DNA from: a virus | Direction: 5' to 3' (one strand) | IMG/VR virus record: IMGVR_UViG_3300043613_000002 | Coordinates: 1 to 43,586 of that record | DNA: 43,586 nucleotides | Shown here: positions 1-43,586 of the stretch, one piece after another | How the letters are laid out: every line of letters begins with the position of its first letter | Numbering within the stretch: position 1 is the first letter of the stretch | Translations under genes and position numbers: made by a program | The notes under the pieces: generated by a model | Told to the model about the DNA's origin: nothing | Databases searched by the model: none | What the model saw: only the letters and a program-made list of their open reading frames with translations

Positions 1-83
1 GCTCATGGCTGCGAATGAGTGCTTCGTGGATACGAACGAGAATAATTGGCGATTTGATCCGGTAACGCTCAGGTGGGTCAGAG
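1..83. repeat. Terminal direct repeat copy 1, identical to 43504..43586 (circular-assembly overlap or terminal redundancy)
   Basis: The 83 nt gctcatggctgcgaatgag...ctcaggtgggtcagag read identically at both window ends. Confidence 0.95.
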
Positions 84-112
84 CTGACCCCGTTCAGCCG
101 CCTTCGTTTTGA
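1..112 (+). CDS. 3' part of a junction-spanning hypothetical ORF (62 aa in the circular genome; 5' part at 43427..43503)
   Basis: The frame continues from ATG 43427 through the repeat to TGA at 110..112. Confidence 0.45.
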   Translation, partial: LMAANECFVDTNENNWRFDPVTLRWVRADPVQPPSF

Positions 113-136
113 AACACTCAACCTCAGGAGAGTAAC

Positions 137-469
137 ATGGACGAAATCCACACCCCAATCCCCCCGGTTGCATCTCCTTCGCCCACACATGAAGAGCCTA
201 AGCCGCAACCTTTTGCCACTGCTCTAGGCCCCAATCCATCGGTTCCATTCAAGCCGAACGAGCCTGTCAAGACAGAGCCGCTTGCCAAGCCCAAGGCTGA
301 AGATCCGCCTCCCACCAAGGAACAGCACATCGAGGCCATTCGGTATCTCATCGATCAACTGCTCAAGGAAAGTGATGAGCACACAGCTGCTTACAGGGCC
401 GTGCACCTGATCCTGCCGCACCTCGACGCGATCGAGGACAAGAAGCCCGAGAAGACGGTCAAGTGGTGA
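137..469 (+). CDS. Hypothetical protein with a proline-rich N-terminal half
   Basis: 110-aa ORF. RBS GGAGAG lies 4 nt upstream of the ATG (GGAGAGTAACATG). Confidence 0.5.
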   Translation: MDEIHTPIPPVASPSPTHEEPKPQPFATALGPNPSVPFKPNEPVKTEPLAKPKAEDPPPTKEQHIEAIRYLIDQLLKESDEHTAAYRAVHLILPHLDAIEDKKPEKTVKW

Positions 470-484
470 CGAGGTCGCCTCAAT

Positions 485-676
485 ATGAGGAAGATTGAAC
501 AGCATATCTCGCAAGAAGGTTTTTTTAAGCTAAAGGAAGTCCTTTTAGAGGCAGAATTAGCTGGATATAGTGCTGATGCCTGCGCTGCTATGGCGCTAAC
601 CAGCATTAGCCTCCGGCCTGAACCTTTTGTGGAAGTTGTTTTCGTTGTCGATCCCAAACTGGGTGGTCCAGTCTGA
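485..676 (+). CDS. Hypothetical protein
   Basis: 63-aa ORF. The first ~110 nt look visibly more AT-rich than the surroundings. Confidence 0.35.
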   Translation: MRKIEQHISQEGFFKLKEVLLEAELAGYSADACAAMALTSISLRPEPFVEVVFVVDPKLGGPV

Positions 677-684
677 GAAATCGA

Positions 685-867
685 ATGGTGAGCGACAGAA
701 TGCTATTCCGCGGCAAGCCTCTCGAAGAGATGTCGAAAGACGAACTATTCGAAGCCATCCAGGATTGCGACGACATGTTGCATGCCCTGAAGTCGCCCAA
801 CCGGGCGCGGGAGTTCACGATGGTCGCGAGGGAACTGAAGCTGCGGGAAGTCGCGGCATCTCAATAA
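685..867 (+). CDS. Hypothetical protein
   Basis: 60-aa ORF with an ATG start. Charged, helical-looking sequence. Confidence 0.4.
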   Translation: MVSDRMLFRGKPLEEMSKDELFEAIQDCDDMLHALKSPNRAREFTMVARELKLREVAASQ

Positions 868-885
868 TTTAACCCGTATAATATT

Positions 886-1182
886 ATGGCCAGACCAGCA
901 GGTTCCCCAAATAAAGACAAGCCATTCCGAGACGCGCTCAGGATGGAAGCTGGCTTGGCTGAAAGCGGTGATGAAACTCCTGCAAACAAGGGCTCGCTTC
1001 GCTGGATTGCCCGTCAATTGCTCAATAGGGCGGGCGAGGAAACCGCAGCCGCTCGTGAAGTTGGCGACCGTTTAGACGGCAAGCCGGCGCAGGCAATCAT
1101 TGGTGGTGATGAAGATGATCCGGCGATCAATGTTGCCGTTACCAAGATTGAGCTTGTAGCACTGGATGGTCCCACAGATTAA
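886..1182 (+). CDS. Candidate terminase small subunit
   Basis: 98-aa ORF directly upstream of terL, overlapping it by 17 nt. Assignment is by position and size only. Confidence 0.45.
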   Translation: MARPAGSPNKDKPFRDALRMEAGLAESGDETPANKGSLRWIARQLLNRAGEETAAAREVGDRLDGKPAQAIIGGDEDDPAINVAVTKIELVALDGPTD

Positions 1183-2470
1183 GTTGCCGCCAAAGCTGAT
1201 CCCGGTCTTTGTGGGTGAGGCGATGTACCGCGGCGCATATGGGGGTAGAGGCTCAGGCAAAACCAGATCATTCGCCACGATGGCGGCGGTCTTTGGAGTC
1301 CGGTTTGCAGAGGCCAACGAGCCTGGAGTAATCGTTTGCGGGCGGGAGTTTATGAATTCCCTTGACGAAAGCTCGATGGCAGAGGTGAAGGCTGCGATTG
1401 CCTCTGATCCTTGGTTGACTTCCAAATATGACGTTGGCGAAAAATATATCAGAACCAAAGATCGCCGGATTGAATTTGCTTTTATCGGTCTCCGGCACAA
1501 TCTTGACAGCATTAAATCCAAGGCTCGGATTCGCCTTCTTTGGGTGGATGAGGCTGAGCCCGTTTCTGAAACGGCATGGATGAAGGCTATTCCCACCGTC
1601 CGCGAAGACAATTCTGAAATATGGGTGACGTGGAACCCCGAGAGAAAGAAAAGCGCAACGCATAAGCGGTTCCGCGTAAGCCCGCCGGAGGGCGCAAAGA
1701 TAGTCGAGCTAAACTGGCAGGACAATCCGCGGTTTCCGAAGACCTTGGAGAAGACCAGGCTTGAGGATAAGGCCAAACGTTCGGATCAATATGAGCATGT
1801 TTGGGGTGGCGGGTTCGTGACAGTGGTAGCCGGCGCCTACTACGGAGGCTTCCTCACCGAAGCCAAGGAAAAGGGCCGGATTAGTCCGGTTGAGTTTGAT
1901 CCGCTAATGAGGATCAGGGTCTATTGCGATCTTGGCGGGACTGGAGCCAAGGCAGATGCCTTTGCGATGTGGCCAGCTCAGTTCATCGGTCAGCAAATCC
2001 GAACTCGGGATTATTACGAGGCCCAAGGTCAACCACTAGCCACGCATATTCAGTGGTTGCATTCGAAGGGTTATAAGCCCGAGAGAGCAGATATCTATCT
2101 GCCTCATGATGGCGAGACCAACGACAGGGTAATAGATGTTTCCTTTGAAAGTGCCTTTCGTGCAGCTGGGTATGAGGTCGTCGTGATCCCGAACCAAGGC
2201 AAAGGCGCGGCCAAGATGCGCGTCGAGGCGGGCCGGCGCGTATTCAATTTGATCTGGTTTGATGAGGAATCGACGGAGGATGGCCGTGATGCGCTCGGCT
2301 GGTATCACGAGAAGAAGTCCGATGATGACCGGGAGGCATTGCTTGGTCCTGAGCACGATTGGTCAAGCCATGGTTCGGATGCTTTTGGCCTGATGTGCGT
2401 GGCATATGAGGCCCCGGTTGAGCGCAAGGAATATGTGGCGCGCCGTGCCGGCTCATGGATGGGCGCATGA
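1166..2470 (+). CDS. terL: Terminase large subunit
   Basis: 434 aa. Walker A GGRGSGKT and Walker B LLWVDEAE are read directly. Lies immediately upstream of the portal gene. Confidence 0.93.
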   Translation: MVPQIKLPPKLIPVFVGEAMYRGAYGGRGSGKTRSFATMAAVFGVRFAEANEPGVIVCGREFMNSLDESSMAEVKAAIASDPWLTSKYDVGEKYIRTKDRRIEFAFIGLRHNLDSIKSKARIRLLWVDEAEPVSETAWMKAIPTVREDNSEIWVTWNPERKKSATHKRFRVSPPEGAKIVELNWQDNPRFPKTLEKTRLEDKAKRSDQYEHVWGGGFVTVVAGAYYGGFLTEAKEKGRISPVEFDPLMRIRVYCDLGGTGAKADAFAMWPAQFIGQQIRTRDYYEAQGQPLATHIQWLHSKGYKPERADIYLPHDGETNDRVIDVSFESAFRAAGYEVVVIPNQGKGAAKMRVEAGRRVFNLIWFDEESTEDGRDALGWYHEKKSDDDREALLGPEHDWSSHGSDAFGLMCVAYEAPVERKEYVARRAGSWMGA

Positions 2471-2622
2471 TACGGATTGGAAAAATCACGTTCAAGGGTC
2501 GGTATGTTCCGATGAACAAATCGATATACCCGACTGTCTATGAGAACGGATACGAGCGAGCGGCTATTTTCGAATTTGTATATGCCGGCGTAGACCGCGT
2601 CATCTACAGGCGCGTCGCCTGA
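2467..2622 (+). CDS. Small hypothetical protein (51 aa) between terL and portal
   Basis: ATGA overlap with the terL stop and TGATG overlap with the portal start. Too short for the ORF track. Confidence 0.4.
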   Translation: MIRIGKITFKGRYVPMNKSIYPTVYENGYERAAIFEFVYAGVDRVIYRRVA

Positions 2623-4892
2623 TGGCTTACGACTCCGACAAGCCCGACGACGGTGACGACAAGAAGGCCAACAAGAAAGCCAACAAGAAAGACTGGGAAG
2701 CCGTCCACAAGACCGCGATGGAGGAATACACCCGCGACTATGACAAGGAGCGGAGCAATATCGATGAGGCTTACGAGGACCTGAGGTTCCGAAGAGGAAC
2801 GCTTCGGGATCAATGGGACGATGAGGCCTTACAGGCTCGCAAAGGCCGTCCCTGCCACGTCGTCAATAAGCTGCCGCAGTTCATCCGTCAGGTCACGGGA
2901 GACATGCGCCGCAAGAAGCCGGGCATCAAGGTTGTTCCGGTGGACAGTGGAGCTGATGTTGAGACCGCTGATGTCCGCGGCGGCATGATCCGATACGTTG
3001 AAAACCGTTCCAAGGCGAAGCACGTTTACACCACGGGCGCGGACAGCCAGGTCACCTGCGGCATTGGCCATTGGCAGGTTATGACCGAATACGCTCATTC
3101 CGGGACGTTCAATCAGGAAATCCGGATTGGTGGTATTGATGACGGTGTGGCGGTGGTCTGGGATGCCGATGCCTCGGGCCCAACCAAGGAAGACGCGGAC
3201 CATTGTTTCGTGCCGACCGATATGTCCCTGGCCAAGTTCAAGGCGCGCTGGCCCGAGGCAAAGACTGATGGATTTGATACTCCCGGTGGGGAGACCTTCG
3301 TCAACTGGTCGTCCGACGAGCATATCCGGGTAGCGGCCTATTGGAAGAAGAAGCCGATCAAGCGAACACTTGCCTTGATGCAGGACGGCACGATTGACGA
3401 CCTGACGGACGTGCTGAAGGATTCCGACAAGGGCGCTATTGCTTCCGGCATGGAATACCTGAAAAGCACAGGTGCGCGGATCGAGGAGCGGAATAGCTAC
3501 ACGGTCTGTCGTTATCTGATGTCGATGGGCGAGATCCTCGAGGAGGCCGACTGGCCGGGCATGCATATCCCGGTGATCCCGGTAGTTGGCGAAGAAGTCC
3601 GGGTTGGCCGCGACGTTTACCGGCATGGCGTGGTCAGGTACGCCCGCGATCTCCAGCGGCTGGAAAACTACTACGCCTCGGCTGAGACCGAGGTTATTGC
3701 GTTGCAGCCGAAAGCACCATGGCTTGGCACCAAGAAGAATTTCCAAGCTCGGTTGGATCTTTGGGAAACCGCCAACACCGAAAACCATCCTTATATGGTT
3801 TATACGCCAGATGCAGCAAACGGTAATAAGGAGCCGTCACGCATCCAGCCTCCGGTGGCATCTCAAGCCATCATCGAGGGCAAGCAGCGCAATTCGGAGG
3901 ACATGAAGGCCGTCATCGGCATTTACGATGCGAGCCTTGGGGCGAAGTCGAATGAGACTTCTGGAATTGCCATCCAGCGGCGGGATGCGCAAGCAGATAC
4001 AGGTACTTTTGTCTACCACGACAATTTCGCGCTTGCGATCGAGCGCACTGCAGAAATCGTCAATGAGCTATTTCCGAAGATCTACGACACGCAGCGGACG
4101 ATGCGGATCATTGGTGATGACGGCAAACCGAATCTTGTCGAGATCAACAAGCCTCAAGTAATGAACGGGGTCGATCGCATCCAGCACGATATGACTGCGG
4201 GTTCATACGATGTGGTAATGGAGGAGGGCCCGGCCTACGCGACCAAGCGTGAGCAGGCGCAAGATGGAATTATGGCGTTCATCCAGGCCTTCCCGCCGGC
4301 CGCGGCTGTATTGGGGGACATTTTCGCCAAGATCATGGACTTCCCGCACACTGAAGAGATCGGCGAGCGCTTGGAAGAAATCCTTCCACCCCAGGTCAAG
4401 GCAAAGCTGCAGCAGGAGCGGGCTGAGGCTGAGCAGGCAAGTGGAAAGCCGCCCTCACCTGAGATGCAACAGCAGGCCCAAGCGCAGCAGGCAGCCCAGC
4501 AAGAGGCGCAGCAAGCCAAGCAGATGCAGATAGCACAGATGCAGGCCACGGTCGAGGAAGCCACTGCCAAGGCTGAGACAGCCAAGCAGAATGCTCGCAA
4601 GGCCAAGGCGGACGCGGATAAGGCTGAGAGCGATGCTCAGACCGCCAAGGCCAATTTCGCTAACAGTACCATGGATCATCTGCGGACGATCGAAAGCCAC
4701 GACCATGAGATGGCGCGCGGTCAGATTGGCCACGCTCAGTCCACGCAGCACGCCCAAGACAAGCACGAGATCGATCTGACCCTGAAGGGCTTTGGCGAGG
4801 CCAGAGCGGCCGAGCAGCACGAGCAGGGCGCCGAGAAGCACAAAGAGACCATCAAGCAGATGAAGCAGCCAGAACCTGTTATGGCTGAATAG
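2622..4892 (+). CDS. Portal protein (P22 gp1-like)
   Basis: 756 aa, directly after terL. The long Q/A/E/K-rich helical C-terminus resembles the P22-type portal barrel. Confidence 0.88.
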   Translation: MAYDSDKPDDGDDKKANKKANKKDWEAVHKTAMEEYTRDYDKERSNIDEAYEDLRFRRGTLRDQWDDEALQARKGRPCHVVNKLPQFIRQVTGDMRRKKPGIKVVPVDSGADVETADVRGGMIRYVENRSKAKHVYTTGADSQVTCGIGHWQVMTEYAHSGTFNQEIRIGGIDDGVAVVWDADASGPTKEDADHCFVPTDMSLAKFKARWPEAKTDGFDTPGGETFVNWSSDEHIRVAAYWKKKPIKRTLALMQDGTIDDLTDVLKDSDKGAIASGMEYLKSTGARIEERNSYTVCRYLMSMGEILEEADWPGMHIPVIPVVGEEVRVGRDVYRHGVVRYARDLQRLENYYASAETEVIALQPKAPWLGTKKNFQARLDLWETANTENHPYMVYTPDAANGNKEPSRIQPPVASQAIIEGKQRNSEDMKAVIGIYDASLGAKSNETSGIAIQRRDAQADTGTFVYHDNFALAIERTAEIVNELFPKIYDTQRTMRIIGDDGKPNLVEINKPQVMNGVDRIQHDMTAGSYDVVMEEGPAYATKREQAQDGIMAFIQAFPPAAAVLGDIFAKIMDFPHTEEIGERLEEILPPQVKAKLQQERAEAEQASGKPPSPEMQQQAQAQQAAQQEAQQAKQMQIAQMQATVEEATAKAETAKQNARKAKADADKAESDAQTAKANFANSTMDHLRTIESHDHEMARGQIGHAQSTQHAQDKHEIDLTLKGFGEARAAEQHEQGAEKHKETIKQMKQPEPVMAE

Positions 4893-4970
4893 GTTTTGCG
4901 CGGGCGAAGAGACTGCGCAAAAAGGCGGCCGGGGTAGATCGCGGTGCGCACATAAGGTCAGGCCCCAAAA

Positions 4971-4996
4971 ACGGCTCCGGGTAAAATCGGAGCCGT
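4971..4996 (+). terminator. Hairpin (9-bp perfect stem ACGGCTCCG/CGGAGCCGT) downstream of portal
   Basis: Stem at 4971..4979 pairs with 4988..4996 across an 8-nt loop. The tail tcgcttatttg is only moderately T-rich. Confidence 0.35.
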
Positions 4997-5041
4997 TCGC
5001 TTATTTGAAATAAAGAAGAAACATCCGGCAGAGGTCGAATA

Positions 5042-5299
5042 ATGCAACCAGCAGCAGTTGCTACCCGTTATGGCAGGGCCAGCCCTATCACTCCTAGTGA
5101 TACGAATACGTATGTTCCGGCAACCGGCGGCCAGCTTCAAGGACTCTATATCGGCGGCGCTGGCAATGTAGCGGCTCGCATGTTGGATGGCTCTGTTGTC
5201 ACATTCAGCGCTGTTCCGGCCGGCACGCTTCTCCCGGTGCAGTGCGATCGGGTGATGAGCACGAATACCACGGCGACGCTCATTATCGGGCTTCGGTAA
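5042..5299 (+). CDS. Small virion-module protein (85 aa)
   Basis: Sits between portal and scaffold with hairpins on both sides. I vaguely recall a similar ~80-100 aa family (head-spike base) in alphaproteobacterial phages and GTAs; this is unverified. Confidence 0.55.
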   Translation: MQPAAVATRYGRASPITPSDTNTYVPATGGQLQGLYIGGAGNVAARMLDGSVVTFSAVPAGTLLPVQCDRVMSTNTTATLIIGLR

Positions 5300-5327
5300 T
5301 AGATTCCGGCGCTAGACGCTGGTTACC

Positions 5328-5349
5328 AACTGCCTTCGGGCGGTTTTTT
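5328..5349 (+). terminator. Intrinsic terminator-like hairpin with a UUCG tetraloop
   Basis: 7-bp stem (5328..5334 pairs with 5339..5345) with loop ttcg. The T6 run at 5344..5349 overlaps the 3' end of the stem. Confidence 0.55.
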
Positions 5350-5363
5350 CATGAGCACCATAC

Positions 5364-6200
5364 ATGGCAGACGAAGAGATCAAGCCGGCGGAAACGCTGG
5401 AGATCAAGGATGAAGGCAGGAATCTCGACGAGGCTTCGGCGGAAGCCAAGGTTGAGGAAAAAGTTGAGCCTAAAGAGGGTGAGACTGAAGTTGCTGGCGA
5501 GGAAGCTGGCGACGATGGCAAGCCCAAGAAACTAAGCGGCGCGGCGCGGAATAAAATCCGTGAAACGCGGCTGATACAGGAACTCGCGCAACGCGAGCGT
5601 GAGATTGAAGAACTCCGACGTTCAGCGCCGGCGAAGGCCAGCGAGACGGAGGAGAAAAAGCCGGTAGAGGCCGACTTCAACGGGGATTTCTTTGCGTTTC
5701 AGCAAGCCGCTACGGCCTTCGAGGCTGCTAAGGCGGTTCGTGATGAAATCCGCAAGGATCGTGAAGCCCGTCAACAGTCGGACAATCAGGCCGAACAGAC
5801 CAAAATCGCAAGAGAGCGCACGGTAGCGCATCTGGAGCGGGTCGAGGACGCACGCGAGGTAATTGCGGACTTCGATGTGGTCATGAAGGCGATGGACGGC
5901 GTGAAGGTCCGCAACGACGTGATTGACGAGATCATGTCGTCGGACAAGAGCGCCGAGATTTCATATTACCTCGCCAAGAATCCCCAAAAACTCGCGGAAC
6001 TGGACCGCATGAGCACCCGAGAGCTGGCCCGCGAAATGGGACGGTTGGAGGTGACCATCAAGCTCCCGACCGCGAAGAAACAAACCTCAGCCCCGCCGCC
6101 GCTCGATCCGCTCAAAGGAGGGGCGAGCGGCTCATTCAATCCGGAAACCGCTTCGATGGACGATTATGTCGCGAAGCGCAAAGCCGGATGGAAGGGCTGA
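5364..6200 (+). CDS. Scaffolding protein
   Basis: 278 aa, highly charged and coiled-coil-like. Lies between portal and coat, as P22 gene 8 does. Confidence 0.72.
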   Translation: MADEEIKPAETLEIKDEGRNLDEASAEAKVEEKVEPKEGETEVAGEEAGDDGKPKKLSGAARNKIRETRLIQELAQREREIEELRRSAPAKASETEEKKPVEADFNGDFFAFQQAATAFEAAKAVRDEIRKDREARQQSDNQAEQTKIARERTVAHLERVEDAREVIADFDVVMKAMDGVKVRNDVIDEIMSSDKSAEISYYLAKNPQKLAELDRMSTRELAREMGRLEVTIKLPTAKKQTSAPPPLDPLKGGASGSFNPETASMDDYVAKRKAGWKG

Positions 6201-6220
6201 CCCTCTTCATCTGATTGCCC

Positions 6221-6259
6221 GCAGTGATGCGCGCGGTCCCAGGGCACGCAGTGATGCGC
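6221..6259 (+). repeat. Two perfect copies of GCAGTGATGCGC (6221..6232 and 6248..6259) in the scaffold-coat spacer
   Basis: Read directly. Start-to-start spacing is 27 nt. Confidence 0.8.
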
Positions 6260-6281
6260 CCCGCCAGAAGGAACTACTTCA

Positions 6282-7517
6282 ATGACGCAACGCGTCTTAA
6301 CCGCGGACATCATCGCTAAGGAAGCGATCATGATCCTCGAGAACAACTGCGTGATGGGCAATCTCGTCTATCGCGGCTACGAGGAAGAATTTTCAAATCA
6401 GGTCAACGGCTACGAGAAGGGTGAAACCATATCGATCCGTCGTCCGACCGACTTCACGGTCCGCTCCGGCGCGGTCGCCGCGGTGCAGGAAGTCATGGAA
6501 GGCAAGACCTCGATCACCGTCGATACCCAGGAAGGCGTAGACTTCAAGTTCACTTCTTCCGATCTGACCCTGCGCATCGGGGATTTGTCCCAGCGTGTGA
6601 TCAAGCCGGCGATGGTGCAGTTGGCAAACTCGATCGATATGAAGCTCGCTGCCCTTTACAAGGATGTCTGGAACTGGGTTGGTACGCCCGGCCTGACCGT
6701 CGACAGCTTCGCTGACTTTGCCAAGGCTCCGACCCGTCTCGACCTCGGAGCTGTGCCGGCTGACGACCGAAACGCGGTGCTGTCCCCGACAGACGAATAC
6801 GGCATGCTTGGTTCGCAGACTGCATTGTATATGCAGGAAGTGGCCAAGGATGCCTACCGTAACTCGAACTTGGGTCGGATTGCCAGGATCGATACGTTCT
6901 CAACCCAGAACGTGCAGACCTTCACGGCCGGCACCCGCGACAACACCACGCCGACCATCAAAGGCACGCAGTCCACCACATGGGCTTCGACCAAAGACAC
7001 CGGCACGATGTCTTTGAACACCGTTGGCTGGGATGCCTCTGCCACACTCAAGCAAGGCGACGTGTTCATCATCGATCTGGTGTTCGCGGTTAATCCCGTG
7101 ACCAAGGCAGTACTGCCGTATAATCAGCAGTTCGTTGTCAAGGCCGATGCGACCGCCAACGGCACCACGACCTCGACCACGACGTTGACGATCTCGCCGC
7201 CGATCATCACCTCCGGTGCGTTCCAGAACGTCAGCGCGGCGGCCCTGGACGCGGCCACGATCACGATCCTCGGCACGGCCTCGACCGGCTACGCCCAGAA
7301 CATGGTGTTCCACAAGAATGCCTTTGCGCTGGTCATGGTTCCGTTGGTCAAGCCTCCTGGTGCGGTGGAGGTCTCGCGGCGGTCCTACAAGGGCTTCAAT
7401 GTTCGTGTCATTCCTTACTATGACGGCACCAACGACCAGAGCAACTGGCGTTTGGACGTTTTGTACGGGGTGAAAACTCTGGACCCCCGTCTCGCCACCC
7501 GCCTGTCGGGCAGCTAA
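6282..7517 (+). CDS. Major capsid (coat) protein, P22 gp5-like
   Basis: 411 aa. The N-terminus MTQRVLTADIIAKEAIMILENN...RGYEEEF resembles P22-type coat proteins. Lies after the scaffold gene. Confidence 0.88.
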   Translation: MTQRVLTADIIAKEAIMILENNCVMGNLVYRGYEEEFSNQVNGYEKGETISIRRPTDFTVRSGAVAAVQEVMEGKTSITVDTQEGVDFKFTSSDLTLRIGDLSQRVIKPAMVQLANSIDMKLAALYKDVWNWVGTPGLTVDSFADFAKAPTRLDLGAVPADDRNAVLSPTDEYGMLGSQTALYMQEVAKDAYRNSNLGRIARIDTFSTQNVQTFTAGTRDNTTPTIKGTQSTTWASTKDTGTMSLNTVGWDASATLKQGDVFIIDLVFAVNPVTKAVLPYNQQFVVKADATANGTTTSTTTLTISPPIITSGAFQNVSAAALDAATITILGTASTGYAQNMVFHKNAFALVMVPLVKPPGAVEVSRRSYKGFNVRVIPYYDGTNDQSNWRLDVLYGVKTLDPRLATRLSGS

Positions 7518-7536
7518 CAACTGAAGGAGAACTCAC

Positions 7537-7788
7537 ATGACTGTTGGCGTTTATCCCAAGCAGCTTTCTGACGCTGGTCCGTTGGGAACATTAATGGGTC
7601 AGTCCGCAACCGACCTGATCGGCTTCTACGGCGTGGCAACTCCGGTTGCGCAGCGTGCGTCGTCAGTTCAGGCAACCTCGTTGATCTCGGCTTACACCTC
7701 CACCACGGCTTCGGCCCTGATCGGGGCTTTGCTGGTTGAGATCGCGAATACTCTGACCGGACTTTCCCTTTGGAAAGGGGCGGCCTGA
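7537..7788 (+). CDS. Small Ser/Thr-rich protein after coat (decoration or modification-substrate candidate)
   Basis: 83 aa with a strong RBS (GAAGGAG). Contains the segment SSVQATSLISAYTSTTASA. Confidence 0.6.
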   Translation: MTVGVYPKQLSDAGPLGTLMGQSATDLIGFYGVATPVAQRASSVQATSLISAYTSTTASALIGALLVEIANTLTGLSLWKGAA

Positions 7789-7790
7789 TC

Positions 7791-8468
7791 GTGACAACGG
7801 GCAAGCGGACAAAAGTCGTATTCGTTTGCCCGACTGTCACCCGGCCATACGATTGTTTTCTAAAAGCGATGGAGGCTTCTGTTCCATTGTTGGATGGGTT
7901 CTATCATCAAATCATCTTCGAAGTGTCAAACCCCTATATCAGCGCCGCCCGTGCCAACTTGTTGCGGAAGGCGCTGGATGCTGATGCTGACATCATCGTC
8001 TTTATTGACCACGACCTGAGTTGGAAGCCAGCCGACCTTTTGAAATTAATCGAAACCCCCGGCGATGTCGTGGCGGGGCTCTATCGGTTCAAAAAGAATG
8101 AGGAAGAATACATGGGCGCCGTGGTGACGGACGCCAATAACGTTCCGCAAGGCAGGGCATCCGATGGCGCTCTCTCAGGTTTTCGTGTCCCGGCAGGCTT
8201 CCTGAAGATCACCAAGGAGGCCGTCAACAAGTTCATGGAAGCGTATCCAGAGCTTTGCTACGGGCCTTATTATCAGCCCTCGGTTGATCTGTTCAATCAT
8301 GGGGCGCATGAACGGCTTTGGTACGGCGAGGATTATGCGTTCTCGCGAAGATGGCTTGCAACAGGGGAGCGGATCTGGATCGTGCCTGATCTGGACATTG
8401 ATCACCACTCACAGGACCAGGTTTACAAGGGCAATTTCCACAAATTCCTGACAAGGCTGAATAGCTGA
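7791..8468 (+). CDS. Glycosyltransferase (GT-A-like), paralogue of 8989..9720
   Basis: DxD motif in IVFIDHDLSW, plus GEDYAFSRRW. A GTG start at 7791 is preferred; the track gives TTG at 7770. Confidence 0.72.
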   Translation: MTTGKRTKVVFVCPTVTRPYDCFLKAMEASVPLLDGFYHQIIFEVSNPYISAARANLLRKALDADADIIVFIDHDLSWKPADLLKLIETPGDVVAGLYRFKKNEEEYMGAVVTDANNVPQGRASDGALSGFRVPAGFLKITKEAVNKFMEAYPELCYGPYYQPSVDLFNHGAHERLWYGEDYAFSRRWLATGERIWIVPDLDIDHHSQDQVYKGNFHKFLTRLNS

Positions 8469-8992
8469 TGGAGCTTCTGGTAGGAGCTGGCGCCAAGCGT
8501 GAGAAGCATCTTCGCCGTCCGGACCGCCCCGAGTGGGACAATCTCGTCACGCTTGATATGAACCCGGATCACAAGCCGGATGTAGTCTGGGATCTGACGC
8601 AGCGCCCGCTACCCTTCGAGGACAATACCTTCGATGAGATCCACGCCTATGAAGTGCTCGAGCATCTCGGACAGCAGGGCGATTGGCGAGCCTACTTCGA
8701 AGAATGGTCGGAATGGTGGCGCATCCTAAAACCCGGCGGGCAGTTGTTTGCAACCTCGCCCATGTGGAACTCTGTTTGGGCCTTTGGCGATCCCGGCCAT
8801 ACCCGCGTTATGAGCATCGGATCTCTGGTCTACCTGAACCAGCCCGAATACACCAAGCAGATCGGCCAAACCGCGATGACGGATTATCGGTTCGTCTACA
8901 AGGCCGATTTTGACATGGCGCTTTCCGAAACCCACGATGAATGCTTCGCCTATAGCATGATCGCCGTGAAGCCGTCGCGGATTTCAATATGA
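8468..8992 (+). CDS. Class I SAM-dependent methyltransferase
   Basis: Motifs LLVGAGAK, LDMNP, FDEIHAYEVLEHL and RILKPGGQLF. TGATG overlap with the upstream GT. Confidence 0.78.
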   Translation: MELLVGAGAKREKHLRRPDRPEWDNLVTLDMNPDHKPDVVWDLTQRPLPFEDNTFDEIHAYEVLEHLGQQGDWRAYFEEWSEWWRILKPGGQLFATSPMWNSVWAFGDPGHTRVMSIGSLVYLNQPEYTKQIGQTAMTDYRFVYKADFDMALSETHDECFAYSMIAVKPSRISI

Positions 8993-9720
8993 AAAAGCCG
9001 AGCGTGATGGTGTGCCTTCCTGCTTATGGTCAAACAAACTGCACCGTGACCACGGAATCGCTGTTCAAGCTGGCGCAGTTCTTCACGCTCAATTCTATCA
9101 GACATCAGCTCTCATGGTACTCAGCAGCTGACATCGTCGAGGTCCGTAACCTGTTTTTGACCTCGTGGTATGATTGCCACCCACAATATTCGCACATGCT
9201 GTTCATCGACGCGGATATGGGCTTTGAGCCGGAATTGATCCGCGACATGATTGATTTCGACAAGCCATTGACCGGGACGTTCTACGCCCGGCGGCAAATG
9301 CCGGCCTCTGTGGTCGGCGCAGCACTTCATCCCGATCATTCCTTTCCGGACATCAAGAGCGGGTTCCTGCCGGCGGCTTATGTCGGTGGAGGCGTCATGC
9401 TGATCAAGCGCTCGATGATGAAGGAGATGCTGGAGAAGAAACCGGAGCTGATCGATGCGCTTCCCAGCGTCCTTGCACAAGCTACCAGCCTTCCCCTGAC
9501 GCGGCTGATCCGTGCCTTCGACACCATTATTGAGGACAACCGCAGGCTTTCCGAGGACATTTCGTTCTGCTCCCGCTGGATCGAGTGTGGAGGAGAGATC
9601 TGGGCCAATGTGATGCACAAGATCGATCACGTCGGGCCGTTCAACTTCCATCTCCGCTACGGCGGGATCATGGAAAAGACATGGAACGAGGATCAGGCCA
9701 ATGCCCAAAACGCGGCTTGA
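8989..9720 (+). CDS. Glycosyltransferase (GT-A-like), paralogue of 7791..8468
   Basis: DxD motif in MLFIDADMGF, plus SEDISFCSRW. ATGA overlap with the methyltransferase. Confidence 0.72.
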   Translation: MKKPSVMVCLPAYGQTNCTVTTESLFKLAQFFTLNSIRHQLSWYSAADIVEVRNLFLTSWYDCHPQYSHMLFIDADMGFEPELIRDMIDFDKPLTGTFYARRQMPASVVGAALHPDHSFPDIKSGFLPAAYVGGGVMLIKRSMMKEMLEKKPELIDALPSVLAQATSLPLTRLIRAFDTIIEDNRRLSEDISFCSRWIECGGEIWANVMHKIDHVGPFNFHLRYGGIMEKTWNEDQANAQNAA

Positions 9721-10117
9721 TCTCGTCAATCAGTGCCTGATCAATCTTGGTGTCTATACCTACGGCCAATCACTATCGCCTGAAGACCTTCTAAAGATGG
9801 ACGGCTTTATCGATCCGTCTATTGCCTTGCTGGAGGGCAAGGAGATTTATTTCGTAGCGGATGCGGGTACGGCAGCCGGTACCGACGGATCTCCAACATC
9901 TGGCGAGATCGATGACGCGGCCTTTTTACCGTTGGCGGACTGGATTGCGAATCGGGCTTGTTCCGGTTTTAATCTGGCGGCGGATGCCAAGATGCAAGCC
10001 CTGGCCTCCTTGGCTGAAGCTGATCTGATCACACTGTCAGCTCCGAAATCGACCCTTCGGACGTTGCGGGTCGATCCGGCCTTGAGGCCACGTCGGCTTG
10101 GTTGGTATCGTGGTTAA
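9701..10117 (+). CDS. Head-tail adaptor candidate (P22 gp4 position)
   Basis: 138 aa, immediately upstream of the gp10-like gene. Assigned by synteny only. Confidence 0.45.
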   Translation: MPKTRLDLVNQCLINLGVYTYGQSLSPEDLLKMDGFIDPSIALLEGKEIYFVADAGTAAGTDGSPTSGEIDDAAFLPLADWIANRACSGFNLAADAKMQALASLAEADLITLSAPKSTLRTLRVDPALRPRRLGWYRG

Positions 10118-11531
10118 AAAGACGATCCCGTTTCCGGTCCAAACGGCACCGGGAGCAAAGCCACAAGAGGCCGGTGGTCGGATTATCAATGGCTATGTCG
10201 AGGAACTGGGACCGCAGGCGCCGGGCAAGACGGTCATTCGCCGGGCTCCGGGGCTGGTCAACTTCGGGACATCGGCCCGGACCGGATTTCGCGGCTCGAT
10301 CGTTGTCAATGCCGTGTTGTATGCGGCCTATAATGGCAAGCTGGAGAAATGGACCAGCGCGGGTGGTGCATCAGTTAATGTAGGCAATCTGAACGGCACC
10401 AAGCGGGGCTTCTTTGCTGCCAATAACAACACCACGCCGGATAAGGTATTCGTCGATCCGGACGGTAATATCGCTACCTTCACGCCGAGCGCGGTTACAA
10501 ATTCATGGCCGGATGCGGATCTTCCTGCGGTCAACTCGGTTGATTTTCTCGATGGCTATCTGGTGTTCACGACTGGAGATGGCAGGGCGTTCGCGACAGA
10601 TCTGAACTCGACCAGCGTCAACGCACTTAGTTTTGGCAAGGCAGAGGCCAAGCCGGACGGGCTGGTCCGCGTGGTCTCATGGGGCGGTCGGCTCTTGTTC
10701 TTCGGCAATCAGACGACGGAAGTCTGGACCGACGCGGGGACGACGCCGTTCCCGTTCGCTCGCAACACGGTCATTCCGCGTGGATTGGCCGGACCCTATT
10801 GCGTATCGGGATATGAGGATGGATTCTCCCGCGGACCGATCTTCATCGGGGATGATAGTTGCGTCTACGCTCTTCAGGGATACACACCCACAAAGGTTTC
10901 GACGCCTGACATTGATGGATTGATCGAGGCCGTCAGCGATAAGACAACTCTTGAGATGACCTGTTACATCTCAAAAGGTCATGCGTTCTGCGACATCTCC
11001 TGCCCGGCGTGGACCTGGACACTGGACGTGACGACGAGCCAATGGGCGGAAGGTGCAAGCTTTCTTGGAACTCGATCCCGACGCGCCGGAGCCATAAATG
11101 CATACAGCAAGTGGCTGACCGGCGACACGGCAGGTGGAAATTTCCAGCAGATAACGTCAACTGCGAATGATGAGGTCGGAAGCCCGTTAAGACTTCGCAT
11201 CGAAAGCGGGCCCGTGATGAATTTTCCCAGCGGAACGGTGGTCGGAAGGGCTGATTTCTACTTCACGACGGGCGTTGGTATCGCTGCGGGACACGATCCG
11301 GATCAGACTGACCCCGACGTTGATATTTCCTGGAGCGATGACGGAATCACATGGAGCAACCCGATCAATCGAAAGCTCGGAAGGCAATCGGAGCCAAGGC
11401 AGTTGATCTCGCTAGTGGCCTGTACAGGGCGTACAGGCTGGCAGGGGCGCCGCTGGCGGCTTGATGTTTCTTCTGGTGTGTATGCAGGGTTCATGTTCGG
11501 AACGATGTCGGACGATCCCAGGGCCGTCTGA
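10098..11531 (+). CDS. P22 gp10-like tail hub / packaged-DNA stabilisation protein
   Basis: 477 aa (P22 gp10 is 472 aa). The segment EAKPDGLVRVVSWGGRLLFFGNQTTEVWTDAG resembles the P22 gp10 segment as I recall it from memory. The start codon is uncertain (TTG 10098 or GTG 10110). Confidence 0.68.
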   Translation: MVGIVVKKTIPFPVQTAPGAKPQEAGGRIINGYVEELGPQAPGKTVIRRAPGLVNFGTSARTGFRGSIVVNAVLYAAYNGKLEKWTSAGGASVNVGNLNGTKRGFFAANNNTTPDKVFVDPDGNIATFTPSAVTNSWPDADLPAVNSVDFLDGYLVFTTGDGRAFATDLNSTSVNALSFGKAEAKPDGLVRVVSWGGRLLFFGNQTTEVWTDAGTTPFPFARNTVIPRGLAGPYCVSGYEDGFSRGPIFIGDDSCVYALQGYTPTKVSTPDIDGLIEAVSDKTTLEMTCYISKGHAFCDISCPAWTWTLDVTTSQWAEGASFLGTRSRRAGAINAYSKWLTGDTAGGNFQQITSTANDEVGSPLRLRIESGPVMNFPSGTVVGRADFYFTTGVGIAAGHDPDQTDPDVDISWSDDGITWSNPINRKLGRQSEPRQLISLVACTGRTGWQGRRWRLDVSSGVYAGFMFGTMSDDPRAV

Positions 11532-11998
11532 TGGCAAGGATAAAGACCCCGCTGCAGGACGTTACCCCGATCGAGAATATACCGGGGCGATGGACACCTG
11601 ACTGGTACGATTTCTTCAGGCAGTTGGATGGGCTTGATCCACTATCAAGCATTGTGTTTCCCCACGATGTTACGAAGTCCGATATTACGCGCACGCTTAA
11701 TGCCCAGAGCGGGACGACTTACACCTTTGCGCTGGCAGATGCTGGCAGCCTGTGTGAGTTCACCAACGGCTCGGCCGTTACGGTGACGATACCGACCAAT
11801 GCCAGCGTGGCGTTTCCGGTAGGGACACAGATCGATGTGACGCAAGGCGGGGCTGGAAAGGTGACTTTTGCAGGCGCGGGTGGTGTCACTTTGAAATCGG
11901 TCGGCAGCAACAAATCTCTCTCGGCTCAGGAAGCCGGCGGAACACTCGTTCAGATGTCGGCCAATGTCTGGAGGCTGGTTGGCAGCCTGATCCCATGA
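11531..11998 (+). CDS. Tail-associated hypothetical protein
   Basis: 155 aa. TGATG coupling to the upstream gene. Position matches P22 gp26/gp14. Confidence 0.55.
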   Translation: MARIKTPLQDVTPIENIPGRWTPDWYDFFRQLDGLDPLSSIVFPHDVTKSDITRTLNAQSGTTYTFALADAGSLCEFTNGSAVTVTIPTNASVAFPVGTQIDVTQGGAGKVTFAGAGGVTLKSVGSNKSLSAQEAGGTLVQMSANVWRLVGSLIP

Positions 11999-12690
11999 GC
12001 AGGTTTGGACTGGGGTTTCTGGGATCATTTGGAGGCAATGACGCTTTCGTAAAGAGTCTGCTGCATCTGGACGGGACCAATGGATCAACCACGATCACGG
12101 ATGAGGCGGCTGGGAAATCTCCCGTCCTTTCGTGGACCTGCGTTGGCGATGCGCTGTCAACGGCAGATCAGAAGTTTGGAACAGCTAGTCTTTTGAATGC
12201 GGCTATTCAGTACATTACTACGCCGGACAACGCGGCGTTCAATGCTCTTGGTACGACGCCTTTCGTCTTCGACTGCTGGATCAACACGGCGAACTCCGGT
12301 TCGCAAATGTTCATGGCGGGGATTGGTCTCCGCAACGCGACGTTCTCGTTTTATCTGGTTCGCAATGCCGCGAACACGATCTCGTTCGTTACGCCTTCTG
12401 GCACGGTCACTACGGCCGGAACGGTCAGTTCTGCAGGTTGGCATCACGTCGCAGCGATCGCAGACGGTACAAATATCTACATCGCGCTGGATGGCGTGGT
12501 TTCGTCTGGAGTTGGGTACACGTCGCTGCCGTCTACTAGCGGCCCCTTCGATATCGGAACAGTTCACTTTACGGCGGGCACTATTTCCTTGAGTTTCCTC
12601 GGCAACATCGATGAGGCGCGACTGTCGATCGGCACTACGCGCGGGTGGACTTCGAACTTTACGCCGTTCTCGATGGCTTACGGACTATAA
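11995..12690 (+). CDS. LamG / concanavalin-like domain protein (tail or receptor-binding accessory)
   Basis: 231 aa. The motifs LLHLDGTNGSTTITD and WHHVAAIADGTNIYIALDGV are typical of Laminin_G_3-like phage proteins. Ends in tandem stops TAA TAG. Confidence 0.65.
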   Translation: MSRFGLGFLGSFGGNDAFVKSLLHLDGTNGSTTITDEAAGKSPVLSWTCVGDALSTADQKFGTASLLNAAIQYITTPDNAAFNALGTTPFVFDCWINTANSGSQMFMAGIGLRNATFSFYLVRNAANTISFVTPSGTVTTAGTVSSAGWHHVAAIADGTNIYIALDGVVSSGVGYTSLPSTSGPFDIGTVHFTAGTISLSFLGNIDEARLSIGTTRGWTSNFTPFSMAYGL

Positions 12691-12702
12691 TAGGAGGCTA
12701 TC

Positions 12703-13398
12703 ATCGGAAATATTTTCACAGACCTGTTCAGCACAGGTCCGGCAGATGAAGCTGCGAAGGCAAAGACTGCTGGTTTTACCGCGGGCAAGACCGATGCCAA
12801 TGCGGCGCTTGATACCGGACAGGCCCAAGCAACCCCGCTATTCAATCAAGCTTATGGAGATTTCAGCACGCTAGCCGGTAAGTTCGGAGCCGGTCAGGAC
12901 GCCTATAATAATGCCACGGGCGTAAACGGACAGGCCGGGATCGATAGCGCTGCTTCCATTTACAAGTCACTGCCGGGCTACTCCGGAGGTTTGACGACGG
13001 GTATAGATGCCGTGAACCGCGGCGCGGCGGCTCGAGGTGATCTAGGGGGCGGCAATACTTCGGCGGATACCATCAAGTATGCATCGGACTATGATGCCAA
13101 CAAATACGGCAATTATCTATCCGCGCTGGCTCCGAACCTCGCCGGAGCCACCTCAGCCACGGCCGGCGGCGCAGGTGTTCTCGGCACGCAGGCGACATCG
13201 GATCTGGGCGTTGCAAGTCAGCGCGCGGGGCTGGACTATGGAGCTGCTACGGGCATCGGAAACGCCAATGCCGATGCTGCGCTGGCGCCTTACTCAGCCT
13301 CGCAGAACTTCTGGAGCGCATTGACGGGAGTTGGCAACATGGCGCTGAAGGCAACCGGCGTTGGCGGCTATGGCGCTCCTTCCCTGAAGGCCGCCTGA
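12703..13398 (+). CDS. Internal virion / ejection-protein candidate (P22 gp7-sized) with a non-canonical start
   Basis: The frame is open from 12694. The first in-frame ATG/GTG/TTG is TTG at 12991. AGGAGG at 12692..12697 lies 5 nt before ATC at 12703. Coding-like Ala/Gly-rich sequence runs throughout. Confidence 0.55.
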   Translation: MGNIFTDLFSTGPADEAAKAKTAGFTAGKTDANAALDTGQAQATPLFNQAYGDFSTLAGKFGAGQDAYNNATGVNGQAGIDSAASIYKSLPGYSGGLTTGIDAVNRGAAARGDLGGGNTSADTIKYASDYDANKYGNYLSALAPNLAGATSATAGGAGVLGTQATSDLGVASQRAGLDYGAATGIGNANADAALAPYSASQNFWSALTGVGNMALKATGVGGYGAPSLKAA

Positions 13399-13399
13399 G

Positions 13400-14668
13400 A
13401 TGGGTTTTCAGGGCCCTCCGGCGGTTGACTTCTACTCGATGCTATCCGGGCTGGGCGATACGATCGCGACTAACCGTGCCGCGCAGGCCAAACGCGATGC
13501 GTTCGCGGCGGCGACGACGCCCGGAGAGGACGGCAAGATTGACTATGGAAAGGCGATCCTTGGTCTTGCACAGGTCGATCCACAGGCAGCCGCGCTGTTT
13601 GCGCAACGCCAGAACCATGATGACACCCTGAAACAGCAGGCAATCGATAACGCTCGCAACACGGCGCGGGATACGAGCTCGGATTCGCACTGGAATTCGG
13701 ACTATGCGCTGCGCAAGGCGGCGGCGGCTCGAGCCAATGATCCGACGCCGGCCGGCTTTGAAAAGCAGGCAGACGGCACTTACGCGCCGTTGCGCGGTGG
13801 ACCTCAAGATCCGGCTTATCAGGCGAGGGTTGCTGAAGAAGCCGCGCGGGCCAAGGGCGAAGTTCCAACCATCATAGGAAGCGGAAGCTCGGTAATTATT
13901 CCGAACAAAGCCCAGGAAGGGGCCATCTTTACCAACAAGCCGCAGGATAGTGGGCTCAGTGACGCATCCCGCGATATCAAAGCGCGCCAGCTCATCAACG
14001 GTGACCAGTCGGGATTGACCAATATCGGCCGCGGGGCACAGGCCGGCCGTACACTGGAGGCCGTCTCCAACCGTGCCGCCGAGATCCTGATGGAAGAACA
14101 GGGAATGTCTCCGCAGGATGCCGCAGCGCATCTCGGCAAAAAGATCCAGGAGTTCAAGGCATCTGGCTTAGGGCAGGGGGCTGAAGCCCGCACCGCTGGC
14201 GTGCGGGAAGCCAACCTGAACCTGATCCTGCGGGCGGCGGATGCGGCTATCCCAGCGGCTTTACAGGCCTCTGACGCAGTATCCCGGACGGGCTGGGTTC
14301 CTCTCAACAAAGTCATACAGAACGGCCAGGTGACCGCCAGCAACCCTGACTTGAAACGGTTTGGCATGGCTAACCTTCAGCTTGCCGAGCATTGGGCAAG
14401 GGCCATGAATCCGACTGGCGTGATGCGCGAATCCGATCGTGACAAGGCTTTGAGCTTCCTGAGCACGGCGGACAGCAAGGAGACCTATCGTCAAGCGGTC
14501 GATCAACTCCATACCCAGATCGTCCGGGAGCGGGATGCCGTGAAAGGCGCCCCCGTCACGCCATCTGCGCCGTCATTCCGGTCTGGCGATGTCGTCAACG
14601 ATCCATCACAAGGCAACCCTACGGGAAACCGCACCAAGGGCGGTATCGGCTGGAGCGTTGTTCAATAA
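13400..14668 (+). CDS. Internal virion / ejection-protein candidate (P22 gp20 position)
   Basis: 422 aa. Position and size synteny only. Confidence 0.55.
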   Translation: MGFQGPPAVDFYSMLSGLGDTIATNRAAQAKRDAFAAATTPGEDGKIDYGKAILGLAQVDPQAAALFAQRQNHDDTLKQQAIDNARNTARDTSSDSHWNSDYALRKAAAARANDPTPAGFEKQADGTYAPLRGGPQDPAYQARVAEEAARAKGEVPTIIGSGSSVIIPNKAQEGAIFTNKPQDSGLSDASRDIKARQLINGDQSGLTNIGRGAQAGRTLEAVSNRAAEILMEEQGMSPQDAAAHLGKKIQEFKASGLGQGAEARTAGVREANLNLILRAADAAIPAALQASDAVSRTGWVPLNKVIQNGQVTASNPDLKRFGMANLQLAEHWARAMNPTGVMRESDRDKALSFLSTADSKETYRQAVDQLHTQIVRERDAVKGAPVTPSAPSFRSGDVVNDPSQGNPTGNRTKGGIGWSVVQ

Positions 14669-16209
14669 TGCCCATCCTGAACATAGAGGGACGGAAGGTC
14701 TCGGTTGACGACAATTTTCTGAAGCTGACGCCCGATCAGCAAAATATGACCGTGGATGAGATCGCGGCTTCGTTCAAGGATGCGCCTAAATCCGATCTTC
14801 AGCAGCCAGAAGTGGCGGATCACGGTCTTTCCGAACGCAAAAAACTGTCTCCGATTGAAAAGGCCATCAACCCGATCACGAGCTATCCTGCCACCTATGA
14901 CCGGATTAACAAGGAGGCGCGACAACAAGTCTCGCATGGTGTCGACCAGTTAACCGCCGGTAACGGCGCTTGGGAAACGGCCAAGGGCGTCGGTAATATT
15001 GCGGCCGGAACACTGGGATACGTAGCATCCCCCATCAATGCGGCGTACCGCTCAGTCGTCGGCCAACCCATTGAAGATGTGACAGGCGTCCCACGCGAGA
15101 TACCGGAATTTGCGGCGCAGTTGGCAACGCCTGGTATCGGCATGACAAGCCTGACCAAGAGCGAGCCGGTCGTTACGGCTGTTGCGAAGGCGGCGCCGTC
15201 GATCACGGAATTGAAGGCTGCAGCCAAGGCCGGGTACGATAGCCCGGAAGTATCGTCACTGGTTATCAAGCCGACCGCGATCAGCAAATACTCGGAAGAA
15301 ACACAATCGGCGCTGAATAACGCTGGTTTTGACGAGAACCTTGCGCCGAAGACGTTTGGCATCCTGTCGAAGCTTGAAAAGGTTCCAGAGGGCGCGACGG
15401 TTACCGGCAACAATATCCAGAGCGTGCGGCGCATGCTGGGGAACGCTGCTGGCTCAACCGATCCGACTGAGCGCGCCGCGGCCTCCCATGCGATCGATGC
15501 GCTGGACGATCTTCTGCCAAAGGTTGCCCAAGCAGACGTGCTCTCCGGAGACGCCACGGCCGCGGCTAAGACGCTGGAGACGGCGCGGGGCAACTATTCG
15601 GCCGCAAAGCAAGCTGAGAAGATTGATAACAAAACCGTACAGGCAGAAGTGCGCGCCGCGGCGGCTAACTCCGGGATGAATGTCGCTAATACGGTCCGCC
15701 AACGCATGGCGGACGTAGTTTTGAAGCCGGCCGAACGTCGCGGCTTGCTACCGGAAGAGGTGCAGGCCGCTCAGGACATTTCGGAAGGCACGCGCGGGCA
15801 GAATATCTTGCGCGCGGCTGGCAACGCGATGGGCGGCGGCGGCGGGCTTGGGGCGGCTGTAACCGGCGGCATTGGCGCGCTGGCAACGCCCGGCGGCATC
15901 GGTGGATTGATCCCCATCGCCGGTTTCGCCATGAAGGCGCTGGCCAATAAGATGACCTTGGCACAGGCCGGAAAGCTCTCTGAAATGATCCGGTCCCGGG
16001 CTCCGCTCGCAAGCTCGTTCGAAAAGTTCGAAGTGAGCGCCAAAGCCTTTGATGCGAATAAAAGCGCTAAGACGATATCCGCCGCGGTGATCGCGTCGCG
16101 GAATCTATCGAATAACCTCAGAGCCTCTGGGTTCAGTATTTCCCCAACGGACCTGATGAAGGCTCTTTCGTCTCCAGGAACAAGCAATGCCGAAGATCAG
16201 CAATCCTAA
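14668..16209 (+). CDS. Internal virion / ejection-protein candidate (P22 gp16 position)
   Basis: 513 aa. Contains a Gly-rich hydrophobic segment GGGGGLGAAVTGGIGALATPGGIGGLIPIAGFAM. TAATG coupling to the upstream gene. Confidence 0.55.
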   Translation: MPILNIEGRKVSVDDNFLKLTPDQQNMTVDEIAASFKDAPKSDLQQPEVADHGLSERKKLSPIEKAINPITSYPATYDRINKEARQQVSHGVDQLTAGNGAWETAKGVGNIAAGTLGYVASPINAAYRSVVGQPIEDVTGVPREIPEFAAQLATPGIGMTSLTKSEPVVTAVAKAAPSITELKAAAKAGYDSPEVSSLVIKPTAISKYSEETQSALNNAGFDENLAPKTFGILSKLEKVPEGATVTGNNIQSVRRMLGNAAGSTDPTERAAASHAIDALDDLLPKVAQADVLSGDATAAAKTLETARGNYSAAKQAEKIDNKTVQAEVRAAAANSGMNVANTVRQRMADVVLKPAERRGLLPEEVQAAQDISEGTRGQNILRAAGNAMGGGGGLGAAVTGGIGALATPGGIGGLIPIAGFAMKALANKMTLAQAGKLSEMIRSRAPLASSFEKFEVSAKAFDANKSAKTISAAVIASRNLSNNLRASGFSISPTDLMKALSSPGTSNAEDQQS

Positions 16210-16258
16210 ACTCCACGGTGCGTAAACCAGCAAGATTACCACAACGCAATAGACCAGC

Positions 16259-16281
16259 AGCGCTCTTCGGGGCGCTTTTTT
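16259..16281 (+). terminator. Intrinsic terminator with a UUCG tetraloop
   Basis: Stem 16259..16265 pairs with 16270..16276, loop ttcg, then a T5 run at 16277..16281. Confidence 0.6.
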
Positions 16282-16282
16282 C

Positions 16283-17293
16283 ATGGGATCGTCAATGATC
16301 AAGAAATTCTTCCTCGCGGGCGCTCTAGTCGTCGCATCGATCGCGCCAAGTCATTCTGCCGGAACCATCCCCTTTTCGCTCACCCAGCAGTTTGACAGCC
16401 TCGGGCACCCGCTGGTCAATTGCTTTTTCTATAGCATCGTGGCCGGCACGACGGCAACGGCGCAAAGCGCCTATCAGGACGCTGCACTCACCATCGCCCT
16501 GCCAAATCCGCAGCGCTGTGACGCCTCTGGACGCCTGGTGCAGATGTTCTTTGCGGACGGCTCGATCAAGATACGCATTACAAATTCGGCCGGCACCAAT
16601 CAGGTGGTCGCCGATAACGTACAGGTTATTGGTAACTCCTCGGGTGGCGGCGGCGGCTCTCCGGTTGATCCAACCACCGTTATTGCGACGGGTGACCTCA
16701 AGGTTCGCTACGGCACAGGTGCCCTGACCGGATTTGTCAGGGCTAACGGGCGAACCATCGGCTCCGCGACTTCAGGCGCCTCCGAACGAGCCAATGCGGA
16801 TGTTCAGGTGCTGTTTCAATATCTCTGGGATACCGACGCGAATCTTGTTGTCTCGACCGGACGGGGTGTTTCATCGGCGGCGGACTGGGCGGCCAACAAG
16901 ACGATTACGCTGCCTGATTGGCGCGGTCGTGCATTGGCGGCCCTTGATGACATGGGTAACAGTGCAGCAGGGCGGCTGACCGCAACATATTTCGGGGCCA
17001 CGGCTACGACTCTCGGTGCTGCCGGCGGCGCGGAGAGCAAGGCAGTCGTCACTGCAAATCTTCCACCTTACACGCCGGCCGGCACGTTTTCAGGCTCCTT
17101 GACTGCAACGTCATACCCCTTGGTCGGAAATACGGCGTCAGCGGCGCCGGGACAGAATACGATCAACGGTACAGTCACCAAAAGCATCGATTACAGCGGG
17201 TTTAGCTTTGCAGGAACGCCACAAGGTGGCGTCAGTACGCCAGTCGCCGTTGCATCGCCGATGATGCTCGCAACCGTGTACCTAAAATTATGA
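16283..17293 (+). CDS. Tail-collar-domain fibre protein with a signal-peptide-like N-terminus
   Basis: ITLPDWRGRALAALDDMGNSAAGRL matches the phage tail collar motif. The N-terminus MIKKFFLAGALVVASIAPSHSA is Sec-signal-like. An alternative start is at 16295. Confidence 0.7.
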   Translation: MGSSMIKKFFLAGALVVASIAPSHSAGTIPFSLTQQFDSLGHPLVNCFFYSIVAGTTATAQSAYQDAALTIALPNPQRCDASGRLVQMFFADGSIKIRITNSAGTNQVVADNVQVIGNSSGGGGGSPVDPTTVIATGDLKVRYGTGALTGFVRANGRTIGSATSGASERANADVQVLFQYLWDTDANLVVSTGRGVSSAADWAANKTITLPDWRGRALAALDDMGNSAAGRLTATYFGATATTLGAAGGAESKAVVTANLPPYTPAGTFSGSLTATSYPLVGNTASAAPGQNTINGTVTKSIDYSGFSFAGTPQGGVSTPVAVASPMMLATVYLKL

Positions 17294-17327
17294 GCAATAT
17301 CATATACTTATATCAGGAGTTGAGCTA

Positions 17328-17672
17328 GTGCAAATGGGCTCACTCGCGGAAGTTGCCCGCGGCGAAGACTGGATCGCGGTCAGTCCTTTGATTGATGATG
17401 ACAACGAGGAGGTCATCCTGACCGATGTGGAAATCGTCATGTCGATCTGCCGGCAGGGATGTCCTGAGACAGCACTTCTGACGGCCTCCACAACCAACGG
17501 CAAGATCACGCTGCCTACTACAACGACGCTTCAATGGTGGTTCACGAAGGACGACACCATTCAGCTTTGCGCCGGCACCTACGACGTATTCTTTTACGTT
17601 ATCATTGACGACATTCGGTCGCAGATCATTTCCGGAACGGTTCCGATTGTCGAAGGCGGGCCTGCGTCTTGA
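17328..17672 (+). CDS. Hypothetical tail-module protein
   Basis: 114 aa. GTG start 8 nt after AGGAG. Overlaps the next gene by 4 nt. Confidence 0.5.
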
Positions 17673-19294
17673 GCCAGTCCTATCGATTGAGGATTTCAAG
17701 GCCGGCGCTGAAGCTCAGAGTTGCATCGCGCATTCCGGCACGGCTGGAGGCGCTGAGCCCGATCCTTCTGGACCGCACGGGCGGGATTTATACATTCAGC
17801 TTTGACGAATCTGCTCTTGAGGCAACGCTTGGTTTCACTTACCAGCCGTTCGATCTCACGCTTACCGCGCTGGCTGCGCTCAATTCGACCGCAGGTCTTT
17901 TGGTCGAGACTGCGGCAGACACCTTCACCAAGCGAACACTTACCGGGACCGCCGCTGAAATCACCGTCACCAATGGCGATGGTGTGTCGGGCAATCCCAC
18001 ACTTTCACTGCCTGCGGCTATCACGGCTACCGGCAAGACCATCACGGGAGGGACATTCGACACCATAACCGCCAAGGGTACATGGGCGGTTAGCGGAACG
18101 TGGACCATTCCAGCCGTTACATTGGGCGGTACGGTCTCAGGCGGCGGCAACCAGATCAATAATGTCATCATCGGCACGACAACTCCGCTTGCCGGTACGT
18201 TTACTACGCTCGGAAGCGGTGCGCATACGATCACGTCCGCATCAGCCAACGCACTGACCGTTGGCCTCAACGGTGCAACTAACCCAGCGTTTATTGTAGA
18301 CAGTTCGACCGCTCTGCAAACTTCGGGTCTTAAAGTTACCGGACTTGGTACCGGTAACGGCACGAATCTCAGTATTATCGATACCGCCACCGATTCTCCT
18401 ATGGCGCTAAATGCCAAGGGAGCAGGCGGTATTTTAATAGCCAACGTCTCTACTGGTGGCATCACCTTATCGAGAGCGGTGACGCTAAGCTCCACCATCA
18501 ACAAATTGACGCTGACAGCTCCCGCGACCGCTTCAACGCTGACCATTCTTGACGGTAAGACCGCGACGTTCAATAACAGCATCACGTTCGCCGGCACCGA
18601 TGCCACGACGATGACGTTTCCGACGACGACCGCTACGATTGCGCGGACGGATGCGGCAAATACCTTCACGGGTCATCAGACAATTGAAGGCGTCACTTCG
18701 ACGGGCGCAACGGGAACCGGAAATTTTGTCTTCTCTATAAGTCCGACATTCACCGGAACTCCGATTGCGCCCACGGCGGCGGTTGATACCAATACGACTC
18801 AGATAGCAACAACGGCGATGGTGCTGGCACAGGCGGCATCCGCGACGCCTCTAGCGAATAACGTAACGGCTGCGGTCGGAACATCGACACGATACGCTCG
18901 CGGGGATCATGTCCACCCAATTCCTAACCTGGCAGCGATTAATAACAGTGTCGGCTCTCCGGTAAACCTGAGCAATGTCGCCTATGTTGATGGTCCCAGT
19001 GTGGCTCAAGGCAGCACAGGGACGTGGTTTGCCTCCGGCAATGTGTCTCTGACGGCAACGAGCGGCGATCAAATAACCGCCAAACTCTGGGATGGCACAA
19101 CTTTAATCGATAGTGGCGTGGTGCAGATCGCCAGCGGCGGCAGCGGCACCATTTCTTTGTCTGGTTATCTGGCAGCCCCAGCCGGGAATCTGCGGATAAG
19201 TGCTCAGAACAATACAGCCCTTCGCGGGACGATCGCCACCAATAACGGTGTCGATCAGAAGGGCTCCACCATCAGCGCATTCAGGATTGTTTAA
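17669..19294 (+). CDS. Tail fibre protein
   Basis: 541 aa, Thr/Gly/Ala-rich and repetitive. The N-terminal [51 protein letters not shown] is typical of alphaproteobacterial phage fibres as I recall them. Confidence 0.72.
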
Positions 19295-20154
19295 TGCCAT
19301 ATAGTTTCAACGACGACGGTTCATTGACGGTCTCGGGTGCTGACCCAACCGCGGCCACCGATAGCGCCCCGGCCATTCAAGCTGCGATTGATTGGCTCAG
19401 TACCAACTACGGTGGCGGTAAGTTATGGCTGCCGCGCCCAGGCTCCTACAAAGTAAGCAGTACGCTCGTTCTCAAGGGTGGCGTTGAGCTGCTTGGTCAC
19501 AGCCGGGAATTAACATCGATAACAGTTGATCACGACATCGGGGTTTTGAATTTCGATGCAAGCTGCAGATACGCGGCTGTCCGCGATATCTTCCTGACCG
19601 GGTTTACAAGCGCTTCGTCCGGGTCAAATGCCGTGTCTGTTGCTGTTGGTGTCCCAGTCAATATATCGAGATGCAAAATCTGGGGTGGCAGTTCGGCCCT
19701 CTGGAACCGAGGCATCGACGGGACAATTGAGAATTGCTTCATATCCGGATGGGGTCTCGCGAGCATCCTGTCCAATGGGGCGAACTGGTACAAGCGAGTC
19801 AAGGCCGATACGTCAGGTCAGCCATGCCAGAATGGTTTCTATCAGGGAACGCCGCTTCCAGGTCTTGGGGTGATGGAAAACCACTTCGAACAGTGCGATT
19901 TCTCAGGGCAGTACACCAATAGCGTCTATATCGGAGATGGGGGCACGCAGACGGCTTATAGTGCGTTCAGCCTTTGTGTTTTCAGCGCGCCAATCAGGAT
20001 GATCGGTGCCAAACATACGGCATTTGATAATTGCGCGATCGGATCGCCCACGTTCCAGTTATCCTCGGGAACCTGCAATATCGTCGGCAGCTATGGCTAC
20101 TCGGCGATGAGCGTTCCTGGAGCTTCCAAGGCAGGCAACACTAATATTTCTTGA
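19294..20154 (+). CDS. Tailspike / depolymerase candidate with a pectate-lyase-like beta-helix
   Basis: APAIQAAIDWL..GGGKLWLPRPGSYKVSSTLVLKGGVELLG matches the N-terminal motif of the pectate_lyase_3-type fold. Confidence 0.7.
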   Translation: MPYSFNDDGSLTVSGADPTAATDSAPAIQAAIDWLSTNYGGGKLWLPRPGSYKVSSTLVLKGGVELLGHSRELTSITVDHDIGVLNFDASCRYAAVRDIFLTGFTSASSGSNAVSVAVGVPVNISRCKIWGGSSALWNRGIDGTIENCFISGWGLASILSNGANWYKRVKADTSGQPCQNGFYQGTPLPGLGVMENHFEQCDFSGQYTNSVYIGDGGTQTAYSAFSLCVFSAPIRMIGAKHTAFDNCAIGSPTFQLSSGTCNIVGSYGYSAMSVPGASKAGNTNIS

Positions 20155-20267
20155 GTTTGTACAACCACATACTCTCGGCCGTAATCGAGAGCAGCTTGTG
20201 CAGCCTCCTCCCTGGTCGCTACGTCGTTTCCAAGCATGAAGTCTCTGCGTTTGACGATGTTGAACAT
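20097..20267 (-). CDS. Possible small antisense-oriented ORF (56 aa)
   Basis: GGAGG lies 4 nt before the ATG at 20267. The ORF overlaps the tailspike 3' end by 58 nt. Weak case. Confidence 0.22.
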   Translation of the reverse strand: MFNIVKRRDFMLGNDVATREEAAQAALDYGREYVVVQTQEILVLPALEAPGTLIAE

Positions 20268-20376
20268 GGCGCCTCCTGAGCGCGCCCTTCTACACAATAC
20301 CTCAGTACCAGACAACCCATGATCGCAGGAATGCGGTGGGGAACTCGGTAATTGATTCAATTATAAGGAGAATTCA

Positions 20377-21153
20377 GTGACAGACCTGATCGCGCTCAAG
20401 TCAGCGAACGCGAAGCGCTGGGAACGCGCAAAGTTAACCCGTGGCCCTGAATTTATCCCCGTTGCCAAACGCTTAGTGGCAGCCAAGGAGCGCTATCAGA
20501 CTATTTCGCTCAAGACCGGAATTCCATGGCCATTCATCGCCGTGACCCACCAGCGCGAGTCCTCGCAGAACTGGAGTCGATCTCTGGCACAGGGTGACCC
20601 GTGGAACGATGTTTCAACGCACGTCCCGGCAGGGCGGGGACCATTTCGCTCCTGGGAAGACGCGGCCTTTGATGCCTTGGTAAATTGCTCACCAAAGGCT
20701 TCTAGGAACACGGACTGGAGCATCGGCGGGACACTCGCCTTGCTCGAGCAGTACAACGGGCTTGGCTACTCCAAGAGAGGTCTTCCGTCGCCCTACATCT
20801 GGTCCGGGACGGATCAATACGAGCGTGGGAAATACGTCGCTGACGGCGTATTCGATGCGGGCGCGGTCGATAAGCAGCTCGGATGTGCCGGCCTCATTCT
20901 CGCGATGAGAGACCTTGATCCGACCATCACGTTCGGAACGCCTGTCCAGGTGTTCGATGCGGAATGGTTGCAGGCATCTTTGAACAAGCTCGGCGCGCTG
21001 CCTCCGTTGGTCGTCGATGGCATCGCAGGCGCAGCCACGCGCATTGCAGTACGTGCGTTCCAAAAGAGTCATAATCTTACGGTCGATGGCCTCGCAGGGT
21101 CGCTTACGATCGCCGCCATCACCGAAGCGCTCAACAAAATGGAGACGAAATGA
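20377..21153 (+). CDS. Endolysin (catalytic N-domain plus C-terminal peptidoglycan-binding repeat)
   Basis: 258 aa. GTG start after AAGGAG. The C-terminus LNKLGALPPLVVDGIAGAATRIAVRAFQKSHNLTVDGLAG is PG_binding_1-like. Confidence 0.78.
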   Translation: MTDLIALKSANAKRWERAKLTRGPEFIPVAKRLVAAKERYQTISLKTGIPWPFIAVTHQRESSQNWSRSLAQGDPWNDVSTHVPAGRGPFRSWEDAAFDALVNCSPKASRNTDWSIGGTLALLEQYNGLGYSKRGLPSPYIWSGTDQYERGKYVADGVFDAGAVDKQLGCAGLILAMRDLDPTITFGTPVQVFDAEWLQASLNKLGALPPLVVDGIAGAATRIAVRAFQKSHNLTVDGLAGSLTIAAITEALNKMETK

Positions 21154-21611
21154 ACCTACCAACTACCCACCAACTCGCTGTAGTAGGTGCCCACGCCGCA
21201 TCCATTACGGCCGGCGCCATCGCAGCGCTGGGGTTTGCCCATGTGATCTCACCCGACGATATCACCAACGCCACTCAAGCCGTCAGTCAGATCGGGGACG
21301 GCCTTGGCAAGGTCATGGCGGGGCTGGGTACGCTGTTCGGAATTGCCACGGCAACCTATGCCTTCTTCACATCAGGCCCTCTGGCGAGCCTCTTTAGGGC
21401 ATCCAAGGCCATTGCGGCCGATCCTGCGCTTACAGCTCAGGTGCAGGCAGCTCCGCTTGTCCAGAAGGTGGACTTGGTGACAGTCACCGACAAGCTGCCA
21501 GAGGTGGCTGGCGTCGGAGCCACAAATACGCCGGCCGGCAGGGCGCTGGCAGATCTCGTGCCAAGCAACACAGTTCAGACCGTCACCACTCCAATCGCAA
21601 AGGCCGTCTAA
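21150..21611 (+). CDS. Membrane protein, holin candidate
   Basis: 153 aa with two hydrophobic segments. ATGA overlap with the endolysin. Confidence 0.5.
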   Translation: MNLPTTHQLAVVGAHAASITAGAIAALGFAHVISPDDITNATQAVSQIGDGLGKVMAGLGTLFGIATATYAFFTSGPLASLFRASKAIAADPALTAQVQAAPLVQKVDLVTVTDKLPEVAGVGATNTPAGRALADLVPSNTVQTVTTPIAKAV

Positions 21612-21612
21612 C

Positions 21613-22014
21613 ATGCGGAAGATATTTTTTGTTCTAGCGCTATCGGTATCTCTCGCCGGTTGCGCCACATTCGATGCAATCACCCAAGGGTTATCCCTTG
21701 CGACAAAGACCATATCCAATCCGGTCACCAAGACCGAAGAGGCACAGGTTGAACTCGCTTTGGATACCGCGGTACAGGCTCTCCTGGCCTACAAGCGGGC
21801 CTGCGGGCAAGGTTCTGCGGACGTGCACTGCAAGGCAAACGTCGCCCAGATCCAGGCCTATACCCGGCAGATCCCGCCGTTGGTGGCTCAGCTCCGGACC
21901 TTCGTTGACAACAACGACCAGATCAATGCGAGCGTGGTCTACAACCAGCTTACCGCCCTTTATACCAACATCAAAGCCTCGGCACTCAGCCTTGGCGTCA
22001 ACATCGGAGCTTGA
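21613..22014 (+). CDS. Lipoprotein (o-spanin-like candidate)
   Basis: N-terminus MRKIFFVLALSVSLAGC carries the lipobox LAGC. Confidence 0.62.
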   Translation: MRKIFFVLALSVSLAGCATFDAITQGLSLATKTISNPVTKTEEAQVELALDTAVQALLAYKRACGQGSADVHCKANVAQIQAYTRQIPPLVAQLRTFVDNNDQINASVVYNQLTALYTNIKASALSLGVNIGA

Positions 22015-22229
22015 TCATGGACCCGGTACTTATCTTTGAACTGATCGAGAAGGGTGTGACGTTGTTGCCGACGCTGATTGATGCAGGGGTCAATATCACC
22101 AAGCGCGTGCAACAGATTGCTGCACTGGCGAAGGGCGGCGCTGATGGCACGATTACGGAAGCTGATCTCGCCAAGATCCGTGCGGATTTCGATAAGGATC
22201 TCGCCGATTTCAACGAGCCTATGGCCTGA
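22011..22229 (+). CDS. Hypothetical protein
   Basis: 72 aa with ATGA coupling at both ends. Confidence 0.5.
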   Translation: MIMDPVLIFELIEKGVTLLPTLIDAGVNITKRVQQIAALAKGGADGTITEADLAKIRADFDKDLADFNEPMA

Positions 22230-22531
22230 TGACCAAGGAAACCGAATCGGATGAGCCGCTAGGAAACGGTGATAGCCACTGGCATGTCAGTCGAGGCATT
22301 CCAGTGGCATTCATGGTGTCGATGCTGATCTATGTCGTTTCGAACATAGCCATCGCCGCGTGGTTCGTATCTGCGATGACTTCTCGGGTCGAACAGGTAG
22401 AGCGCGTGCAGATGCAGACCGCGCCGCAGGGCGAGCGGTTGACCCGTGTGGAGGAAAAGCTGGTCGCGGTTCAAACCGGCATCACGGATATCAAGGCATT
22501 GCTCCAGGCGCCGGGCAAGGTCTCACGGTGA
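22229..22531 (+). CDS. Single-TM protein with a coiled-coil tail (i-spanin-like candidate)
   Basis: 100 aa. TM segment IPVAFMVSMLIYVVSNIAIAAWFVSAM followed by a helical region. Confidence 0.55.
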   Translation: MTKETESDEPLGNGDSHWHVSRGIPVAFMVSMLIYVVSNIAIAAWFVSAMTSRVEQVERVQMQTAPQGERLTRVEEKLVAVQTGITDIKALLQAPGKVSR

Positions 22532-23202
22532 TGCGATGGTTGGTTTTTCTTGCGCTGCTGATCTCCGGCCCGGCGCTGGCGCAAGAGAAGGCCATCGATC
22601 CGACCGAGAACGTCAAGTCGCTGCAAGCGTTCGGTGATAAGCGGCAGGATGATCTTCGTGCAGTGGAGGGCGCGATAAACGAATTACGATACTCGAACAT
22701 GAAGGAGATGATCTCTCTTCGTGCCGAGTATGAGGACAAGCTTAGAAACGCGGAGGCCAAGCGAATAGATGCGATCCGGCTCGTCGACAGCAACTCTATC
22801 TCTGTAGCTAACGAACGTGCTGTTGCTACGGCTACGGCGCTGGCAAAGACGGTGCAGGACAGCGCCCAGGTGTTGAGCGCACAGGCCACGAAGTCCGCCG
22901 ATGATCTTCGGCAACTGGTTTCAACGACCGCGGCAGAGAGCAATCGAAACCTGCAGCAGAAGTTCGAGGACATCACCAAGCGGATATCGGCACTGGAGCA
23001 GGCGGGCGCAGAGGGAATTGGTAAGCAGAAGTTCGCAGACCCAGCACAGATAGCGCTGATCGATGAGGTTCGGAAAATAAGTCGGGCACAAAGTGATTCC
23101 GCCGGAGTTGGTATAGGACGCGGTGAAATACTGGCAGGGCTTGCGATTGTACTCACGTTGTTGATCGCCGCGTTTGTCGCATTCAGACCGAAAGGAAGAT
23201 AG
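22531..23202 (+). CDS. Secreted coiled-coil protein with a C-terminal TM anchor
   Basis: An internal ATG at 22531 (TGATG with the upstream stop) gives MRWLVFLALLISGPALAQEK. Long coiled coil, then C-terminal ILAGLAIVLTLLIAAFVAF. Confidence 0.58.
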   Translation: MRWLVFLALLISGPALAQEKAIDPTENVKSLQAFGDKRQDDLRAVEGAINELRYSNMKEMISLRAEYEDKLRNAEAKRIDAIRLVDSNSISVANERAVATATALAKTVQDSAQVLSAQATKSADDLRQLVSTTAAESNRNLQQKFEDITKRISALEQAGAEGIGKQKFADPAQIALIDEVRKISRAQSDSAGVGIGRGEILAGLAIVLTLLIAAFVAFRPKGR

Positions 23203-23204
23203 CC

Positions 23205-23447
23205 ATGTCGTGCCTATCGCTGCCGTTTCTACAGGCCCTGATTATTCAGATCATCATAATCTGCGCGCTCGTAGCGGTCATTCAGTTGCTCGTACCGTGG
23301 CTGGTCAGCTTCACGGGGTGGCCGATTCTCGGGCAGATCATCATGATCATCCTGTGGGCGATCGTCGCGATCCTGATCGTCTACATCATCTTCGCGCTGC
23401 TTTCCTGCCTGCTGGGCTCTGGGGGTGGCCTGCACTTTCCCCGCTGA
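23205..23447 (+). CDS. Very hydrophobic membrane protein (80 aa; holin or antiholin-like)
   Basis: Two to three TM segments read from the sequence. Confidence 0.58.
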   Translation: MSCLSLPFLQALIIQIIIICALVAVIQLLVPWLVSFTGWPILGQIIMIILWAIVAILIVYIIFALLSCLLGSGGGLHFPR

Positions 23448-23480
23448 TGATCTGCCACCGATCGGAAGGACACCCAGCAT

Positions 23481-23609
23481 ATGCGACCGCTGCTAGCGCT
23501 TCCACCCGGCTATAAGCCCGTCCTGTTCTGGGGCTTTGTGCTGATCGTCTTGGGAATGATGGTCGTCGGCCTCATGTACGATCCGGGTCCAAATCCGGGG
23601 CCATGCTAA
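23481..23609 (+). CDS. Micro-ORF, single-TM peptide (42 aa)
   Basis: MRPLLALPPGYKPVLFWGFVLIVLGMMVVGLMYDPGPNPGPC. GGAAGGA lies about 10 nt upstream. TAATG overlap with the next gene. Confidence 0.35.
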   Translation: MRPLLALPPGYKPVLFWGFVLIVLGMMVVGLMYDPGPNPGPC

Positions 23610-23842
23610 TGGACTATTCCCAGCAGATGGCCGATCTGGCGAACGCGGCGCTGATCTGCGAGCGGCATGCGATCATCAAGCCAGTGAACGGGATTCAACC
23701 TGAGTACCCGCGCTGGCCGAACGCTTGGGTTCATGCGGGATGCGAGAAGGTTTGGCGCTGGTTCCTCGAATCCCAAACGATCACGCCGGACGACAAGGAT
23801 GATTATCAGGCAGTCGCGCGTGAGGCGCGGCGATTGCGCTAA
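23609..23842 (+). CDS. Hypothetical protein
   Basis: 77 aa from ATG 23609; the track start is 23603. Confidence 0.48.
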   Translation: MDYSQQMADLANAALICERHAIIKPVNGIQPEYPRWPNAWVHAGCEKVWRWFLESQTITPDDKDDYQAVAREARRLR

Positions 23843-23855
23843 TGAGGGATGCCCT

Positions 23856-24002
23856 ATGTACTGGAGATTGATGCGGCGAATTCGAATCTGGTTGGGCGTT
23901 CAGTGCGGGACATGCCATGCCGACCTGAGGCGAGTTAGAACTTGCGGCATTTGCGGCATTGCAATGACTTCCGGCAAACGGGCCGCACCACCACGTTCAT
24001 GA
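23856..24002 (+). CDS. Small CxxC..CxxC zinc-ribbon-like protein (48 aa)
   Basis: GAGGGA lies 6 nt before the ATG. Sequence contains CGTC...CGIC. Confidence 0.4.
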   Translation: MYWRLMRRIRIWLGVQCGTCHADLRRVRTCGICGIAMTSGKRAAPPRS

Positions 24003-24052
24003 CCTATCATCGCGTACATTTCCATCGCCACCAGTACCGTGAGGATATCGAG

Positions 24053-24364
24053 ATGCACGAAATCAAAATTGGCGACATTCACGTTCACCTACACGTTAAG
24101 CCAGATCATCAGGTCGTAGCCCTGCTTAACGCTGTCTTCCCACGGCTCGACCTATTGGAGAGTAACATGACCGCACAGACCGACAAGCTGATTGCCGACG
24201 TACAGGCACTGATCACTGAAGCCGTGAACGACATTACCGCGGCTATCGCCAAGGCCCAGAACACGTCGCCCGATCCGGCGATCGACGCCCTGGATGCTCA
24301 GGTCACAGCGACCACCCAGCAGCTCAAGGATGCGATTGCCACTCTTAATCCGCCGACCGCCTGA
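24053..24364 (+). CDS. Hypothetical protein, last gene of the late operon
   Basis: 103 aa from ATG 24053 (GAGGAT RBS). An alternative internal start at 24167 is preceded by GGAGAGTAAC, identical to the RBS of ORF 137. Confidence 0.48.
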   Translation: MHEIKIGDIHVHLHVKPDHQVVALLNAVFPRLDLLESNMTAQTDKLIADVQALITEAVNDITAAIAKAQNTSPDPAIDALDAQVTATTQQLKDAIATLNPPTA

Positions 24365-24403
24365 ACCCGTGCCGGACGGATTCCGGCTCCTCCCAGACTT
24401 CAG

Positions 24404-24432
24404 GCCGCTGGCAGAAATGCTGGCGGCTTTTT
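24404..24432 (+). terminator. Intrinsic terminator ending the late operon
   Basis: 9-bp stem (24404..24412 pairs with 24419..24427, two G-U pairs), loop agaaat, then T5 at 24428..24432. Confidence 0.55.
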
Positions 24433-24445
24433 GCCGTCACTGCTA

Positions 24446-24559
24446 TCAAGAACGCTGTAGGCGGTGTGCCAGCCAGAATCCAAATATGAAGGCAGCGACT
24501 GGCAACAAATACAATACCAACTTCATTTCAAAGGCCAAGTTATAAAAATCGCATGTCAT
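24446..24559 (-). CDS. Micro-ORF, hydrophobic peptide (37 aa)
   Basis: MTCDFYNLAFEMKLVLYLLPVAAFIFGFWLAHRLQRS. Preceded by the conserved leader motif. Confidence 0.35.
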   Translation of the reverse strand: MTCDFYNLAFEMKLVLYLLPVAAFIFGFWLAHRLQRS

Positions 24560-24560
24560 A

Positions 24561-24577
24561 TTTCGTTCCTCAGTCAC
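24561..24577 (-). promoter_or_regulatory. Conserved leader motif copy L1 (GTGACTGAGGAACGAAA on the - strand)
   Basis: One of four near-identical TGACYRAGGAACGARA elements lying 2-8 nt upstream of an ATG. Confidence 0.7.
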
Positions 24578-24595
24578 TGGGCCGCTGCGTACTTG

Positions 24596-24826
24596 TCATG
24601 ATGGTTGCGGAATAAGATGTTCGACAACGAGTCCGCCAAATCTGTCGGCTCTAACTCGATAGTGTAGCGGCTTGTATTCGTCCACCAGCGCCTCAACCCA
24701 GATTTCCACGTCGATCGGAACATGTATGCCGAGTATCGCGGGAACGGCTGCGGCTGCATCTCGATAGACTCCAGTCTCGACCTTCAAGTCTCGCGGTGGG
24801 CCGCCGTTCACCTTTATTTTAAACAT
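24596..24826 (-). CDS. Hypothetical protein (76 aa)
   Basis: ORF track entry. Leader motif L2 lies 6 nt upstream of the ATG. Confidence 0.55.
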   Translation of the reverse strand: MFKIKVNGGPPRDLKVETGVYRDAAAAVPAILGIHVPIDVEIWVEALVDEYKPLHYRVRADRFGGLVVEHLIPQPS

Positions 24827-24831
24827 GTTAT

Positions 24832-24847
24832 TCTCGTTCCTCGGTCA
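24832..24847 (-). promoter_or_regulatory. Conserved leader motif copy L2 (TGACCGAGGAACGAGA)
   Basis: Read directly. Confidence 0.7.
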
Positions 24848-24917
24848 TGCTATGGTCTGCTGCGTATTTGATTGTTGTAGCGGCCCTTGCAGGGTTAGTT
24901 TGGCTGGAAGACTATTT

Positions 24918-24969
24918 GTATAAACCAACTTGACCGATCCCGTTCTCACTCGCTCAGCGGCTAAGTTCG
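24918..24969 (+). repeat. 52-nt bipartite element, copy 1 (GTATAAACCAACTT-N27-GGCTAAGTTCG)
   Basis: Read directly. The stop codon TAG of gene 24961..25188 lies inside the 11-mer. Confidence 0.85.
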
Positions 24970-25188
24970 ATCTGCTTGAGAGCACGGTAGTGGCAGCAAT
25001 TCCGGATGGTCATCTTTAAGATGATCCCGGAGCATCGCCATATAGTTTGGGACGTGCAGCACTTCAATATTACCGGGCATCGTGGCGCTGTCGCGCTCTT
25101 GAAACCAACTATCCCTACCCGGACGAAGGTCTTGCCAGACTCGCCACCCAAGCGCTTTGGCTATCTCTAAATTTGCCTCGTTATCCAT
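24961..25188 (-). CDS. Hypothetical protein (75 aa)
   Basis: ORF track entry. The ATG is preceded by a T8G8 tract on the coding strand. Confidence 0.5.
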   Translation of the reverse strand: MDNEANLEIAKALGWRVWQDLRPGRDSWFQERDSATMPGNIEVLHVPNYMAMLRDHLKDDHPELLPLPCSQADRT

Positions 25189-25191
25189 GCA

Positions 25192-25207
25192 CCCCCCCCA
25201 AAAAAAA
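25192..25207. repeat. Homopolymer tract C8A8 (G8 then... read on the - strand as T8G8), ending 3 nt upstream of ATG 25188
   Basis: Read directly: acccccccca aaaaaaag. Confidence 0.9.
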
Positions 25208-25302
25208 GATCCAAATATCCCCGATCGGGGTATAAAGGAACAAGAATGTTGACCGTCTTTCTTCCACCGCGACGGTCAGGCGGGATCGCAACACCATTCT
25301 AA

Positions 25303-25497
25303 TCATCCATCCTTGATGGCAGGATTGAACGGCGCGGAAGCTTTATCCTCGTGATATCGGCAAAAATATTTTATGGTTTCGCTTCCATCAATTACCAGAC
25401 ATCTAACTGTAGATGTTTCTCTCGATTTGCATATTGTGCAGCGCGCCACTAACTTGAATTGAACAATCTCGTTCATGGTCTTTCGTTCCTCGGTCAT
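25303..25497 (-). CDS. Hypothetical Cys-rich small protein
   Basis: 64 aa from ATG 25497, which lies inside leader L3, or 57 aa from ATG 25476, which lies 4 nt after L3 and is more likely. Confidence 0.5.
   Translation of the reverse strand: MTEERKTMNEIVQFKLVARCTICKSRETSTVRCLVIDGSETIKYFCRYHEDKASAPFNPAIKDG
25481..25496 (-). promoter_or_regulatory. Conserved leader motif copy L3 (TGACCGAGGAACGAAA)
   Basis: Read directly. Confidence 0.7.
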
Positions 25498-25507
25498 GAC
25501 GGCTTAC

Positions 25508-25561
25508 AGAACTTAGCCTATCACGTTTCTGTTCTGCATTGCCGCTCAAGTTGTACTATCC
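25508..25561 (-). repeat. Bipartite element copy 2, inverted (GGATAGTACAACTT-N29-GGCTAAGTTCT on the - strand)
   Basis: Read directly. Lies upstream (in the sense direction) of gene 25303..25497. Confidence 0.85.
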
Positions 25562-25567
25562 CCCCTC

Positions 25568-25723
25568 CTATTGCGGAGGATTGGTGGTAGGCGCGGGCAG
25601 CGGTTTCTTGCAAATGCGCTCGAAATTCCAGCGCATGAATCGGTTAAATTCCTCGGGAGGCATGGCGGCTAATTTGGCGATCTTCTCGCGCGGCGTCTGT
25701 TCTTTATTTTCTGTATCGTCCAT
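25568..25723 (-). CDS. Small hypothetical protein (51 aa)
   Basis: AAGGAGG lies 6 nt upstream of the ATG. Sequence MDDTENKEQTPREKIAKLAAMPPEEFNRFMRWNFERICKK... Too short for the ORF track. Confidence 0.5.
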   Translation of the reverse strand: MDDTENKEQTPREKIAKLAAMPPEEFNRFMRWNFERICKKPLPAPTTNPPQ

Positions 25724-25759
25724 CTCAATCCTCCTTGCAGCTTTGGTGAGCGGTGGCGG

Positions 25760-25957
25760 TCAAGAGCGTGGCCCGATGTAGGCGTGCAAGGCTTCAATCA
25801 ATTTCAGCAAAACAACGCCTGCGATCGCGCCGGCTTCAAATTCCGTGATTAGTGGTCGCGTGCCGTCAACGGCGTTAAAAATTGGAAAGCAGATAAGGGC
25901 GCTCATCCCAAGACCAAGAGCCTCAGCAAGTTTAAGCTTGGCAATAGTCATTGTCAT
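25760..25957 (-). CDS. Small hydrophobic protein (65 aa)
   Basis: ORF track entry. Leader motif L4 lies upstream. Confidence 0.5.
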   Translation of the reverse strand: MTMTIAKLKLAEALGLGMSALICFPIFNAVDGTRPLITEFEAGAIAGVVLLKLIEALHAYIGPRS

Positions 25958-25962
25958 CTTCC

Positions 25963-25978
25963 TTTCGTTCCTTGGTCA
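25963..25978 (-). promoter_or_regulatory. Conserved leader motif copy L4 (TGACCAAGGAACGAAA)
   Basis: Read directly. Confidence 0.7.
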
Positions 25979-26095
25979 CTAACGTCGGACTTTCCAGCTC
26001 GTATTGCAGATTCCGCAATGCCAACTATAGGCATTGACGCTCACTTTCCGACGCTGATCGCGCCAATGGAATAGGAAACACCATATTCGCTTCAT
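25979..26095 (-). CDS. Micro-ORF (38 aa), Trp/Cys-rich
   Basis: GGAGGAGG lies 5 nt before the ATG. The stop TAG abuts leader L4. Confidence 0.3.
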   Translation of the reverse strand: MKRIWCFLFHWRDQRRKVSVNAYSWHCGICNTSWKVRR

Positions 26096-26143
26096 GCCGT
26101 CCTCCTCCGCGGCCCTAGCCGCTTGTTGCCTGTTCCATGACGC

Positions 26144-26473
26144 CTAGGCGCAATCACGCAAAATGTTGCGAATTATGAGGCTGTCCATGCTCGGCACATC
26201 GTGCCGTTTGTAGACATCGTATTTCATCCCGGCCGGGACTTCATCGTCTGGCCTTCCTGCCAAGGCTCCTTCGTATATGTCGCAGGCCTGTGCCAAATAG
26301 ATCTGTGCATTGACGCGACTGAGGCCGCCACGATCACGGGCTGCGGCTATCATCTGGCGTAATTCGCCGATGGACAGCCTGCTCTGGGTGCTCTTTTCGC
26401 TGGCCATTCTCTTGTTCATCCGCTTTTCCCGGTAGTATTCTGGATAAACCAACTTTGATGCTGCCATTCTCAT
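26144..26473 (-). CDS. Hypothetical protein (109 aa)
   Basis: ORF track entry with a GAGGAA RBS. The first codons overlap repeat copy 3. Confidence 0.55.
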   Translation of the reverse strand: MRMAASKLVYPEYYREKRMNKRMASEKSTQSRLSIGELRQMIAAARDRGGLSRVNAQIYLAQACDIYEGALAGRPDDEVPAGMKYDVYKRHDVPSMDSLIIRNILRDCA

Positions 26474-26493
26474 TTCCTCAGCGGCTAAGTTCG
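26442..26493 (+). repeat. 52-nt bipartite element, copy 3 (GGATAAACCAACTT-N27-GGCTAAGTTCG)
   Basis: Read directly. The 11-mer starts 1 nt after the stop of gene 26495..26797. Confidence 0.85.
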
Positions 26494-26494
26494 T

Positions 26495-26797
26495 TCAAGA
26501 GGGCGGAATCTCGCCTTTGTCGTTCATTCGGTTGGTATCATCTACCGCCTTGCGGTAGCTGTCCTTGAAGTCCTTGTACGTCCGCGGCGCATCCCACATA
26601 TCAAGGATGGCAGCGCACTTGTCCTCGATCGACATTGAATGCCATCGGGGTCCTGGGCTGATGTGCCAGCCGGTATTGCCCTTGTCGATCATATCGACGA
26701 CACGAGCTTGGAACTTCTGTATTGAGGTACGCGGACACTTGCTCGGAGCGCCGCAGTATTTATCGCCGGTATTTCCGCAAACTTGACACTGGCTCAT
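26495..26797 (-). CDS. Hypothetical Cys-rich protein (100 aa)
   Basis: ORF track entry with AAGGAGGAG RBS. N-terminus MSQCQVCGNTGDKYCG. Confidence 0.55.
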   Translation of the reverse strand: MSQCQVCGNTGDKYCGAPSKCPRTSIQKFQARVVDMIDKGNTGWHISPGPRWHSMSIEDKCAAILDMWDAPRTYKDFKDSYRKAVDDTNRMNDKGEIPPS

Positions 26798-26813
26798 ATG
26801 CTTCTCCTCCTTT

Positions 26814-26823
26814 GAACTTAGCC
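26814..26823 (-). repeat. Isolated decamer GGCTAAGTTC (- strand), 16 nt upstream of ATG 26797
   Basis: Read directly. Inverted relative to the 11-mer of copy 3. Confidence 0.8.
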
Positions 26824-26830
26824 AACAGCG

Positions 26831-27082
26831 TTAGTGATGAAGCTCGGCGCTCTCGTCCTCATCGTCGGCATCATCGGCATCATCTTCTTCATCAATTAAG
26901 ACCTCCGCGTTCGGGTACCAGTCCTTAGCCCAGCGGGTAGCGGCATCGATAGGCTCGCCGATTTTGCAGGTTTTGAAATGATCCGGAACATCTCCCTCGA
27001 TTGGCGGCTGTTCCATCTTCCAATAGACATCGATCTGCCAGAAGCCCTTTTCGTGCAGCGAAATGACGGCATAGTCTTTCAT
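26831..27082 (-). CDS. Small protein with a poly-acidic C-terminal tail
   Basis: 83 aa. C-terminus LIDEEDDADDADDEDESAELHH. Confidence 0.55.
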   Translation of the reverse strand: MKDYAVISLHEKGFWQIDVYWKMEQPPIEGDVPDHFKTCKIGEPIDAATRWAKDWYPNAEVLIDEEDDADDADDEDESAELHH

Positions 27083-27260
27083 GGGAAATCCTCACTCAGT
27101 AGGACAGGTGGAGGATCTGGCGGCGGTGCGGGGACTGCTCAAAATTACCTTTTGGCCTCAATGAGCTCCATGCGCCCGCACCTTCCGTTAATACCTTGAT
27201 ATTGTTAGGACGTTTCACAACTTCTTCCCCCACCATTGTTAAAAAATGACGCTGTAATCG
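27083..27260. other. Non-coding gap next to the integrase; candidate attP region
   Basis: 178-nt gap immediately downstream of the int stop. The core sequence is not identifiable without the host attB. Confidence 0.3.
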
Positions 27261-28331
27261 TTAAGCTTTTTTAGCCTCGTCCCGCACCTTCCCATCTGGT
27301 GAGGGAATAGAAGTTCCGGGTTTGGACAGTTTGCCCATGTGCTCCGCGGCGAGCCGGCGCCGGTCAGCAGCCTTGGTGTAGAGGGCCGCCATCTGTCCCC
27401 CCTGCCATCCGAAGATCGCCTCCAGGGTCGCCACCGTGGCGCCGTTGTTCGCTGCGCGGGTCGCTGCGGCCTTCCTGATCCCGTGTCCCGACTTTGCTAT
27501 GCCGGCGGTCCGGCAGGCCTTCTTGAACATATTGCCAAGCGATTCCTTGCGGATGGGCTGTCCCTTCTTGCTGGCGATGATCGATAATTCCCCCAGCGGT
27601 CCGGCCTCCAGGATCTCTGCTAACTCCGGCAACACGGGGATCGTAACCCGCGTGTCGTTCTTCTCGGTGTCGATCGTGATGACGCCGTGTCGGATATGCT
27701 GCTTGCCGAGTTTGGCCGCATCGCCGCGGCGCAGTCCGGTGAAGCAATAGACGCCAAACATAACACGTTCGCGCGTTCCTAGCTTCCAATAAGCTTCGTA
27801 CTGCTCAAGTTCTTCTTCGGTCCATTCTGGAAAGCCTCTTGTCTTCGGCTTTCTCACTTTCTTTCCCGTGGTCGGATCTGAGCTGATGTGCTGGGCACCA
27901 ACCGCCCATTTGAACATGCCGCGCATAGTGTCGAGGAAATGCCGGCCCGCGAACGCCTTGCGGCGCTCAATGCCTTGGTCGATCGCCTTGTTGGTGATCT
28001 TCGATAGTGGCTGATTGCCGCCGGTCTTTAGAACCCCGCGCATGATGTTTTCGCGCTGCTTACGGGTAGCCATTGAAAGCTCGGTCCATGCGGTCGTCTG
28101 TCGATAGAGCATCCACAGCCATTCCAACGAGCCCTTGAGGGCCTTCCCTGCGGGCTGCGGTGACTTGCCGTTCAGCGCAGCTTGATAGGCTTCCTCAAAT
28201 TCCGTCGTGCCGTAGACAGCCTTTATGCGAATCCTCGGGCCTTTGCCGATGCGGACATACCAGACCGTTTTACCGTGGCGGTTGGTTTCCCGGTGAAGGT
28301 GGGGTGGGCGAGGGCGGGGCATGCCTATCAA
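27261..28331 (-). CDS. int: Tyrosine integrase
   Basis: Catalytic motifs GLRRGD, HGIRKAAATR and LYTK read directly. The likely ATG start is 28322 (MPRPRPP); the track start is TTG at 28331. Confidence 0.92.
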   Translation of the reverse strand: MIGMPRPRPPHLHRETNRHGKTVWYVRIGKGPRIRIKAVYGTTEFEEAYQAALNGKSPQPAGKALKGSLEWLWMLYRQTTAWTELSMATRKQRENIMRGVLKTGGNQPLSKITNKAIDQGIERRKAFAGRHFLDTMRGMFKWAVGAQHISSDPTTGKKVRKPKTRGFPEWTEEELEQYEAYWKLGTRERVMFGVYCFTGLRRGDAAKLGKQHIRHGVITIDTEKNDTRVTIPVLPELAEILEAGPLGELSIIASKKGQPIRKESLGNMFKKACRTAGIAKSGHGIRKAAATRAANNGATVATLEAIFGWQGGQMAALYTKAADRRRLAAEHMGKLSKPGTSIPSPDGKVRDEAKKA

Positions 28332-28501
28332 AGGACCACCTCCGCCTCAGTTTCAACCGGAATCTCTTTTTGCTCACCGCTGTCAACCGTAATCGAACCG
28401 TCCGGCTTGACCGTCACGCTTCGAACGCGCAGCCCGGCGCTCTCCGCAGCCTTGACGGCGCGGCGAACCTGAGCCTGCGTGAATGTGACGGCTCTGCTCA
28501 T
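28328..28501 (-). CDS. Small protein upstream of int (57 aa; Xis position, no recognisable Xis motif)
   Basis: MSRAVTFTQAQVRRAVKAAESAGLRV... taken from the internal ATG of the 158-aa track ORF. Confidence 0.55.
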   Translation of the reverse strand: MSRAVTFTQAQVRRAVKAAESAGLRVRSVTVKPDGSITVDSGEQKEIPVETEAEVVL

Positions 28502-28547
28502 ATCCTCTGATCCGCAAGCTCTGCCGGCGATATGGCATCGATTTCGA

Positions 28548-28913
28548 TCATGACTTGCCGCTGTCCGTCGATGCGACGGCTGAGAGGTCTCGAATTTGAG
28601 CGGCCGTCGCTTCCCATCCATTATTCGCGGCGATCTTCGCGCATTCCTCGATTGCTCCATTCCAGCCGGCGTTGAAGCCAAGATCGTGAAGCTCATCGCA
28701 TTTCTGCAAGATCGGATTCGACGCTCGTTGGGAGCCATCGCGGAATGCTTTCTCAAGCATTGCTTCAAGCTCGGCGATGCGCTTGTCCTTGGCATCACAG
28801 GCATCTCGCCACATCTTCACAGCGTCGTTCACGCCAGCATCTCCCAAAACCACCAAACCAGAACGACGGCGGTAAACACAGCCATCGCCAGCCATATCCA
28901 GCGCCATTCCCAA
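28548..28913 (-). CDS. Hypothetical protein
   Basis: Track ORF of 121 aa. The start is uncertain (TTG 28913, ATG 28907, or later). Confidence 0.5.
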   Translation of the reverse strand: MGMALDMAGDGCVYRRRSGLVVLGDAGVNDAVKMWRDACDAKDKRIAELEAMLEKAFRDGSQRASNPILQKCDELHDLGFNAGWNGAIEECAKIAANNGWEATAAQIRDLSAVASTDSGKS

Positions 28914-28932
28914 ACGTCGGACTTGCGGCCGG

Positions 28933-29127
28933 TCATGACGGTGGAAACGCGGCGTTGAACTGAGCTAACAACTCATCTGGATTCATACCAATCTCCTTTA
29001 GAAAGGCATCGAGTTCGGCACCTTCCAACTTCATAAAAATATCATCCGCCCCGCGAAGGCAGGCCCGACAATACTCGCCTTCCGGCAGGTCGTTGCCATT
29101 GGCGCAACAGATGCAGCCCAAGATCAT
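28933..29127 (-). CDS. Hypothetical Cys-rich protein (64 aa)
   Basis: ATGA coupling to the upstream gene. Confidence 0.5.
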   Translation of the reverse strand: MILGCICCANGNDLPEGEYCRACLRGADDIFMKLEGAELDAFLKEIGMNPDELLAQFNAAFPPS

Positions 29128-29324
29128 CGGAAAGCCTTTCTTGGAAAATCCATCAAGACATTAGACGGTTTTGGACCAAGGCCATTCTGCCAAAGAAATA
29201 TTTCGGTTTCGAGTGACGCCATGCGCTCGTAGGTAGCGCGACGTTGCGGCGAAAGTTTTGGAATAACGATCTCGGCTTCTGCCGGCGTCAGGTGCAGGTA
29301 TGCTGTGAGCTGCTCGTCAGTCAT
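29124..29324 (-). CDS. Hypothetical protein (66 aa)
   Basis: ORF track entry. Overlaps the upstream gene by 8 nt. Confidence 0.5.
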   Translation of the reverse strand: MTDEQLTAYLHLTPAEAEIVIPKLSPQRRATYERMASLETEIFLWQNGLGPKPSNVLMDFPRKAFR

Positions 29325-29499
29325 TTTTCACTCTCCCCGCACAAAGCCGCTGATGCCGCCGCTGGCCACGCCGATCCATCCAGTCACAGAGTTCGCTGAA
29401 AAGAATCCACAGCACATCGAAAGGCAGCAACAGCAGCCACAAGACGGCTGTCAGGAGGAGGCCGGCGACGATCTTAACCCGGAGCGGATAGTCGTTCAT
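29317..29499 (-). CDS. Small TM protein (60 aa)
   Basis: Internal ATG at 29499 forms an ATGA overlap with the upstream stop. Contains the hydrophobic segment IVAGLLLTAVLWLLLLPF. Confidence 0.45.
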   Translation of the reverse strand: MNDYPLRVKIVAGLLLTAVLWLLLLPFDVLWILFSELCDWMDRRGQRRHQRLCAGRVKND

Positions 29500-29690
29500 G
29501 GCTCCACTCGTCGAGCGAGAAGAGCTAGAATTGCATCTGCTTTTTCCAGTAGCCGAGCTATCCTCAAACCAAAGACAACATCGGCCCAAAGCTTTCCGTT
29601 TTCGGCAAGTATGCCTTTTTCCATCAACAGATCATATTCCACGTATAGATCCGGGTTTATGATCCGAGCGATTTTCTCGCGGTTCGTCAT
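29496..29690 (-). CDS. Hypothetical protein (64 aa)
   Basis: Internal ATG at 29690, ATGA-coupled to the upstream stop. Confidence 0.5.
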   Translation of the reverse strand: MTNREKIARIINPDLYVEYDLLMEKGILAENGKLWADVVFGLRIARLLEKADAILALLARRVEP

Positions 29691-29794
29691 GTCTCCACCA
29701 TCTGTGCGCGCCGTTCCCATCTCTTGTCGTTCCATGCCATCCAGGATACGAGGATGATCACGACGTACAGTCCGATCATGAATGGGTGCGTCAT
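29687..29794 (-). CDS. Micro-ORF, single-TM peptide (35 aa)
   Basis: MTHPFMIGLYVVIILVSWMAWNDKRW... ATGA-coupled at both ends. Confidence 0.4.
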   Translation of the reverse strand: MTHPFMIGLYVVIILVSWMAWNDKRWERRAQMVET

Positions 29795-30474
29795 GGCTGG
29801 GTTTCCGGAGCGGAGGAGGACTGCGCTACAGCCATTTCGATTGCATCTCCGCAACGTTGGCAGTGCCACTTACCGTCGAGGCTGATTATCGCGGCATGCG
29901 CGCAGCTCTCGCCCGTTACTGGATCTGCGGCGGGCTGTTCCGGGGGTGATGCGAGCGCGGCTAGATATCGGTCGGCATATCGTTTACCGAGCCCATCGAA
30001 TGGTCGATTATCAGCCATAAAATATGCCACGATGATCTCGCGCAACGTTAATGGCTCGTAGCAATCTATCTCGATAGGAATATCCAGATCCCTCCCCCGC
30101 AATGGGGAGGCCGGTTGGGCGATGAGAACGGCTCTTGCTTTTTGATGGGGACATTCACCCATTTCATAAGCGCTCTCAGCATCCCTCGAATGCCCCATGC
30201 AGGTGCAGTCGGAAAAGCCCTTTAGGTTGGCGGCCTGCCGTTCATACGCGAGCAAATCCAGCAACGCTTCTCGCTCCCCACCAACCGCAGGCGTGGCAGC
30301 GAGAGCTGCCAGAACCGCAGCCCGCTTGCTCACATGCATCTGCATCGTGATCATGTCGTTGTTGTCGGGGATCTGGTGGGCGATCTCGTCGGCGATGTCG
30401 GTCGTGGTGCCCATGCGATTGGGCTGGCTGGTGGAGAGGACTTCGGCGTGGCAGTCGGGGCAGGTTTTGGTCAT
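29791..30474 (-). CDS. Hypothetical Cys-rich protein (227 aa)
   Basis: Starts MTKTCPDCHAEV. The ATG at 30474 forms an ATGA overlap with the upstream micro-ORF. Confidence 0.6.
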   Translation of the reverse strand: MTKTCPDCHAEVLSTSQPNRMGTTTDIADEIAHQIPDNNDMITMQMHVSKRAAVLAALAATPAVGGEREALLDLLAYERQAANLKGFSDCTCMGHSRDAESAYEMGECPHQKARAVLIAQPASPLRGRDLDIPIEIDCYEPLTLREIIVAYFMADNRPFDGLGKRYADRYLAALASPPEQPAADPVTGESCAHAAIISLDGKWHCQRCGDAIEMAVAQSSSAPETQP

Positions 30475-30641
30475 GACAAAAATCCCACACACAGAGCACC
30501 AACCACGCCGACGATAATGAGCAGCCAGCCGTTTCCGGAGGTGCTGTACATGCTAGGCGCAGGGCTGCTGTATTTGGCGCCGCTCTCAAGCAAAAGCCAC
30601 ACCACGCCAACCACAGCGACAATTCCAAAAAATGCAGTCAT
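30471..30641 (-). CDS. Micro-ORF, two-TM peptide (56 aa)
   Basis: MTAFFGIVAVVGVVWLLLES...WLLIIVGVVGALCVGFLS. GAGGAA RBS. Confidence 0.45.
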   Translation of the reverse strand: MTAFFGIVAVVGVVWLLLESGAKYSSPAPSMYSTSGNGWLLIIVGVVGALCVGFLS

Positions 30642-30680
30642 TTTATTTCCTCAAGCGAGAGCGTGTGCATTTGGTCATTT

Positions 30681-30732
30681 GGATAGTTCAACTTTCATGC
30701 TGATCGGATCATTCGCGCAGCGGCTAAGTTCG
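30681..30732 (+). repeat. 52-nt bipartite element, copy 4 (GGATAGTTCAACTT-N27-GGCTAAGTTCG)
   Basis: Read directly. The stop TAG of gene 30724..31029 lies inside the 11-mer. Confidence 0.88.
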
Positions 30733-31029
30733 TTCGCCATTCGCGAGCGCGCGTAGCGCCGGCACGATGCGATCTAGATTGTTGTGCAGAAGGCAAAGCA
30801 ACTCGCCCAGCTCCGGCGTCACGTACTGAGCCACCTCAACCGTCAGATTATCGCCCATGTGTTTGGCGGTGTACCTGACATGGTTAAAGTGGTCCGTCCC
30901 GTCCTTGTAGGAGTGAGGCTCTTCCTCAACTCGCCATTCCTCACGGTGCTTGGACCAAAGCAGGCGAAGGCGGTCGGCTAGTTCGATGTTGTTCACGTGA
31001 CTGTTTTCCTCTCTACTGATGATCGTCAT
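30724..31029 (-). CDS. Hypothetical protein (101 aa) bracketed by inverted repeat copies 4 and 5
   Basis: ORF track entry. Confidence 0.55.
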   Translation of the reverse strand: MTIISREENSHVNNIELADRLRLLWSKHREEWRVEEEPHSYKDGTDHFNHVRYTAKHMGDNLTVEVAQYVTPELGELLCLLHNNLDRIVPALRALANGERT

Positions 31030-31040
31030 CTATCTTTCTT

Positions 31041-31093
31041 GGTACTTAGCCGCTGCGCTTCTGTTCATCCGTGACATTCAAGTTGAACTATAC
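31041..31093 (-). repeat. Bipartite element copy 5, inverted (GTATAGTTCAACTT-N28-GGCTAAGTACC on the - strand)
   Basis: Read directly. The 15-nt GCGCAGCGGCTAAGT is identical to copy 4. The element ends 11 nt from ATG 31029. Confidence 0.88.
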
Positions 31094-31100
31094 AAATCCT

Positions 31101-31166
31101 TCAAGCGAGAGCGACGAACGCAAACAGGAAGGTAAGGAAGAGGGCGATGGTCAGGGCTGTGATCAT
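31101..31166 (-). CDS. Possible 21-aa hydrophobic micro-ORF
   Basis: MITALTIALFLTFLFAFVALA. GGAGGAACGACA precedes the ATG. ATGA overlap with the HNH gene stop. Confidence 0.2.
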   Translation of the reverse strand: MITALTIALFLTFLFAFVALA

Positions 31167-31936
31167 TGTCGTTCCTCCGGCTGTTGCCTAATGGCGGTCA
31201 TGAAGACTTCTTTTTCTTTCTCCGAGAGATCGAAGAAGCCATGAATGACGGCGGAAACTCTTTTTAAGCTGGCAGCTTCATCGGTATGCGAAAAGCGCTC
31301 AGCGCCAATCCCACCAAAGGTTGGCAAAAGAGGCGTCAAAAGCGCCCGCTCCTCTGTCCAGCCCCTATCCAGGCGCAGCAGGAACGCGTCATACTTCAGG
31401 CCGACCATCTCTGCAGCTTCTGAAGCGGGCATGGGGCGACCGAAGAAAGTAATAACTCTACGGCCTCGACGGTTTCGCATTTGCTGCGTTTTGGTCGCCC
31501 AGCGGCAGTTTCCGGGCTCGTAATTTCCGTCATTGTCGATCCTGTCCAGCGAATGCTTGGGAGACGGCTTGCGGCCCATATTCTCTAAGAACGCGGGATA
31601 GCTGTTGAGCCATCGTTCGCAGACTGAGATTCCGCGACCTCCGTAATAGGAAAAGCTATCGTCCTTCGGGTCCGTGCATCGGCGGATAAAGCCGCGCCAG
31701 CAAGATAGTTCTGGAGCGACATTCCCGCGTTCGGCGTCGCCATGCTTGAAGCTTCGGAGGCCCAATTGGCTTTTCTTAATGCATCCGCAGCTCTTTGATT
31801 GCCGAATACTGCCCCCACGCATAATTTTTTCGTTTCCGCAGTCGCATCTAATATTCCAAAGAGAGACCGGTCCAGCGTAGCTGACGACATTTATCATGCC
31901 AATCTTGCGACCAGCCATATCAATTAGCTGCCTCAT
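31163..31936 (-). CDS. HNH-type endonuclease-like protein
   Basis: HSLDRIDNDGNYEPGNCRWATKTQQMRN is an HNH_3-like motif. The internal ATG at 31936 is ATGA-coupled to the upstream stop. Confidence 0.68.
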   Translation of the reverse strand: MRQLIDMAGRKIGMINVVSYAGPVSLWNIRCDCGNEKIMRGGSIRQSKSCGCIKKSQLGLRSFKHGDAERGNVAPELSCWRGFIRRCTDPKDDSFSYYGGRGISVCERWLNSYPAFLENMGRKPSPKHSLDRIDNDGNYEPGNCRWATKTQQMRNRRGRRVITFFGRPMPASEAAEMVGLKYDAFLLRLDRGWTEERALLTPLLPTFGGIGAERFSHTDEAASLKRVSAVIHGFFDLSEKEKEVFMTAIRQQPEERQ

Positions 31937-32229
31937 TTCGGAGCCCTCAACGTCATGGCAAGAATGAACGGATCTATTCCATGACTGGACCAAAAAGAAA
32001 TTTCATTCATGCTGTGTTGTTCACGATGGTGATTATTACAGAGGGGCAAACACCAAATATCTGAAGGACGCTCAGAGCCTCCGGTTTCGCGTTTTCCATG
32101 CTCCAAACTCGCCGTTCGTATATGCGCCGCCTCAGTGTCGATGCCTCCACAGATGCAGCATGGCAAAGACCTAATAAATCTGAGATGGGCCTCATTCCGG
32201 ACGCGCGGTTCTTTCTGGCGTAGCGTCAT
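31933..32229 (-). CDS. DUF968 / NinG-like Cys-His protein
   Basis: LPCCICGG..EAAHIRT..PSDIWCLPLCNNHHREQH. The ATG at 32229 is ATGA-coupled. Confidence 0.62.
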   Translation of the reverse strand: MTLRQKEPRVRNEAHLRFIRSLPCCICGGIDTEAAHIRTASLEHGKRETGGSERPSDIWCLPLCNNHHREQHSMNEISFWSSHGIDPFILAMTLRAPK

Positions 32230-32768
32230 GCTCCGACCCTCTGCCAAGCCTGGAATTGATCGTCTAGTTGCTTCCAAATCATTCTCGCGGCATGGTTCAC
32301 TCCGAAAGCCGAGCGAGAATTTACGCCACATAGAAAGCGAACGACATCAGCCGCATTGTATTCGCATGCTATCCAATCGTCGGCGTATTGCTCGCGGAGG
32401 AATGCCTCAAACACAGCATCATCGCAGCGGATGCCGGCCTGCTCAGTCGGAGGAACATCGCGCCAATCACGCTTATCGCGCTTGGCCCCTGCCGACTTGG
32501 GGGCAGACAGGGGCCGCGCATCAATGATGTTGTTGGATGGTTGGGGATTTGGCATCACCTCCTTTGTTTGAATTGCCTGTTCATCGTCACCGACTTGCAC
32601 CAAGGCGACGATGTAACGAGAGCCAAGCGGAGCCTCGGCAAGACCCTTCGGAACGTCATGCGGATGCACAACGAAGCTGATGACAACGCCATCCTTTGTC
32701 TGTCGATAGGCGTGCTTGACACCTTCGAAGTGGATGGCGTTGGCGGTTGCTAGGTCTGCCGGGGTCAT
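32226..32768 (-). CDS. Hypothetical early protein (180 aa)
   Basis: ORF track entry, ATGA-coupled at both ends. Confidence 0.6.
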   Translation of the reverse strand: MTPADLATANAIHFEGVKHAYRQTKDGVVISFVVHPHDVPKGLAEAPLGSRYIVALVQVGDDEQAIQTKEVMPNPQPSNNIIDARPLSAPKSAGAKRDKRDWRDVPPTEQAGIRCDDAVFEAFLREQYADDWIACEYNAADVVRFLCGVNSRSAFGVNHAARMIWKQLDDQFQAWQRVGA

Positions 32769-32923
32769 CGTTCTGCCTTGTCATATTTGCGAACCGCGGA
32801 CTGAACCGCATCCGCTGTGAACTGCATTCTTGTCTTGCGAGCCAATCGACATGCGACCTCACGCCAGCATTGCCAGATGCCGTACAGGCGAAGCGCCTCA
32901 TTGATGTCGATTGGCTCACGCAT
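32765..32923 (-). CDS. Small hypothetical protein (52 aa)
   Basis: MREPIDINEALRLYGIWQCWREVACRLARKTRMQFTADAVQSAVRKYDKAER. TGATG and ATGA coupling to its neighbours. Not in the ORF track. Confidence 0.45.
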   Translation of the reverse strand: MREPIDINEALRLYGIWQCWREVACRLARKTRMQFTADAVQSAVRKYDKAER

Positions 32924-33591
32924 CAGGCGGCCTTCTTGGTAAGAACTGCCCGGCGATCAATGACCGCGGTCTTGAGCGTTTGAACTTGGGTGCTATCAAG
33001 CTGGTATTCCCGCCGCGCCTTCTTCTGCGCATCAGAGTTCCACCAGGTGCCGAGCAACTCAGCGTCATCGAACTGGGCGATGGCTTCCCGGCATTCGACC
33101 ATGAAGGCGTTGCGCTCAAGCATCGGGACGGCCTTTTCTGCCGGAGCATCGTCGCCAACGTTGGTCTGTTGTTTGTCGTAAAGGGCGAGGCCGAACGGAT
33201 TGCCGAATGTCATAAAGGCGCGCTTCATAGAATCAGTCTCGGCTTCCTTGATCGCGCTCTCATGAGCCTGACCAAGATCCCGGTCTATCCCGTGACCGGC
33301 GCCAAAGCCTTCGCGCGCCACGCCATTAATGATGATGCGAGACTTGCAGACGTAGGTGACGCCCCAGCCTGGAGCCTTCTGCTTGCCGATCTCGCGCTCT
33401 TTCTCGGCAACGCACTTCACGTCAATGGTTTCGCGGGTCCAGTTATCGAACCCGAAGATGCGATTGGCTTCTGCGATGACATGCCAGCCTTCGATATAGC
33501 TGACCCGACTTCCGCCTTGTTCGCGTGTTTTAACGCTGCTGGGAGAGAGCTTGGCAGCGAGTGCTGATTTGGTTTCGTCGGAGAACATCAC
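32923..33591 (-). CDS. Rad52/Rad22-family single-strand annealing protein
   Basis: SYIEGWHVIAEANRIFGFDNW...ETDSMKRAFMTFGNPFGLALYD is characteristic of the Rad52 fold family. Confidence 0.85.
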   Translation of the reverse strand: MMFSDETKSALAAKLSPSSVKTREQGGSRVSYIEGWHVIAEANRIFGFDNWTRETIDVKCVAEKEREIGKQKAPGWGVTYVCKSRIIINGVAREGFGAGHGIDRDLGQAHESAIKEAETDSMKRAFMTFGNPFGLALYDKQQTNVGDDAPAEKAVPMLERNAFMVECREAIAQFDDAELLGTWWNSDAQKKARREYQLDSTQVQTLKTAVIDRRAVLTKKAA

Positions 33592-33809
33592 GCTTCCACT
33601 TTCTTGGAGTCGTACTCTCGCATTGCGGCTCTAACCTTCTGCAAAGCCGCTTCCAGCACGCGCTCGGCTTCCGAAAGATTGTCCTGCGCGAAGGTGACGA
33701 AGTCCGGCTTGAACGGCAGCGCTTGCGCGTGTCTGATCGCCATGTCGCTGCCGGCCTCGATTAAATCCAGGTGGGGTTTCACGTCGGCATCCCAGATTGA
33801 TAGGATCAC
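33588..33809 (-). CDS. Hypothetical protein (73 aa)
   Basis: GTG start with a GTGA overlap on the upstream stop. Confidence 0.52.
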   Translation of the reverse strand: MILSIWDADVKPHLDLIEAGSDMAIRHAQALPFKPDFVTFAQDNLSEAERVLEAALQKVRAAMREYDSKKVEA

Positions 33810-33967
33810 TTCAAACCCTCCTGATCGCGCATGTTTTCAAGAATACGCTGGAGCGTGTATTCGATAGACTCCATACGCGCGTCGGCTTCGTCATTATCGT
33901 TTCGATAATCGTTTCGATCACGAACGCGGATAAATTCATCCAACAATGACTGCCAAGTGCTTCCCAT
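33806..33967 (-). CDS. Small hypothetical protein (53 aa)
   Basis: MGSTWQSLLDEFIRVRDRNDYRNDNDEADARMESIEYTLQRILENMRDQEGLK. Coupled at both ends. Not in the ORF track. Confidence 0.45.
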   Translation of the reverse strand: MGSTWQSLLDEFIRVRDRNDYRNDNDEADARMESIEYTLQRILENMRDQEGLK

Positions 33968-34155
33968 CACGCGACCTCATGCTGTTGATTGTGATGCATG
34001 TTGAATGCACTCAAGGTCTCCGCGATAAGGAGCCGCATAGCCTCTTCTGCCGGCGCCGTAAGCCTTCCAGACGAGACAGCGCTTTCACACTGACCAATGA
34101 GAGAGGCCACGCAGATCGCCTGCCAGCCAGTGCTAGTACGTTGGTCCGTCGCCAT
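33967..34155 (-). CDS. Hypothetical protein (62 aa)
   Basis: ORF track entry. Overlaps the upstream ORF by 23 nt. Confidence 0.4.
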   Translation of the reverse strand: MATDQRTSTGWQAICVASLIGQCESAVSSGRLTAPAEEAMRLLIAETLSAFNMHHNQQHEVA

Positions 34156-34390
34156 TTCGAATGCCCTCCCAATTGTCGTCGATTTCGTTAGCGCTCAGCT
34201 TGCCGTCCTTGCGCTTCCACTGCGTCTCTTGTTCAAAGCCGTAGTCTTCCGGGTGATCGACGATCTGGCCGACGATCCGGTAATAGGCTTCTCGTTCAGA
34301 TGCGGGAGCTGCCAGGATTTCTTCGCGGGAGCAGAACAGCAGGCTCAAACCGGCGGGGCGAACGTAGGGGGTGCAATGAGCTGGGCACAT
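34133..34390 (-). CDS. Hypothetical protein (85 aa)
   Basis: Track ORF trimmed to ATG 34390. Confidence 0.45.
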   Translation of the reverse strand: MCPAHCTPYVRPAGLSLLFCSREEILAAPASEREAYYRIVGQIVDHPEDYGFEQETQWKRKDGKLSANEIDDNWEGIRNGDGPTY

Positions 34391-34392
34391 GG

Positions 34393-34521
34393 TCAAAGCA
34401 CCAACAGCGCGAAGCCGATGGCGAATGCCAAGGCGATCGACATGGAGAAATCGAAGATTATTGCAGTCGACGAGTATCTGATCGTCTCGATGCGGAGCAG
34501 GGCGCGCTGGGAGGAGGTCAT
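34393..34521 (-). CDS. Micro-ORF, TM peptide (42 aa)
   Basis: MTSSQRALLRIETIRYSSTAIIFDFSMSIALAFAIGFALLVL. Weak RBS. Confidence 0.3.
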   Translation of the reverse strand: MTSSQRALLRIETIRYSSTAIIFDFSMSIALAFAIGFALLVL

Positions 34522-34557
34522 TTCAGGATACCTTGAAAGAGTGAGGAGCATTCGGCG

Positions 34558-34779
34558 TTAGGACCCAGGGTAAAGATATTCGGAGCGGACCCATTCCTCG
34601 CTCAGATCGTGCATCCACTTCACGAGCACGAGCGGATTGGCTTCCTGCACATCTTTAATGGCGCGGGTGACGCCAACTGCATTGCGACCGAGCTCTGGAT
34701 TCCACGTTGTGACGAAATTGCCCGGAGCGAATTGCTGAGAAGTGGATGAGGCGTAGGGTTGAAACTGGTTGTCGGTCAT
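34558..34779 (-). CDS. Hypothetical protein (73 aa)
   Basis: ATG 34779 follows GAGGGAG and forms an ATGA overlap with the upstream stop. Confidence 0.55.
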   Translation of the reverse strand: MTDNQFQPYASSTSQQFAPGNFVTTWNPELGRNAVGVTRAIKDVQEANPLVLVKWMHDLSEEWVRSEYLYPGS

Positions 34780-35000
34780 TGGGTTGGGTCTCCCTCGCAG
34801 ATGCATCCGGGCACAATGTGAAGGCATTGCTTTGCCTCACGGCACGATTGCAGGATGAAAGTTGGGGCTTCGCAGTTCGCGCGATTAAGGGCTGCCACAG
34901 CGTCATGCGCAGCCATGCCAAGTTCGGTCGGCGTAAGATCATTCCGCAGGTAAGGCAGCAGCGCTTTGCCGACTTCGATAAGCTGCTTGCTGGTGACCAT
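34776..35000 (-). CDS. Hypothetical protein (74 aa)
   Basis: ATG 35000 follows GAGGAC. Confidence 0.5.
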   Translation of the reverse strand: MVTSKQLIEVGKALLPYLRNDLTPTELGMAAHDAVAALNRANCEAPTFILQSCREAKQCLHIVPGCICEGDPTQ

Positions 35001-35011
35001 TTGCGGTGTCC

Positions 35012-35113
35012 TCACAGGTTAATAATGAGCAGATACAGAGAGCCGTATGATCCGATCACGACGGCAACCGAGGCGGCGAGGAAAAGGGTGGTGTGGCGGG
35101 AAGTCAGGATCAT
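35012..35113 (-). CDS. Micro-ORF, TM peptide (33 aa)
   Basis: MILTSRHTTLFLAASVAVVIGSYGSLYLLIINL. TGATG overlap with the upstream stop. Confidence 0.3.
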   Translation of the reverse strand: MILTSRHTTLFLAASVAVVIGSYGSLYLLIINL

Positions 35114-35892
35114 CACGCTGCCTCCAGCTCAGTAAGAGCGAGCCACTGGACGCCCGGCACCTTCATTTCGATTAGGATCTGGACGACGCCTTCCGCGAAG
35201 TCCGCGAGCGATTTATCGCGAGCGTAGGCGGCGTCGGCGGCGTCGGCGGCGTCGACGTCGGCGGCGTAGGCGGCGGCGGCGGCGTAGGCGGCGGCGTCGG
35301 CGGCGTCGGCGTAGGCGGCGTAGGCGGCGGCGGCGGCGTCGGCGTAGGCGGCGTAGGCGGCGTAGGCGGCGTAGGCGGCGGCGGCGGCGGCGGCGGCCTG
35401 TCGCGCTGAGCGCGCGACTTCGTGGGCATCCAACGCAGATTGCCGAGTGCCTTCGATCTCGCAACGGTTCGCCGCATCACGCAGTGCCTGAACATGCTTC
35501 GGGTCTTTGTGGATCGAAGCAGCGGCACGCAGTGCGATCGGAACGGAAGTCTTCGTTGCCAGAACCGCACAGTGGGTTGCAAATTCCTTAGCGTCCAGAT
35601 GACCCTTGCTGCCAAGTTGGATCACAGCGAGACGACGGAGGCCCTTGGCGCGCGCTTGATCAGACGACCAGCGAGAATCGTTCAGTCGGATTTTCAGAGA
35701 ACGAAGCGAAGGCGCGACGCACTGCGGATCATCACCGTGGGGCAGGCCGAGCGCGTAGCACACGGCGGCCTCGACGCACATCTGACCCGGGATCGGATTG
35801 CCGACACCATTGACCAAACCTGCATCAACGATCTCGAGAAGCTTGATAACAACGTCTTTGGTGATTTCGGGCTGCATTTTTGCTTGATCCAT
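35113..35892 (-). CDS. First PL-operon protein; globular N-domain plus an Ala/Tyr/Asp low-complexity repeat
   Basis: 259 aa. Contains AAYAAYAAYADAAAAAYAAYADAADAAAYAAAAAYAADVDAADAADAAYA. Confidence 0.68.
   Translation of the reverse strand: MDQAKMQPEITKDVVIKLLEIVDAGLVNGVGNPIPGQMCVEAAVCYALGLPHGDDPQCVAPSLRSLKIRLNDSRWSSDQARAKGLRRLAVIQLGSKGHLDAKEFATHCAVLATKTSVPIALRAAASIHKDPKHVQALRDAANRCEIEGTRQSALDAHEVARSARQAAAAAAAAYAAYAAYAAYADAAAAAYAAYADAADAAAYAAAAAYAADVDAADAADAAYARDKSLADFAEGVVQILIEMKVPGVQWLALTELEAA
35222..35397. repeat. GCN-triplet / 9-nt tandem repeat tract (gcggcgtag, gcggcgtcg and gcggcggcg units)
   Basis: Read directly. Four consecutive ggcgtaggc units lie near 35340..35380. Confidence 0.9.
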
Positions 35893-35914
35893 CTACTGGG
35901 CTTCGATGGATGTA

Positions 35915-35942
35915 GTTCTATCACGCATTGTGATAATGTAAA
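35915..35942 (-). promoter_or_regulatory. PL-like promoter with an embedded 17-bp operator
   Basis: The - strand reads TTTACA-ttatcacaatgcgtga-TAGAAC. The operator TATCAC-N5-GTGATA is at 35919..35935. Confidence 0.6.
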
Positions 35943-35990
35943 GGGGCAAAACTAAAAATAATTACAAAATGTGATTTTTCTTAAAATGAT

Positions 35991-36019
35991 TTGTGATCTG
36001 GGGCGGTGGGTGATAGATC
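35991..36019 (+). promoter_or_regulatory. Candidate rightward promoter TTGTGA-N17-TAGATC with a GTGATA half-site
   Basis: Read directly in the AT-rich spacer. Confidence 0.3.
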
Positions 36020-36123
36020 TTTACAGCCACCTATGCGTGTGTCAGCTTTGTGTCAGTCAGGCGACGGAATTAGGGCGCATTGACCGGATTCCTGATCTGT
36101 TCTTAGTCGTTATTTGGTAATAA

Positions 36124-36324
36124 GTGCGGGGGTTTGGAATGGGAATACCCTTACCGTGGCATCGGCGACATGCTCTATTGCTGGCAAGCCAGCTGCCGGA
36201 AAACCCGACCGACGCTCATTTGGTCATTGAGGCCGTTGCGGAGCTGCTGGATACGTTCATGGCGACCGCGCCTGAAGAGACGGCCGACCGGAATAAAAAC
36301 GTCCTACCGTTCGCCGCTAGCTAG
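36124..36324 (+). CDS. Small hypothetical protein convergent with the repressor gene
   Basis: 66-aa track ORF (GTG 36124, or ATG 36139). Its 3' end overlaps the repressor 3' end by 21 nt. Confidence 0.35.
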   Translation: MRGFGMGIPLPWHRRHALLLASQLPENPTDAHLVIEAVAELLDTFMATAPEETADRNKNVLPFAAS

Positions 36325-36621
36325 CTGGAGAGGGGTTTCCTTAGCCTCTTCCGCTTCGACGCGCTGTCGAAGATCGAAGGACAGCCCTCTTTTGTCGCCT
36401 TCCCACAGCCAAAGCGGGTCGAACCCTGGTATCTTGCTGCGGAGCTGGAGGGCCTTATCCATTGGAACCCGACGTTTGCCGGTTTCGAACTGGCTATAGC
36501 CAGACTGCCCCCACCCGACTTGTACGGCAAAAGCGGTCCCTGTGCTGACTTTCTCGGCCTGACGGAGCCATCGTAGCCGCCTACCTTGCTCCGCGAAGGG
36601 ATATTCCGACTCTTCTGTCAT
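36304..36621 (-). CDS. XRE-family HTH repressor (CI-like), no peptidase domain
   Basis: 105 aa from ATG 36621. HTH region LRQAEKVSTGTAFAVQVGWGQSGYSQFETGKR. Divergent from the cro-like gene. Confidence 0.78.
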   Translation of the reverse strand: MTEESEYPFAEQGRRLRWLRQAEKVSTGTAFAVQVGWGQSGYSQFETGKRRVPMDKALQLRSKIPGFDPLWLWEGDKRGLSFDLRQRVEAEEAKETPLQLASGER

Positions 36622-36673
36622 GATCCAATTTTGCAACACAAACGGTGACCGGGCTAATTTCTTTTTGTGAGTA

Positions 36674-36701
36674 TTGACATTATCACACGCCGTGATAGAT
36701 G
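36674..36701 (+). promoter_or_regulatory. PR-like promoter with an embedded 17-bp operator
   Basis: TTGACA-ttatcacacgccgtga-TAGATG. The operator TATCAC-N5-GTGATA is at 36681..36697. The -10 ends 8 nt before ATG 36710. Confidence 0.62.
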
Positions 36702-36709
36702 TTTCGGTC

Positions 36710-36946
36710 ATGATCAGAAAACTCCATTCCGTACAAGAAGTCATTGATGAGCTTGGCGGTTATGACGCCGTTAAGTCTTTGACCAATCGAAGCAGCCAGT
36801 CTGTCATTCCGACGTGGAAGTGGCGGAAGAAATTCCCCCCCAACACATTCGCTGTGATGAGGGCTGCGCTGTTGGCAAGGGGCGCCATTGCCCCGGCCTC
36901 GTTGTGGGGAATGCCGGAGTTGCAGATGGAGGCTACTGCCTCATGA
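36710..36946 (+). CDS. Cro / YdaS-like small DNA-binding regulator
   Basis: 78 aa. ELGGYDAVKSLTNRSSQSVIPTWKWRKKFP resembles YdaS/Cro-type HTH proteins. First gene after PR. Confidence 0.65.
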   Translation: MIRKLHSVQEVIDELGGYDAVKSLTNRSSQSVIPTWKWRKKFPPNTFAVMRAALLARGAIAPASLWGMPELQMEATAS

Positions 36947-37341
36947 GCAACGTCTATTTCCTTCAAGTTGGAACGGATGGGCCGATCAAGATCGGCTGCA
37001 CAAAGAACGATATTCAGCAGCGCGTTCGAGCGATGCAACTGACTAGCCCTCACATCTTGCGGTGGATTGGATATTTCCCCGGTGACCGCGCGGCCGAACG
37101 ACAAGCGCATCTGCTTCTGAAGAATAGTTCGCTGCGGGGCGAGTGGTTTTATCCGACCGTCGAGGTTTTGGCTTTTGTAGCGCAGAAGTCTCCGGGCTTC
37201 GAGCCCATAGTTGTCGAAAACAATCCGTTTCAGCACCCACCCCGATCGGCGGAATCACGCGCGCAACAGTCGAAAAGCATGCTCGAGCACTGGGAGCGGA
37301 AGCGCAAACGTCAGATTGAACGAGAGGGGCTGAACTCATGA
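36943..37341 (+). CDS. GIY-YIG-like (T5orf172-type) domain protein
   Basis: VYFLQVGTDGPIKIGCTKNDIQQRVRAMQ...GEWF. ATGA overlap with cro. Confidence 0.62.
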   Translation: MSNVYFLQVGTDGPIKIGCTKNDIQQRVRAMQLTSPHILRWIGYFPGDRAAERQAHLLLKNSSLRGEWFYPTVEVLAFVAQKSPGFEPIVVENNPFQHPPRSAESRAQQSKSMLEHWERKRKRQIEREGLNS

Positions 37342-37499
37342 TCATACTCAAGATACTCGCCCTCTGGACGCTCGCTTCGTTCATCGGTGGCGCCATCCTT
37401 TGCTATTTCATAACGGTTTCAAAACGTGGAACCGCGAATCACTTACCGCCTCTGCCAGAAGGTTCCATCCTTGGCAAGCGCCAAAACAGGGCATTTTGA
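37338..37499 (+). CDS. Micro-ORF, TM peptide (53 aa)
   Basis: MIILKILALWTLASFIGGAILCYFITVSKRG... ATGA overlap with the upstream stop. Confidence 0.4.
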   Translation: MIILKILALWTLASFIGGAILCYFITVSKRGTANHLPPLPEGSILGKRQNRAF

Positions 37500-37501
37500 A
37501 C

Positions 37502-37669
37502 ATGGCGCAACCTCTACAGACGCGTTTAGCGATCACGCTATCCGAGCGCTGCAAAGAAACAGGATGGATGCCGAGCAACTTTAACGGTTTTCGGCTGACC
37601 TGCATGGCCTGCAGGAAATCGTTCCGGTGTTTTCGCATCGATGAACTCTATTGCGGGTGCTGCCGATGA
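37502..37669 (+). CDS. Small Cys-rich protein (55 aa)
   Basis: Internal ATG of the track ORF 37400..37669. Confidence 0.4.
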   Translation: MAQPLQTRLAITLSERCKETGWMPSNFNGFRLTCMACRKSFRCFRIDELYCGCCR

Positions 37670-38247
37670 AAACTTTTCTTCCTCAAAATCAATTCAATTC
37701 CGATGTGCACGTTCCCGTCGCATCGGGATCGGCTGCCGACTCGCCCCTGCCCCCCTCAAAGTCGGCGGCTGCTCTTTCAGTTTCGCCCGGCGATTTATTA
37801 GGCTCTCTACCCTCGGGAGAGAGTGATCCTTCAGTGATGCTGGATTGGGCGCCGGGCGAACCGGAGGCTGCTGTCGTTGTCAGGACTGCAGCGGCCTCCG
37901 ACTGCACCTGCGGGAATTTGCAATTTGTATACGAGTGCATTGATGGAACGATATTGCATCGCTGCAAGACATGCGGTCGCAAGGCTTATCTGAGTGCGAC
38001 GGACGACATCCCCGAGATTCTCCGCGGGCATCATGCTCTGAACGTTATCAGCAGGACAGCTTCCGACACCTCGGATATCCCGGAAATCTTCCGCGTGGCC
38101 AACCTGCTTTGCGAGGACGCCCGCATATTCACTCCGGACTATCCCTCGATCTATCAGGCGATGCTCGATCCGAACGCTCCACGGGCTTTTGAGGGCGATC
38201 CTACATGGGCTGATCCGGCGCCGCTTTTCCTGAAGGACACCGCATGA
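37666..38247 (+). CDS. Hypothetical protein (193 aa) with the internal repeat DIPEI(L/F)R
   Basis: ATGA-coupled. CTCGN..CKTCG motif. DDIPEILRG and SDIPEIFRV are repeated. Confidence 0.55.
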   Translation: MKTFLPQNQFNSDVHVPVASGSAADSPLPPSKSAAALSVSPGDLLGSLPSGESDPSVMLDWAPGEPEAAVVVRTAAASDCTCGNLQFVYECIDGTILHRCKTCGRKAYLSATDDIPEILRGHHALNVISRTASDTSDIPEIFRVANLLCEDARIFTPDYPSIYQAMLDPNAPRAFEGDPTWADPAPLFLKDTA

Positions 38248-38594
38248 GATGGACAGCAGAAAATCAGACCGGAGATTTGGTCGCCGCTATCACCTACTTC
38301 AACATAAAGCTTCCGGGCTGGTGGTTTTCGGTCGGCGCTTGTCACGTCTCGGCAGATGCTACGGTAGCCCCAGACACGGCTGGCATTGATGATGCCTTGT
38401 TTCGAACTGGCGATAGTGAGGTGACCAAGTTTTTCGACAGCGGTTTTGATGTGGATCTTCGTCCGCCGGCTACCATGGCAGATGCTCTAATCAGAGCAAC
38501 TAATTTAGCTGCTACCGCCCGTGACGCCTATTTCGTGAGAAGCCGCCTCTCGGACGCTATCGCGGCATTGTCTGATCTTGGATGTGCAGCATGA
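38244..38594 (+). CDS. Hypothetical protein (116 aa)
   Basis: ATGA-coupled. Confidence 0.55.
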   Translation: MRWTAENQTGDLVAAITYFNIKLPGWWFSVGACHVSADATVAPDTAGIDDALFRTGDSEVTKFFDSGFDVDLRPPATMADALIRATNLAATARDAYFVRSRLSDAIAALSDLGCAA

Positions 38595-39088
38595 CGGGAT
38601 ACAATCACGTGGGAATGCTCTGGACGGCTGAATATGATGCGCTCCTGACCAAGTTACATGGTCAGCCTGACGAGCCATCATTCAGCATTATGGCCGCTAA
38701 AATCAGCAATGAATTCGGGATAACGAAAACTCGAAATGCCTGCATTGGAAGGGCCCGGCGGCTAGATCTCGCCAAGCGCATCACCAAGGCGAATTCCAGA
38801 TACACAAAGCAGACGCTTCCCAGAAAACCGAGACAGCCTCCAAAGCCCCGCCAGCGCTATTCGAACGAATCCAAGCGGATGATTACGATCTTCGAGAGCA
38901 GGGAAGTGCTTGAGCTTCAGTGCGCCGAGGTTGAGCCGCTGAATATTTCATTGCTCGATCTGGAAAGTTACCACTGCCGATGGCCGTATGGAGAAGGCCA
39001 GGAAATTCTCTTCTGCGGCCACCAGAAGGATGATGTCTCCAATTATTGCTTTCATCACCTCGCGTTATCGAAGCGGAGGATGACATGA
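38591..39088 (+). CDS. gcrA: GcrA-like cell-cycle regulator homologue
   Basis: N-terminal W..E.D..L plus TRNACIGRARRLDL, and C-terminal CRWPYGEG..FCGH....YCFHH. These match the GcrA architecture known from Caulobacter. Confidence 0.75.
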   Translation: MTGYNHVGMLWTAEYDALLTKLHGQPDEPSFSIMAAKISNEFGITKTRNACIGRARRLDLAKRITKANSRYTKQTLPRKPRQPPKPRQRYSNESKRMITIFESREVLELQCAEVEPLNISLLDLESYHCRWPYGEGQEILFCGHQKDDVSNYCFHHLALSKRRMT

Positions 39089-39285
39089 AAGTTTCCCACC
39101 GCGTCACCGCTAAGGGCGAGCACGAAGCGATTATCGAACTTCGCTGGTACGCGCAGACTGGGACCTTCCTTGTGGAAGCGGTCGGCCTTGGAAACTCACC
39201 AGAGGCCGCCGAAACGTCAGCGCGGCTCATGCTGGGACAGGCGAGGGCAGAGCTCTCCAAGGCGACAACCGAGGAGCTCGCATGA
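39085..39285 (+). CDS. Hypothetical protein (66 aa)
   Basis: ATGA-coupled. Confidence 0.5.
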   Translation: MKVSHRVTAKGEHEAIIELRWYAQTGTFLVEAVGLGNSPEAAETSARLMLGQARAELSKATTEELA

Positions 39286-39476
39286 CCAACCAGGAACTAG
39301 ACCGGGTCATTCCGGAGGCCGATCGCAGGAACTCTTTGGCGCCGATCACCTACATCATCAAGCTGCATGGGCCGCTGGCAAAGGCGCTCGAGGCCTATGC
39401 TGCCTCCGAATATCTGTCCGCCGAACTGATCATTCGTGAAGCGGTCCGAACTTATATCGGAGACGCTATCCGATGA
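39282..39476 (+). CDS. Small protein, possibly ribbon-helix-helix
   Basis: 64 aa, ATGA-coupled. The weak RHH-like pattern is a guess. Confidence 0.45.
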   Translation: MTNQELDRVIPEADRRNSLAPITYIIKLHGPLAKALEAYAASEYLSAELIIREAVRTYIGDAIR

Positions 39477-40111
39477 GCAGGTGGTTTCGGGTCTATGACA
39501 ACCTGATTGAAGACCCGAAGGTCCAGCGCCTTTCGGATCCGCTCTTCCGCGGCCTAGTAAATCTGTGGTGCCTGGCGTCTCAAGGCGAAGGTCTGCTGCC
39601 GCCGATCGATGACATAGCATTCAAGCTCCGCATCAAGCCAGCCCAGGCCCAGAAACTTCTCTCTGACCTCCGTAACGCCGGGCTTATTGTTGATGATGAA
39701 ACGGGCACACATCCGCACAACTGGAGTGGAAGACAATTCAAGAGCGACGTTTCAAATGACAGAGTGAAACGTTACAGGGAACGGAAATGTAACGTTACAG
39801 AGACCGTTACTGTAGCACGCCCAGAGACAGATACAGAGCAGACTACAGAAAAGAAAGATGCCGTCGCTTCGCGTCCGGCCCTCGAAATTGTCCCATCAGC
39901 CGAGGCCGATTATTTCCGGCGGATCAAAGAAATCTGCGGGCCATCTGCTGGCGGCCTTGGAAAACAACTCCTGACGGCAAAAGACGGTGTTGTTCCGCTT
40001 GCTCGAGCTGTCGCTGAGCAAGCCTCCACCAAGCAAGATCCGCGCGAATACATCGGCGCCATCATCAAAAATCGGAAGGAACCCGAATGTCGTCCGGACC
40101 GATCGTTCTAG
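39473..40111 (+). CDS. Replication-associated protein (DUF1376/YdaU-like N-domain)
   Basis: MSRWFRVYDNLIEDPKVQRLSDPLFRGLVNLWCLASQ resembles the YdaU-type N-terminus. Lies upstream of the primase/helicase. Confidence 0.55.
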   Translation: MSRWFRVYDNLIEDPKVQRLSDPLFRGLVNLWCLASQGEGLLPPIDDIAFKLRIKPAQAQKLLSDLRNAGLIVDDETGTHPHNWSGRQFKSDVSNDRVKRYRERKCNVTETVTVARPETDTEQTTEKKDAVASRPALEIVPSAEADYFRRIKEICGPSAGGLGKQLLTAKDGVVPLARAVAEQASTKQDPREYIGAIIKNRKEPECRPDRSF

Positions 40112-40380
40112 ACGAGCTTCAATCTCTCGGAATACGCGCCAGAAACACCCAAGGGGAACAAAAAACCACATGCCCAAAATGCTCACATCTCCGGCGCAAA
40201 AAGACCGATCGGTGCCTCTCGCTGAGGATCGATCATGACGGCTTTGCAGCTCATTGCTGGCACTGCGGATGGACCGCCGGGTCTGAGCGCCGCGGCGGTT
40301 CTGTTCGCCACAAGCCGAAAACTGAGCCTCAGGACCTTGGATCGGCTGGGCGTCGGCTCCGGTACGGTGTTCTTTCCTGA
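40087..40380 (+). CDS. Primase zinc-ribbon domain ORF, in a separate frame from the TOPRIM/helicase ORF
   Basis: CPKC...CWHC motifs. Overlaps 40235..41716 by 146 nt in a different frame. Confidence 0.6.
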   Translation: MSSGPIVLDELQSLGIRARNTQGEQKTTCPKCSHLRRKKTDRCLSLRIDHDGFAAHCWHCGWTAGSERRGGSVRHKPKTEPQDLGSAGRRLRYGVLS

Positions 40381-41716
40381 ACTGAAGCGGAAATCCGACG
40401 CGATATTTTTCAAATACCCGGTAGGCTGGAAAGCTCGATCCGTCCCAGAAAAAGCATTCACGGCGATGACCGGGACCAAGCCGGTATTCTGGAATCTGGC
40501 AAATGTTTTAGCTGGAGCCAGCCCGGTAATTTACATCACGGAAGGCGAACTGGACGCCTGTGCGTTGGTCGAAGCGGGGATTCCCGTTTCGCAGGTTCTG
40601 TCGGTCCCCAATGGGGCTGTAGAGCGTCCTGCGGAGGCGGACAAGGAAGTTCGTGGTTATGCCTACGTTTTGGAAGCCCTCGCTGCCGGGCTCCGCAAGA
40701 CGAAGAAATTCGTATGGTGCGGCGATAACGATGCGCCGGGTTTATCCCTGCGTGCGGATATGGCGAGAATGCTTGGCCTCCCAAGATTTTGGTTTGTGGA
40801 ATGGCCGGAAGGCTGCAAGGACGCCAACGATGTTTTAAAACACGAGGGGCCGGAATTCCTGCTCAGTCTCGTGACTGATGGCGCCTTGCAATGGCCGATT
40901 GATGGGCTGTTCAAGCTTTCGGAATTGCCTGATCCGCCAGCCATGACGTTGTGGAATCCTGGCTTTCCGGAGTGGGAAAAGAAGGTGTTTCTTGCCCCTC
41001 GAACTATGAGCGTTGTCACCGGACATCCAGGCCACGGCAAGACGCAACTGTGGACGCAGATCTGGTTCAATATCGTCCGGGCATACTGCGTGCCGATCGC
41101 GATTGCGTCGTTTGAGACCCGCGCCAAGCCTCACGTCCGTAGGTATCTGAGGACTCTTCTAATCGGGAAACTGGAGAAGGATTGCGACGAAGGAGAATTG
41201 GCAAAGGCCGATAAATGGATTGAGGAGCGCTATTTGTTCATGGTGCATCCGGAGGGTCGGCCATCGCTGAAATGGTTTCTGGACCTTGCGGAGGTCGCGG
41301 TTGTTCGTCACGGCGCCAGAATAATCCAGGTCGACCCATGGAACAGGCTGGAAGCTGCTCGAGGCCGTGACCAGAGCGAAACTGAATACATCGGCATGTG
41401 CTTGCGGGAAATACATTCGTTCGCCCACGACATGAACTGTCACGTCCAGATCCTGGCTCATCCGGCGAAAATGGAAGGTGCGCGCCGCGGTAACGCACCG
41501 GGTCTCGAGGATATCTCAGGCTCAAAGAACTGGGAAAACATGGTGGATCAAGGCTTCGTCGTTCATCGGCCGAAGATGTTTGACGGCAAAACCAGAATTA
41601 CCGAGGCGGAACTTTACCACAAGAAGGCGCGGTTTGATGATCTCGGTTACCCGTGCGTGCTCGATTTAGATTTCAAGATCAGTCAGGGCAAATACGTTTC
41701 GAGGGATTACGCATGA
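40235..41716 (+). CDS. TOPRIM primase / DnaB-like helicase (T7 gp4-like architecture)
   Basis: TOPRIM motifs ITEGELDACAL and CGDNDAPG. Walker A GHPGHGKT and Walker B IIQVDPWN. GAGGA lies 6 nt before the ATG. Confidence 0.85.
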   Translation: MTALQLIAGTADGPPGLSAAAVLFATSRKLSLRTLDRLGVGSGTVFFPELKRKSDAIFFKYPVGWKARSVPEKAFTAMTGTKPVFWNLANVLAGASPVIYITEGELDACALVEAGIPVSQVLSVPNGAVERPAEADKEVRGYAYVLEALAAGLRKTKKFVWCGDNDAPGLSLRADMARMLGLPRFWFVEWPEGCKDANDVLKHEGPEFLLSLVTDGALQWPIDGLFKLSELPDPPAMTLWNPGFPEWEKKVFLAPRTMSVVTGHPGHGKTQLWTQIWFNIVRAYCVPIAIASFETRAKPHVRRYLRTLLIGKLEKDCDEGELAKADKWIEERYLFMVHPEGRPSLKWFLDLAEVAVVRHGARIIQVDPWNRLEAARGRDQSETEYIGMCLREIHSFAHDMNCHVQILAHPAKMEGARRGNAPGLEDISGSKNWENMVDQGFVVHRPKMFDGKTRITEAELYHKKARFDDLGYPCVLDLDFKISQGKYVSRDYA

Positions 41717-41850
41717 AACCATACAAGCTTGACTCGATAAGCGACGAAGAAAAGGAACGCCAAAAAAAAGCCAAGGCTGACTACCTTGCGCGGCTGGAGG
41801 AGTCGAGGAAGTGGCTGAAAGAGTACGTGCGGCCGACGATCAATGGCTAA
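41713..41850 (+). CDS. Small hypothetical protein (45 aa)
   Basis: ATGA-coupled. Its stop TAA lies inside a GGCTAAGTT motif. Confidence 0.45.
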   Translation: MKPYKLDSISDEEKERQKKAKADYLARLEESRKWLKEYVRPTING

Positions 41851-41855
41851 GTTTC
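41845..41855 (+). repeat. 11-mer GGCTAAGTTTC, 16 nt upstream of ATG 41872
   Basis: Read directly. Same decamer family as the accessory-region repeats. Confidence 0.75.
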
Positions 41856-41871
41856 AGGAAGGACTACGGAT

Positions 41872-42045
41872 ATGAGCGATTTTGATGATGTTCACGAATC
41901 TTGGAAGAAAGCCAAACGCGAATATGACCTCGCAGAACGCAATTTAGCTATGGCGAGAGCGCGTCTTACTGACGCTGATCGCTCCAAACAAGCCGAGTGG
42001 GATAAGCTGGTGGAACGAGCGCGGGTTAGTGCGACTGCTTACTAA
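41872..42045 (+). CDS. Small hypothetical protein (57 aa), bracketed by inverted 11-mers
   Basis: MSDFDDVHESWKKAKREYDLAERNLAMARARL... Not in the ORF track. Confidence 0.45.
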   Translation: MSDFDDVHESWKKAKREYDLAERNLAMARARLTDADRSKQAEWDKLVERARVSATAY

Positions 42046-42056
42046 CGAACTTATCC
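42046..42056 (-). repeat. Inverted 11-mer variant (CGAACTTATCC on the + strand, GGATAAGTTCG on the - strand), directly after stop 42045
   Basis: Read directly. One mismatch to GGCTAAGTTCG. Overlaps a small hairpin, TTATCC-gaacag-GGATAA. Confidence 0.7.
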
Positions 42057-42071
42057 GAACAGGGATAACGA

Positions 42072-42311
42072 ATGACACGCAATGAGGCTGAGATGTTGGC
42101 AATAAAGGCTGTTGGCTTTGAATTCAGCGAGGATGCGCGCCGCCATCTAGTTATTCTGGAAACTCTCGGGATACTCAAGTTCGAGGAGCCGAAGACGGTC
42201 GGGAAGCTCATTGTTGAAATTAGTAAGACAGGCAATTCCCATCGAGAATTGCTGGAGTGGGTCGGAGTACTCAACGACGCCGGCCTTCAAATCATCAAAA
42301 AGGGGCAATGA
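42072..42311 (+). CDS. Hypothetical protein (79 aa) ending IIKKGQ
   Basis: ORF track entry. Confidence 0.55.
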   Translation: MTRNEAEMLAIKAVGFEFSEDARRHLVILETLGILKFEEPKTVGKLIVEISKTGNSHRELLEWVGVLNDAGLQIIKKGQ

Positions 42312-42312
42312 A
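42288..42312 (+). repeat. 25-nt direct repeat, copy 1 (caaatcatcaaaaaggggcaatgaa)
   Basis: 24/25 identical to 42525..42549. Confidence 0.85.
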
Positions 42313-42548
42313 TGACGAGCGAAGTTGAAATCTCGGATGATGGCAAAAAGAAGCACCAAAGCTTCAGTGCGCGCTGGGCTTTAGACGCGCTGGGAGGAAT
42401 GGGCTCGCGGAATGTAAACCTGGAGGGCTGGGGAGCCACGGAGGTTGAAAGCCGCGAGCAACTGATCACACAGGCCCGGATGGCTCGCGACGGTCTGAAT
42501 TCGGCAATCGAAATGATGATAAGTCAAATCATCGAAAAGGGGCAATGA
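42312..42548 (+). CDS. Hypothetical protein (78 aa) ending IIEKGQ
   Basis: ORF track entry. Confidence 0.55.
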   Translation: MTSEVEISDDGKKKHQSFSARWALDALGGMGSRNVNLEGWGATEVESREQLITQARMARDGLNSAIEMMISQIIEKGQ

Positions 42549-42549
42549 A
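42525..42549 (+). repeat. 25-nt direct repeat, copy 2 (caaatcatcgaaaaggggcaatgaa)
   Basis: Read directly. Confidence 0.85.
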
Positions 42550-42551
42550 AC

Positions 42552-42755
42552 GTGAGAGCAAACGACGAAATGATTCAAGGTTTCATGGATGGCTACGACC
42601 TCACCGCGCCGGAACCGTCAATTAATCGATCGAAAAGCTACCGTCATGGCTTTGCAAATGGGAGGGCTGACAAAACCAAAATATCCCGCGGATTTTCCTG
42701 CGCCCAGCTATCGACCATGGCGGATGTAGCGATGCTGCTGGATGAGGTACGCTAA
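42552..42755 (+). CDS. Hypothetical protein (67 aa)
   Basis: GTG start. TAATG coupling to the next gene. Confidence 0.5.
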   Translation: MRANDEMIQGFMDGYDLTAPEPSINRSKSYRHGFANGRADKTKISRGFSCAQLSTMADVAMLLDEVR

Positions 42756-43333
42756 TGGCACGCGCAGGCAGGAAGCGCAAAATCAACGTAATCCGGGACG
42801 AGTCCGGAAAATCCCGCGGGGAGATATTCAATCCGTCCGCGATCTATGCCCAGCCACACCGGAGGGATTTGAAGCACCCTGACGCAACCGAGGCCGGATA
42901 CCCGCTCGGGCGCCTGCGGTTGAATCGTTTGATCGATGCCAGCCAACTGAGGGCCGGCAACGAATACGCCGCTGTGGTGTACGCCTACGCCCGTACAATG
43001 GGCATCCCGCTCGGGTCTCCCCGGTCCAGTTCAATGAACGAATGCATTTCGTCGGGTTTCTATGCTTGGGAGGGCGATCGGATCAATATTGACCAAGAAG
43101 AGGCCTACAAGCGTATCCGGAAGGTGAAGGATCGATACGACGCCTGCCACAAAACCTTAGCTGAGCTGAGCAAGATGCACGGGCGGGGGAATAAGATCTT
43201 CTCGGCCCTGCGTGAAGTCTGCATTCAGGAGGCGGAGGAAAAGGGCCTATGGTCCGATCCGGACAAAATAGGTGATTTGCGGCTAGGGCTTAACGCCATC
43301 CATAAAACCTTGTTCGATCAGAGGCGGATTTGA
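42755..43333 (+). CDS. Hypothetical protein (192 aa), last early-right gene; late-regulator candidate by position
   Basis: ORF track entry with a basic N-terminus. Followed by a hairpin and T-run. Confidence 0.58.
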   Translation: MARAGRKRKINVIRDESGKSRGEIFNPSAIYAQPHRRDLKHPDATEAGYPLGRLRLNRLIDASQLRAGNEYAAVVYAYARTMGIPLGSPRSSSMNECISSGFYAWEGDRINIDQEEAYKRIRKVKDRYDACHKTLAELSKMHGRGNKIFSALREVCIQEAEEKGLWSDPDKIGDLRLGLNAIHKTLFDQRRI

Positions 43334-43373
43334 CATGGACAAGGAACTGTGGCGAAATGCAATTCTACTGATT

Positions 43374-43410
43374 TGCCCCGCTGCTGGAAACTCTCCGCGT
43401 GGGGCATTTT
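43374..43410 (+). terminator. Hairpin TGCCCC...GGGGCA followed by TTTT
   Basis: 6-bp GC-rich stem plus two inner pairs, ~16-nt loop, T4 tail. Weak to moderate. Confidence 0.35.
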
Positions 43411-43426
43411 GCGTTCGGAGGCAATC

Positions 43427-43586
43427 ATGAGCCTTTGCAAAAATCGCAGCGTTGGCCAGCAATTCTTGGCTGAAGAAGATCAGACCATGGAGCAGATCAG
43501 CCAGCTCATGGCTGCGAATGAGTGCTTCGTGGATACGAACGAGAATAATTGGCGATTTGATCCGGTAACGCTCAGGTGGGTCAGAG
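43427..43586 (+). CDS. 5' part of the junction-spanning hypothetical ORF (continues at 84..112 in the circle)
   Basis: GGAGG lies 5 nt before the ATG. Runs through the terminal repeat. Confidence 0.45.
   Translation, partial: MSLCKNRSVGQQFLAEEDQTMEQISQLMAANECFVDTNENNWRFDPVTLRWVR
43504..43586. repeat. Terminal direct repeat copy 2, identical to 1..83
   Basis: Read directly. Confidence 0.95.

Follow-up and report, generated by a model that had tools for sequence, protein, structure and literature searches.

In an uncultured P22-like phage, four genes between the coat gene and the adaptor and gp10-like genes form an island of the late operon, and the best reading of this island is that its enzymes O-glycosylate virion proteins, an interpretation that comparison of related sequences makes fairly probable. 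The stretch of DNA analysed, which we call the window, is 43,586 nucleotides long. The four genes encode a small Ser/Thr-rich protein, a glycosyltransferase (GT1), a methyltransferase (MT) and a second glycosyltransferase (GT2). An ORF check of the window returned the coordinates first described, with all four genes on the plus strand, and the ORFs, domain matches and flank matches agree on the content and borders of the island (Table 1).

Table 1. Coordinates of the island, its flanking genes and the coat loop in the window.
Feature	Position	Strand	Evidence or remark
P22-type major coat protein, 411 aa	6282..7517	+	Pfam PF11651 P22_CoatProtein 1.1e-51; phrog_283 3e-92
Coat Thr-rich loop, residues 292-307, ANGTTTSTTTLTISPP	7155..7202	+	Candidate O-glycosylation site
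83-aa Ser/Thr-rich 'WKG-type' post-coat protein	7537..7788	+	Shine-Dalgarno GAAGGAG
GT1, predicted soluble GT-A-type glycosyltransferase, DHD	7791..8468 (alternative start TTG 7770)	+	phrog_1574 4e-13
MT, class I SAM-dependent methyltransferase 'type B'	8468..8992	+	Pfam PF08241
GT2, predicted soluble GT-A-fold glycosyltransferase, DAD, GT1 paralogue	8989..9720	+	phrog_1574 7e-21; AF2 model
gp4-position head-to-tail adaptor, 138 aa	9701..10117	+	phrog_29314 1.7e-19, plus position
gp10-like head-closure / DNA-stabilisation protein	10098..11531	+	PF11134 (Phage_stabilise) 2.8e-6; phrog_578 6.7e-89

The coat, portal (phrog_156, 1e-139), scaffold (phrog_8865, 7e-37) and gp10 genes are arranged in the gene order of P22. 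Since the coat protein is only 23% identical to P22 gp5, the window phage must be considered a distant relative of P22. The phage is temperate, with an integrase at 27261-28331, roughly 18 kb from the island; its host is probably an alphaproteobacterium, and no tRNA genes occur in the window. The adaptor gene marks the downstream border of the island, and its counterpart in locus L285 matches PF24175 SU10_adaptor. The original prediction held that P22 has no genes at this position. This is not correct: P22 carries orf69 between genes 5 and 4, and a sequence comparison found no homology between orf69 and the 83-aa protein.

The gene junctions were said to overlap throughout. This holds for GT1 and MT (TGATG) and for MT and GT2 (ATGA), but not for the small gene and GT1 in the form described. 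The small gene ends with TGA at 7786-7788; a GTG start at 7791, which agrees with the N-termini of homologues, leaves a gap of 2 nt before GT1, and the TTG start at 7770, called by JGI (232 aa), produces an overlap of 19 nt. The GT2 and adaptor genes share 20 nt. A signal scan detected neither a promoter nor a terminator above chance within the cassette which, along with the shared orientation and the two overlapping junctions, places the enzymes inside the late structural operon, as had been supposed. Shine-Dalgarno sequences are strong for the coat gene (GAAGGA, upstream) and for the small gene, and the enzyme genes have weak or overlapping starts. The gene order repeats in well over a hundred independent metagenomic loci, which rules out chance, and the position of the slot is constant across coats only about 36% identical.

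The identities assigned to the enzymes were borne out. GT1 contains the motif FIDHDLSW, and its match to phrog_1574 and its link to GT2 identify it as a GT-A-like glycosyltransferase with a DHD motif; 11 diverse sequences all retain D73 and D75 (as DHD or DYD), and the invariant residues also include E180-D181 and H205. GT2, with the motif FIDADMGF, is indeed a paralogue (hhalign probability 100%, E 4e-42, 18% identity to GT1). Its D74 and D76 (DAD) are invariant across 53 family sequences, as are E189, D190 and H214. Against Pfam Glycos_transf_2 (PF00535), GT1 scores 18.9 bits, below the cut-off of 23.3, and GT2 gives no match in the Pfam scan; the two proteins are therefore GT-A enzymes by fold that fall outside the curated Pfam family. 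Both belong to phrog_1574, which is labelled 'unknown function'. When PDB sequences were searched with profiles of the small protein and of both glycosyltransferases, no match was significant, COLGALT1 making up 4 of the 5 best, non-significant matches of GT1 (E 0.17-0.25).

The structure prediction and Foldseek comparison that had been proposed as a check were run on GT2 and returned a GT-A fold. The AF2 model has a pLDDT of 96.3 and a pTM of 0.92. There are 86 PDB matches with E<=0.001, the best 50 of which are glycosyltransferases or proteins with a GT domain. At the top stand STIV A197 (2e-8) and LH3/COLGALT1 (4e-8), followed by POMGnT1, PBCV-1 A64R and GalNAc-T2. The TM scores against solved structures are only about 0.5, compared with 0.75-0.83 for phage GT-A proteins in BFVD. 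Fold similarity is unable to tell protein-acting from glycan-acting GT-A enzymes.

The methyltransferase exceeds the threshold for Pfam Methyltransf_11 (PF08241; 30.8 bits, cut-off 21.2) and has a class I motif I (LLVGAGA), with G6, G8 and D30 invariant in its family, in agreement with its earlier assignment to the class I SAM-dependent enzymes. Its profile matches the class I methyltransferases 3l8d (4e-6), 3bus (6e-5; RebM, a sugar O-methyltransferase) and a D-glucose O-methyltransferase (0.014) in the PDB. The best of these matches are uncharacterised or small-molecule methyltransferases, with scores too weak for assigning a substrate. Transmembrane segments are absent from GT1, MT and GT2 (maximum KD19 of 0.90, 0.54 and 1.08, respectively), and all three are predicted to be soluble.

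The island was compared across some 250 loci of related phages. Provided that the flanking sequence is long enough, each related IMG/VR locus contains both the small protein and GT1, whichever of the two is the query. Among the 80 loci retrieved with the small-protein profile, a glycosyltransferase comes next wherever the contig runs on (in L015, L025 and L031 none follows, and each contig ends too early); among the 79 retrieved with the GT1 profile, the small protein is present in 76 of the 76 with usable upstream sequence. For the genome matches the pairing holds in 22/24. One exception, L191, is a distant homologue. The other, L184, has GT1 with neither coat nor small protein upstream; it lies on a 284-kb MAG contig, and we read it as a prophage remnant rather than a true exception. 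In loci selected by coat similarity, the WKG-type small protein accompanies only GT1 orthologues, in 3/3 cases versus 0/29 for other types. Because the small protein is so strictly coupled to GT1, it is likely to be an acceptor, or else a partner, of this enzyme.

The small protein is Ser/Thr-rich, as predicted (19 of its 83 residues are S or T). Hydroxyl residues at positions 35, 48, 54 and 72 are conserved in 84-96% of 151 unique sequences. Profile searches place the protein in no Pfam, PHROG or PDB family, and near and distant DNA searches found it in no cultured phage, the sole relative being the metagenomic MW202573, whose GT1 orthologue carries the GenBank label 'A197 protein-transferase'. 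The profile does match fibre-like virion proteins, both in their tandem repeats and at their C-termini, and the small protein is a stand-alone, one-unit copy of a fibre-protein module; the motif strings of this module are absent from the literature searched. An AF2 monomer model is poor (pLDDT 63) and confident only in a C-terminal helix, residues 55-75. When phages with coats about 38% identical are compared, identity reaches about 59% for GT1 and about 45-52% for the small protein, so that both are better conserved than the coat. For a small protein located on the capsid this is unexpected, given a fast-diverging capsid lattice.

It is conceivable that virion proteins are glycosylated but that the 83-aa protein is no acceptor, serving instead as an adaptor or chaperone for GT1 or as an unrelated decoration protein. 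Strict adjacency would suit a partner equally well, and the unusual conservation of the small protein and GT1 is what one expects of interacting partners. The real substrates of GT1 would then be the coat, fibres or tail proteins; the fibre ORFs are rich in Thr, as had been noted, reaching 18% in one of them (17669-19294). In addition, generic S/T-rich small proteins exist in phages with no detected enzyme. On the other hand, S or T at positions 48, 54 and 72 is retained in 91-96% of the 151 sequences, the WKG subtype is specific to GT1, enzyme families swap beside the small proteins, and a ribosome-binding site of structural-protein strength would be odd for the chaperone of a scarce enzyme. 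On balance we consider this alternative unlikely.

The MT+GT2 half of the island points to a different acceptor. GT2 orthologues follow the coat gene directly in L209 and L211-215, where the small protein is missing, and GT2 therefore needs another acceptor. The coat carries the Thr-rich tract that had been described, and this loop, NGTTTSTTTL, is found in 15/16 loci with a GT2 orthologue versus 3/48 others (Fisher 8e-11, with phylogeny not corrected for, and a correlation that comes largely from one clade and from an NJ tree that carries no support values). The loop and GT2 are jointly absent from L216 and from the pair L219/L220, whose coats are identical to each other; on the coat tree all of them fall within the clade that bears GT2. 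In L216 the loop is replaced by SG--GGAATL, while the rest of the coat is 84.6% identical to the GT2-bearing coats. L285 is a further concordant case. L286, found later, is discordant, with a GT2 homologue and no Thr loop, and in L257 and L261/262 the loop occurs alongside other glycosyltransferases. The proposal that the coat tract is a substrate gains comparative support from the co-variation with GT2 and is not upheld in L286.

At one stage we had concluded that the coat tract is unconserved and hence no acceptor, as it appeared in loci picked by the small protein or by GT1. That sample looked as it did because its loci mostly lack GT2, and the conclusion was overturned once loci were sampled by coat similarity. 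The loop aligns weakly (23% identity, E 0.006) to residues ~305-315 of P22 gp5, which we take to lie within the surface-exposed I-domain, and on these grounds we infer that the loop is exposed. Taken together, the pattern suggests the coat as putative acceptor of the MT+GT2 module.

The cassette had been described as a single GT-MT-GT unit, and here the comparison gives another result. It consists of two separable modules, the small protein with GT1 and MT with GT2, and the complete GT-MT-GT combination is rare (4/78 non-redundant architectures). The MT always lies directly upstream of GT2 orthologues, such pairs occurring in L005, L006, L208, L221, L222 and L285. The slot between coat and adaptor may be empty, or hold a small protein alone, or a small protein with other glycosyltransferases or an MptE/Maf-like enzyme (PF01973, 2e-6 and 5e-5, under the family cut-off). 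Where generic small proteins are followed by these other enzymes, the arrangement looks like replacement of the enzyme beside the same kind of acceptor. Since the island is missing entirely from close relatives, it is dispensable. We also correlated pairwise identities of cassette and structural proteins in order to distinguish vertical from horizontal inheritance; the Spearman coefficients are all 0.03-0.36, because the identities are saturated.

Under the reading that we favour, the island would comprise two acceptor/enzyme pairs. In the first, the 83-aa protein would be translated at the level of a structural protein, would probably oligomerise through its C-terminal helix and sit on the capsid, and would be O-glycosylated in the cytoplasm by GT1 with a host NDP-sugar as donor. 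In the second, GT2 would O-glycosylate the Thr-rich loop of the coat's surface insertion domain, and MT would O-methylate the sugar that GT2 has placed. The enzymes, made in small amounts through translational coupling, would act before or during assembly and would not be packaged themselves. The outcome would be a sugar-coated capsid whose glycan, owing to the modularity of the island, varies from one related phage to another, with shielding, stability or adhesion as a possible benefit. More tentatively, and at somewhat less than even confidence, we suggest that a large uncultured group of P22-like phages of Proteobacteria carries a hypervariable island for the synthesis of O-glycans that are phage-specific and partly methylated and that have two dedicated acceptors, the coat Thr loop and the ~80-aa fibre-module protein, giving an O-antigen-like capsid coat that evolves by swapping enzyme/acceptor pairs; the enzymes swapped may be GT1, GT2, other GT-A types and Maf-like enzymes.

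The same enzymes could instead modify a glycan of the host envelope (LPS, EPS or capsule precursors), whether in the late phase of infection or by expression from the prophage. Such a modification could block superinfection or keep progeny off debris, with the small protein as a membrane-associated helper. The phage is, after all, temperate; JGI names GT1 a 'glycosyltransferase involved in cell wall biosynthesis'; the fold of GT2 also matches the polysaccharide-building B3GNT2, EXTL2 and chondroitin synthase; and the small protein contains a single helix of borderline hydrophobicity (KD19 1.65) and weakly matches holin families. Yet the three enzymes lack a transmembrane segment, the cassette has no GtrA/GtrC-like partner and no promoter of its own, and its place between coat and adaptor, far from the integrase, is fixed in well over a hundred loci. 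This explanation would, moreover, leave both the co-variation of coat loop and GT2 and the fibre-module nature of the small protein unaccounted for, and we judge it improbable.

The resemblance of the dispensable, variable island to a moron slot raises the further question of whether the enzymes take over or disarm the cell by glycosylating one of its own proteins, be it flagellin, pilin or one involved in defence, so that their place in the structural operon would be incidental. The GC content of GT1 is 5 points lower than that of the neighbouring genes, and the MptE/Maf-like enzymes that occupy the slot in relatives are members of a family known to glycosylate flagellin. A moron, however, generally comes with a promoter and a terminator of its own, and the cassette has neither above chance; the position is the same across strongly diverged coats; and co-variation with the coat sequence points to an acceptor in the phage. 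We regard this possibility as very unlikely. Least probable of all is a role for the glycosyltransferases and MT in hypermodifying phage DNA against restriction, with glycosylated modified bases: phage glycosyltransferases are classically DNA-modifying, GT+MT pairs are known from the literature on DNA hypermodification, in pelagiphage HTVC027P and in MW202753 distant phrog_1574 relatives have replication genes as neighbours, and MT weakly matches phrog_954 'DNA methyltransferase' (E 0.0019), but the 40 window ORFs scanned against Pfam and PHROG, many of them unannotated, include no hydroxymethylase, TET or thymidylate-synthase-like gene, the PDB matches of the MT profile are to small-molecule/sugar class I methyltransferases and include no DNA methylases, the genes sit in the late structural operon apart from the replication genes, and both the coat-loop co-variation and the small-protein coupling would go unexplained.

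Virion glycosylation, the reading that we prefer, has its nearest parallel in the mycobacteriophages. Their glycosyltransferase genes lie in or beside the head-gene cluster, and glycans have been proposed or shown on capsid and tail-tube subunits (PMC4351075; Freeman et al. 2023, by way of the accounts in PMC12619734 and PMC11256854). The Corndog cluster (gp35-38) likewise combines an O-methyltransferase with glycosyltransferases, and these enzymes are absent from twice-purified virions (PMC4351075). The window enzymes are similarly embedded in a virion structural cluster, and their low-expression signals fit such an absence. However, they are not related to Che8 gp108-110 or Corndog gp35-38 at a detectable level (hhalign probability 0.2-1.9%, best HMM score 10.6 bits). 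Che8 and Corndog are siphoviruses of Actinobacteria, whereas the window group consists of P22-type podoviruses of Proteobacteria; the window island lies between the coat and adaptor genes, has a dedicated small protein coupled to one glycosyltransferase, and has as its proposed coat acceptor an internal loop rather than a C-terminus. If our reading is true, glycosylation enzymes would have been recruited here independently of the mycobacteriophage ones.

Among eukaryotic viruses, PBCV-1 A064R joins two rhamnosyltransferase domains to a sugar methyltransferase domain and builds the capsid glycan. It resembles the island in combining virus-encoded cytoplasmic GT-A enzymes with a methyltransferase, there acting on the major capsid protein, and the structure of its domain 1 (2p72) is among the fold matches of GT2 (E 9e-5, weak TMq of 0.34-0.35). 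Unlike the separate small genes of the phage operon, A064R, from a giant virus of eukaryotes, is a single fusion protein, and the capsid glycans of PBCV-1 are N-linked. The best solved match to GT2, A197 of the archaeal virus STIV (2c0n; E 2e-8, TM 0.51/0.63), is also a minimal viral GT-A enzyme with a DxD motif, at 13% identity. As far as we know, the acceptor of A197 is also unknown, and the match therefore conveys a fold and no function. Next in rank are the collagen hydroxylysine glycosyltransferases, the GT domain of LH3 and COLGALT1/GT25, together with mimivirus homologues (E 4e-8 to 2e-7). LH3 and COLGALT1 both act on proteins; they differ from GT2 in sequence (11-13% identity, TM about 0.5), the window has no lysyl hydroxylase, and its proposed acceptors are Ser/Thr.

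Temperate P22-like phages also carry the glycosyltransferase genes gtrA, gtrB and gtrC, from which the original prediction set the island apart. The Gtr proteins are membrane-embedded and expressed in the lysogen, from genes beside int/att. The contrast stands, since the window enzymes have no transmembrane segments and are encoded in the late operon at a distance of ~18 kb from the integrase.

To our knowledge, virion glycosylation in tailed phages has been shown only for mycobacteriophages, where it alters antibody recognition. The literature searched reports it for actinobacteriophages only, in line with the earlier claim that there is no prior report for P22-like phages of Gram-negative hosts, and a sugar-decorated particle would be new for phages of Gram-negative bacteria in that literature, if our reading holds. 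The analysis defines a previously unannotated ~80-aa protein module that also occurs in phage fibres, and it predicts two pairs of enzyme and acceptor, one linking GT1 to the 83-aa protein and the other linking MT+GT2 to the coat loop. Being small and soluble and having short acceptor motifs, the GT-A enzymes could also serve as glyco-engineering tools for phage capsids.

If this reading is correct, capsid glycosylation would be widespread among the podoviruses of Gram-negative bacteria, environmental as well as prophage-borne. GT1 itself, with 2,957 protein clusters at E<=1e-10, is widespread in phages and prophages of Proteobacteria, and its relatives occur in prophages of Rhizobium, Phenylobacterium, Rhodocyclaceae, Methylobacter and other genomes.

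A P22-type morphogenetic operon, encoded on the + strand, occupies the left arm of this complete 43,586-bp JGI contig, with tail and fibre genes downstream of the gp10-like gene; the integrase gene indicates that the phage is temperate. The cassette consists, as originally predicted, of four genes: an 83-aa Ser/Thr-rich protein, a glycosyltransferase (GT1), a class I SAM methyltransferase (MT) and a second glycosyltransferase (GT2). The TGATG overlap that had been proposed between the small gene and GT1 is an error, since the stop codon occupies 7786-7788 and the two possible start codons of GT1 are GTG 7791 and TTG 7770. No promoter-like or terminator-like site inside the cassette rises above chance. 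Ribosome-binding sites of the form GAAGGA(G) stand upstream of the coat and small genes, and translation of the three enzyme genes begins at weak or overlapping starts, a pattern that would fit abundant structural proteins and scarce enzymes. The early region encodes a homologue of GcrA, which we take to be an alphaproteobacterial regulator; this suggests an alphaproteobacterial host, with whose cell cycle the homologue might possibly interfere.

Features of the window phage and of comparison loci (L numbers)
Feature	Sequence	Position	Strand	Remarks
TerL	window	1166-2470	+	
Portal	window	2622-4892	+	
Scaffold	window	5364-6200	+	
Coat	window	6282-7517	+	PF11651, 1e-51
83-aa small protein	window	7537-7788	+	23% Ser+Thr
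GT1	window	7791-8468 (GTG start) or from TTG 7770 (JGI call)	+	FIDHDLSW
MT	window		+	class I SAM methyltransferase; PF08241 above curated cut-off
GT2	window		+	FIDADMGF
gp4-position adaptor	window	9701-10117	+	
gp10-like protein	window	10098-11531	+	PF11134; phrog_578 at 7e-89
155-aa protein	window	11531-11998		C-terminal domain recurs at ends of 'minor tail' and fibre proteins (phrog_8780, others)
Tail-region protein	window	11995-12690		Laminin_G_3 / ConA-like lectin fold
541-aa tail-region protein	window	17669-19294		18% Thr
Integrase	window	27261-28331	-	
HNH endonuclease	window	31163-31993	-	early region; phrog_374, 9e-61
T5orf172/MUG113 domain protein	window	36814-37341	+	early region; GIY-YIG-like
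GcrA homologue	window	38582-39088	+	early region; PF07750, 1.9e-20
orf69	L207 (Salmonella phage P22)	6135-6344		69 aa; flanked by gene 5 (coat) and gene 4 (adaptor)
MptE-like gene	L219	5976-6713		DUF115/Maf-like; PF01973 match
MptE-like gene	L210	6079-6819		DUF115/Maf-like; PF01973 match
MptE-like gene	L285	3508-4299		DUF115/Maf-like; assigned by motif only
S(T/R)RGRP family	L218	6502-7341		beside GT2-type gene
S(T/R)RGRP family	L227	4265-5125		beside GT2-type gene
S(T/R)RGRP family	L286	1706-2611		beside GT2-type gene
Coat and GT2 homologue, discordant	L286	44-1300, 2611-3471		

The small protein and GT1 travel together. A profile of the small protein retrieved 80 IMG/VR loci, and in all 80 the coat gene is followed by the small gene, in one or two copies. 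A GT1-type glycosyltransferase comes next wherever the contig continues, sometimes with an MT in between; only L015, L025 and L031 have none, and each of these contigs stops about 0.7 kb or less past the small gene. A GT1 profile matched more than 567 IMG/VR stretches, and among the best 79 loci, which were examined, the small protein is present in all 76 with usable upstream sequence, the other three having the GT at the contig end. The same order, small protein then GT1, is kept in 22 of 24 hits to species-representative genomes, which include L178, a prophage of the isolate Rhizobium ecuadorense CNPSO 671 whose island consists solely of the small gene and GT1, and metagenome-assembled genomes of Phenylobacterium, Hyphomicrobiales, Xanthobacteraceae, Rhodocyclaceae, Ideonella, Methylobacter and Lysobacterales. 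The exceptions are L191, a distant homologue, and L184, whose GT1 lacks these neighbours, is surrounded by non-phage DNA and appears to be a remnant.

The commonest of 78 non-redundant complete architectures are small-GT1 (31), small-MT-GT1 (19), small-small-MT-GT1 (14) and small-small-GT1 (6). A second glycosyltransferase of GT2 type occurs in only four, and the version in the window is thus rare and elaborate. Phages whose coats are about 38% identical share GT1 at about 59% identity and the small protein at 45-52%, a pattern of conservation that is independent of the protein by which the loci were selected. Within a coat-selected set, small proteins of the window's subtype (WKG-type) are accompanied by GT1 orthologues in three of three cases, as against none of 29 for the other types. 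The metagenomic phage MW202573, from Manatee Spring, fills the same slot with coat, a small protein (43% identical), MT and an 'A197' GT. A phage distinct from the window's, L011 (IMGVR_UViG_3300019886_000009), has a small protein 59% identical; the 200-mers at the ends of the 10-kb part compared do not occur in identical form in the window, and its length, likewise 43,586 bp, is probably a coincidence.

When loci are re-sampled by coat similarity (75 loci, 35-91% coat identity), the contents of the coat-to-adaptor slot prove highly variable. The slot may be empty (coat-adaptor-gp10), or it may hold a generic small protein alone, ending in ...LGLI and lacking the WKG end; a small protein with a third GT-A type; a small protein with an MptE-like protein of 245-263 aa (PF01973 at 2e-6 and 5e-5, below the curated cut-off); a lone GT2 orthologue, without the small protein (L209, L211-215, L218, L223); MT and GT2 (L221, L222); or further combinations of these elements. 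In close relatives of the window phage the MptE-like gene takes the place of GT1 after the small protein; its family includes the Maf flagellin glycosyltransferases, and the slot may here hold another kind of protein glycosyltransferase. A fourth type of island enzyme may be represented by a GT-A-like family of 279-301 aa with the pattern 'S(T/R)RGRP ... (D)DDD', for which the two members scanned against Pfam (L218 and L227) gave no match. The original prediction held that P22 has no genes at this position; in fact orf69 occupies it, so that even the type phage has a small gene in the slot. As a homologue of the 83-aa protein orf69 is ruled out, the two having no similarity.

The 83-aa protein belongs to no family in Pfam, PHROG or PDB, and in an otherwise poor monomer model only the C-terminal helix 55-75 is confident. 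When 1.8 billion cluster representatives were searched with its profile, 757 relatives emerged, which include stand-alone proteins of about 80 aa and long proteins with 3-5 tandem units of a module of some 70-80 aa ('...TTGTKIGTxxxQKLGFFGATPVxQ...LxxLGLI'). Some of the tandem-repeat proteins have BppL_N or tail-spike features, and the same module forms the C-terminal end of collagen-like fibres in high-GC phages (fibre-like carriers are proteins P0295, P0305, P0352 and P0359 and loci L194, L197 and L202). From these occurrences we take the 83-aa protein to be a stand-alone version of a module from fibre proteins, one that no Pfam or PHROG family covers and whose motif is not mentioned in the literature searched. 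Among 151 unique small proteins, Ser or Thr is kept at positions 48 (91%), 54 (96%) and 72 (93%), and T35 in 84%. It is unlikely, in our estimate, that the small protein serves as a partner rather than as an acceptor. Two observations count against our model here: the small protein has diverged less than the coat, its presumed binding partner, and Ser/Thr-rich generic small proteins occur where no enzyme is detected.

A second association links GT2 to the coat. The suggestion that a Thr-rich tract in the coat is an acceptor first seemed to be rejected, because among the round-one loci TTTSTTT was present only in the closest relatives of the window; these carriers were precisely the loci with GT2. 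In the loci re-sampled by coat similarity we took the ten alignment positions that correspond to residues 293-302 of the window's coat and counted Thr there. Of the 16 loci that carry a GT2 orthologue (at least 44% identity), 15 have five or more Thr, the remaining one, L218, having NATTQSTTL; of the 48 others, three do, namely L257 and the pair L261/L262, which have other GTs (Fisher's exact test, 8e-11, uncorrected for shared ancestry). L216 has no island and has SG--GGAATL in place of the loop, although its coat, compared with the loop masked, shares 84.6% identity with those of L209 and L211-215; similarly, GT2 is absent from L219 and L220, which have TAT---SSGD in coats that match GT2-bearing coats at 74-76% identity. 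These cases take the pattern beyond ancestry alone. L285 is concordant, combining the tract with MT and GT2, and has a generic small protein followed by the MptE-like gene, with no GT1. Against the model stand L286, where the coat loop is STGGGGGTMS although a GT2 homologue of 48% identity follows downstream, and the coat tree, a neighbour-joining tree without support values. The Thr loop aligns, weakly, to residues ~305-315 of P22 gp5, which we take to lie within the surface-exposed I-domain.

Structure prediction, proposed as a way to assign the glycosyltransferases, gave for GT2 a model of pLDDT 96.3 (alignment of 53 sequences) with a GT-A fold. Its top match among solved structures is STIV A197 (E 2e-8); next come the human LH3 and COLGALT1 GT domains (4e-8 to 2e-7), followed by mimivirus R699, POMGnT1, PBCV-1 A64R and GalNAc-T2. 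The search also matches glycan-building enzymes, and TM to solved structures is about 0.5; the fold thus tells us the chemistry and no acceptor. The nearest models in BFVD (TM 0.75-0.83) come from uncultured phages and represent uncharacterised GT-A proteins, and one BFVD relative is a fusion with an FkbM methyltransferase. D74, D76, E189, D190 and H214 are invariant in the GT2 family. GT1 and GT2 are clear paralogues (hhalign probability 100%, E 4e-42, 18% identity); neither reaches the threshold of Pfam GT2, and both fall in phrog_1574, 'unknown function'. An MT of the window's family (type B) always has a GT2 orthologue directly downstream. GT1 (window 7791-8468) has 52.4% GC, compared with 57.9-58.5% in the adjoining small and coat genes, and is the region's most conserved protein across phages, which could reflect horizontal exchange of the module. 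The cassette genes are common in metagenomes, with 2,957 clusters for GT1 at E<=1e-10 and 251 GT2 homologues.

The simplest model, judged from sequence, is that of two acceptor/enzyme pairs in one late-expressed island. GT1 would glycosylate the 83-aa WKG-type protein; GT2 would act on the coat Thr loop, and the methyltransferase on the sugar transferred there. Both reactions would take place in the cytoplasm with host nucleotide sugars, ahead of or during assembly. A virion-protein target is favoured by the constant location of the genes between coat and adaptor, the lack of independent expression signals, the solubility of the enzymes, the kinship of the small protein with a fibre module, the swapping of enzyme families next to small proteins and, above all, the co-variation of an enzyme gene with a feature of the coat's own sequence. 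Distant phrog_1574 relatives among the replication genes of pelagiphages and other phages count against it. The original interpretation is partly supported: the case for the coat tract and the 83-aa protein as glycosylation substrates has grown stronger, and what was seen as a single cassette now appears as two modules.

If the enzymes instead modified a glycan of the host envelope, one would not expect what we see: no segment of transmembrane length and hydrophobicity in GT1, MT or GT2, no gtr-like partners, a place in the structural operon, and co-variation with the coat. We regard this alternative as improbable. Glycosylation of host proteins by a moron is very improbable, for it explains neither the fixed position nor the coat co-variation. 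Least credible of all is DNA hypermodification, since the ORFs scanned hold no base-hydroxymethylation pathway and the MT resembles small-molecule class I methyltransferases, its family profile matching class I methyltransferases in the PDB down to 4e-6, among them sugar O-methyltransferases at weaker scores, and no DNA methylases, with a weak PHROG match (E 0.0019) to a family labelled 'DNA methyltransferase'.

The nearest systems in function are those of the mycobacteriophages, with chlorovirus A064R as a further analogue. The cassette enzymes showed no homology to the mycobacteriophage glycosylation enzymes when the two were compared, and different GT-A enzymes appear to have been recruited independently. 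The virion type and the host phylum differ as well, and the island in the window adds a small acceptor-like protein of its own, dedicated to it, while its make-up is modular and variable. In keeping with the original claim of novelty, virion glycosylation is nowhere reported for phages with Gram-negative hosts in the literature searched. Phage biologists would be surprised by a widespread island for capsid glycosylation in phages of Proteobacteria, and from the analysis come two testable enzyme/acceptor predictions: GT1 with the 83-aa protein, and MT and GT2 with the coat Thr loop. Distant GT2 homologues (44-47% identity) also occur in unrelated phage types, on L283 (an 88.9-kb contig) and L284, near terminase and head genes and close to methyltransferases of other families (FkbM/Methyltransf_21, TylF); the association of a glycosyltransferase with a methyltransferase thus recurs beyond P22-like phages.

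Follow-up and report, generated by a model that had tools for sequence, protein, structure and literature searches.

Short conserved intergenic motifs termed PeSLs (promoter-early stem-loops) bracket single, mostly ORFan genes in the hyperplastic regions of T4-type phages, where a role in recombinational shuffling of modules has been ascribed to them (Arbiol et al. 2010, PMC2839356; PMC4122927). For dif modules, movement has been proposed to proceed via cointegrate formation and resolution (PMC13141974). How phages acquire and shuffle small ORFan accessory genes, i.e. genes for anti-defence, host takeover or lysogenic conversion, is a long-standing question. To our knowledge, few concrete sequence devices for the shuffling of phage ORFans have been described, PeSLs being one of them.

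The element described here is a second, structurally different device, found in temperate alphaproteobacterial soil phages. It was investigated in a 43,586-nt stretch of DNA of IMG/VR virus record IMGVR_UViG_3300043613_000002, which was analysed as a whole and is referred to as the window. The slots bounded by the element look like an undescribed gene-cassette system, the enzyme and mechanism of which are unidentified, and no description of such elements was found in the literature.

Cassette a and its two element copies

A sequence-only reading of the window had described two inverted copies of a bipartite element around a two-gene unit, copy 1 (24918-24969, + strand) as GTATAAACCAACTT-N27-GGCTAAGTTCG and copy 2 (25508-25561, - strand) as GGATAGTACAACTT-N29-GGCTAAGTTCT. 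Both copies were recovered at these positions in the sequence, as were the stop codon TAG (24961-24963) of the ORF 24961-25188 within the 11-mer of copy 1 and the other 11-mer, which ends 10 nt from the ATG at 25497. The proposed cassette organization, with the 11-mers proximal to the genes, the 14-mers distal and a layout as in cassette c, also held. The start of the upstream gene had to be revised: the distance between the 11-mer and ATG 25497 is correct, but the gene more likely begins at ATG 25476, which has the SD sequence GAGGAA 6 nt before it, whereas 25497 lacks an SD (this alternative start would yield 64 aa). Similarly, the bipartite copies could be retained as boundaries, but their invariant part is the inner 10-mer, usually after CAGC, while the outer 14-mer can be lost. 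Cassette a spans 24914-25561 (Table 1).

No homologue was found for cargo gene a-1, and a-2 showed no close homologues but only distant ones (n=22). The final codons and the stop of a-2 are provided by the inner box. The spacer between the two genes contains, as read from the sequence, a C8A8 tract (25192-25207), the palindrome CCCCGATCGGGG (25219-25230) and a hairpin with an 8-bp stem at about 25250-25278. No relative sharing frame a was found. In relative L024, the gene corresponding to the upstream flank of cassette a is not followed by an element; the downstream genes are different, however, and the locus is therefore not a clean empty site for cassette a.

Table 1. Positions of the element copies, cargo genes and associated features in the window
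Feature	Position	Strand	Remarks
Element a1	24914..24972	+	Copy at cargo 3' end; nhmmer E 2e-11; family D2
Element a1, parts	outer box 24918-24931; spacer 24932-24958; inner box 24959-24968	+	Inner box GGCTAAGTTC
Element a2	25505..25561	-	Copy at cargo 5' end; nhmmer E 1e-10
Element a2, parts	outer box 25548-25561; inner box 25509-25518	-	Junction motif and SD come next
Cargo gene a-1	25303..25476	-	57 aa, Cys-rich, zinc-ribbon-like, GC 42%
Cargo gene a-2	24961..25188	-	75 aa, ends in DRT and stop
Spacer between a-1 and a-2	25189..25302	.	
Element b1	26439..26495	+	3' copy of slot b; nhmmer
Element b2	26811..26851	-	5' copy of slot b; inner box and spacer retained
Cargo b	26495..26797	-	100 aa
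Element c1	30677..30735	+	3' copy of slot c; nhmmer
Element c2	31041..31098	-	5' copy of slot c; variant inner box GGCTAAGTAC
Cargo c	30724..31029	-	101 aa
Direct repeat TCAAGCGAGAGCG, 13 nt	30651..30663; second copy 31101-31113	.	Flanks entire cassette c
Minimal slot d	41845..42056	+	Inner boxes only, around ORF 41872-42045

The element family

The element is polar and comprises about 55 bp, its consensus consisting of an outer box TGGATAGTWCAACTT, a variable spacer of 27-30 bp and CAGC followed by the inner box GGCTAAGTTC. The two boxes are related, stand in direct order and lie about four helical turns apart; both are near-invariant, while the spacer between them drifts. Most copies begin with TG. 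The arrangement CAACTT-N20-40-GGCTAAGTT occurred four times, with 0.00 occurrences expected from a shuffle control, and the 10-mer GGCTAAGTTC, with one mismatch allowed, formed four convergent pairs at distances of 150-1200 bp, against 0.017 expected.

A total of 64 copies, 50 of them unique, were obtained from soil viral and metagenome contigs and from one Bradyrhizobium prophage, and 25 full convergent pairs were among the results. In a count of 58 exact inner boxes from 28 non-redundant loci, the orientation of neighbouring boxes alternated in 30 of 30 pairs; the 24 '+-' pairs were spaced 215-776 bp apart. Partner copies that had not been used for locus discovery retained exact inner boxes, even where all else was lost. 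The elements are located in accessory regions adjoining int and at the ends of early operons. A search of 185,579 species genomes yielded one real match to the element. No relevant match was obtained in GenBank phages, near or distant, also when the consensus element was used, or in PLSDB plasmids with the cassette, and neither Rfam (gathering and E-value thresholds) nor a tRNA scan gave a match.

Slots b, c and d of the same phage

The phage carries four slots, a, b, c and a minimal d, each with one or two small ORFs between inward-facing copies, and its cassettes occupy three separate places in the genome. Element b1 showed 93-96% identity to the same frame in L009, L038, L049 and L062, while the outer box of element b2 has been replaced by the 3' end of the gene 26831-27082. 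The outer 14-mer is thus absent from the upstream copy of slot b, and it is also absent from both copies of slot d, the boxes of which are GGCTAAGTTT (41845-41854) and GGATAAGTTC (- strand, 42047-42056). A full-frame cassette is present at the slot d locus in L037. The native cargo c gene probably starts at GTG 30996, and the first 11 codons of the ORF in the window (ATG 31029 to 30997) are the frame's own ATG fused to the captured native 5' UTR. The second copy of the direct repeat flanking cassette c is the end of an upstream small ORF, including its stop. Cargo b had no family match, and the window cargos as a whole gave no match in Pfam, PHROGs, NCBIfam or PADLOC.

Cargo turnover between related phages

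About 24 unrelated cargos were found in the slots, a DNA methylase and a GapR-like protein among them. Three frames were seen again in relatives, each time around other cargo: the frame of L006, L055, L043 and L046 (four cargos), frame b, which is common to the window and the four relatives named above (five cargos), and frame c, common to the window and L002. The sequence-only reading had proposed to check whether relatives carry different cargo between the same pair of elements, and for the family this is the case. Frame a itself was not seen in any relative, so that cargo exchange at cassette a rests on analogy alone, the models being the L006-type frame and slots b and c. Homology between same-frame relatives ended exactly at the edge of the inner box on both sides, and whole spacers remained with the frame. 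Frames without the outer box were still diverse in cargo.

Relatives of cargo c were found without boxes in five distinct other phage operon contexts, with a sixth match in an ABC-transporter operon. The nucleotide alignment of cargo c with these box-less relatives stops at CGA, exactly where the box starts, and its 5' join falls within the first codons of a previous cargo. As the relatives in other phages are boxless, the cargo has been captured into pre-existing frames. The cargo genes derive from ordinary box-less phage genes, the elements form a persistent backbone with the content between the inner boxes being replaced wholesale among related phages, and whole cassettes can also insert at new gene junctions. 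The mobility demonstrated is limited to the replacement of cargo and the insertion of whole cassettes, and no enzyme was identified.

Direct repeats of 9-17 nt with variable offsets flanked 4 of 20 cassettes, and repeats of this kind are typical of short-homology insertion. Other gene-junction islands, non-inverted and 30-66 bp long, were 90-97% conserved around unrelated genes, indicating that mosaicism at gene junctions is a general feature of these phages. Where a cargo was shared (L027/L047/L068 and others), it always occurred in the same frame and in the same orientation, albeit in a small sample, and no inverted cargo was seen among the loci. Neither cargo-less frames nor the uninterrupted palindrome of GGCTAAGTTC joined directly to GAACTTAGCC were present in the loci or in IMG/VR; 23 palindrome matches were rejected as terminator hairpins of unrelated low-GC phages or giant-virus repeats. 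An exact scan for the L006 flank recovered only L006. No polymorphism distinguished two independent assemblies of this phage, which were identical along the 9.5-10.2 kb that include slots a and b. An invertible segment (inverton or shufflon) was rejected on the basis of these identical assemblies, the constant cargo orientation within a frame and the lack of any invertase found, although only assembly-level data were available.

Discussion

The explanation that we favour, with a confidence that remains somewhat below even, places cassette a among the four exchangeable slots of a temperate soil phage of the Bradyrhizobium type and regards the elements as boundary or recombination sites at which content is exchanged by recombination between phage genomes. 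The elements would act on double-stranded DNA as sites recognised by a protein. A cargo might be swapped by two crossovers between two phage genomes, one inside the left and one inside the right element, or alternatively by cointegrate formation and resolution. The most likely agent would be general recombination of the phage, with a Rad52-type annealase acting on 45-60 bp of shared sequence; a Rad52-family annealase is indeed encoded by this phage. Rare microhomology or illegitimate joins could create new cargo and new slots, and selection would retain such joins only if the boxes survive. Because the slot ends are inverted, recombination between them may flip the cargo but would never delete it, whereby the slot would be stabilised. 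The inner box presumably supplies stops in both orientations (protein tails RT, GT and NELSR), so that truncated cargo ORFs would still terminate. No crossover was mapped within any element, and the exchange point cannot be localised because the boxes are invariant. General homologous recombination does not explain the near-invariant boxes beside a drifting spacer or the always-inverted arrangement, and a specific binding protein for the element is implied, although none was identified.

A live alternative, possible but held with distinctly less confidence, is a dedicated gene-capture or exchange system in temperate soil phages, comparable to dif modules or recombinase-mediated cassette exchange. 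The boxes would then be binding sites of a recombinase or nuclease, and an unidentified enzyme would recognise the element and act where the 10-bp inner box ends, so that the content is excised or exchanged; strands would be cut and exchanged at the inner box, and modules between inversely oriented sites would be swapped among genomes. The strict alternation of box orientation, exactly as reported for pdif sites (PMC13141974), is in agreement with such a system, as are the near-invariant boxes beside the drifting spacer, the exact inner boxes in degraded partner sites and the sharp ends of the element on both sides. Candidate enzymes are the lambda-family phage integrase, a host Xer-type enzyme and a DUF968 HNH-like protein. 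The gene for the latter adjoins cassettes in five other loci (L002, L005, L030, L042 and L045) and lies upstream of cassette c in the window, beyond an HNH gene, but this adjacency may be plain synteny. The integrase of the window, a lambda-like phage integrase and the only tyrosine recombinase, has lambda Int as its best solved relative. Lambda Int core-type sites read CAACTTNNT; CAACTT occurs in the outer box, and the inner box in reverse reads GAACTTAGCC, a resemblance that is only putative. A difficulty is that conserved DNA is present on one side of the exchange point only, so that the symmetric core needed by tyrosine and serine recombinases is missing. Furthermore, the 5' join of cargo c lies away from the box edge, inverted cargo was not seen and no recombinase is constantly linked to the cassettes. 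A crossover in the middle of the spacer, at a serine-integrase-like site (CAACTT-N27-AAGTTC), was rejected on the grounds that whole spacers remain with the frame.

An operator-like regulatory or insulating element, at which a phage or host protein binds both ends of accessory genes (silencing, looping, roadblocking) while the turnover of cargo merely results from the usual mosaicism of phages, appears unlikely. Conservation of the boxes at the sequence level, their direct order and helical spacing, their location in accessory regions near int and early operon ends and the general junction mosaicism are all compatible with it. No regulator is known, however; a scan for sigma-70 promoters and intrinsic terminators found no site in any element, and among the patterns compared by eye (sigma-54, ECF/EcfG, IHF, LexA box GTTC-N7-GTTC, DnaA box) none fitted. 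Moreover, the frequent coincidence of box edge and ORF end would be left unexplained, and we know of no clear precedent for operators that enclose single genes as inverted pairs and do so at many loci. A non-autonomous transposon, i.e. a MITE or mobile insertion cassette that carries a passenger gene between terminal inverted repeats of about 55 bp and depends on a transposase acting in trans, has been largely refuted. Two related boxes per end are also known from Tn7, Mu and IS21, the inverted terminal repeats mostly begin with TG, and whole cassettes do occur at new junctions; yet target duplications of fixed length are lacking, the flanking repeats being sporadic and variable, and no transposase was detected among cargos or neighbours. 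Nor was there a cognate IS, with a single real match in the species genomes and none in plasmids, or any cargo-less copy in the loci or IMG/VR, and left and right ends do not co-evolve. Even less credit can be given to an RNA-level device, in which the 5' and 3' copies pair in mRNA as a processing or stabilising stem (RNase III-type cistron insulation) or the individual copies are structured RNAs. The cistron between the inverted copies is co-transcribed with them, and the inner boxes alone could give a perfect 10-bp duplex, but 5 of 6 single copies tested had no folding advantage over shuffled sequence (z-scores about 0), RNAalifold of 33 copies returned 0 conserved pairs and Rfam was negative. 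In addition, partner spacers did not co-vary (permutation p = 0.88) and mismatches were systematic and uncompensated, the outer box having GTA or GTT and the inner box GTAC or GTTC. Chance similarity, or duplication of the UTRs together with the coding sequence of one gene family, the outcome by which the sequence-only reading would have been overturned, is already refuted by the shuffle controls, by the absence of homology among the cargos and by the same frames carrying different cargo.

The 55-bp signature is sharply defined and searchable, and it marks slots with at least 24 unrelated cargos. If exchange is driven by an enzyme, the slots would represent a new system of cassette exchange in nature that might also serve as a tool, and the phage equivalent of integrons or dif modules, with an RSS-like site architecture. 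If no enzyme is involved, they would illustrate cleanly, in natural phages, how modular evolution proceeds under the 'linker sequence' model. In either case, the element offers a practical means of locating hypervariable accessory genes in soil viromes.

Comparison with known systems

Morons and the 'linkers' of lambdoid phages resemble the slots in that extra genes stand between conserved neighbours in accessory regions and mosaic joints fall at gene boundaries. Morons have a promoter and a factor-independent terminator of their own and no shared flanks, whereas the element slots lack such signals and, across numerous loci and phages, are all bounded by inverted pairs from a single repeat family. 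The MPMEs of mycobacteriophages, MITEs and mobile insertion cassettes are likewise small inverted-repeat units with no or nearly no transposase, and they also occur in phage genomes; the element differs by having no fixed target duplication, cognate IS or empty copies, and by cargo that varies within a fixed frame. The D segments of V(D)J recombination are similar in geometry only, with bipartite recombination signal sequences inverted around a short segment that adjoins the proximal box. The element has no enzyme of the RAG/Transib type and follows no 12/23-type spacer rule, its spacer length classes overlapping.

With integrons the slots share promoter-less single-ORF cassettes of very diverse content in a conserved frame and the placement of each ORF between inverted sequences, which in integron arrays are the core sites R' of one attC and R'' of the following one. 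The attC site, an imperfect palindrome (R''-L''...L'-R'), forms a hairpin when single-stranded, with one site per cassette and all sites in the same orientation. The element was rejected as an attC site, since it does not fold and is present in two inverted copies per cassette; among its sequences only GTTCAAC in some outer boxes fits the core RYYYAAC, without a complementary GTTRRRY. An integron platform was also ruled out, as IntI, attI and Pc are missing.

Where related phages differ by an insertion, deletion or replacement, PeSLs stand at the ends of the segment concerned, and the element does so for replacements. PeSLs are direct repeats with a demonstrable sigma-70 promoter, a terminator hairpin and mini-circle excision, whereas the element is inverted and bipartite, has neither promoter nor hairpin and resides in temperate alphaproteobacterial phages; because its copies are inverted, recombination between them cannot lead to excision.

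Like the slots, dif modules are bounded by inversely oriented asymmetric sites that alternate in orientation along the replicon, and they carry diverse accessory genes with no recombinase inside, single modules being not excisable. Inverted modules are known for dif modules, while none were seen for the element cargos in our small sample. The element shows no resemblance to dif, although the host dif is unknown and could not be compared. The pdif site is a 28-bp Xer site found in plasmids, with XerC and XerD arms of 11 bp and a 6-bp crossover spacer; the element, in contrast, is about 55 bp long, has boxes 27-30 bp apart without a symmetric core and is found in phages. Its geometry of strictly alternating, inversely oriented bipartite sites is otherwise known from Xer-dependent dif modules.

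Cassette a and its boundaries

Cassette a, one of four places in the phage where small ORFs lie between inward-facing copies of a polar element (outer box, spacer, inner box), is a real feature. Both element copies reported in the sequence-only reading matched the sequence exactly at the positions claimed, and their inward-facing arrangement, with the 14-mers outermost and the 11-mers innermost, was likewise as described. The two ORFs between them (24961-25188 and 25303-25497) are both on the minus strand, and the TAG stop of the former falls within the 11-mer. Only the start of the upstream gene a-1, formerly assigned to ATG 25497, had to be revised; ATG 25476 is more probable, since it is preceded by the SD sequence GAGGAA in the junction motif TCGTTCCTYRGTCA (+ strand). 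On the minus strand this motif reads TGACYRAGGAACGA, i.e. a TGA stop plus the SD GAGGAA, and its copies sit between genes of the leftward accessory operon at four places, one of them within cassette a. The pattern CAACTT-N20-40-GGCTAAGTT was observed four times in the window (0.00 expected), as were convergent pairs of the inner 10-mer (0.017 expected). The GC content of cargo a was 48.7% and that of a-1 alone 42%, both below that of the phage (55.9%).

The intergenic region between a-1 and a-2 (25189-25302) contained a C8A8 homopolymer tract immediately 5′ of the a-2 start, as read on the minus strand (25192-25207), the palindrome CCCCGATCGGGG (25219-25230) and a hairpin with an 8-bp stem. 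This region may be slippage-prone or terminator-like, or may mark where two cassettes once fused; as regards the last option, ATATTTGGATC in this region is similar to the start of the outer box.

All four slots of this temperate phage were of the same design, with the cargo in the direction of the surrounding operon. The HNH endonuclease gene has the DUF968 gene on one side and cassette c on the other, and is followed by a 21-aa hydrophobic ORF (31101-31166). It went undetected in L002, a syntenic relative, and looks like a separate homing-type insertion beside slot c. A third nuclease-type gene of the early region (36814-37341, +) encodes a T5orf172/MUG113 (GIY-YIG-like) domain protein. Several other repeats were observed. 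Tandem repeats of 9 nt at 35180-35422 (GCGGCGTAG/GCGGCGTCG) give the product of ORF 35113-35892(-) an Ala/Tyr/Asp-rich repeat; this ORF matches no family and shares 77% identity with a gene of L002. A possible operator set of the immunity region is the 43-nt imperfect inverted repeat of the divergent early region (35917-35959 / 36657-36699; 72% complementary, with TGTGATAATG-like motifs). A 26-nt direct repeat (42287-42312 / 42524-42549; 96% identical), a short way downstream of slot d, makes up the 3′ ends of two small neighbouring paralogues, 42072-42311 and 42312-42548. Immediately 3′ of the integrase gene, CAACTTCTTCCCCCACCA (27218-27235) may be the attP core, its ...CCCCCACCA part being similar to a tRNA 3′ end; ARAGORN found no tRNA in the window.

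Coordinates of cassette a, the four slots and associated features (positions in the window unless a contig of a relative is named)
Feature	Position	Strand	Remarks
Element copy 1, cassette a	24918-24969	+	GTATAAACCAACTT-N27-GGCTAAGTTCG
Element copy 2, cassette a	25508-25561	-	GGATAGTACAACTT-N29-GGCTAAGTTCT
Junction motif TCGTTCCTYRGTCA	24563-24576, 24834-24847, 25483-25496, 25965-25978		4 occurrences in region
Slot a	24914-25561		two cargo genes
Slot b	26439-26851		outer box gone from upstream copy
Slot c	30677-31098		full elements at both ends
Slot d	41845-42056		reduced to two inner boxes
Element-internal ORF start	26441-26473		same element in L009, L038, L049
Late operon	to ~24.4 kb	+
Lambda-like tyrosine integrase	27261-28331	-
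Free-standing HNH endonuclease	31163-31993	-	phrog_374, E 9e-61
DUF968 HNH-like protein	31933-32331	-
Rad52-family annealase	32923-33591	-
Primase-helicase-like ORF	40235-41716	+	identified by sequence motifs only
Short islands	24360-24400, 24848-24899, 25708-25756, 26102-26143, 28899-28928, 29335-29362, 29459-29500, 30089-30127, 30272-30304		28-52 bp, 86-98% identical to L009, L038 or L002
DUF968 beside cassettes (relatives)	L002 2773-3069, L005 9536-9796, L030 623-907, L042 830-1126, L045 596-856

The element family and its cargo

Pattern scans of IMG/VR, JGI metagenomes and one genome per species, followed by an nhmmer profile search, yielded 64 element copies (50 unique). Apart from one prophage, in Bradyrhizobium sp. 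URHD0069, the sources were viral and metagenome contigs. The consensus reads tt-TGGATAGTWCAACTT, 27-30 variable bases with a weak CACG box, and then CAGC-GGCTAAGTTC. Nothing like it was found in 50,697 GenBank phage records, PLSDB plasmids or Rfam, nor was a published description found in the literature, and the family appears to be undescribed so far. Exact inner boxes numbered 58 in 28 non-redundant loci, and all 30 neighbouring pairs alternated in orientation: 24 were '+-' (215-776 bp apart), six were '-+' and none was '++' or '--'. Where the partner lacked outer box and spacer, sites that lay outside the search pattern, the inner 10-mer was still exact in seven of eight cases, indicating that the invariant structure is GGCTAAGTTC, cargo, GAACTTAGCC.

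Cassettes could also stand back to back (L047 1920-1945, L037 595-625, and L027), with a linker of ~18 nt (AAAYCAGTCCTGAGATTT) connecting one outer box to that of the next cassette; a deletion in L047 had removed the spacer and outer box of one downstream copy and retained its inner box. In one element subtype an ORF begins within the downstream copy (M[RS]MAASKL[VY]YP...) and extends into differing downstream sequence, and the N-terminus of the neighbouring gene may thus be element-encoded.

Each element pair enclosed one or two ORFs spanning copy to copy, the first copy being followed by an SD and start codon, and the stop codon lying within or adjoining the box of the second; box-encoded codons ended the ORF (...RT*, ...GT*, ...NELSR*) in over half the cassettes. 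The ~24 distinct cargos were mutually dissimilar except on near-identical contigs. They comprised one N6/N4 DNA methylase, one GapR-like DNA-binding protein and otherwise ORFans, with no transposase or recombinase among them, and those of the window had no family match in Pfam, PHROGs, NCBIfam or PADLOC.

The reading of the element as a folded RNA or single-stranded DNA was rejected: five of six single copies folded no better than shuffled sequences, RNAalifold of 33 copies gave no conserved pairs, spacers of partners were no more alike than those of non-partners (permutation p = 0.88), and systematic mismatches lacked compensation. A promoter/terminator pair was also rejected.

Exchange of cargo within conserved frames

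Relatives were compared for different cargo between identical repeats, as the sequence-only reading had advised, and the outcome was positive for three frames, i.e. the element pairs bounding a slot. Four related phages (L006, L055, L043 and L046) share flanks and both elements at a locus between the late-operon terminator and the integrase, each with a cargo unrelated to the other three. Read on the sense strand, their sequences agree up to and including ...GGCTAAGTTC, part at the very next base and match again exactly from GAACTTAGCC... Frame b is 93-96% identical between the window and L009, L038/L048, L049 and L062, with five differing cargos of 234-596 bp, and cargo still differed in the four frames from which the upstream outer box is absent. 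The locus and frame of slot c are common to L002, whose cargo has 174 aa, and the locus of slot d to L037, which has a full-frame cassette. The same frames with different cargos exclude the scenario that would have refuted the cassette, i.e. UTRs duplicated with one gene family. No relative sharing frame a was found; the cassette interpretation is supported by relatives of its sister slots, by analogy with which exchange in cassette a is inferred, and recombination in action is not directly evidenced.

Origin of cargo c and arrival of whole cassettes

Cargo c had 22 homologues (52-83% identity). Of six distinct contexts for which DNA was retrieved, five were ordinary tightly packed phage operons and the sixth (L095) was an ABC-transporter operon; no box or element was present near the homologue in any of them. 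When cargo c was aligned at the nucleotide level with its nearest well-covered relative, homology spanned the ORF and ~30 nt of native 5′ UTR, ending at ...GGCGAACGA|ACTTAGCC in the window and ...GGAGATCGA|GCATGA in the native gene, indicating that the box took the place of the stop and of the codon before it (Ala to Thr). The 5′ end is a fusion: the ATG, which comes from the frame's own SD-ATG region, is continued in frame by the native leader, lengthening the N-terminus by 11 codons. The box-less homologues and these joints indicate that the cargo was captured into a pre-existing frame. The boxes thus do not accompany the cargo gene, and the capture of cargo c, at least, did not involve precise cutting at both box edges.

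Direct repeats of 9-17 nt at variable offsets were found just beyond the outer boxes in four of 20 cassettes (shuffle 95th percentile, 8). TCAAGCGAGAGCG, the 3′ end of the upstream small ORF including its stop, flanks cassette c (30651-30663 and 31101-31113). In L004, the gene downstream of the cassette has its first 47 nt in duplicate, and one of the two copies has diverged save for its last 17 nt; this is the result expected of a single crossover between a circular or displaced donor and a target that is homologous yet diverged. The variable length and offset of the repeats favour short-homology recombination and speak against a transposase.

Mechanism of exchange

We tentatively favour, at somewhat short of even confidence, a reading in which the elements delimit the slots as boundary sites recognised by a protein on double-stranded DNA, although no such protein has been identified. 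Cargo would be swapped between genomes by crossovers within both elements, and new cargo would enter by rare illegitimate joins, of which selection would retain those that keep the boxes; the inverted orientation would guard the slot against deletion. Many non-inverted junction islands of 30-66 bp, 90-97% identical between the window and L009, L038 or L002, enclosed unrelated genes, and the shorter islands were likewise mostly at gene junctions with unrelated genes between them, indicating that junction-based mosaicism is general in this phage group. This mosaicism, the Rad52-type annealase, the cargo variation in truncated frames and the capture and insertion joints, which resemble microhomology or short-homology events, fit general recombination within conserved boundaries, as has been proposed for the PeSLs of T4-type phages (PMC2839356). 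General recombination does not, however, explain the near-invariant boxes beside a drifting spacer, the constant inversion or the strict alternation.

These unexplained features speak for the main rival, a dedicated but unidentified enzyme acting at the inner box, which we consider rather unlikely. This enzyme could be the lambda-family integrase, an Xer-like enzyme of the host or the DUF968 protein. Core-type sites of lambda Int are CAACTTNNT, which lies within the outer box and which we take to be similar to the reversed inner box (GAACTTAGCC), a resemblance only. The DUF968 gene directly adjoins cassettes in five other loci and is in L005 the sole gene between two cassettes, while in the window it lies upstream of cassette c with the HNH gene in between; such adjacency may, however, be mere synteny. 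Against a classical recombinase, only one side of the exchange point has conserved DNA, and a crossover in the spacer is excluded because whole spacers remain with the frame.

Comparison with known systems

An attC site is ruled out by the lack of a fold, the two inverted copies per cassette and the absence of an IntI platform. A classical non-autonomous transposon was rejected, as a fixed target duplication, a cognate IS and cargo-less copies are all absent. An invertible switch was rejected on present evidence: cargo orientation was constant within a frame, and two assemblies of the window phage were identical over the 9.5-10.2 kb retrieved, including slots a and b. The element works like the cassette boundaries of PeSLs, dif modules and integron arrays, but does not pass the tests that define any one of them.

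Follow-up and report, generated by a model that had tools for sequence, protein, structure and literature searches.

Organization of the slot at 26439-26845

The region analysed here, slot b, lies at positions 26439-26845 of the window, the whole 43,586-nt stretch of viral DNA. At its center is a cargo gene on the minus strand (26495..26797) that encodes a protein of 100 residues and is preceded by a strong SD sequence (AGGAGG) 8 nt 5' of its ATG. The protein has no match among Pfam or PHROG families. Its homologues P0009 and P0010, which share 72% identity with it, differ from it at the N-terminus, extend further at the C-terminus, and are encoded on other phage contigs that lack any copy of the decamer described below.

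The 3' side of the cargo gene is bordered by a full bipartite element of ~55 nt, the 3' arm (26439..26496, plus strand; nhmmer E = 2e-12). It consists of box A (26442-26455, reading GGATAAACCAACTT by sequence check), a 27-nt spacer (26456-26482) and the decamer, or box B (26483-26492), followed by G 26493, so that GGCTAAGTTCG occupies 26483-26493. The arm is written here on the plus strand; on the minus strand, that of the gene, it comes after the cargo. Between the element and the TGA (26497-26495) of the cargo gene there is a single base (26494), and this stop codon lies 3 nt ahead of the 3' decamer. On the 5' side, an inverted decamer (26814-26823) is spaced exactly 16 nt from the ATG at 26797 by an SD spacer (26798..26813, minus strand) that reads AAAGGAGGAGAAGCAT on the gene strand.

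The initial annotation had described this locus as the third cassette of one family, flanked by the complete element on the 3' side and by a bare decamer on the 5' side, and its coordinates are correct to the base. The 5' decamer does lack box A, but it is not bare, as ~22 more nucleotides of the arm remain beside it. The 5' side is accordingly listed as a truncated 5' arm (26814..26845, minus strand) consisting of the decamer plus 22 nt, and nhmmer aligns 26811-26851 with the inner ~40 nt of the arm (HMM positions 22-61, E = 0.003-0.005). Slot b shows the features that define the arm family: its convergent decamers face the cargo, an SD sequence directly follows the 5' decamer, and the cargo is ORF-sized and co-oriented.

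The motifs are strongly overrepresented in the window. The exact decamer is found five times in 43.6 kb against ~0.08 expected (2 x 43586 / 4^10). With up to one mismatch there are 12 matches, compared to 1.67 +/- 1.30 in shuffled sequences, none of 100 shuffles reaching 12. The composite AACTT-N24-30-GGCTAAGTTC occurs four times, compared to zero for the reversed control. The pattern of decamers and elements is far from chance.

Cargo turnover in a collinear relative

Comparison with the collinear relative G004/L133 revealed that both boundaries of slot b recur around other genes. The 27-nt spacer and decamer of the 3' arm are identical at positions 5925-5967 of the relative, and 32 nt of the 5' remnant (ELHH-stop-CGCTGTT-decamer) are identical at positions 6403-6434. 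The decamer at 26814 is conserved at the homologous position. Between these boundaries the window has 321 bp with one ORF, whereas G004 has 439 bp with two different ORFs. The ORF upstream in G004 is unrelated to that of the window, yet likewise ends in ELHH-stop. Since the same remnant and arm enclose other genes in G004, the decamer on the 5' side represents a truncated 5' arm, and even an arm cut down in this way still marks the slot in the two phages.

Beyond the slot, the sequence of G004 becomes homologous to window positions 26104-26143 only 19 nt past the arm, and the gene at 26144..26419 is absent. The two phages also share conserved stretches of 26-64 nt at many gene boundaries from 24.3 to 29.4 kb. 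Architecture, cargo turnover and breakpoint positions are all directly seen, and the arms are themselves recombination junctions on both sides.

Genes flanking the slot

Downstream of slot b lies a conserved 91-aa coding sequence (26144..26419, minus strand) with its ATG at 26419, which corresponds to Met19 of a longer ORF (26144..26473). The 5' extension of the long ORF (26420-26473) runs into the 3' arm, and it had been suggested from this that an element can hold or overlap the 5' end of a gene. The homologues do not bear this out. All of them begin at the residue aligned with Met19 with the sequence MNK(R/K)..., and an N-terminus encoded by the 14-mer of box A is found in none of the six, which are 91 residues long except for one of 118 residues with an unrelated extension. 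On the contigs of four homologues neither element nor decamer is present upstream. G004 in turn has the same arm without the gene, and its arm-borne ORF (MRMAASKLYYPN...) stops after 26 codons. As the homologues start at Met19 with no element upstream and G004 carries the arm without the gene, the long ORF is evidently a normal gene extended upstream into the arm, i.e. an artefact of ORF calling; an arm-encoded N-terminus was rejected on the homologue alignment and the genomic contexts.

Two reading frames had been noted in copies of the element, MRMAASKLVYPE... and MKVELSK-stop. Both are present, but they translate the 14-mer in different frames (K-L-V-Y-P and V-E-L-S-K, respectively). A conserved peptide encoded by the 14-mer was rejected for this variation in frame between copies; across 18 3' arms, moreover, an ATG is either missing or found in differing frames. 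An N-extended isoform made in the window phage alone is conceivable, because GAGGAA precedes the ATG at 26467 by 6 nt, and IMG's own 107-aa call (P0001) starts at that ATG. If made, such an isoform would not be conserved.

The gene upstream of slot b (26831..27082, minus strand) encodes 83 residues, of which the N-domain is conserved and the acidic tail variable. The arm remnant provides its stop codon (26831-26833) and its last four codons (ELHH, 26834-26845), an ending seen in none of its 15 homologues; in four contigs bearing homologues there are no arms nearby. The cargo and flanking genes are ordinary phage genes found elsewhere without arms, and an obligate association of cargo or neighbor genes with arms was rejected on these grounds. 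The arms can thus mislead ORF callers, by the false N-terminal extension of 26144..26473 on one side and the arm-derived tail of the upstream gene on the other.

The arm family and its other slots

Three further slots are found in the window. Slot a (24914..25561, minus strand) has a 3' arm at 24914-24974 and a 5' arm at 25503-25561 around two small ORFs. Slot c (30677..31098, minus strand) has a 3' arm at 30677-30738 and a 5' arm at 31041-31098 around a 101-aa ORF, whose stop codon is a TAG inside the decamer. Slot d (41845..42056, plus strand) consists of the bare decamer variants GGCTAAGTTT and GAACTTATCC around a 57-aa ORF whose ATG is spaced 16 nt from the decamer, as in slot b; the TAA of the upstream gene falls within the first decamer.

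On the gene strand, 5' arms read GGATAGTACAACTT, a spacer of ~27-31 nt and CAGCGGCTAAGT(T/A)C, immediately followed by the SD sequence; 3' arms are the inverted counterpart, reading GAACTTAGCCGCTG, ~27 nt and AAGTTGAACTATCCAAAT. The 5' and 3' arms fall into separate subtypes that follow the direction of transcription. Convergent pairs around ORF-sized cargo occur in about 15 contigs from soil metagenomes as well as in six phage genomes. The six genomes contain 11 convergent arm pairs and a further one interrupted where its contig ends, and 12 convergent decamer pairs compared to one for a reversed-motif control. With the metagenome loci included there are 21 cassettes, whose cargos are mutually unrelated by tblastx; this search found no cargo common to two slots or to two different frames. 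In none of the 21 assembled cassettes is the cargo inverted, all being co-oriented with the operon.

Arms are common to phages that share no protein at all; the window and the Bradyrhizobium prophage G005, for instance, have 84% identity over 64 nt of arm. Within one frame, that of G002/L187/L189/L193/L195, five unrelated cargos are found and homology ends exactly at the inner edges of the decamers. Breakpoints are found at the outer arm edges too: besides the gene at 26144..26419, which the window has and G004 lacks, an additional 187 bp lies outside the arm of L187, and flanks diverge just past the arms. G001 has two slots with ~95% identical arms, one holding a GapR-like gene and the other a DNA methylase.

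The arms supply translational punctuation, with TAA, TAG or TGA in or beside the decamers and an SD sequence after the 5' decamer. In 5' arms, the decamer is followed after 3-4 nt by an AAGGAG-like SD sequence, the start codon lying mostly 11-27 nt after the decamer. About 8 of the 21 cargos end on a TAG inside the 3' decamer and two more on an adjoining GCTGA. In the same way, one arm sequence gives two unrelated upstream genes, those of the window and G004, their ELHH-stop.

Among cultured phages, no arm match was found in 50,697 GenBank phage records. Only one of 401 host-family genomes carries the arm, and it does so in a prophage, which was also the sole true match in a scan of 185,579 species genomes. 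In the Bradyrhizobium genome G006 the decamer shows no enrichment (4 copies versus 15 for the control). A host origin of the arms was rejected on these counts. A search of IMG/VR for empty slots, with two decamers 0-30 nt apart, returned as its sole match an unrelated AT-rich terminator, and a further pattern scan of IMG/VR added only doubtful bare matches.

Signals and structure of the arms

Consensus scans revealed no promoter at any arm (24300-27400) and no terminator-like site at the arms; the hexamers CTTGAG and CTAAGT within the arm are 26-27 nt apart. The only inverted repeat inside an arm is the 5-bp AACTT/AAGTT. Folding is no better than that of shuffled sequences, the mean z being +0.53 among the 5' arms (n = 16) and +0.28 among the 3' arms (n = 18), and there is no Rfam match at E <= 5 on either strand of 24300-31400. 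A structured RNA or attC-like hairpin was rejected on account of z values near zero and the lack of an Rfam match. Covariation between partner arms, whether from RNA or DNA pairing or from copy-paste terminal repeats, was likewise rejected, since differences within pairs are not below those between pairs. Significant flanking direct repeats are found in three of 17 cassettes, measuring 13 bp (slot c), 11 bp (L194) and ~48 bp with divergence (G005). A target-site duplication of fixed length was rejected, as flanking repeats are lacking in the other 14 and those of the three vary in length and distance.

An enzyme shared by the arm-bearing phages was rejected as well. No protein family is present in more than three of the five arm-bearing lineages, their phage integrases belong to different families, and no transposase was found. 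For the HNH endonuclease beside slot c, tblastn gave no match in any of the five other genomes. At 32923..33591 the window has a gene for an annealing protein of the Rad52/22 family (Pfam E = 2e-38), and a Rad52, RecT or ERF protein was detected in only two of the five lineages.

A proposed model of cargo exchange

Our preferred explanation, in which we have moderate confidence, is that 26439-26845 represents an accessory-gene slot of a phage-borne family whose arms serve as conserved boundary modules, between which recombination would swap the cargo. The arms are small islands of homology amid otherwise unrelated DNA; the recombination pathway and the reason for arm inversion are inferred. 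New genes would first be captured via illegitimate recombination. Cargo and flanks could then be exchanged within the arms between co-infecting phages or prophages, by host functions or by phage single-strand-annealing proteins such as the Rad52-family protein encoded in the window. At slot b, such an exchange might have substituted another upstream gene and removed box A of the 5' arm in the process, leaving the decamer and 22 nt, and a separate event would have put the 91-aa gene directly outside the 3' arm.

Several points weigh on this model. A Rad52, RecT or ERF protein is known from only two of the five lineages, the arms show no promoter or terminator consensus, RNA structure or Rfam match that would point to a function, and no cargo recurs in two different frames, as would be expected if cassettes moved between slots. 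The longest perfectly conserved runs between arms of unrelated phages measure only ~14-18 bp, which speaks against recombination by arm homology; such lengths are short for RecA-type homologous recombination. In addition, linker exchange alone does not explain the inverted arm copies, their bipartite form or the strong conservation of the boxes across unrelated phages.

The arms might also be recognition sites of a dedicated, most likely host-encoded recombination machinery that would cut or exchange DNA at the decamers. The slots would then be an integron-like platform on which single ORFs, anti-restriction methylases among them, are captured and swapped by unrelated temperate phages of soil alphaproteobacteria; we regard this as rather doubtful. 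In its site-specific form, which we consider doubtful as well, a putative and probably host-encoded recombinase would read the bipartite arms and exchange DNA at the decamers in an integron-like or RMCE-like gene capture. The exact break of homology at the inner decamer edges around five cargos in one frame points in this direction, as do the decamers that persist alone where the rest of the arm is lost (5' side of slot b, slot d), boxes conserved at 10 of 10 over phages with no proteins in common, and a cargo as ORF-precise as that of integron cassettes. However, the apparent precision is partly trivial, because there is almost no spacer between arm and ORF. Inverted sites should permit flipping, yet no cargo among the 21 is inverted; the arms have no known core-type site architecture and no attC-like folding (mean z +0.3 to +0.5); and neither a protein family spanning more than three of the five lineages nor an enrichment of the decamer in a host genome (4 versus 15 in the control) accompanies them.

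The complementarity of CAGCGGCUAAGUUC/GAACUUAGCCGCUG and of the box A pair might instead indicate an RNA device, in which the 5' and 3' arms of the polycistronic mRNA would base-pair on either side of the cargo ORF (14 bp + 14 bp) to form a processing stalk or to control stability or translation. Arms always share a transcript with their cargo, and the decamers sit right at the SD sequence and the stop codon. Nevertheless, this reading is unlikely. Compensatory changes are lacking: 5' arms with a GTAC decamer face GTTC partners in six of six cases, and box A reads GTAC in 10 of the 15 5' arms and GTTC in the same proportion of 3' arms (10 of 15), resulting in a systematic A-A mismatch. Furthermore, slot b on its 5' side and slot d keep only decamers for pairing, there is no Rfam match, and single arms are unstructured.

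Two other proposals are each improbable. The arms could be terminal inverted repeats of a non-autonomous MITE-like transposon carrying a passenger gene, with the transposase encoded elsewhere, in keeping with their ~55-bp bipartite inverted ends, their spread over unrelated phages and the significant direct repeats flanking three of 17 cassettes. But those three repeats are unequal in length and distance and the other 14 cassettes have none. Arms that stay while the cargo changes are the reverse of transposon behavior; moreover, partner arms are no more alike than non-partners, the 5' and 3' subtypes follow the direction of transcription, and no transposase was found, the arm being present in only 1 of 401 host-family genomes and there inside a prophage. 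Alternatively, a host or phage DNA-binding protein on both arms might silence or isolate the cargo. As the arms face inward, a polymerase or translocase would meet the same signal from either side, which recalls stoperators. The symmetry of the arms relates to the cargo and not to the direction of transcription, and the two boxes, conserved in both orientations, keep a fixed spacing of ~27-31 nt across a less conserved spacer. Such insulators find no shared candidate protein, however, the motif is not used in host genomes, and nothing ties the slots to lysogenic silencing.

Invertible segments that switch the cargo on and off in an inverton- or shufflon-like manner would fit the inverted repeats around 200-770-bp segments, but are very improbable given that 21 of 21 cargos are co-oriented with the operon, that no invertase is common to the arm-bearing phages, that the arms are asymmetric subtypes, and that relatives show the cargo replaced and not flipped.

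Implications and comparison with known systems

Phage accessory regions are the site of turnover of anti-defence and lysogenic-conversion genes, the acquisition of which is poorly understood. A ~55-bp motif pair that marks ORF-sized slots and recurs in phages without shared proteins gives a sequence handle on hypervariable accessory genes in soil viromes, and it offers a testable model for the origin of mosaic junctions. The slots might also provide a natural docking site to engineer Bradyrhizobium-type phages.

Compared to integron cassettes, which carry promoterless, ORF-precise and diverse cargo with short inverted core motifs on either side and often a stop codon in the 3' site, the slots resemble attC-bounded units in their ORF-precise diverse cargo, the frequent stop in the 3' site and a similar site length (~55-60 bp). 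They differ in having no IntI-type integrase, no attI and no imperfect-hairpin fold (z ~0), in having two separate arms per slot instead of one attC per cassette, and in being scattered in operons instead of arrayed.

The stoperators of cluster A mycobacteriophages are sites of 13-14 bp that all point in the direction of transcription and are recognized by the repressor which the phage itself encodes. Like them, the arms repeat a short asymmetric motif many times, in the very narrow gaps between genes and beside start or stop codons; unlike them, they form inward-facing pairs around single genes and have no shared repressor.

The elements MPME1/2 of mycobacteriophages (of Sampson et al. 2009) reportedly move whole, each consisting of one conserved ORF and 11-bp inverted repeats. 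Like these and MITEs, the slots are phage-genome units of 0.3-0.8 kb in which inverted repeats enclose a small ORF; unlike MPME, their arms stay, their cargo is always different and there is no consistent target duplication.

Boundary linkers and relaxed homologous recombination of temperate phages are said to go back to the modular theory of Susskind & Botstein and to have been taken up by Clark et al. 2001 and De Paepe et al. 2014. The arms resemble linkers in the mosaic junctions at short conserved boundary sequences, and the window phage has a Rad52-type protein. Linkers differ in having no defined bipartite motif and no inverted pairs, and in not being common to unrelated phage types.

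The promoter-early stem-loop (PeSL) cassettes of T4-type phages (Arbiol et al. 2010, PMC2839356; Comeau et al. 2014, PMC4122927) have short, conserved intergenic motifs next to small accessory genes that are mostly ORFans. A PeSL consists of a sigma-70 promoter plus a terminator stem-loop, in direct orientation, and forms mini-circles. Both systems lie in plastic regions, insertions and replacements that distinguish related phages have their end-points within the motifs, and these are exchange points between otherwise unrelated sequences. Unlike the PeSL, the arms have no promoter or terminator consensus and no stem-loop; they are bipartite, come as inverted pairs that converge on the cargo and differ in subtype between the 5' and 3' side, and belong to temperate phages of soil alphaproteobacteria, among them phages without common proteins. 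The arm slots would be a variant of motif-mediated modular shuffling.

Slot b has a complete 3′ arm and a truncated 5′ arm

Slot b (26439-26845, minus strand) comprises a convergent pair of arms, copies of a ~55-nt bipartite element (14-mer box A, spacer of ~27-31 nt and decamer box B), whose decamers point inward on a single cargo gene; 5′ and 3′ are given on the gene strand. The element of the 3′ arm, GGATAAACCAACTT-N27-GGCTAAGTTCG at 26442-26493, is separated by a single base from the stop of the minus-strand cargo gene 26495..26797, and 16 nt separate the ATG of this gene from the inverted decamer at 26814-26823. Re-reading the sequence at both sites confirmed the coordinates and spacings in the initial annotation. 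The pattern is not a chance occurrence, since decamers with at most one mismatch number 12 in the window versus 1.67 expected from shuffles (five are exact), and the composite pattern occurs four times versus none for the reversed control.

We compared slot b with a collinear mosaic relative of the window, IMG/VR 3300049926_000041 (G004, also L133). Along window 24.0-29.4 kb the two genomes have only short stretches in common (22-64 nt, 84-100% identity), several of them at gene boundaries, and one longer stretch of 220 nt lies at 23.6 kb; within window 24360-29362, most sequence between the common stretches has no DNA match in G004. Conserved linkers in this accessory array thus seem to be of several kinds, the arms being just one. 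G004 has an equivalent 3′ arm at slot b, with an identical 27-nt spacer and decamer and a box A of GGATAGTAC versus GGATAAACC in the window. On the 5′ side both genomes keep the same 32 nt, GAGCTTCATCACTAACGCTGTT-GGCTAAGTTC, including the decamer at 26814. The interval bounded by the arm and these 32 nt measures 321 bp in the window, where it encodes a single ORF of 100 aa; in G004 it measures 439 bp and encodes a pair of unrelated ORFs (75 and 68 aa).

The genes upstream of slot b are unrelated in the two genomes, but both terminate in ELHH-stop, because this tail is encoded by the common 32 nt. It is absent from all 15 homologues examined for the upstream gene of the window, and four of the contigs bearing such homologues carry no arms. 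In the profile HMM, 26811-26851 corresponds to the inner two thirds of an arm and lacks box A. The description of a cassette with a full element on one side and a bare decamer on the other is supported. The decamer at 26814 is conserved between the two genomes, so this part of the initial annotation withstands its refuting condition; it represents a 5′ arm cut short when the upstream gene was replaced. Cargo gene homologues (72% identity) reside in other phage contigs without any decamer, with a different N-terminus and a longer C-terminus, indicating that slot b holds an ordinary accessory gene remodelled at its ends where it meets the junctions.

The element does not contain a conserved gene start

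The initial annotation had further suggested that the element can carry or overlap the 5′ end of a gene, given that the 14-mer is translated as K-L-V-Y-P-E in the long ORF 26144..26473. The homologues refute this proposal. All six, which are 91 aa long (one with an unrelated extension), lack the part encoded by the 14-mer and begin at the residue aligned with Met19, MNK(R/K)..., which places the conserved start at ATG 26419. In four contigs the homologues directly follow the preceding gene, with neither arm nor decamer, whereas G004 has the arm of slot b without the gene: the ORF running from its arm stops after 26 codons, and from 19 nt past box A the sequence is again homologous to window 26104-26143. 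Other 3′ arms have no ATG or have it in another frame, and another element copy, copy 4, reads V-E-L-S-K rather than K-L-V-Y. An N-extended isoform in the window phage alone is possible, given a GAGGAA 6 nt before ATG 26467, the start of the 107-aa IMG call (P0001). The gene parts that arms supply are 3′ ends and stop codons.

Distribution and anatomy of the arm family

Searching with sequence patterns and with a profile HMM of 19 element copies, we detected the element in five more viral genomes (G001-G004 and the Bradyrhizobium sp. URHD0069 prophage G005), two viral fragments (L015 and L035) and ~15 soil or rhizosphere metagenome contigs. It is absent among 50,697 GenBank phage records; arms occur in one of 401 genomes of the host family, and the decamer is not enriched in the host genome G006 (4 versus 15 for the control). 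All copies sit in convergent pairs with decamers inward (11 pairs, and one cut by a contig end, across six genomes), and convergent decamer pairs number 12 versus one for the reversed-motif control. The decamer-to-decamer interval of 200-770 bp holds one or two ORFs; a search for empty slots found none.

The cargos of all 21 cassettes are mutually unrelated. Among them are a GapR-like protein that binds DNA, a DNA methylase of the N6/N4 type, a weak, sub-threshold DUF551 match and many ORFans; the cargos of the window's own slots matched no Pfam or PHROG family. The methylase, at 47701-48444 (minus strand) of G001, matches Pfam N6_N4_Mtase and is one of the orphan DNA methyltransferases in the slots; the 174-aa cargo of L035 has a DPPY motif and no Pfam hit. 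Such enzymes are typical anti-restriction accessory genes.

The 5′ and 3′ arms are distinct subtypes. Ten of the 15 5′ arms have GTAC in box A, ten of the 15 3′ arms have GTTC there, the GTAC decamer variant is confined to 5′ arms, and the spacers follow separate consensus sequences. An AAGGAG-type SD sits 3-4 nt after the 5′ decamer, and the cargo start codon is mostly 11-27 nt downstream of this decamer. At the other end, the TAG inside the 3′ decamer is the stop of ~8 of 21 cargo ORFs, and the TGA of an adjoining GCTGA that of two more.

The window spans a complete viral genome (43,586 bp) whose two ends, 1-83 and 43504-43586, form an identical 83-nt direct repeat; IMG/VR lists it under direct terminal repeats, 100% complete. 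Its genes from ~24.4 to 36 kb lie on the minus strand, and an integrase is encoded at 27261..28331. A 276-aa HNH endonuclease (31163-31993, minus strand; PHROG 374, E = 9e-61) directly upstream of slot c (30677..31098) has no counterpart by tblastn in the five other genomes with arms; the next ORF, DUF968/HNHc-like (31933-32331, minus strand), matches G001 and G003 (42% over 88 aa). Slot a (24914..25561) contains a homopolymer tract, C8A8 (25192-25207; gene strand T8G8), which lies 3 nt before the start codon ATG of its second ORF (24961..25188) and is a candidate for slippage. Within ORF 35113..35892, positions 35180-35422 form a GC-rich tandem array whose 9-nt units read GCGGCGTAG/GCGGCGTCG.

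Exchange of cargo and flanks

In the frame common to G002, L187, L189, L193 and L195, nearly identical left and right arms enclose five unrelated cargos of 205-577 bp, and homology stops exactly at the inner decamer edges. Beyond the outer edges homology is also soon lost; L187 has an additional 187 bp immediately outside the 5′ arm, and slot b of the window a 91-aa gene immediately outside the 3′ arm. Both edges of an arm are breakpoints. G001 has two slots with ~95% identical arms and different cargo. The window and G005 have no protein in common, yet their arms show 84% identity over 64 nt. Arms are therefore homology islands with replaceable DNA on either side.

Of the readings considered, the best supported takes the arms to be conserved modules at the boundaries of accessory slots for single ORFs. 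Slots of this anatomy turn over their cargo; for the exchange of cargo and flanks we infer a recombination pathway. A new gene would initially be captured by illegitimate recombination, and cargo and flanks would later be exchanged via recombination within the small arm homology islands, the arms additionally supplying stop codons and SD. Slot b would represent an arm eroded by such exchange. The early-left operon of the window encodes a Rad52/22-family single-strand-annealing protein (32923-33591, minus strand; Pfam E = 2e-38) and G005 a RecT-like one; the other arm-bearing lineages have none of the three annealing-protein families searched.

Linker exchange leaves the inversion, the bipartite form and the strong conservation of the arms unaccounted for, which keeps three alternatives in play. 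A dedicated site-specific system may act at the decamers; any one protein family occurs in at most three of the five arm-bearing lineages. The arms may be protein-binding insulators. They may also form an RNA stalk, but partner arms show no co-variation and are no more alike than non-partners, and the 5′ GTAC and 3′ GTTC preferences would be a systematic mismatch if arms paired; folding gave no sign of RNA structure intrinsic to the arms (mean z +0.53 and +0.28), and they match no Rfam family. Nor does any promoter or terminator consensus match the arms.

It is less likely that the arms are transposon ends; flanking direct repeats reach significance in only three of 17 cassettes, with lengths of 13 bp at slot c, 11 bp in L194 and ~48 bp in G005, where a diverged copy duplicates the first codons of the downstream gene. 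In G005 (L125/L210, 3996-4460), the first ~16 codons of that gene read MTEKDSFDLWHEWANKD..., and the diverged duplicate MTKDPFDQFWEWANKE directly upstream of the 5′ arm runs into box A and stops. Also less likely, the slots could be invertible segments; cargo ORFs are co-oriented with the surrounding operon in 21 of 21 cassettes.

Comparison with known systems

Integron cassettes are defined by a hairpin attC and the IntI integrase. The slots resemble them in their ORF-precise, promoterless cargo and inverted core motifs, but have neither hairpin attC nor IntI. The closest known counterpart is the PeSL cassette of T4-type phages, which similarly has ORFan turnover bounded by motifs (PMC2839356, PMC4122927). 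As outlined there, a PeSL is a promoter-terminator unit in direct orientation, unlike the slots (PMC2839356, PMC4122927). The slot family is a variant of motif-mediated modular shuffling.

Follow-up and report, generated by a model that had tools for sequence, protein, structure and literature searches.

What do two inverted repeats that tightly bracket a single small gene in a phage genome do, and does the arrangement occur elsewhere? The window analysed here, a stretch of 43,586 nucleotides, is a complete P22-like temperate phage genome of an alphaproteobacterium. A preliminary description reported inverted repeats of 52 and 53 nt around a 101-aa gene, and every sequence statement in it was confirmed. 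The left copy, 30681-30732 (+), reads GGATAGTTCAACTT-N27-GGCTAAGTTCG, and the right copy, 31041-31093 (-), reads GTATAGTTCAACTT-N28-GGCTAAGTACC. The 14-mers match at 13 of 14 positions, and GCGCAGCGGCTAAGT is identical at 30715-30729 and, inverted, at 31044-31058. The stop codon of ORF 30724-31029 (-) is the TAG inside the left box, and the ATG at 31029 lies 11 nt from the right box. Chance was excluded, because CAACTT-N27/28-GGCTAAGT occurred 4 times against 0.00 expected from 100 shuffles, and GGCTAAGT occurred 7 times against 0.52 expected. The observation is therefore real.

Two details were corrected. The repeats, hereafter called arms, extend a few bases beyond the ends first given (ATTT on the outside, TTCG or ACC on the inside). 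The true start of the bracketed gene is probably GTG 30996 rather than ATG 31029, giving about 90 aa, since aligned homologues begin MNN.ELADRL and GAGAGGAAAA sits 7 nt upstream of the GTG. The upstream (5', sense) arm of this cassette, cassette c, spans 31038-31099 (-) (nhmmer E = 1.6e-15) and contains box1 GTATAGTTCAACTT, an alpha-type spacer GAATGTCACGGATGAACAGAAGCGCAGC and box2 GGCTAAGTAC, followed by CAAGAAAG and the ATG. The downstream (3') arm, 30677-30734 (+) (E = 8.7e-13), is antisense to the gene and contains box1 GGATAGTTCAACTT, a beta-type spacer and box2 GGCTAAGTTCG, the complement of which supplies the TAG stop. The cargo gene gave no Pfam or PHROG hit.

The claim that the same architecture recurs at three other loci of the window held with a qualification. 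A profile search found six copies, comprising five full arms and one truncated arm. Cassette a is complete, with an upstream arm at 25506-25561 (-) (E = 5.7e-9) and a downstream arm at 24913-24971 (+) (E = 8.2e-13). Its cargo, 24961-25497 (-), consists of two small ORFs (25303-25497, 64 aa; 24961-25188, 75 aa) separated by a C/A homopolymer tract, and the box2 TAG is the stop codon of the second, which ends in DRT. Cassette b (cargo 26495-26797 (-), 100 aa) has a downstream arm at 26436-26495 (+) (E = 7e-13), whereas its upstream arm, 26809-26851 (-) (E = 5e-4), is truncated to the end of the spacer plus box2, and the upstream gene 26831-27082 ends (ELHH, then stop) inside it. Locus d has only a box2 pair of 10-11 nt. 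Its upstream boundary, 41845-41854 (+) (GGCTAAGTTT), provides the TAA stop of ORF 41713-41850 and is followed by a ribosome-binding site and ATG, whereas the box2-like downstream boundary, 42047-42057 (-) (GGATAAGTTCG on the minus strand), directly follows the TAA of the 57-aa cargo gene 41872-42045 (+).

We then asked how widely these arms are distributed. The general form is box1, (A)TTTGGATA-NNN-CAACTT (core GGATA-NNN-CAACTT), a family-specific spacer of ~27 nt, and box2, CAGCGGCTAAGTWC. Pattern scans of IMG/VR and of soil or rhizosphere metagenomes found the same family in about 34 non-redundant soil and rhizosphere phage contigs. A scan of 185,579 representative genomes gave 8 hits, of which seven were chance matches in unrelated taxa and one was a Bradyrhizobium prophage, which ruled out a generic host intergenic repeat. 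This prophage, of Bradyrhizobium sp. URHD0069 (contig NZ_JNIJ01000008.1, here locus L007), carries its cassette at L007 5255-5615. No match was found in 50,697 sequenced phages or in plasmids, Rfam gave no hit at the gathering threshold or at E <= 1, and no tRNA was found. A literature search for the motif strings returned only irrelevant primer hits. The statement that no described element has this consensus thus agrees with our searches, and we regard the arms as a previously undescribed, phage-specific family.

The architecture is strict. Of 61 confident arms in 34 non-redundant loci, 51 had an inverted partner within 1 kb on the box2 side, none had a same-orientation neighbour, and most unpaired arms lay at contig ends. 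In all 19 cassettes analysed, an alpha-type arm lay upstream in sense and a beta, gamma or delta-type arm lay downstream, on whichever strand the operon ran. The upstream arm was followed by a ribosome-binding site. In 10 of the 13 cargo ORFs that run into the downstream arm, the stop was the box2 TAG in one frame, giving tails such as ERT or GT. Upstream genes can end inside the spacer of the 5' arm, as seen for ELHH in three phages. One empty slot was identified in locus L058 (L numbers denote loci retrieved for comparison), where the 5' arm and the 3' arm are separated by 22 nt, whereas the only hit in a search of IMG/VR for empty slots was an unrelated hairpin.

The preliminary description had offered three roles without choosing among them: boundary or recombination sites of an exchangeable gene cassette, an mRNA panhandle or RNase III-type processing site, and paired regulator sites. 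This interpretation was partly supported, with comparative evidence favouring the first role. L065, L069, L074 and L078 share arms and outer flanks at 93-96% identity but carry four unrelated cargos, and similarity ends at GGCTAAGTTC on one side and at G(G)AACTTAGCC on the other, that is, exactly at box2. Window cassette b, L004 and L073 share arms (94% identity between the downstream arms of cassette b and L004) but not cargo, since at this slot L004 carries two unrelated ORFs and L073, which has the full-length version of the truncated upstream arm, carries a 106-aa ORF. L001 has slot c with a different cargo. Conversely, L044 and L077 are 72.6% identical over 525 nt covering exactly the cassette, whereas their flanks are unrelated at both the DNA and tblastx levels. 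Because all arms resemble each other, the data cannot tell whether the arms travelled with the cargo or stayed with the backbone in this case. Cargo comes from the ordinary gene pool, and cargo families also occur without arms. There are 23 metagenomic homologues of the cassette c cargo, those inspected lie in phage contigs without flanking arms, and in L089 one lies next to what, by eye alone, looks like a homologue of the L007 cargo. The 25 cargo proteins fall into 24 families, including a CcrM-like DNA methyltransferase, an Acb2/Tad1 hairpin-domain protein (E = 7e-13) and a GapR-like protein. The accessory genes carried between the arms include anti-defence genes.

These features could also suggest a non-autonomous transposon, a MITE with a passenger gene whose 52-60-bp terminal inverted repeats are bound by a transposase encoded elsewhere. 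The long bipartite terminal inverted repeats with conserved ends, the small size (0.3-0.9 kb), the occurrence of one cassette in two unrelated backbones and the empty, hairpin-only form fit this reading. However, there was no general target-site duplication. Flanking direct repeats appeared in only 2 of 18 cassettes and were long, diverged and at variable offsets. In the window, a 13-nt direct repeat CGCTCTCGCTTGA at 31101-31113 (-), just upstream of cassette c, pairs with a second copy at 30651-30663 (-), just downstream of the cassette and in front of the ribosome-binding site of gene 30471-30641, and is a possible recombination scar. Arm spacer subtypes followed the backbone rather than the cargo, the arms are absent from host genomes, and no transposase was seen among the ORFs scanned in the complete genome or in the fetched loci, although this search was not exhaustive. 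We consider this explanation very unlikely.

The possibility that selection acts at the RNA level was examined next. In this view, the two arms would pair in the polycistronic early mRNA into a long-range panhandle that loops out the cargo gene and serves as an RNase III-type processing site or as an insulator of translation or decay, with cassette exchange as a by-product of conserved sequence. The panhandle is thermodynamically predicted. It appeared in both the MFE and centroid structures of cassette c (z = -5.0), 25-54 long-range pairs were expected in 17 of 19 cassettes, and the empty L058 slot folded into a ~125-nt hairpin (z = -2.6). In addition, the rule of sense arm upstream and antisense arm downstream follows the direction of transcription on both strands, two conserved blocks with a variable middle look like stem, internal loop, stem, and box2 ends 3-10 nt from the Shine-Dalgarno sequence, so pairing could gate initiation. 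Nevertheless, there was no covariation support. Cofold energy was -48.7 kcal/mol for true partners against -50.4 for non-partners (p = 0.91), and paired cells numbered 569 against 578 +/- 8 for shuffled partners (p = 0.89). Positions 6-8 of box1 matched between partners in only 3 of 19 cassettes, which splits the outer stem into two 6-bp helices, and the recurrent G-to-T change at box1 position 2 was compensated in 1 of 4 cassettes. Rfam offered no match, and loops of 200-800 nt that are being translated disfavour pairing. The panhandle therefore remains possible but doubtful.

Other functions of the arms were also examined. No sigma70-type promoter or intrinsic terminator was found in the arms; CTTGAG is -35-like, but no -10 follows at 16-19 bp, and ECF, sigma54 and Caulobacter-type consensus sequences do not fit. 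A leader peptide in the alpha spacer was rejected because the frame is broken by stops in several arms. Ribosomal bypass was considered because the arms have GGA-TAG at the take-off position and a GGA about 52 nt later, as in T4 gene 60, but upstream ORFs do not enter GGA TAG in frame. Paired operator sites for a phage regulator that loops or blocks the bracketed gene, in the manner of stoperators or ESAS elements, would agree with blocks of invariant primary sequence without covariation, with the near-palindromic box2 and with the spacing of about four helical turns between the boxes. However, a regulator does not explain why similarity between related phages ends exactly at box2 while cargo differs, or why sites must always be inverted with box2 inward, and no conserved regulator gene co-occurs with arms. 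This reading appears very unlikely.

Which enzyme might exchange the cargo? The gene upstream of cassette c, 31163-31936, is indeed an HNH endonuclease (phrog_374, E = 7e-60), but the suggested mobility link is not supported. HNH and DUF968 genes are often neighbours of arms, DUF968 in 7 loci, but arm-less relatives carry them too, and we treat this as synteny. Relatives retrieved through the 233-aa neighbour of cassette c have the syntenic order DUF968 ... 233-aa gene with other small genes and no arms between, and one degenerate solo arm lies further downstream in L115. The phage also encodes a Rad52-family single-strand annealing protein, 32923-33591 (-) (PF04098, E = 2e-38), which is, by inference only, a candidate for catalysing short-homology exchange at the arms. 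The 31 loci retrieved through this protein share only that gene, lack arms and gave no empty-site comparison, so the gene is not sufficient.

A dedicated site-specific system, in which a recombinase recognises the invariant boxes and crossovers occur at a fixed point at or next to box2, was considered as a phage counterpart of dif modules or recombinase-mediated cassette exchange. The recombinase could be the phage tyrosine integrase, whose genes lie near cassettes in the window, L085, L055 and L081 (within about 0.5 kb in several contigs), or an unidentified protein. Several findings agree with this reading. The boxes are invariant without covariation, cargo boundaries fall exactly at the inner edge of box2 in the four orthologous phages, and the truncated arms and locus d keep box2, indicating that box2 is the minimal boundary. 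Moreover, box2 is a near-palindrome (ACTYAGC-S-GCTRAGT), and the cargo stop in the box2 TAG is common where a recombination site overlaps a gene end. On the other hand, no specialised recombinase was found. The integrase is a generic phage integrase far below the Xer and IntI family cut-offs, and its closeness to cassettes is explained by synteny, since cassettes a and b lie in the att-proximal non-essential region. No 6-8-bp overlap flanked by inverted binding sites is evident, and no inverted-cargo variants appeared among 19 cassettes, although inverted sites should allow inversion. A resemblance to the lambda Int core-type consensus CAACTTNNT rests on a 6-mer only and is not treated as evidence. 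This alternative is possible but tentative. In its boldest form, which remains equally tentative, the arms are sites of a so far unknown exchange system, in effect a "phage integron" that works by double site-specific crossover at box2 rather than by excision and integration and that stocks fixed expression slots in the early operons with anti-defence and other accessory genes from a shared pool.

Our preferred explanation, held with moderate confidence, is that the arms are the boundaries of exchangeable gene cassettes. In this view, the arms belong to the phage backbone and sit in non-essential parts of the early operons of P22-like temperate phages of soil Alphaproteobacteria, Bradyrhizobium being the one identified host. 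The unit that changes would be the DNA between the two inward-facing box2 copies, namely a ribosome-binding site plus one or two small ORFs. We infer that cargo is swapped between co-resident phages or prophages by one crossover in each arm, most probably driven by the 15-60 bp of shared arm sequence and the Rad52-type annealing protein or host recombination. The inverted orientation would allow replacement but prevent loss of the gene by direct-repeat deletion, the same topology as engineered cassette exchange, and the different spacers of the two arms would keep the cargo in sense. The arms would also act as an expression adaptor, the sense arm ending just before the Shine-Dalgarno sequence and the antisense arm supplying stop codons. 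The sequences themselves establish the family, its architecture, its orientation rule, cargo replacement and cargo diversity, whereas the recombination mechanism and the enzymes are deduced, with no recombination event observed directly and no enzyme tied to the arms. GGATA, CAACTT and GGCTAAGT are 100% invariant across phages that share no other DNA similarity, which passive homology arms would not need and which points to sequence-specific recognition by a protein or to another selected function. Additionally, when donor and recipient spacers differ, the universally shared sequence is only about 15 bp around box2, which is short for homologous exchange.

Among described systems, the PeSL (promoter-early stem-loop) cassettes of T4-type phages (PMC2839356, PMC4122927) are likewise short conserved intergenic motifs repeated many times in hyperplastic, non-essential regions. 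They flank small ORFs of unknown function, and insertions, deletions and replacements between close relatives have their end-points at the motifs, as found here at box2. However, PeSLs combine a sigma70-like promoter with a terminator stem-loop, and recombination between nearby copies releases mini-circles (PMC2839356). PeSLs are direct repeats, the orientation that recombination into deletions and mini-circles requires. The arms have no recognisable promoter or terminator, are ~60-bp bipartite repeats in strictly inverted pairs whose topology forbids excision as a circle, and occur in temperate P22-like alphaproteobacterial phages. The dif modules of Acinetobacter plasmids (PMC13141974, PMC6449649) have the same inverted-site topology (PMC13141974), which precludes simple excision, so that movement is thought to need two recombination events, and their content is extensively shuffled between related replicons. 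Their pdif sites are 28-bp sites with an 11-bp XerC arm, a 6-bp spacer and an 11-bp XerD arm, used by host XerCD, whereas 0 of 56 arms contained the ATAA-N6-TTAT core and only 7 of 56 had anything within 3 mismatches of the XerD arm TTATGTTAAAT. The arms are also twice as long, lie in phages, bracket promoter-less ORFs inside operons and enclose only some genes, rather than tiling the whole replicon.

Integron cassettes are also promoter-less single-ORF units of very diverse content expressed from an outside promoter, with an imperfect-palindrome boundary that often overlaps the stop codon, and the empty L058 slot resembles a hairpin site. However, attC is one compact site downstream of each ORF and cassettes excise as circles through IntI, whereas here the ORF lies between the two halves of the palindrome, the cassettes are scattered, each with two half-elements, and no IntI is present, the only tyrosine recombinase being the generic phage integrase. 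The SAS/ESAS motifs of Cluster K mycobacteriophages (PMC3203893) are conserved start-associated sequences of unknown function with 17-bp imperfect inverted repeats at boundaries of non-structural genes, conserved across related phages, but the ESAS repeats lie together upstream of one start codon and do not bracket the gene, no cargo replacement is reported, and the sequences are unrelated. Bacterial MITE or REP-like elements (e.g. Correia, ERIC) and RNase III sites of T7 early mRNA resemble the empty form, a ~125-nt imperfect palindrome in an intergenic region of an operon that would form a long hairpin if transcribed. In contrast to these, the element is absent from host genomes, nearly all copies have a gene inside the palindrome, there is no target duplication, and there is no evidence of processing.

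How phages acquire and shuffle small accessory genes, many of them counter-defence genes, is largely explained by vague "mosaicism", and only a few concrete sequence devices are known, notably T4 PeSLs. The arms represent a second, structurally different device, sharply defined by an invariant sequence signature, a strict inverted topology, exact cargo boundaries, an empty slot and cargo that includes a methyltransferase and an Acb2/Tad1-like protein. They provide a searchable marker for hypervariable accessory-gene slots in soil phage metagenomes and, because the Bradyrhizobium sp. URHD0069 prophage carries a cassette, a testable system that can address whether phage gene exchange can be site-directed. 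The slots might also serve as natural landing pads for engineering these phages.

The arrangement given in the preliminary description was confirmed in every sequence statement. Positions 30681-30732 (+) read GGATAGTTCAACTT-N27-GGCTAAGTTCG, positions 31041-31093 (-) read GTATAGTTCAACTT-N28-GGCTAAGTACC, and the 15-mer GCGCAGCGGCTAAGT is shared between them in inverted orientation. As had been claimed, the TAG stop of ORF 30724-31029 (-) lies in the left box and its ATG lies 11 nt from the right box. However, the cargo protein of this cassette (cassette c) probably starts at GTG 30996, because its homologs start MNN.ELADRL and GAGAGGAAAA sits 7 nt upstream; the ATG at 31029 may therefore not be the real start. 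The pattern CAACTT-N27/28-GGCTAAGT occurred 4 times against 0.00 expected, and GGCTAAGT alone occurred 7 times against 0.52 expected. A profile built from the repeat family identified six copies (arms) in the window, forming three inverted pairs on the minus-strand operon: cassette a (24913-24971 and 25506-25561), cassette b (26436-26495 and the truncated 26809-26851) and cassette c (30677-30734 and 31038-31099). A fourth locus on the plus strand, locus d (41845-41854 and 42047-42057), has only the inner 10-11-mer.

The window is a complete ~43.5-kb phage genome in a circularly closed or permuted assembly, with an exact 83-nt terminal direct repeat (1-83 and 43504-43586). It encodes a P22-type portal and coat protein, a large terminase subunit, a tyrosine integrase (27261-28331), a Rad52-family annealing protein (32923-33591), a CI-like HTH protein, a primase-helicase and a GcrA-like protein, the last of which points to an alphaproteobacterial host. 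A 43-nt inverted repeat containing TATCAC..GTGATA palindromes (35917-35959 and 36657-36699) lies on both sides of the CI-like HTH gene (36304-36744), and these are probably the left and right operators of the immunity region. Additionally, about 16 overlapping copies of a 9-nt unit (GGCGGCGTM) at 35180-35422 inside ORF 35113-35892 (-) encode a repetitive, Ala-rich protein segment, and L001 carries an 87%-identical homolog (L numbers denote the comparison loci retrieved in this work).

Cassettes a and b lie beyond the integrase, in the att-proximal non-essential region, whereas cassette c lies among the early-left recombination genes, downstream of a DUF968 gene and an HNH gene, and locus d lies in the early-right operon. 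No Pfam or PHROG family was found for the bracketed proteins. A homopolymer tract (C8-9 followed by A8) at ~25191-25208, between the two small ORFs of cassette a, is a possible slippage-prone site. In addition, a second repeat family was found, in which the start-associated 14-mer TGACCRAGGAACGA occurs 4 times against 0 expected (24563-24576, 24834-24847, 25483-25496 and 25965-25978, - strand). Each copy lies a few bases upstream of a start codon of a small minus-strand gene, and one copy lies inside cassette a directly after the 5' arm. A 26-nt repeat, TCAAATCATCRAAAAGGGGCAATGAA, was also found at 42287-42312 and 42524-42549, at the 3' ends of two adjacent small genes (42072-42311 and 42312-42548), and is either a conserved gene-junction sequence or a sign of tandem paralogs.

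Degenerate pattern scans identified true copies of the arms in IMG/VR contigs and in 45 metagenome stretches, mostly soil and rhizosphere, of which about 35 are genuine. Among 185,579 representative genomes, true copies were found in only one, in a prophage of Bradyrhizobium sp. URHD0069 next to tRNA-Thr, and the seven other genome hits were chance matches in unrelated taxa. Nothing similar was found in 50,697 GenBank phage records, PLSDB plasmids, Rfam or the literature searched.

Alignment of 56 distinct arms showed that GGATA and CAACTT of the outer box (box1) and GGCTAAGT-C of the inner box (box2) are invariant or nearly so, whereas the three bases between GGATA(R) and CAACTT are hypervariable. 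The ~27-nt spacer falls into four families, alpha (GAGCGTCACGACGAAACAGAAACGCAGC), beta (TSATGSTSCCGKTCTCATTYSMTCAGC), gamma and delta. Of 61 confident arms in 34 non-redundant loci, 51 have an inverted partner within 1 kb on the box2 side and none has a direct neighbor; most of the unpaired arms sit at contig ends. Partners are often truncated to the box2 half, indicating that the box2 inverted repeat is the minimal boundary, as at locus d.

In all 19 cassettes analyzed, the upstream arm is sense and alpha-type, reads CAACTTG and is followed by ACCAAGGA-like Shine-Dalgarno sequences. Meanwhile, the downstream arm is antisense, of the beta, gamma or delta type, and reads CAACTTT, and the cargo ORF runs with the operon on whichever strand that is. 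Ten of the 13 cargo ORFs that run into the downstream arm stop at the box2 TAG in one frame, which gives unrelated proteins the tails ..ERT* or ..GT*. Similarly, three different upstream proteins end ..ELHH* inside the same 5' arm spacer. In the 3' flank of L065, L074 and L078, the gamma-type 3' arm is directly followed by an A-run and then a GC-rich hairpin (GGCCGCCAGCATTTCTGCCAGCGGCC), which on the opposite strand reads as an intrinsic terminator pointing towards the cassette. One slot is empty: in L058 (1239-1360), downstream of a 348-aa ORF, the 5' arm and the 3' arm are separated by only 22 nt (ACCAAGGAGACCAGCCGAACGA), which retain the Shine-Dalgarno sequence and the GAACGA tail but no ORF, and the next gene starts right after the arm.

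Several comparisons indicated that the cargo is exchanged. Specifically, L065, L069, L074 and L078 are closely related phages whose arms and outer flanks are 93-96% identical, but whose interiors are unrelated (87+115 aa, 74 aa, 111 aa and 64 aa), and similarity ends exactly at GGCTAAGTTC on one side and G(G)AACTTAGCC on the other. Cassette b of the window, L004 and L073 share arms (94% and 93%) but hold a 100-aa ORF, two ORFs of 75 and 68 aa, and a 106-aa ORF, respectively, and L001 is collinear with the window around slot c but holds a 0.7-kb cargo. Conversely, L044 and L077 share 72.6% identity over 525 nt that coincide with the cassette, whereas about 1 kb of flank on each side is unrelated at both the DNA and tblastx levels. 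Moreover, homologs of the cassette c cargo (23 proteins) sit, where inspected, in arm-less phage contigs, in one of which (L089) a homolog lies next to what, by eye, looks like a homolog of the cargo of L007, the Bradyrhizobium prophage. Cargo therefore seems to be drawn from the ordinary pool of small early genes. Spacer subtypes follow the backbone and not the cargo, so the arms are backbone features and the interior is the mobile part.

The topology is that of cassette exchange, because inverted sites allow replacement by one crossover in each arm but forbid deletion; the same argument is made for single dif modules (PMC13141974). The different 5' and 3' spacers would keep the orientation. 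Whereas the family, its architecture and orientation rule, and the replacement and diversity of the cargo come directly from the sequence comparisons, the recombination mechanism and the enzymes are inferred. We favor homology-driven exchange through the arms, possibly helped by the phage Rad52-type protein. Against this inference stand the strict invariance of the boxes among phages that share no other DNA similarity and the short (~15 bp) universal homology when spacers differ, both of which favor recognition by a protein, that is, a site-specific system. However, no specialized recombinase was found, the integrase is generic, and its proximity to cassettes is explained by synteny. The arms are also not dif-like. 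A dedicated site-specific cassette system is considered possible but rather unlikely.

Classical transposition is unlikely, as there is no general target duplication. The exceptions are the 13-nt repeat CGCTCTCGCTTGA flanking cassette c and a diverged 47-nt duplication of the downstream gene start in L007, which look like scars of illegitimate joins. In L115 a 93-aa gene is flanked by direct repeats of TGAGGACGGGACCATG (ribosome-binding site plus ATG; 1547-1562 and 1839-1854), the second of which is part of a degenerate solo 3' arm that has lost box2, an example of gene insertion by recombination at start-region microhomology.

The HNH gene next to cassette c had been suggested as a possible mobility link. 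DUF968 (an HNH-like fold) or HNH genes do neighbor arms in the window, L001, L002/L003, L049, L063, L068, L077 and L110, but the same genes occur in syntenic relatives without arms, and no functional link is shown by these data.

We also considered an mRNA panhandle formed by the two arms. Folding of the minus-strand transcript 31110-30665 predicted the panhandle in both the MFE and the centroid, at -165.4 kcal/mol with z = -5.0, and ensemble calculations gave 25-54 long-range pairs in 17 of 19 cassettes. The empty L058 slot is predicted to be a ~125-nt hairpin. However, true partners paired no better than shuffled partners, with cofold energies of -48.7 against -50.4 kcal/mol (p = 0.91) and 569 against 578 +/- 8 paired cells (p = 0.89), and the hypervariable triplet matched in only 3 of 19 pairs. 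The structure is possible and the orientation rule fits it, but nothing shows selection for it. If arms are shuffled often, a "universal connector" constraint could hide covariation, and the model is therefore not excluded.

Taken together, the preliminary observation is real, and its interpretation, which left several roles open including cassette boundaries and an mRNA panhandle, is supported in part. The element is a new, widespread family in soil phages, and its best-supported role is as a boundary of exchangeable accessory-gene cassettes. In function it resembles the already known PeSLs and dif modules, but it fails the defining sequence features of both. The 25 cargo proteins form 24 families, among which the recognizable ones are an Acb2/Tad1 hairpin-domain protein of the anti-CBASS/anti-Thoeris sponge family (L002 9100-9345; E = 7e-13), a CcrM-like adenine methyltransferase (L002 472-1215) and a GapR-like DNA-binding protein (L110 11805-12428), indicating that the slots carry counter-defense and host-manipulation genes.
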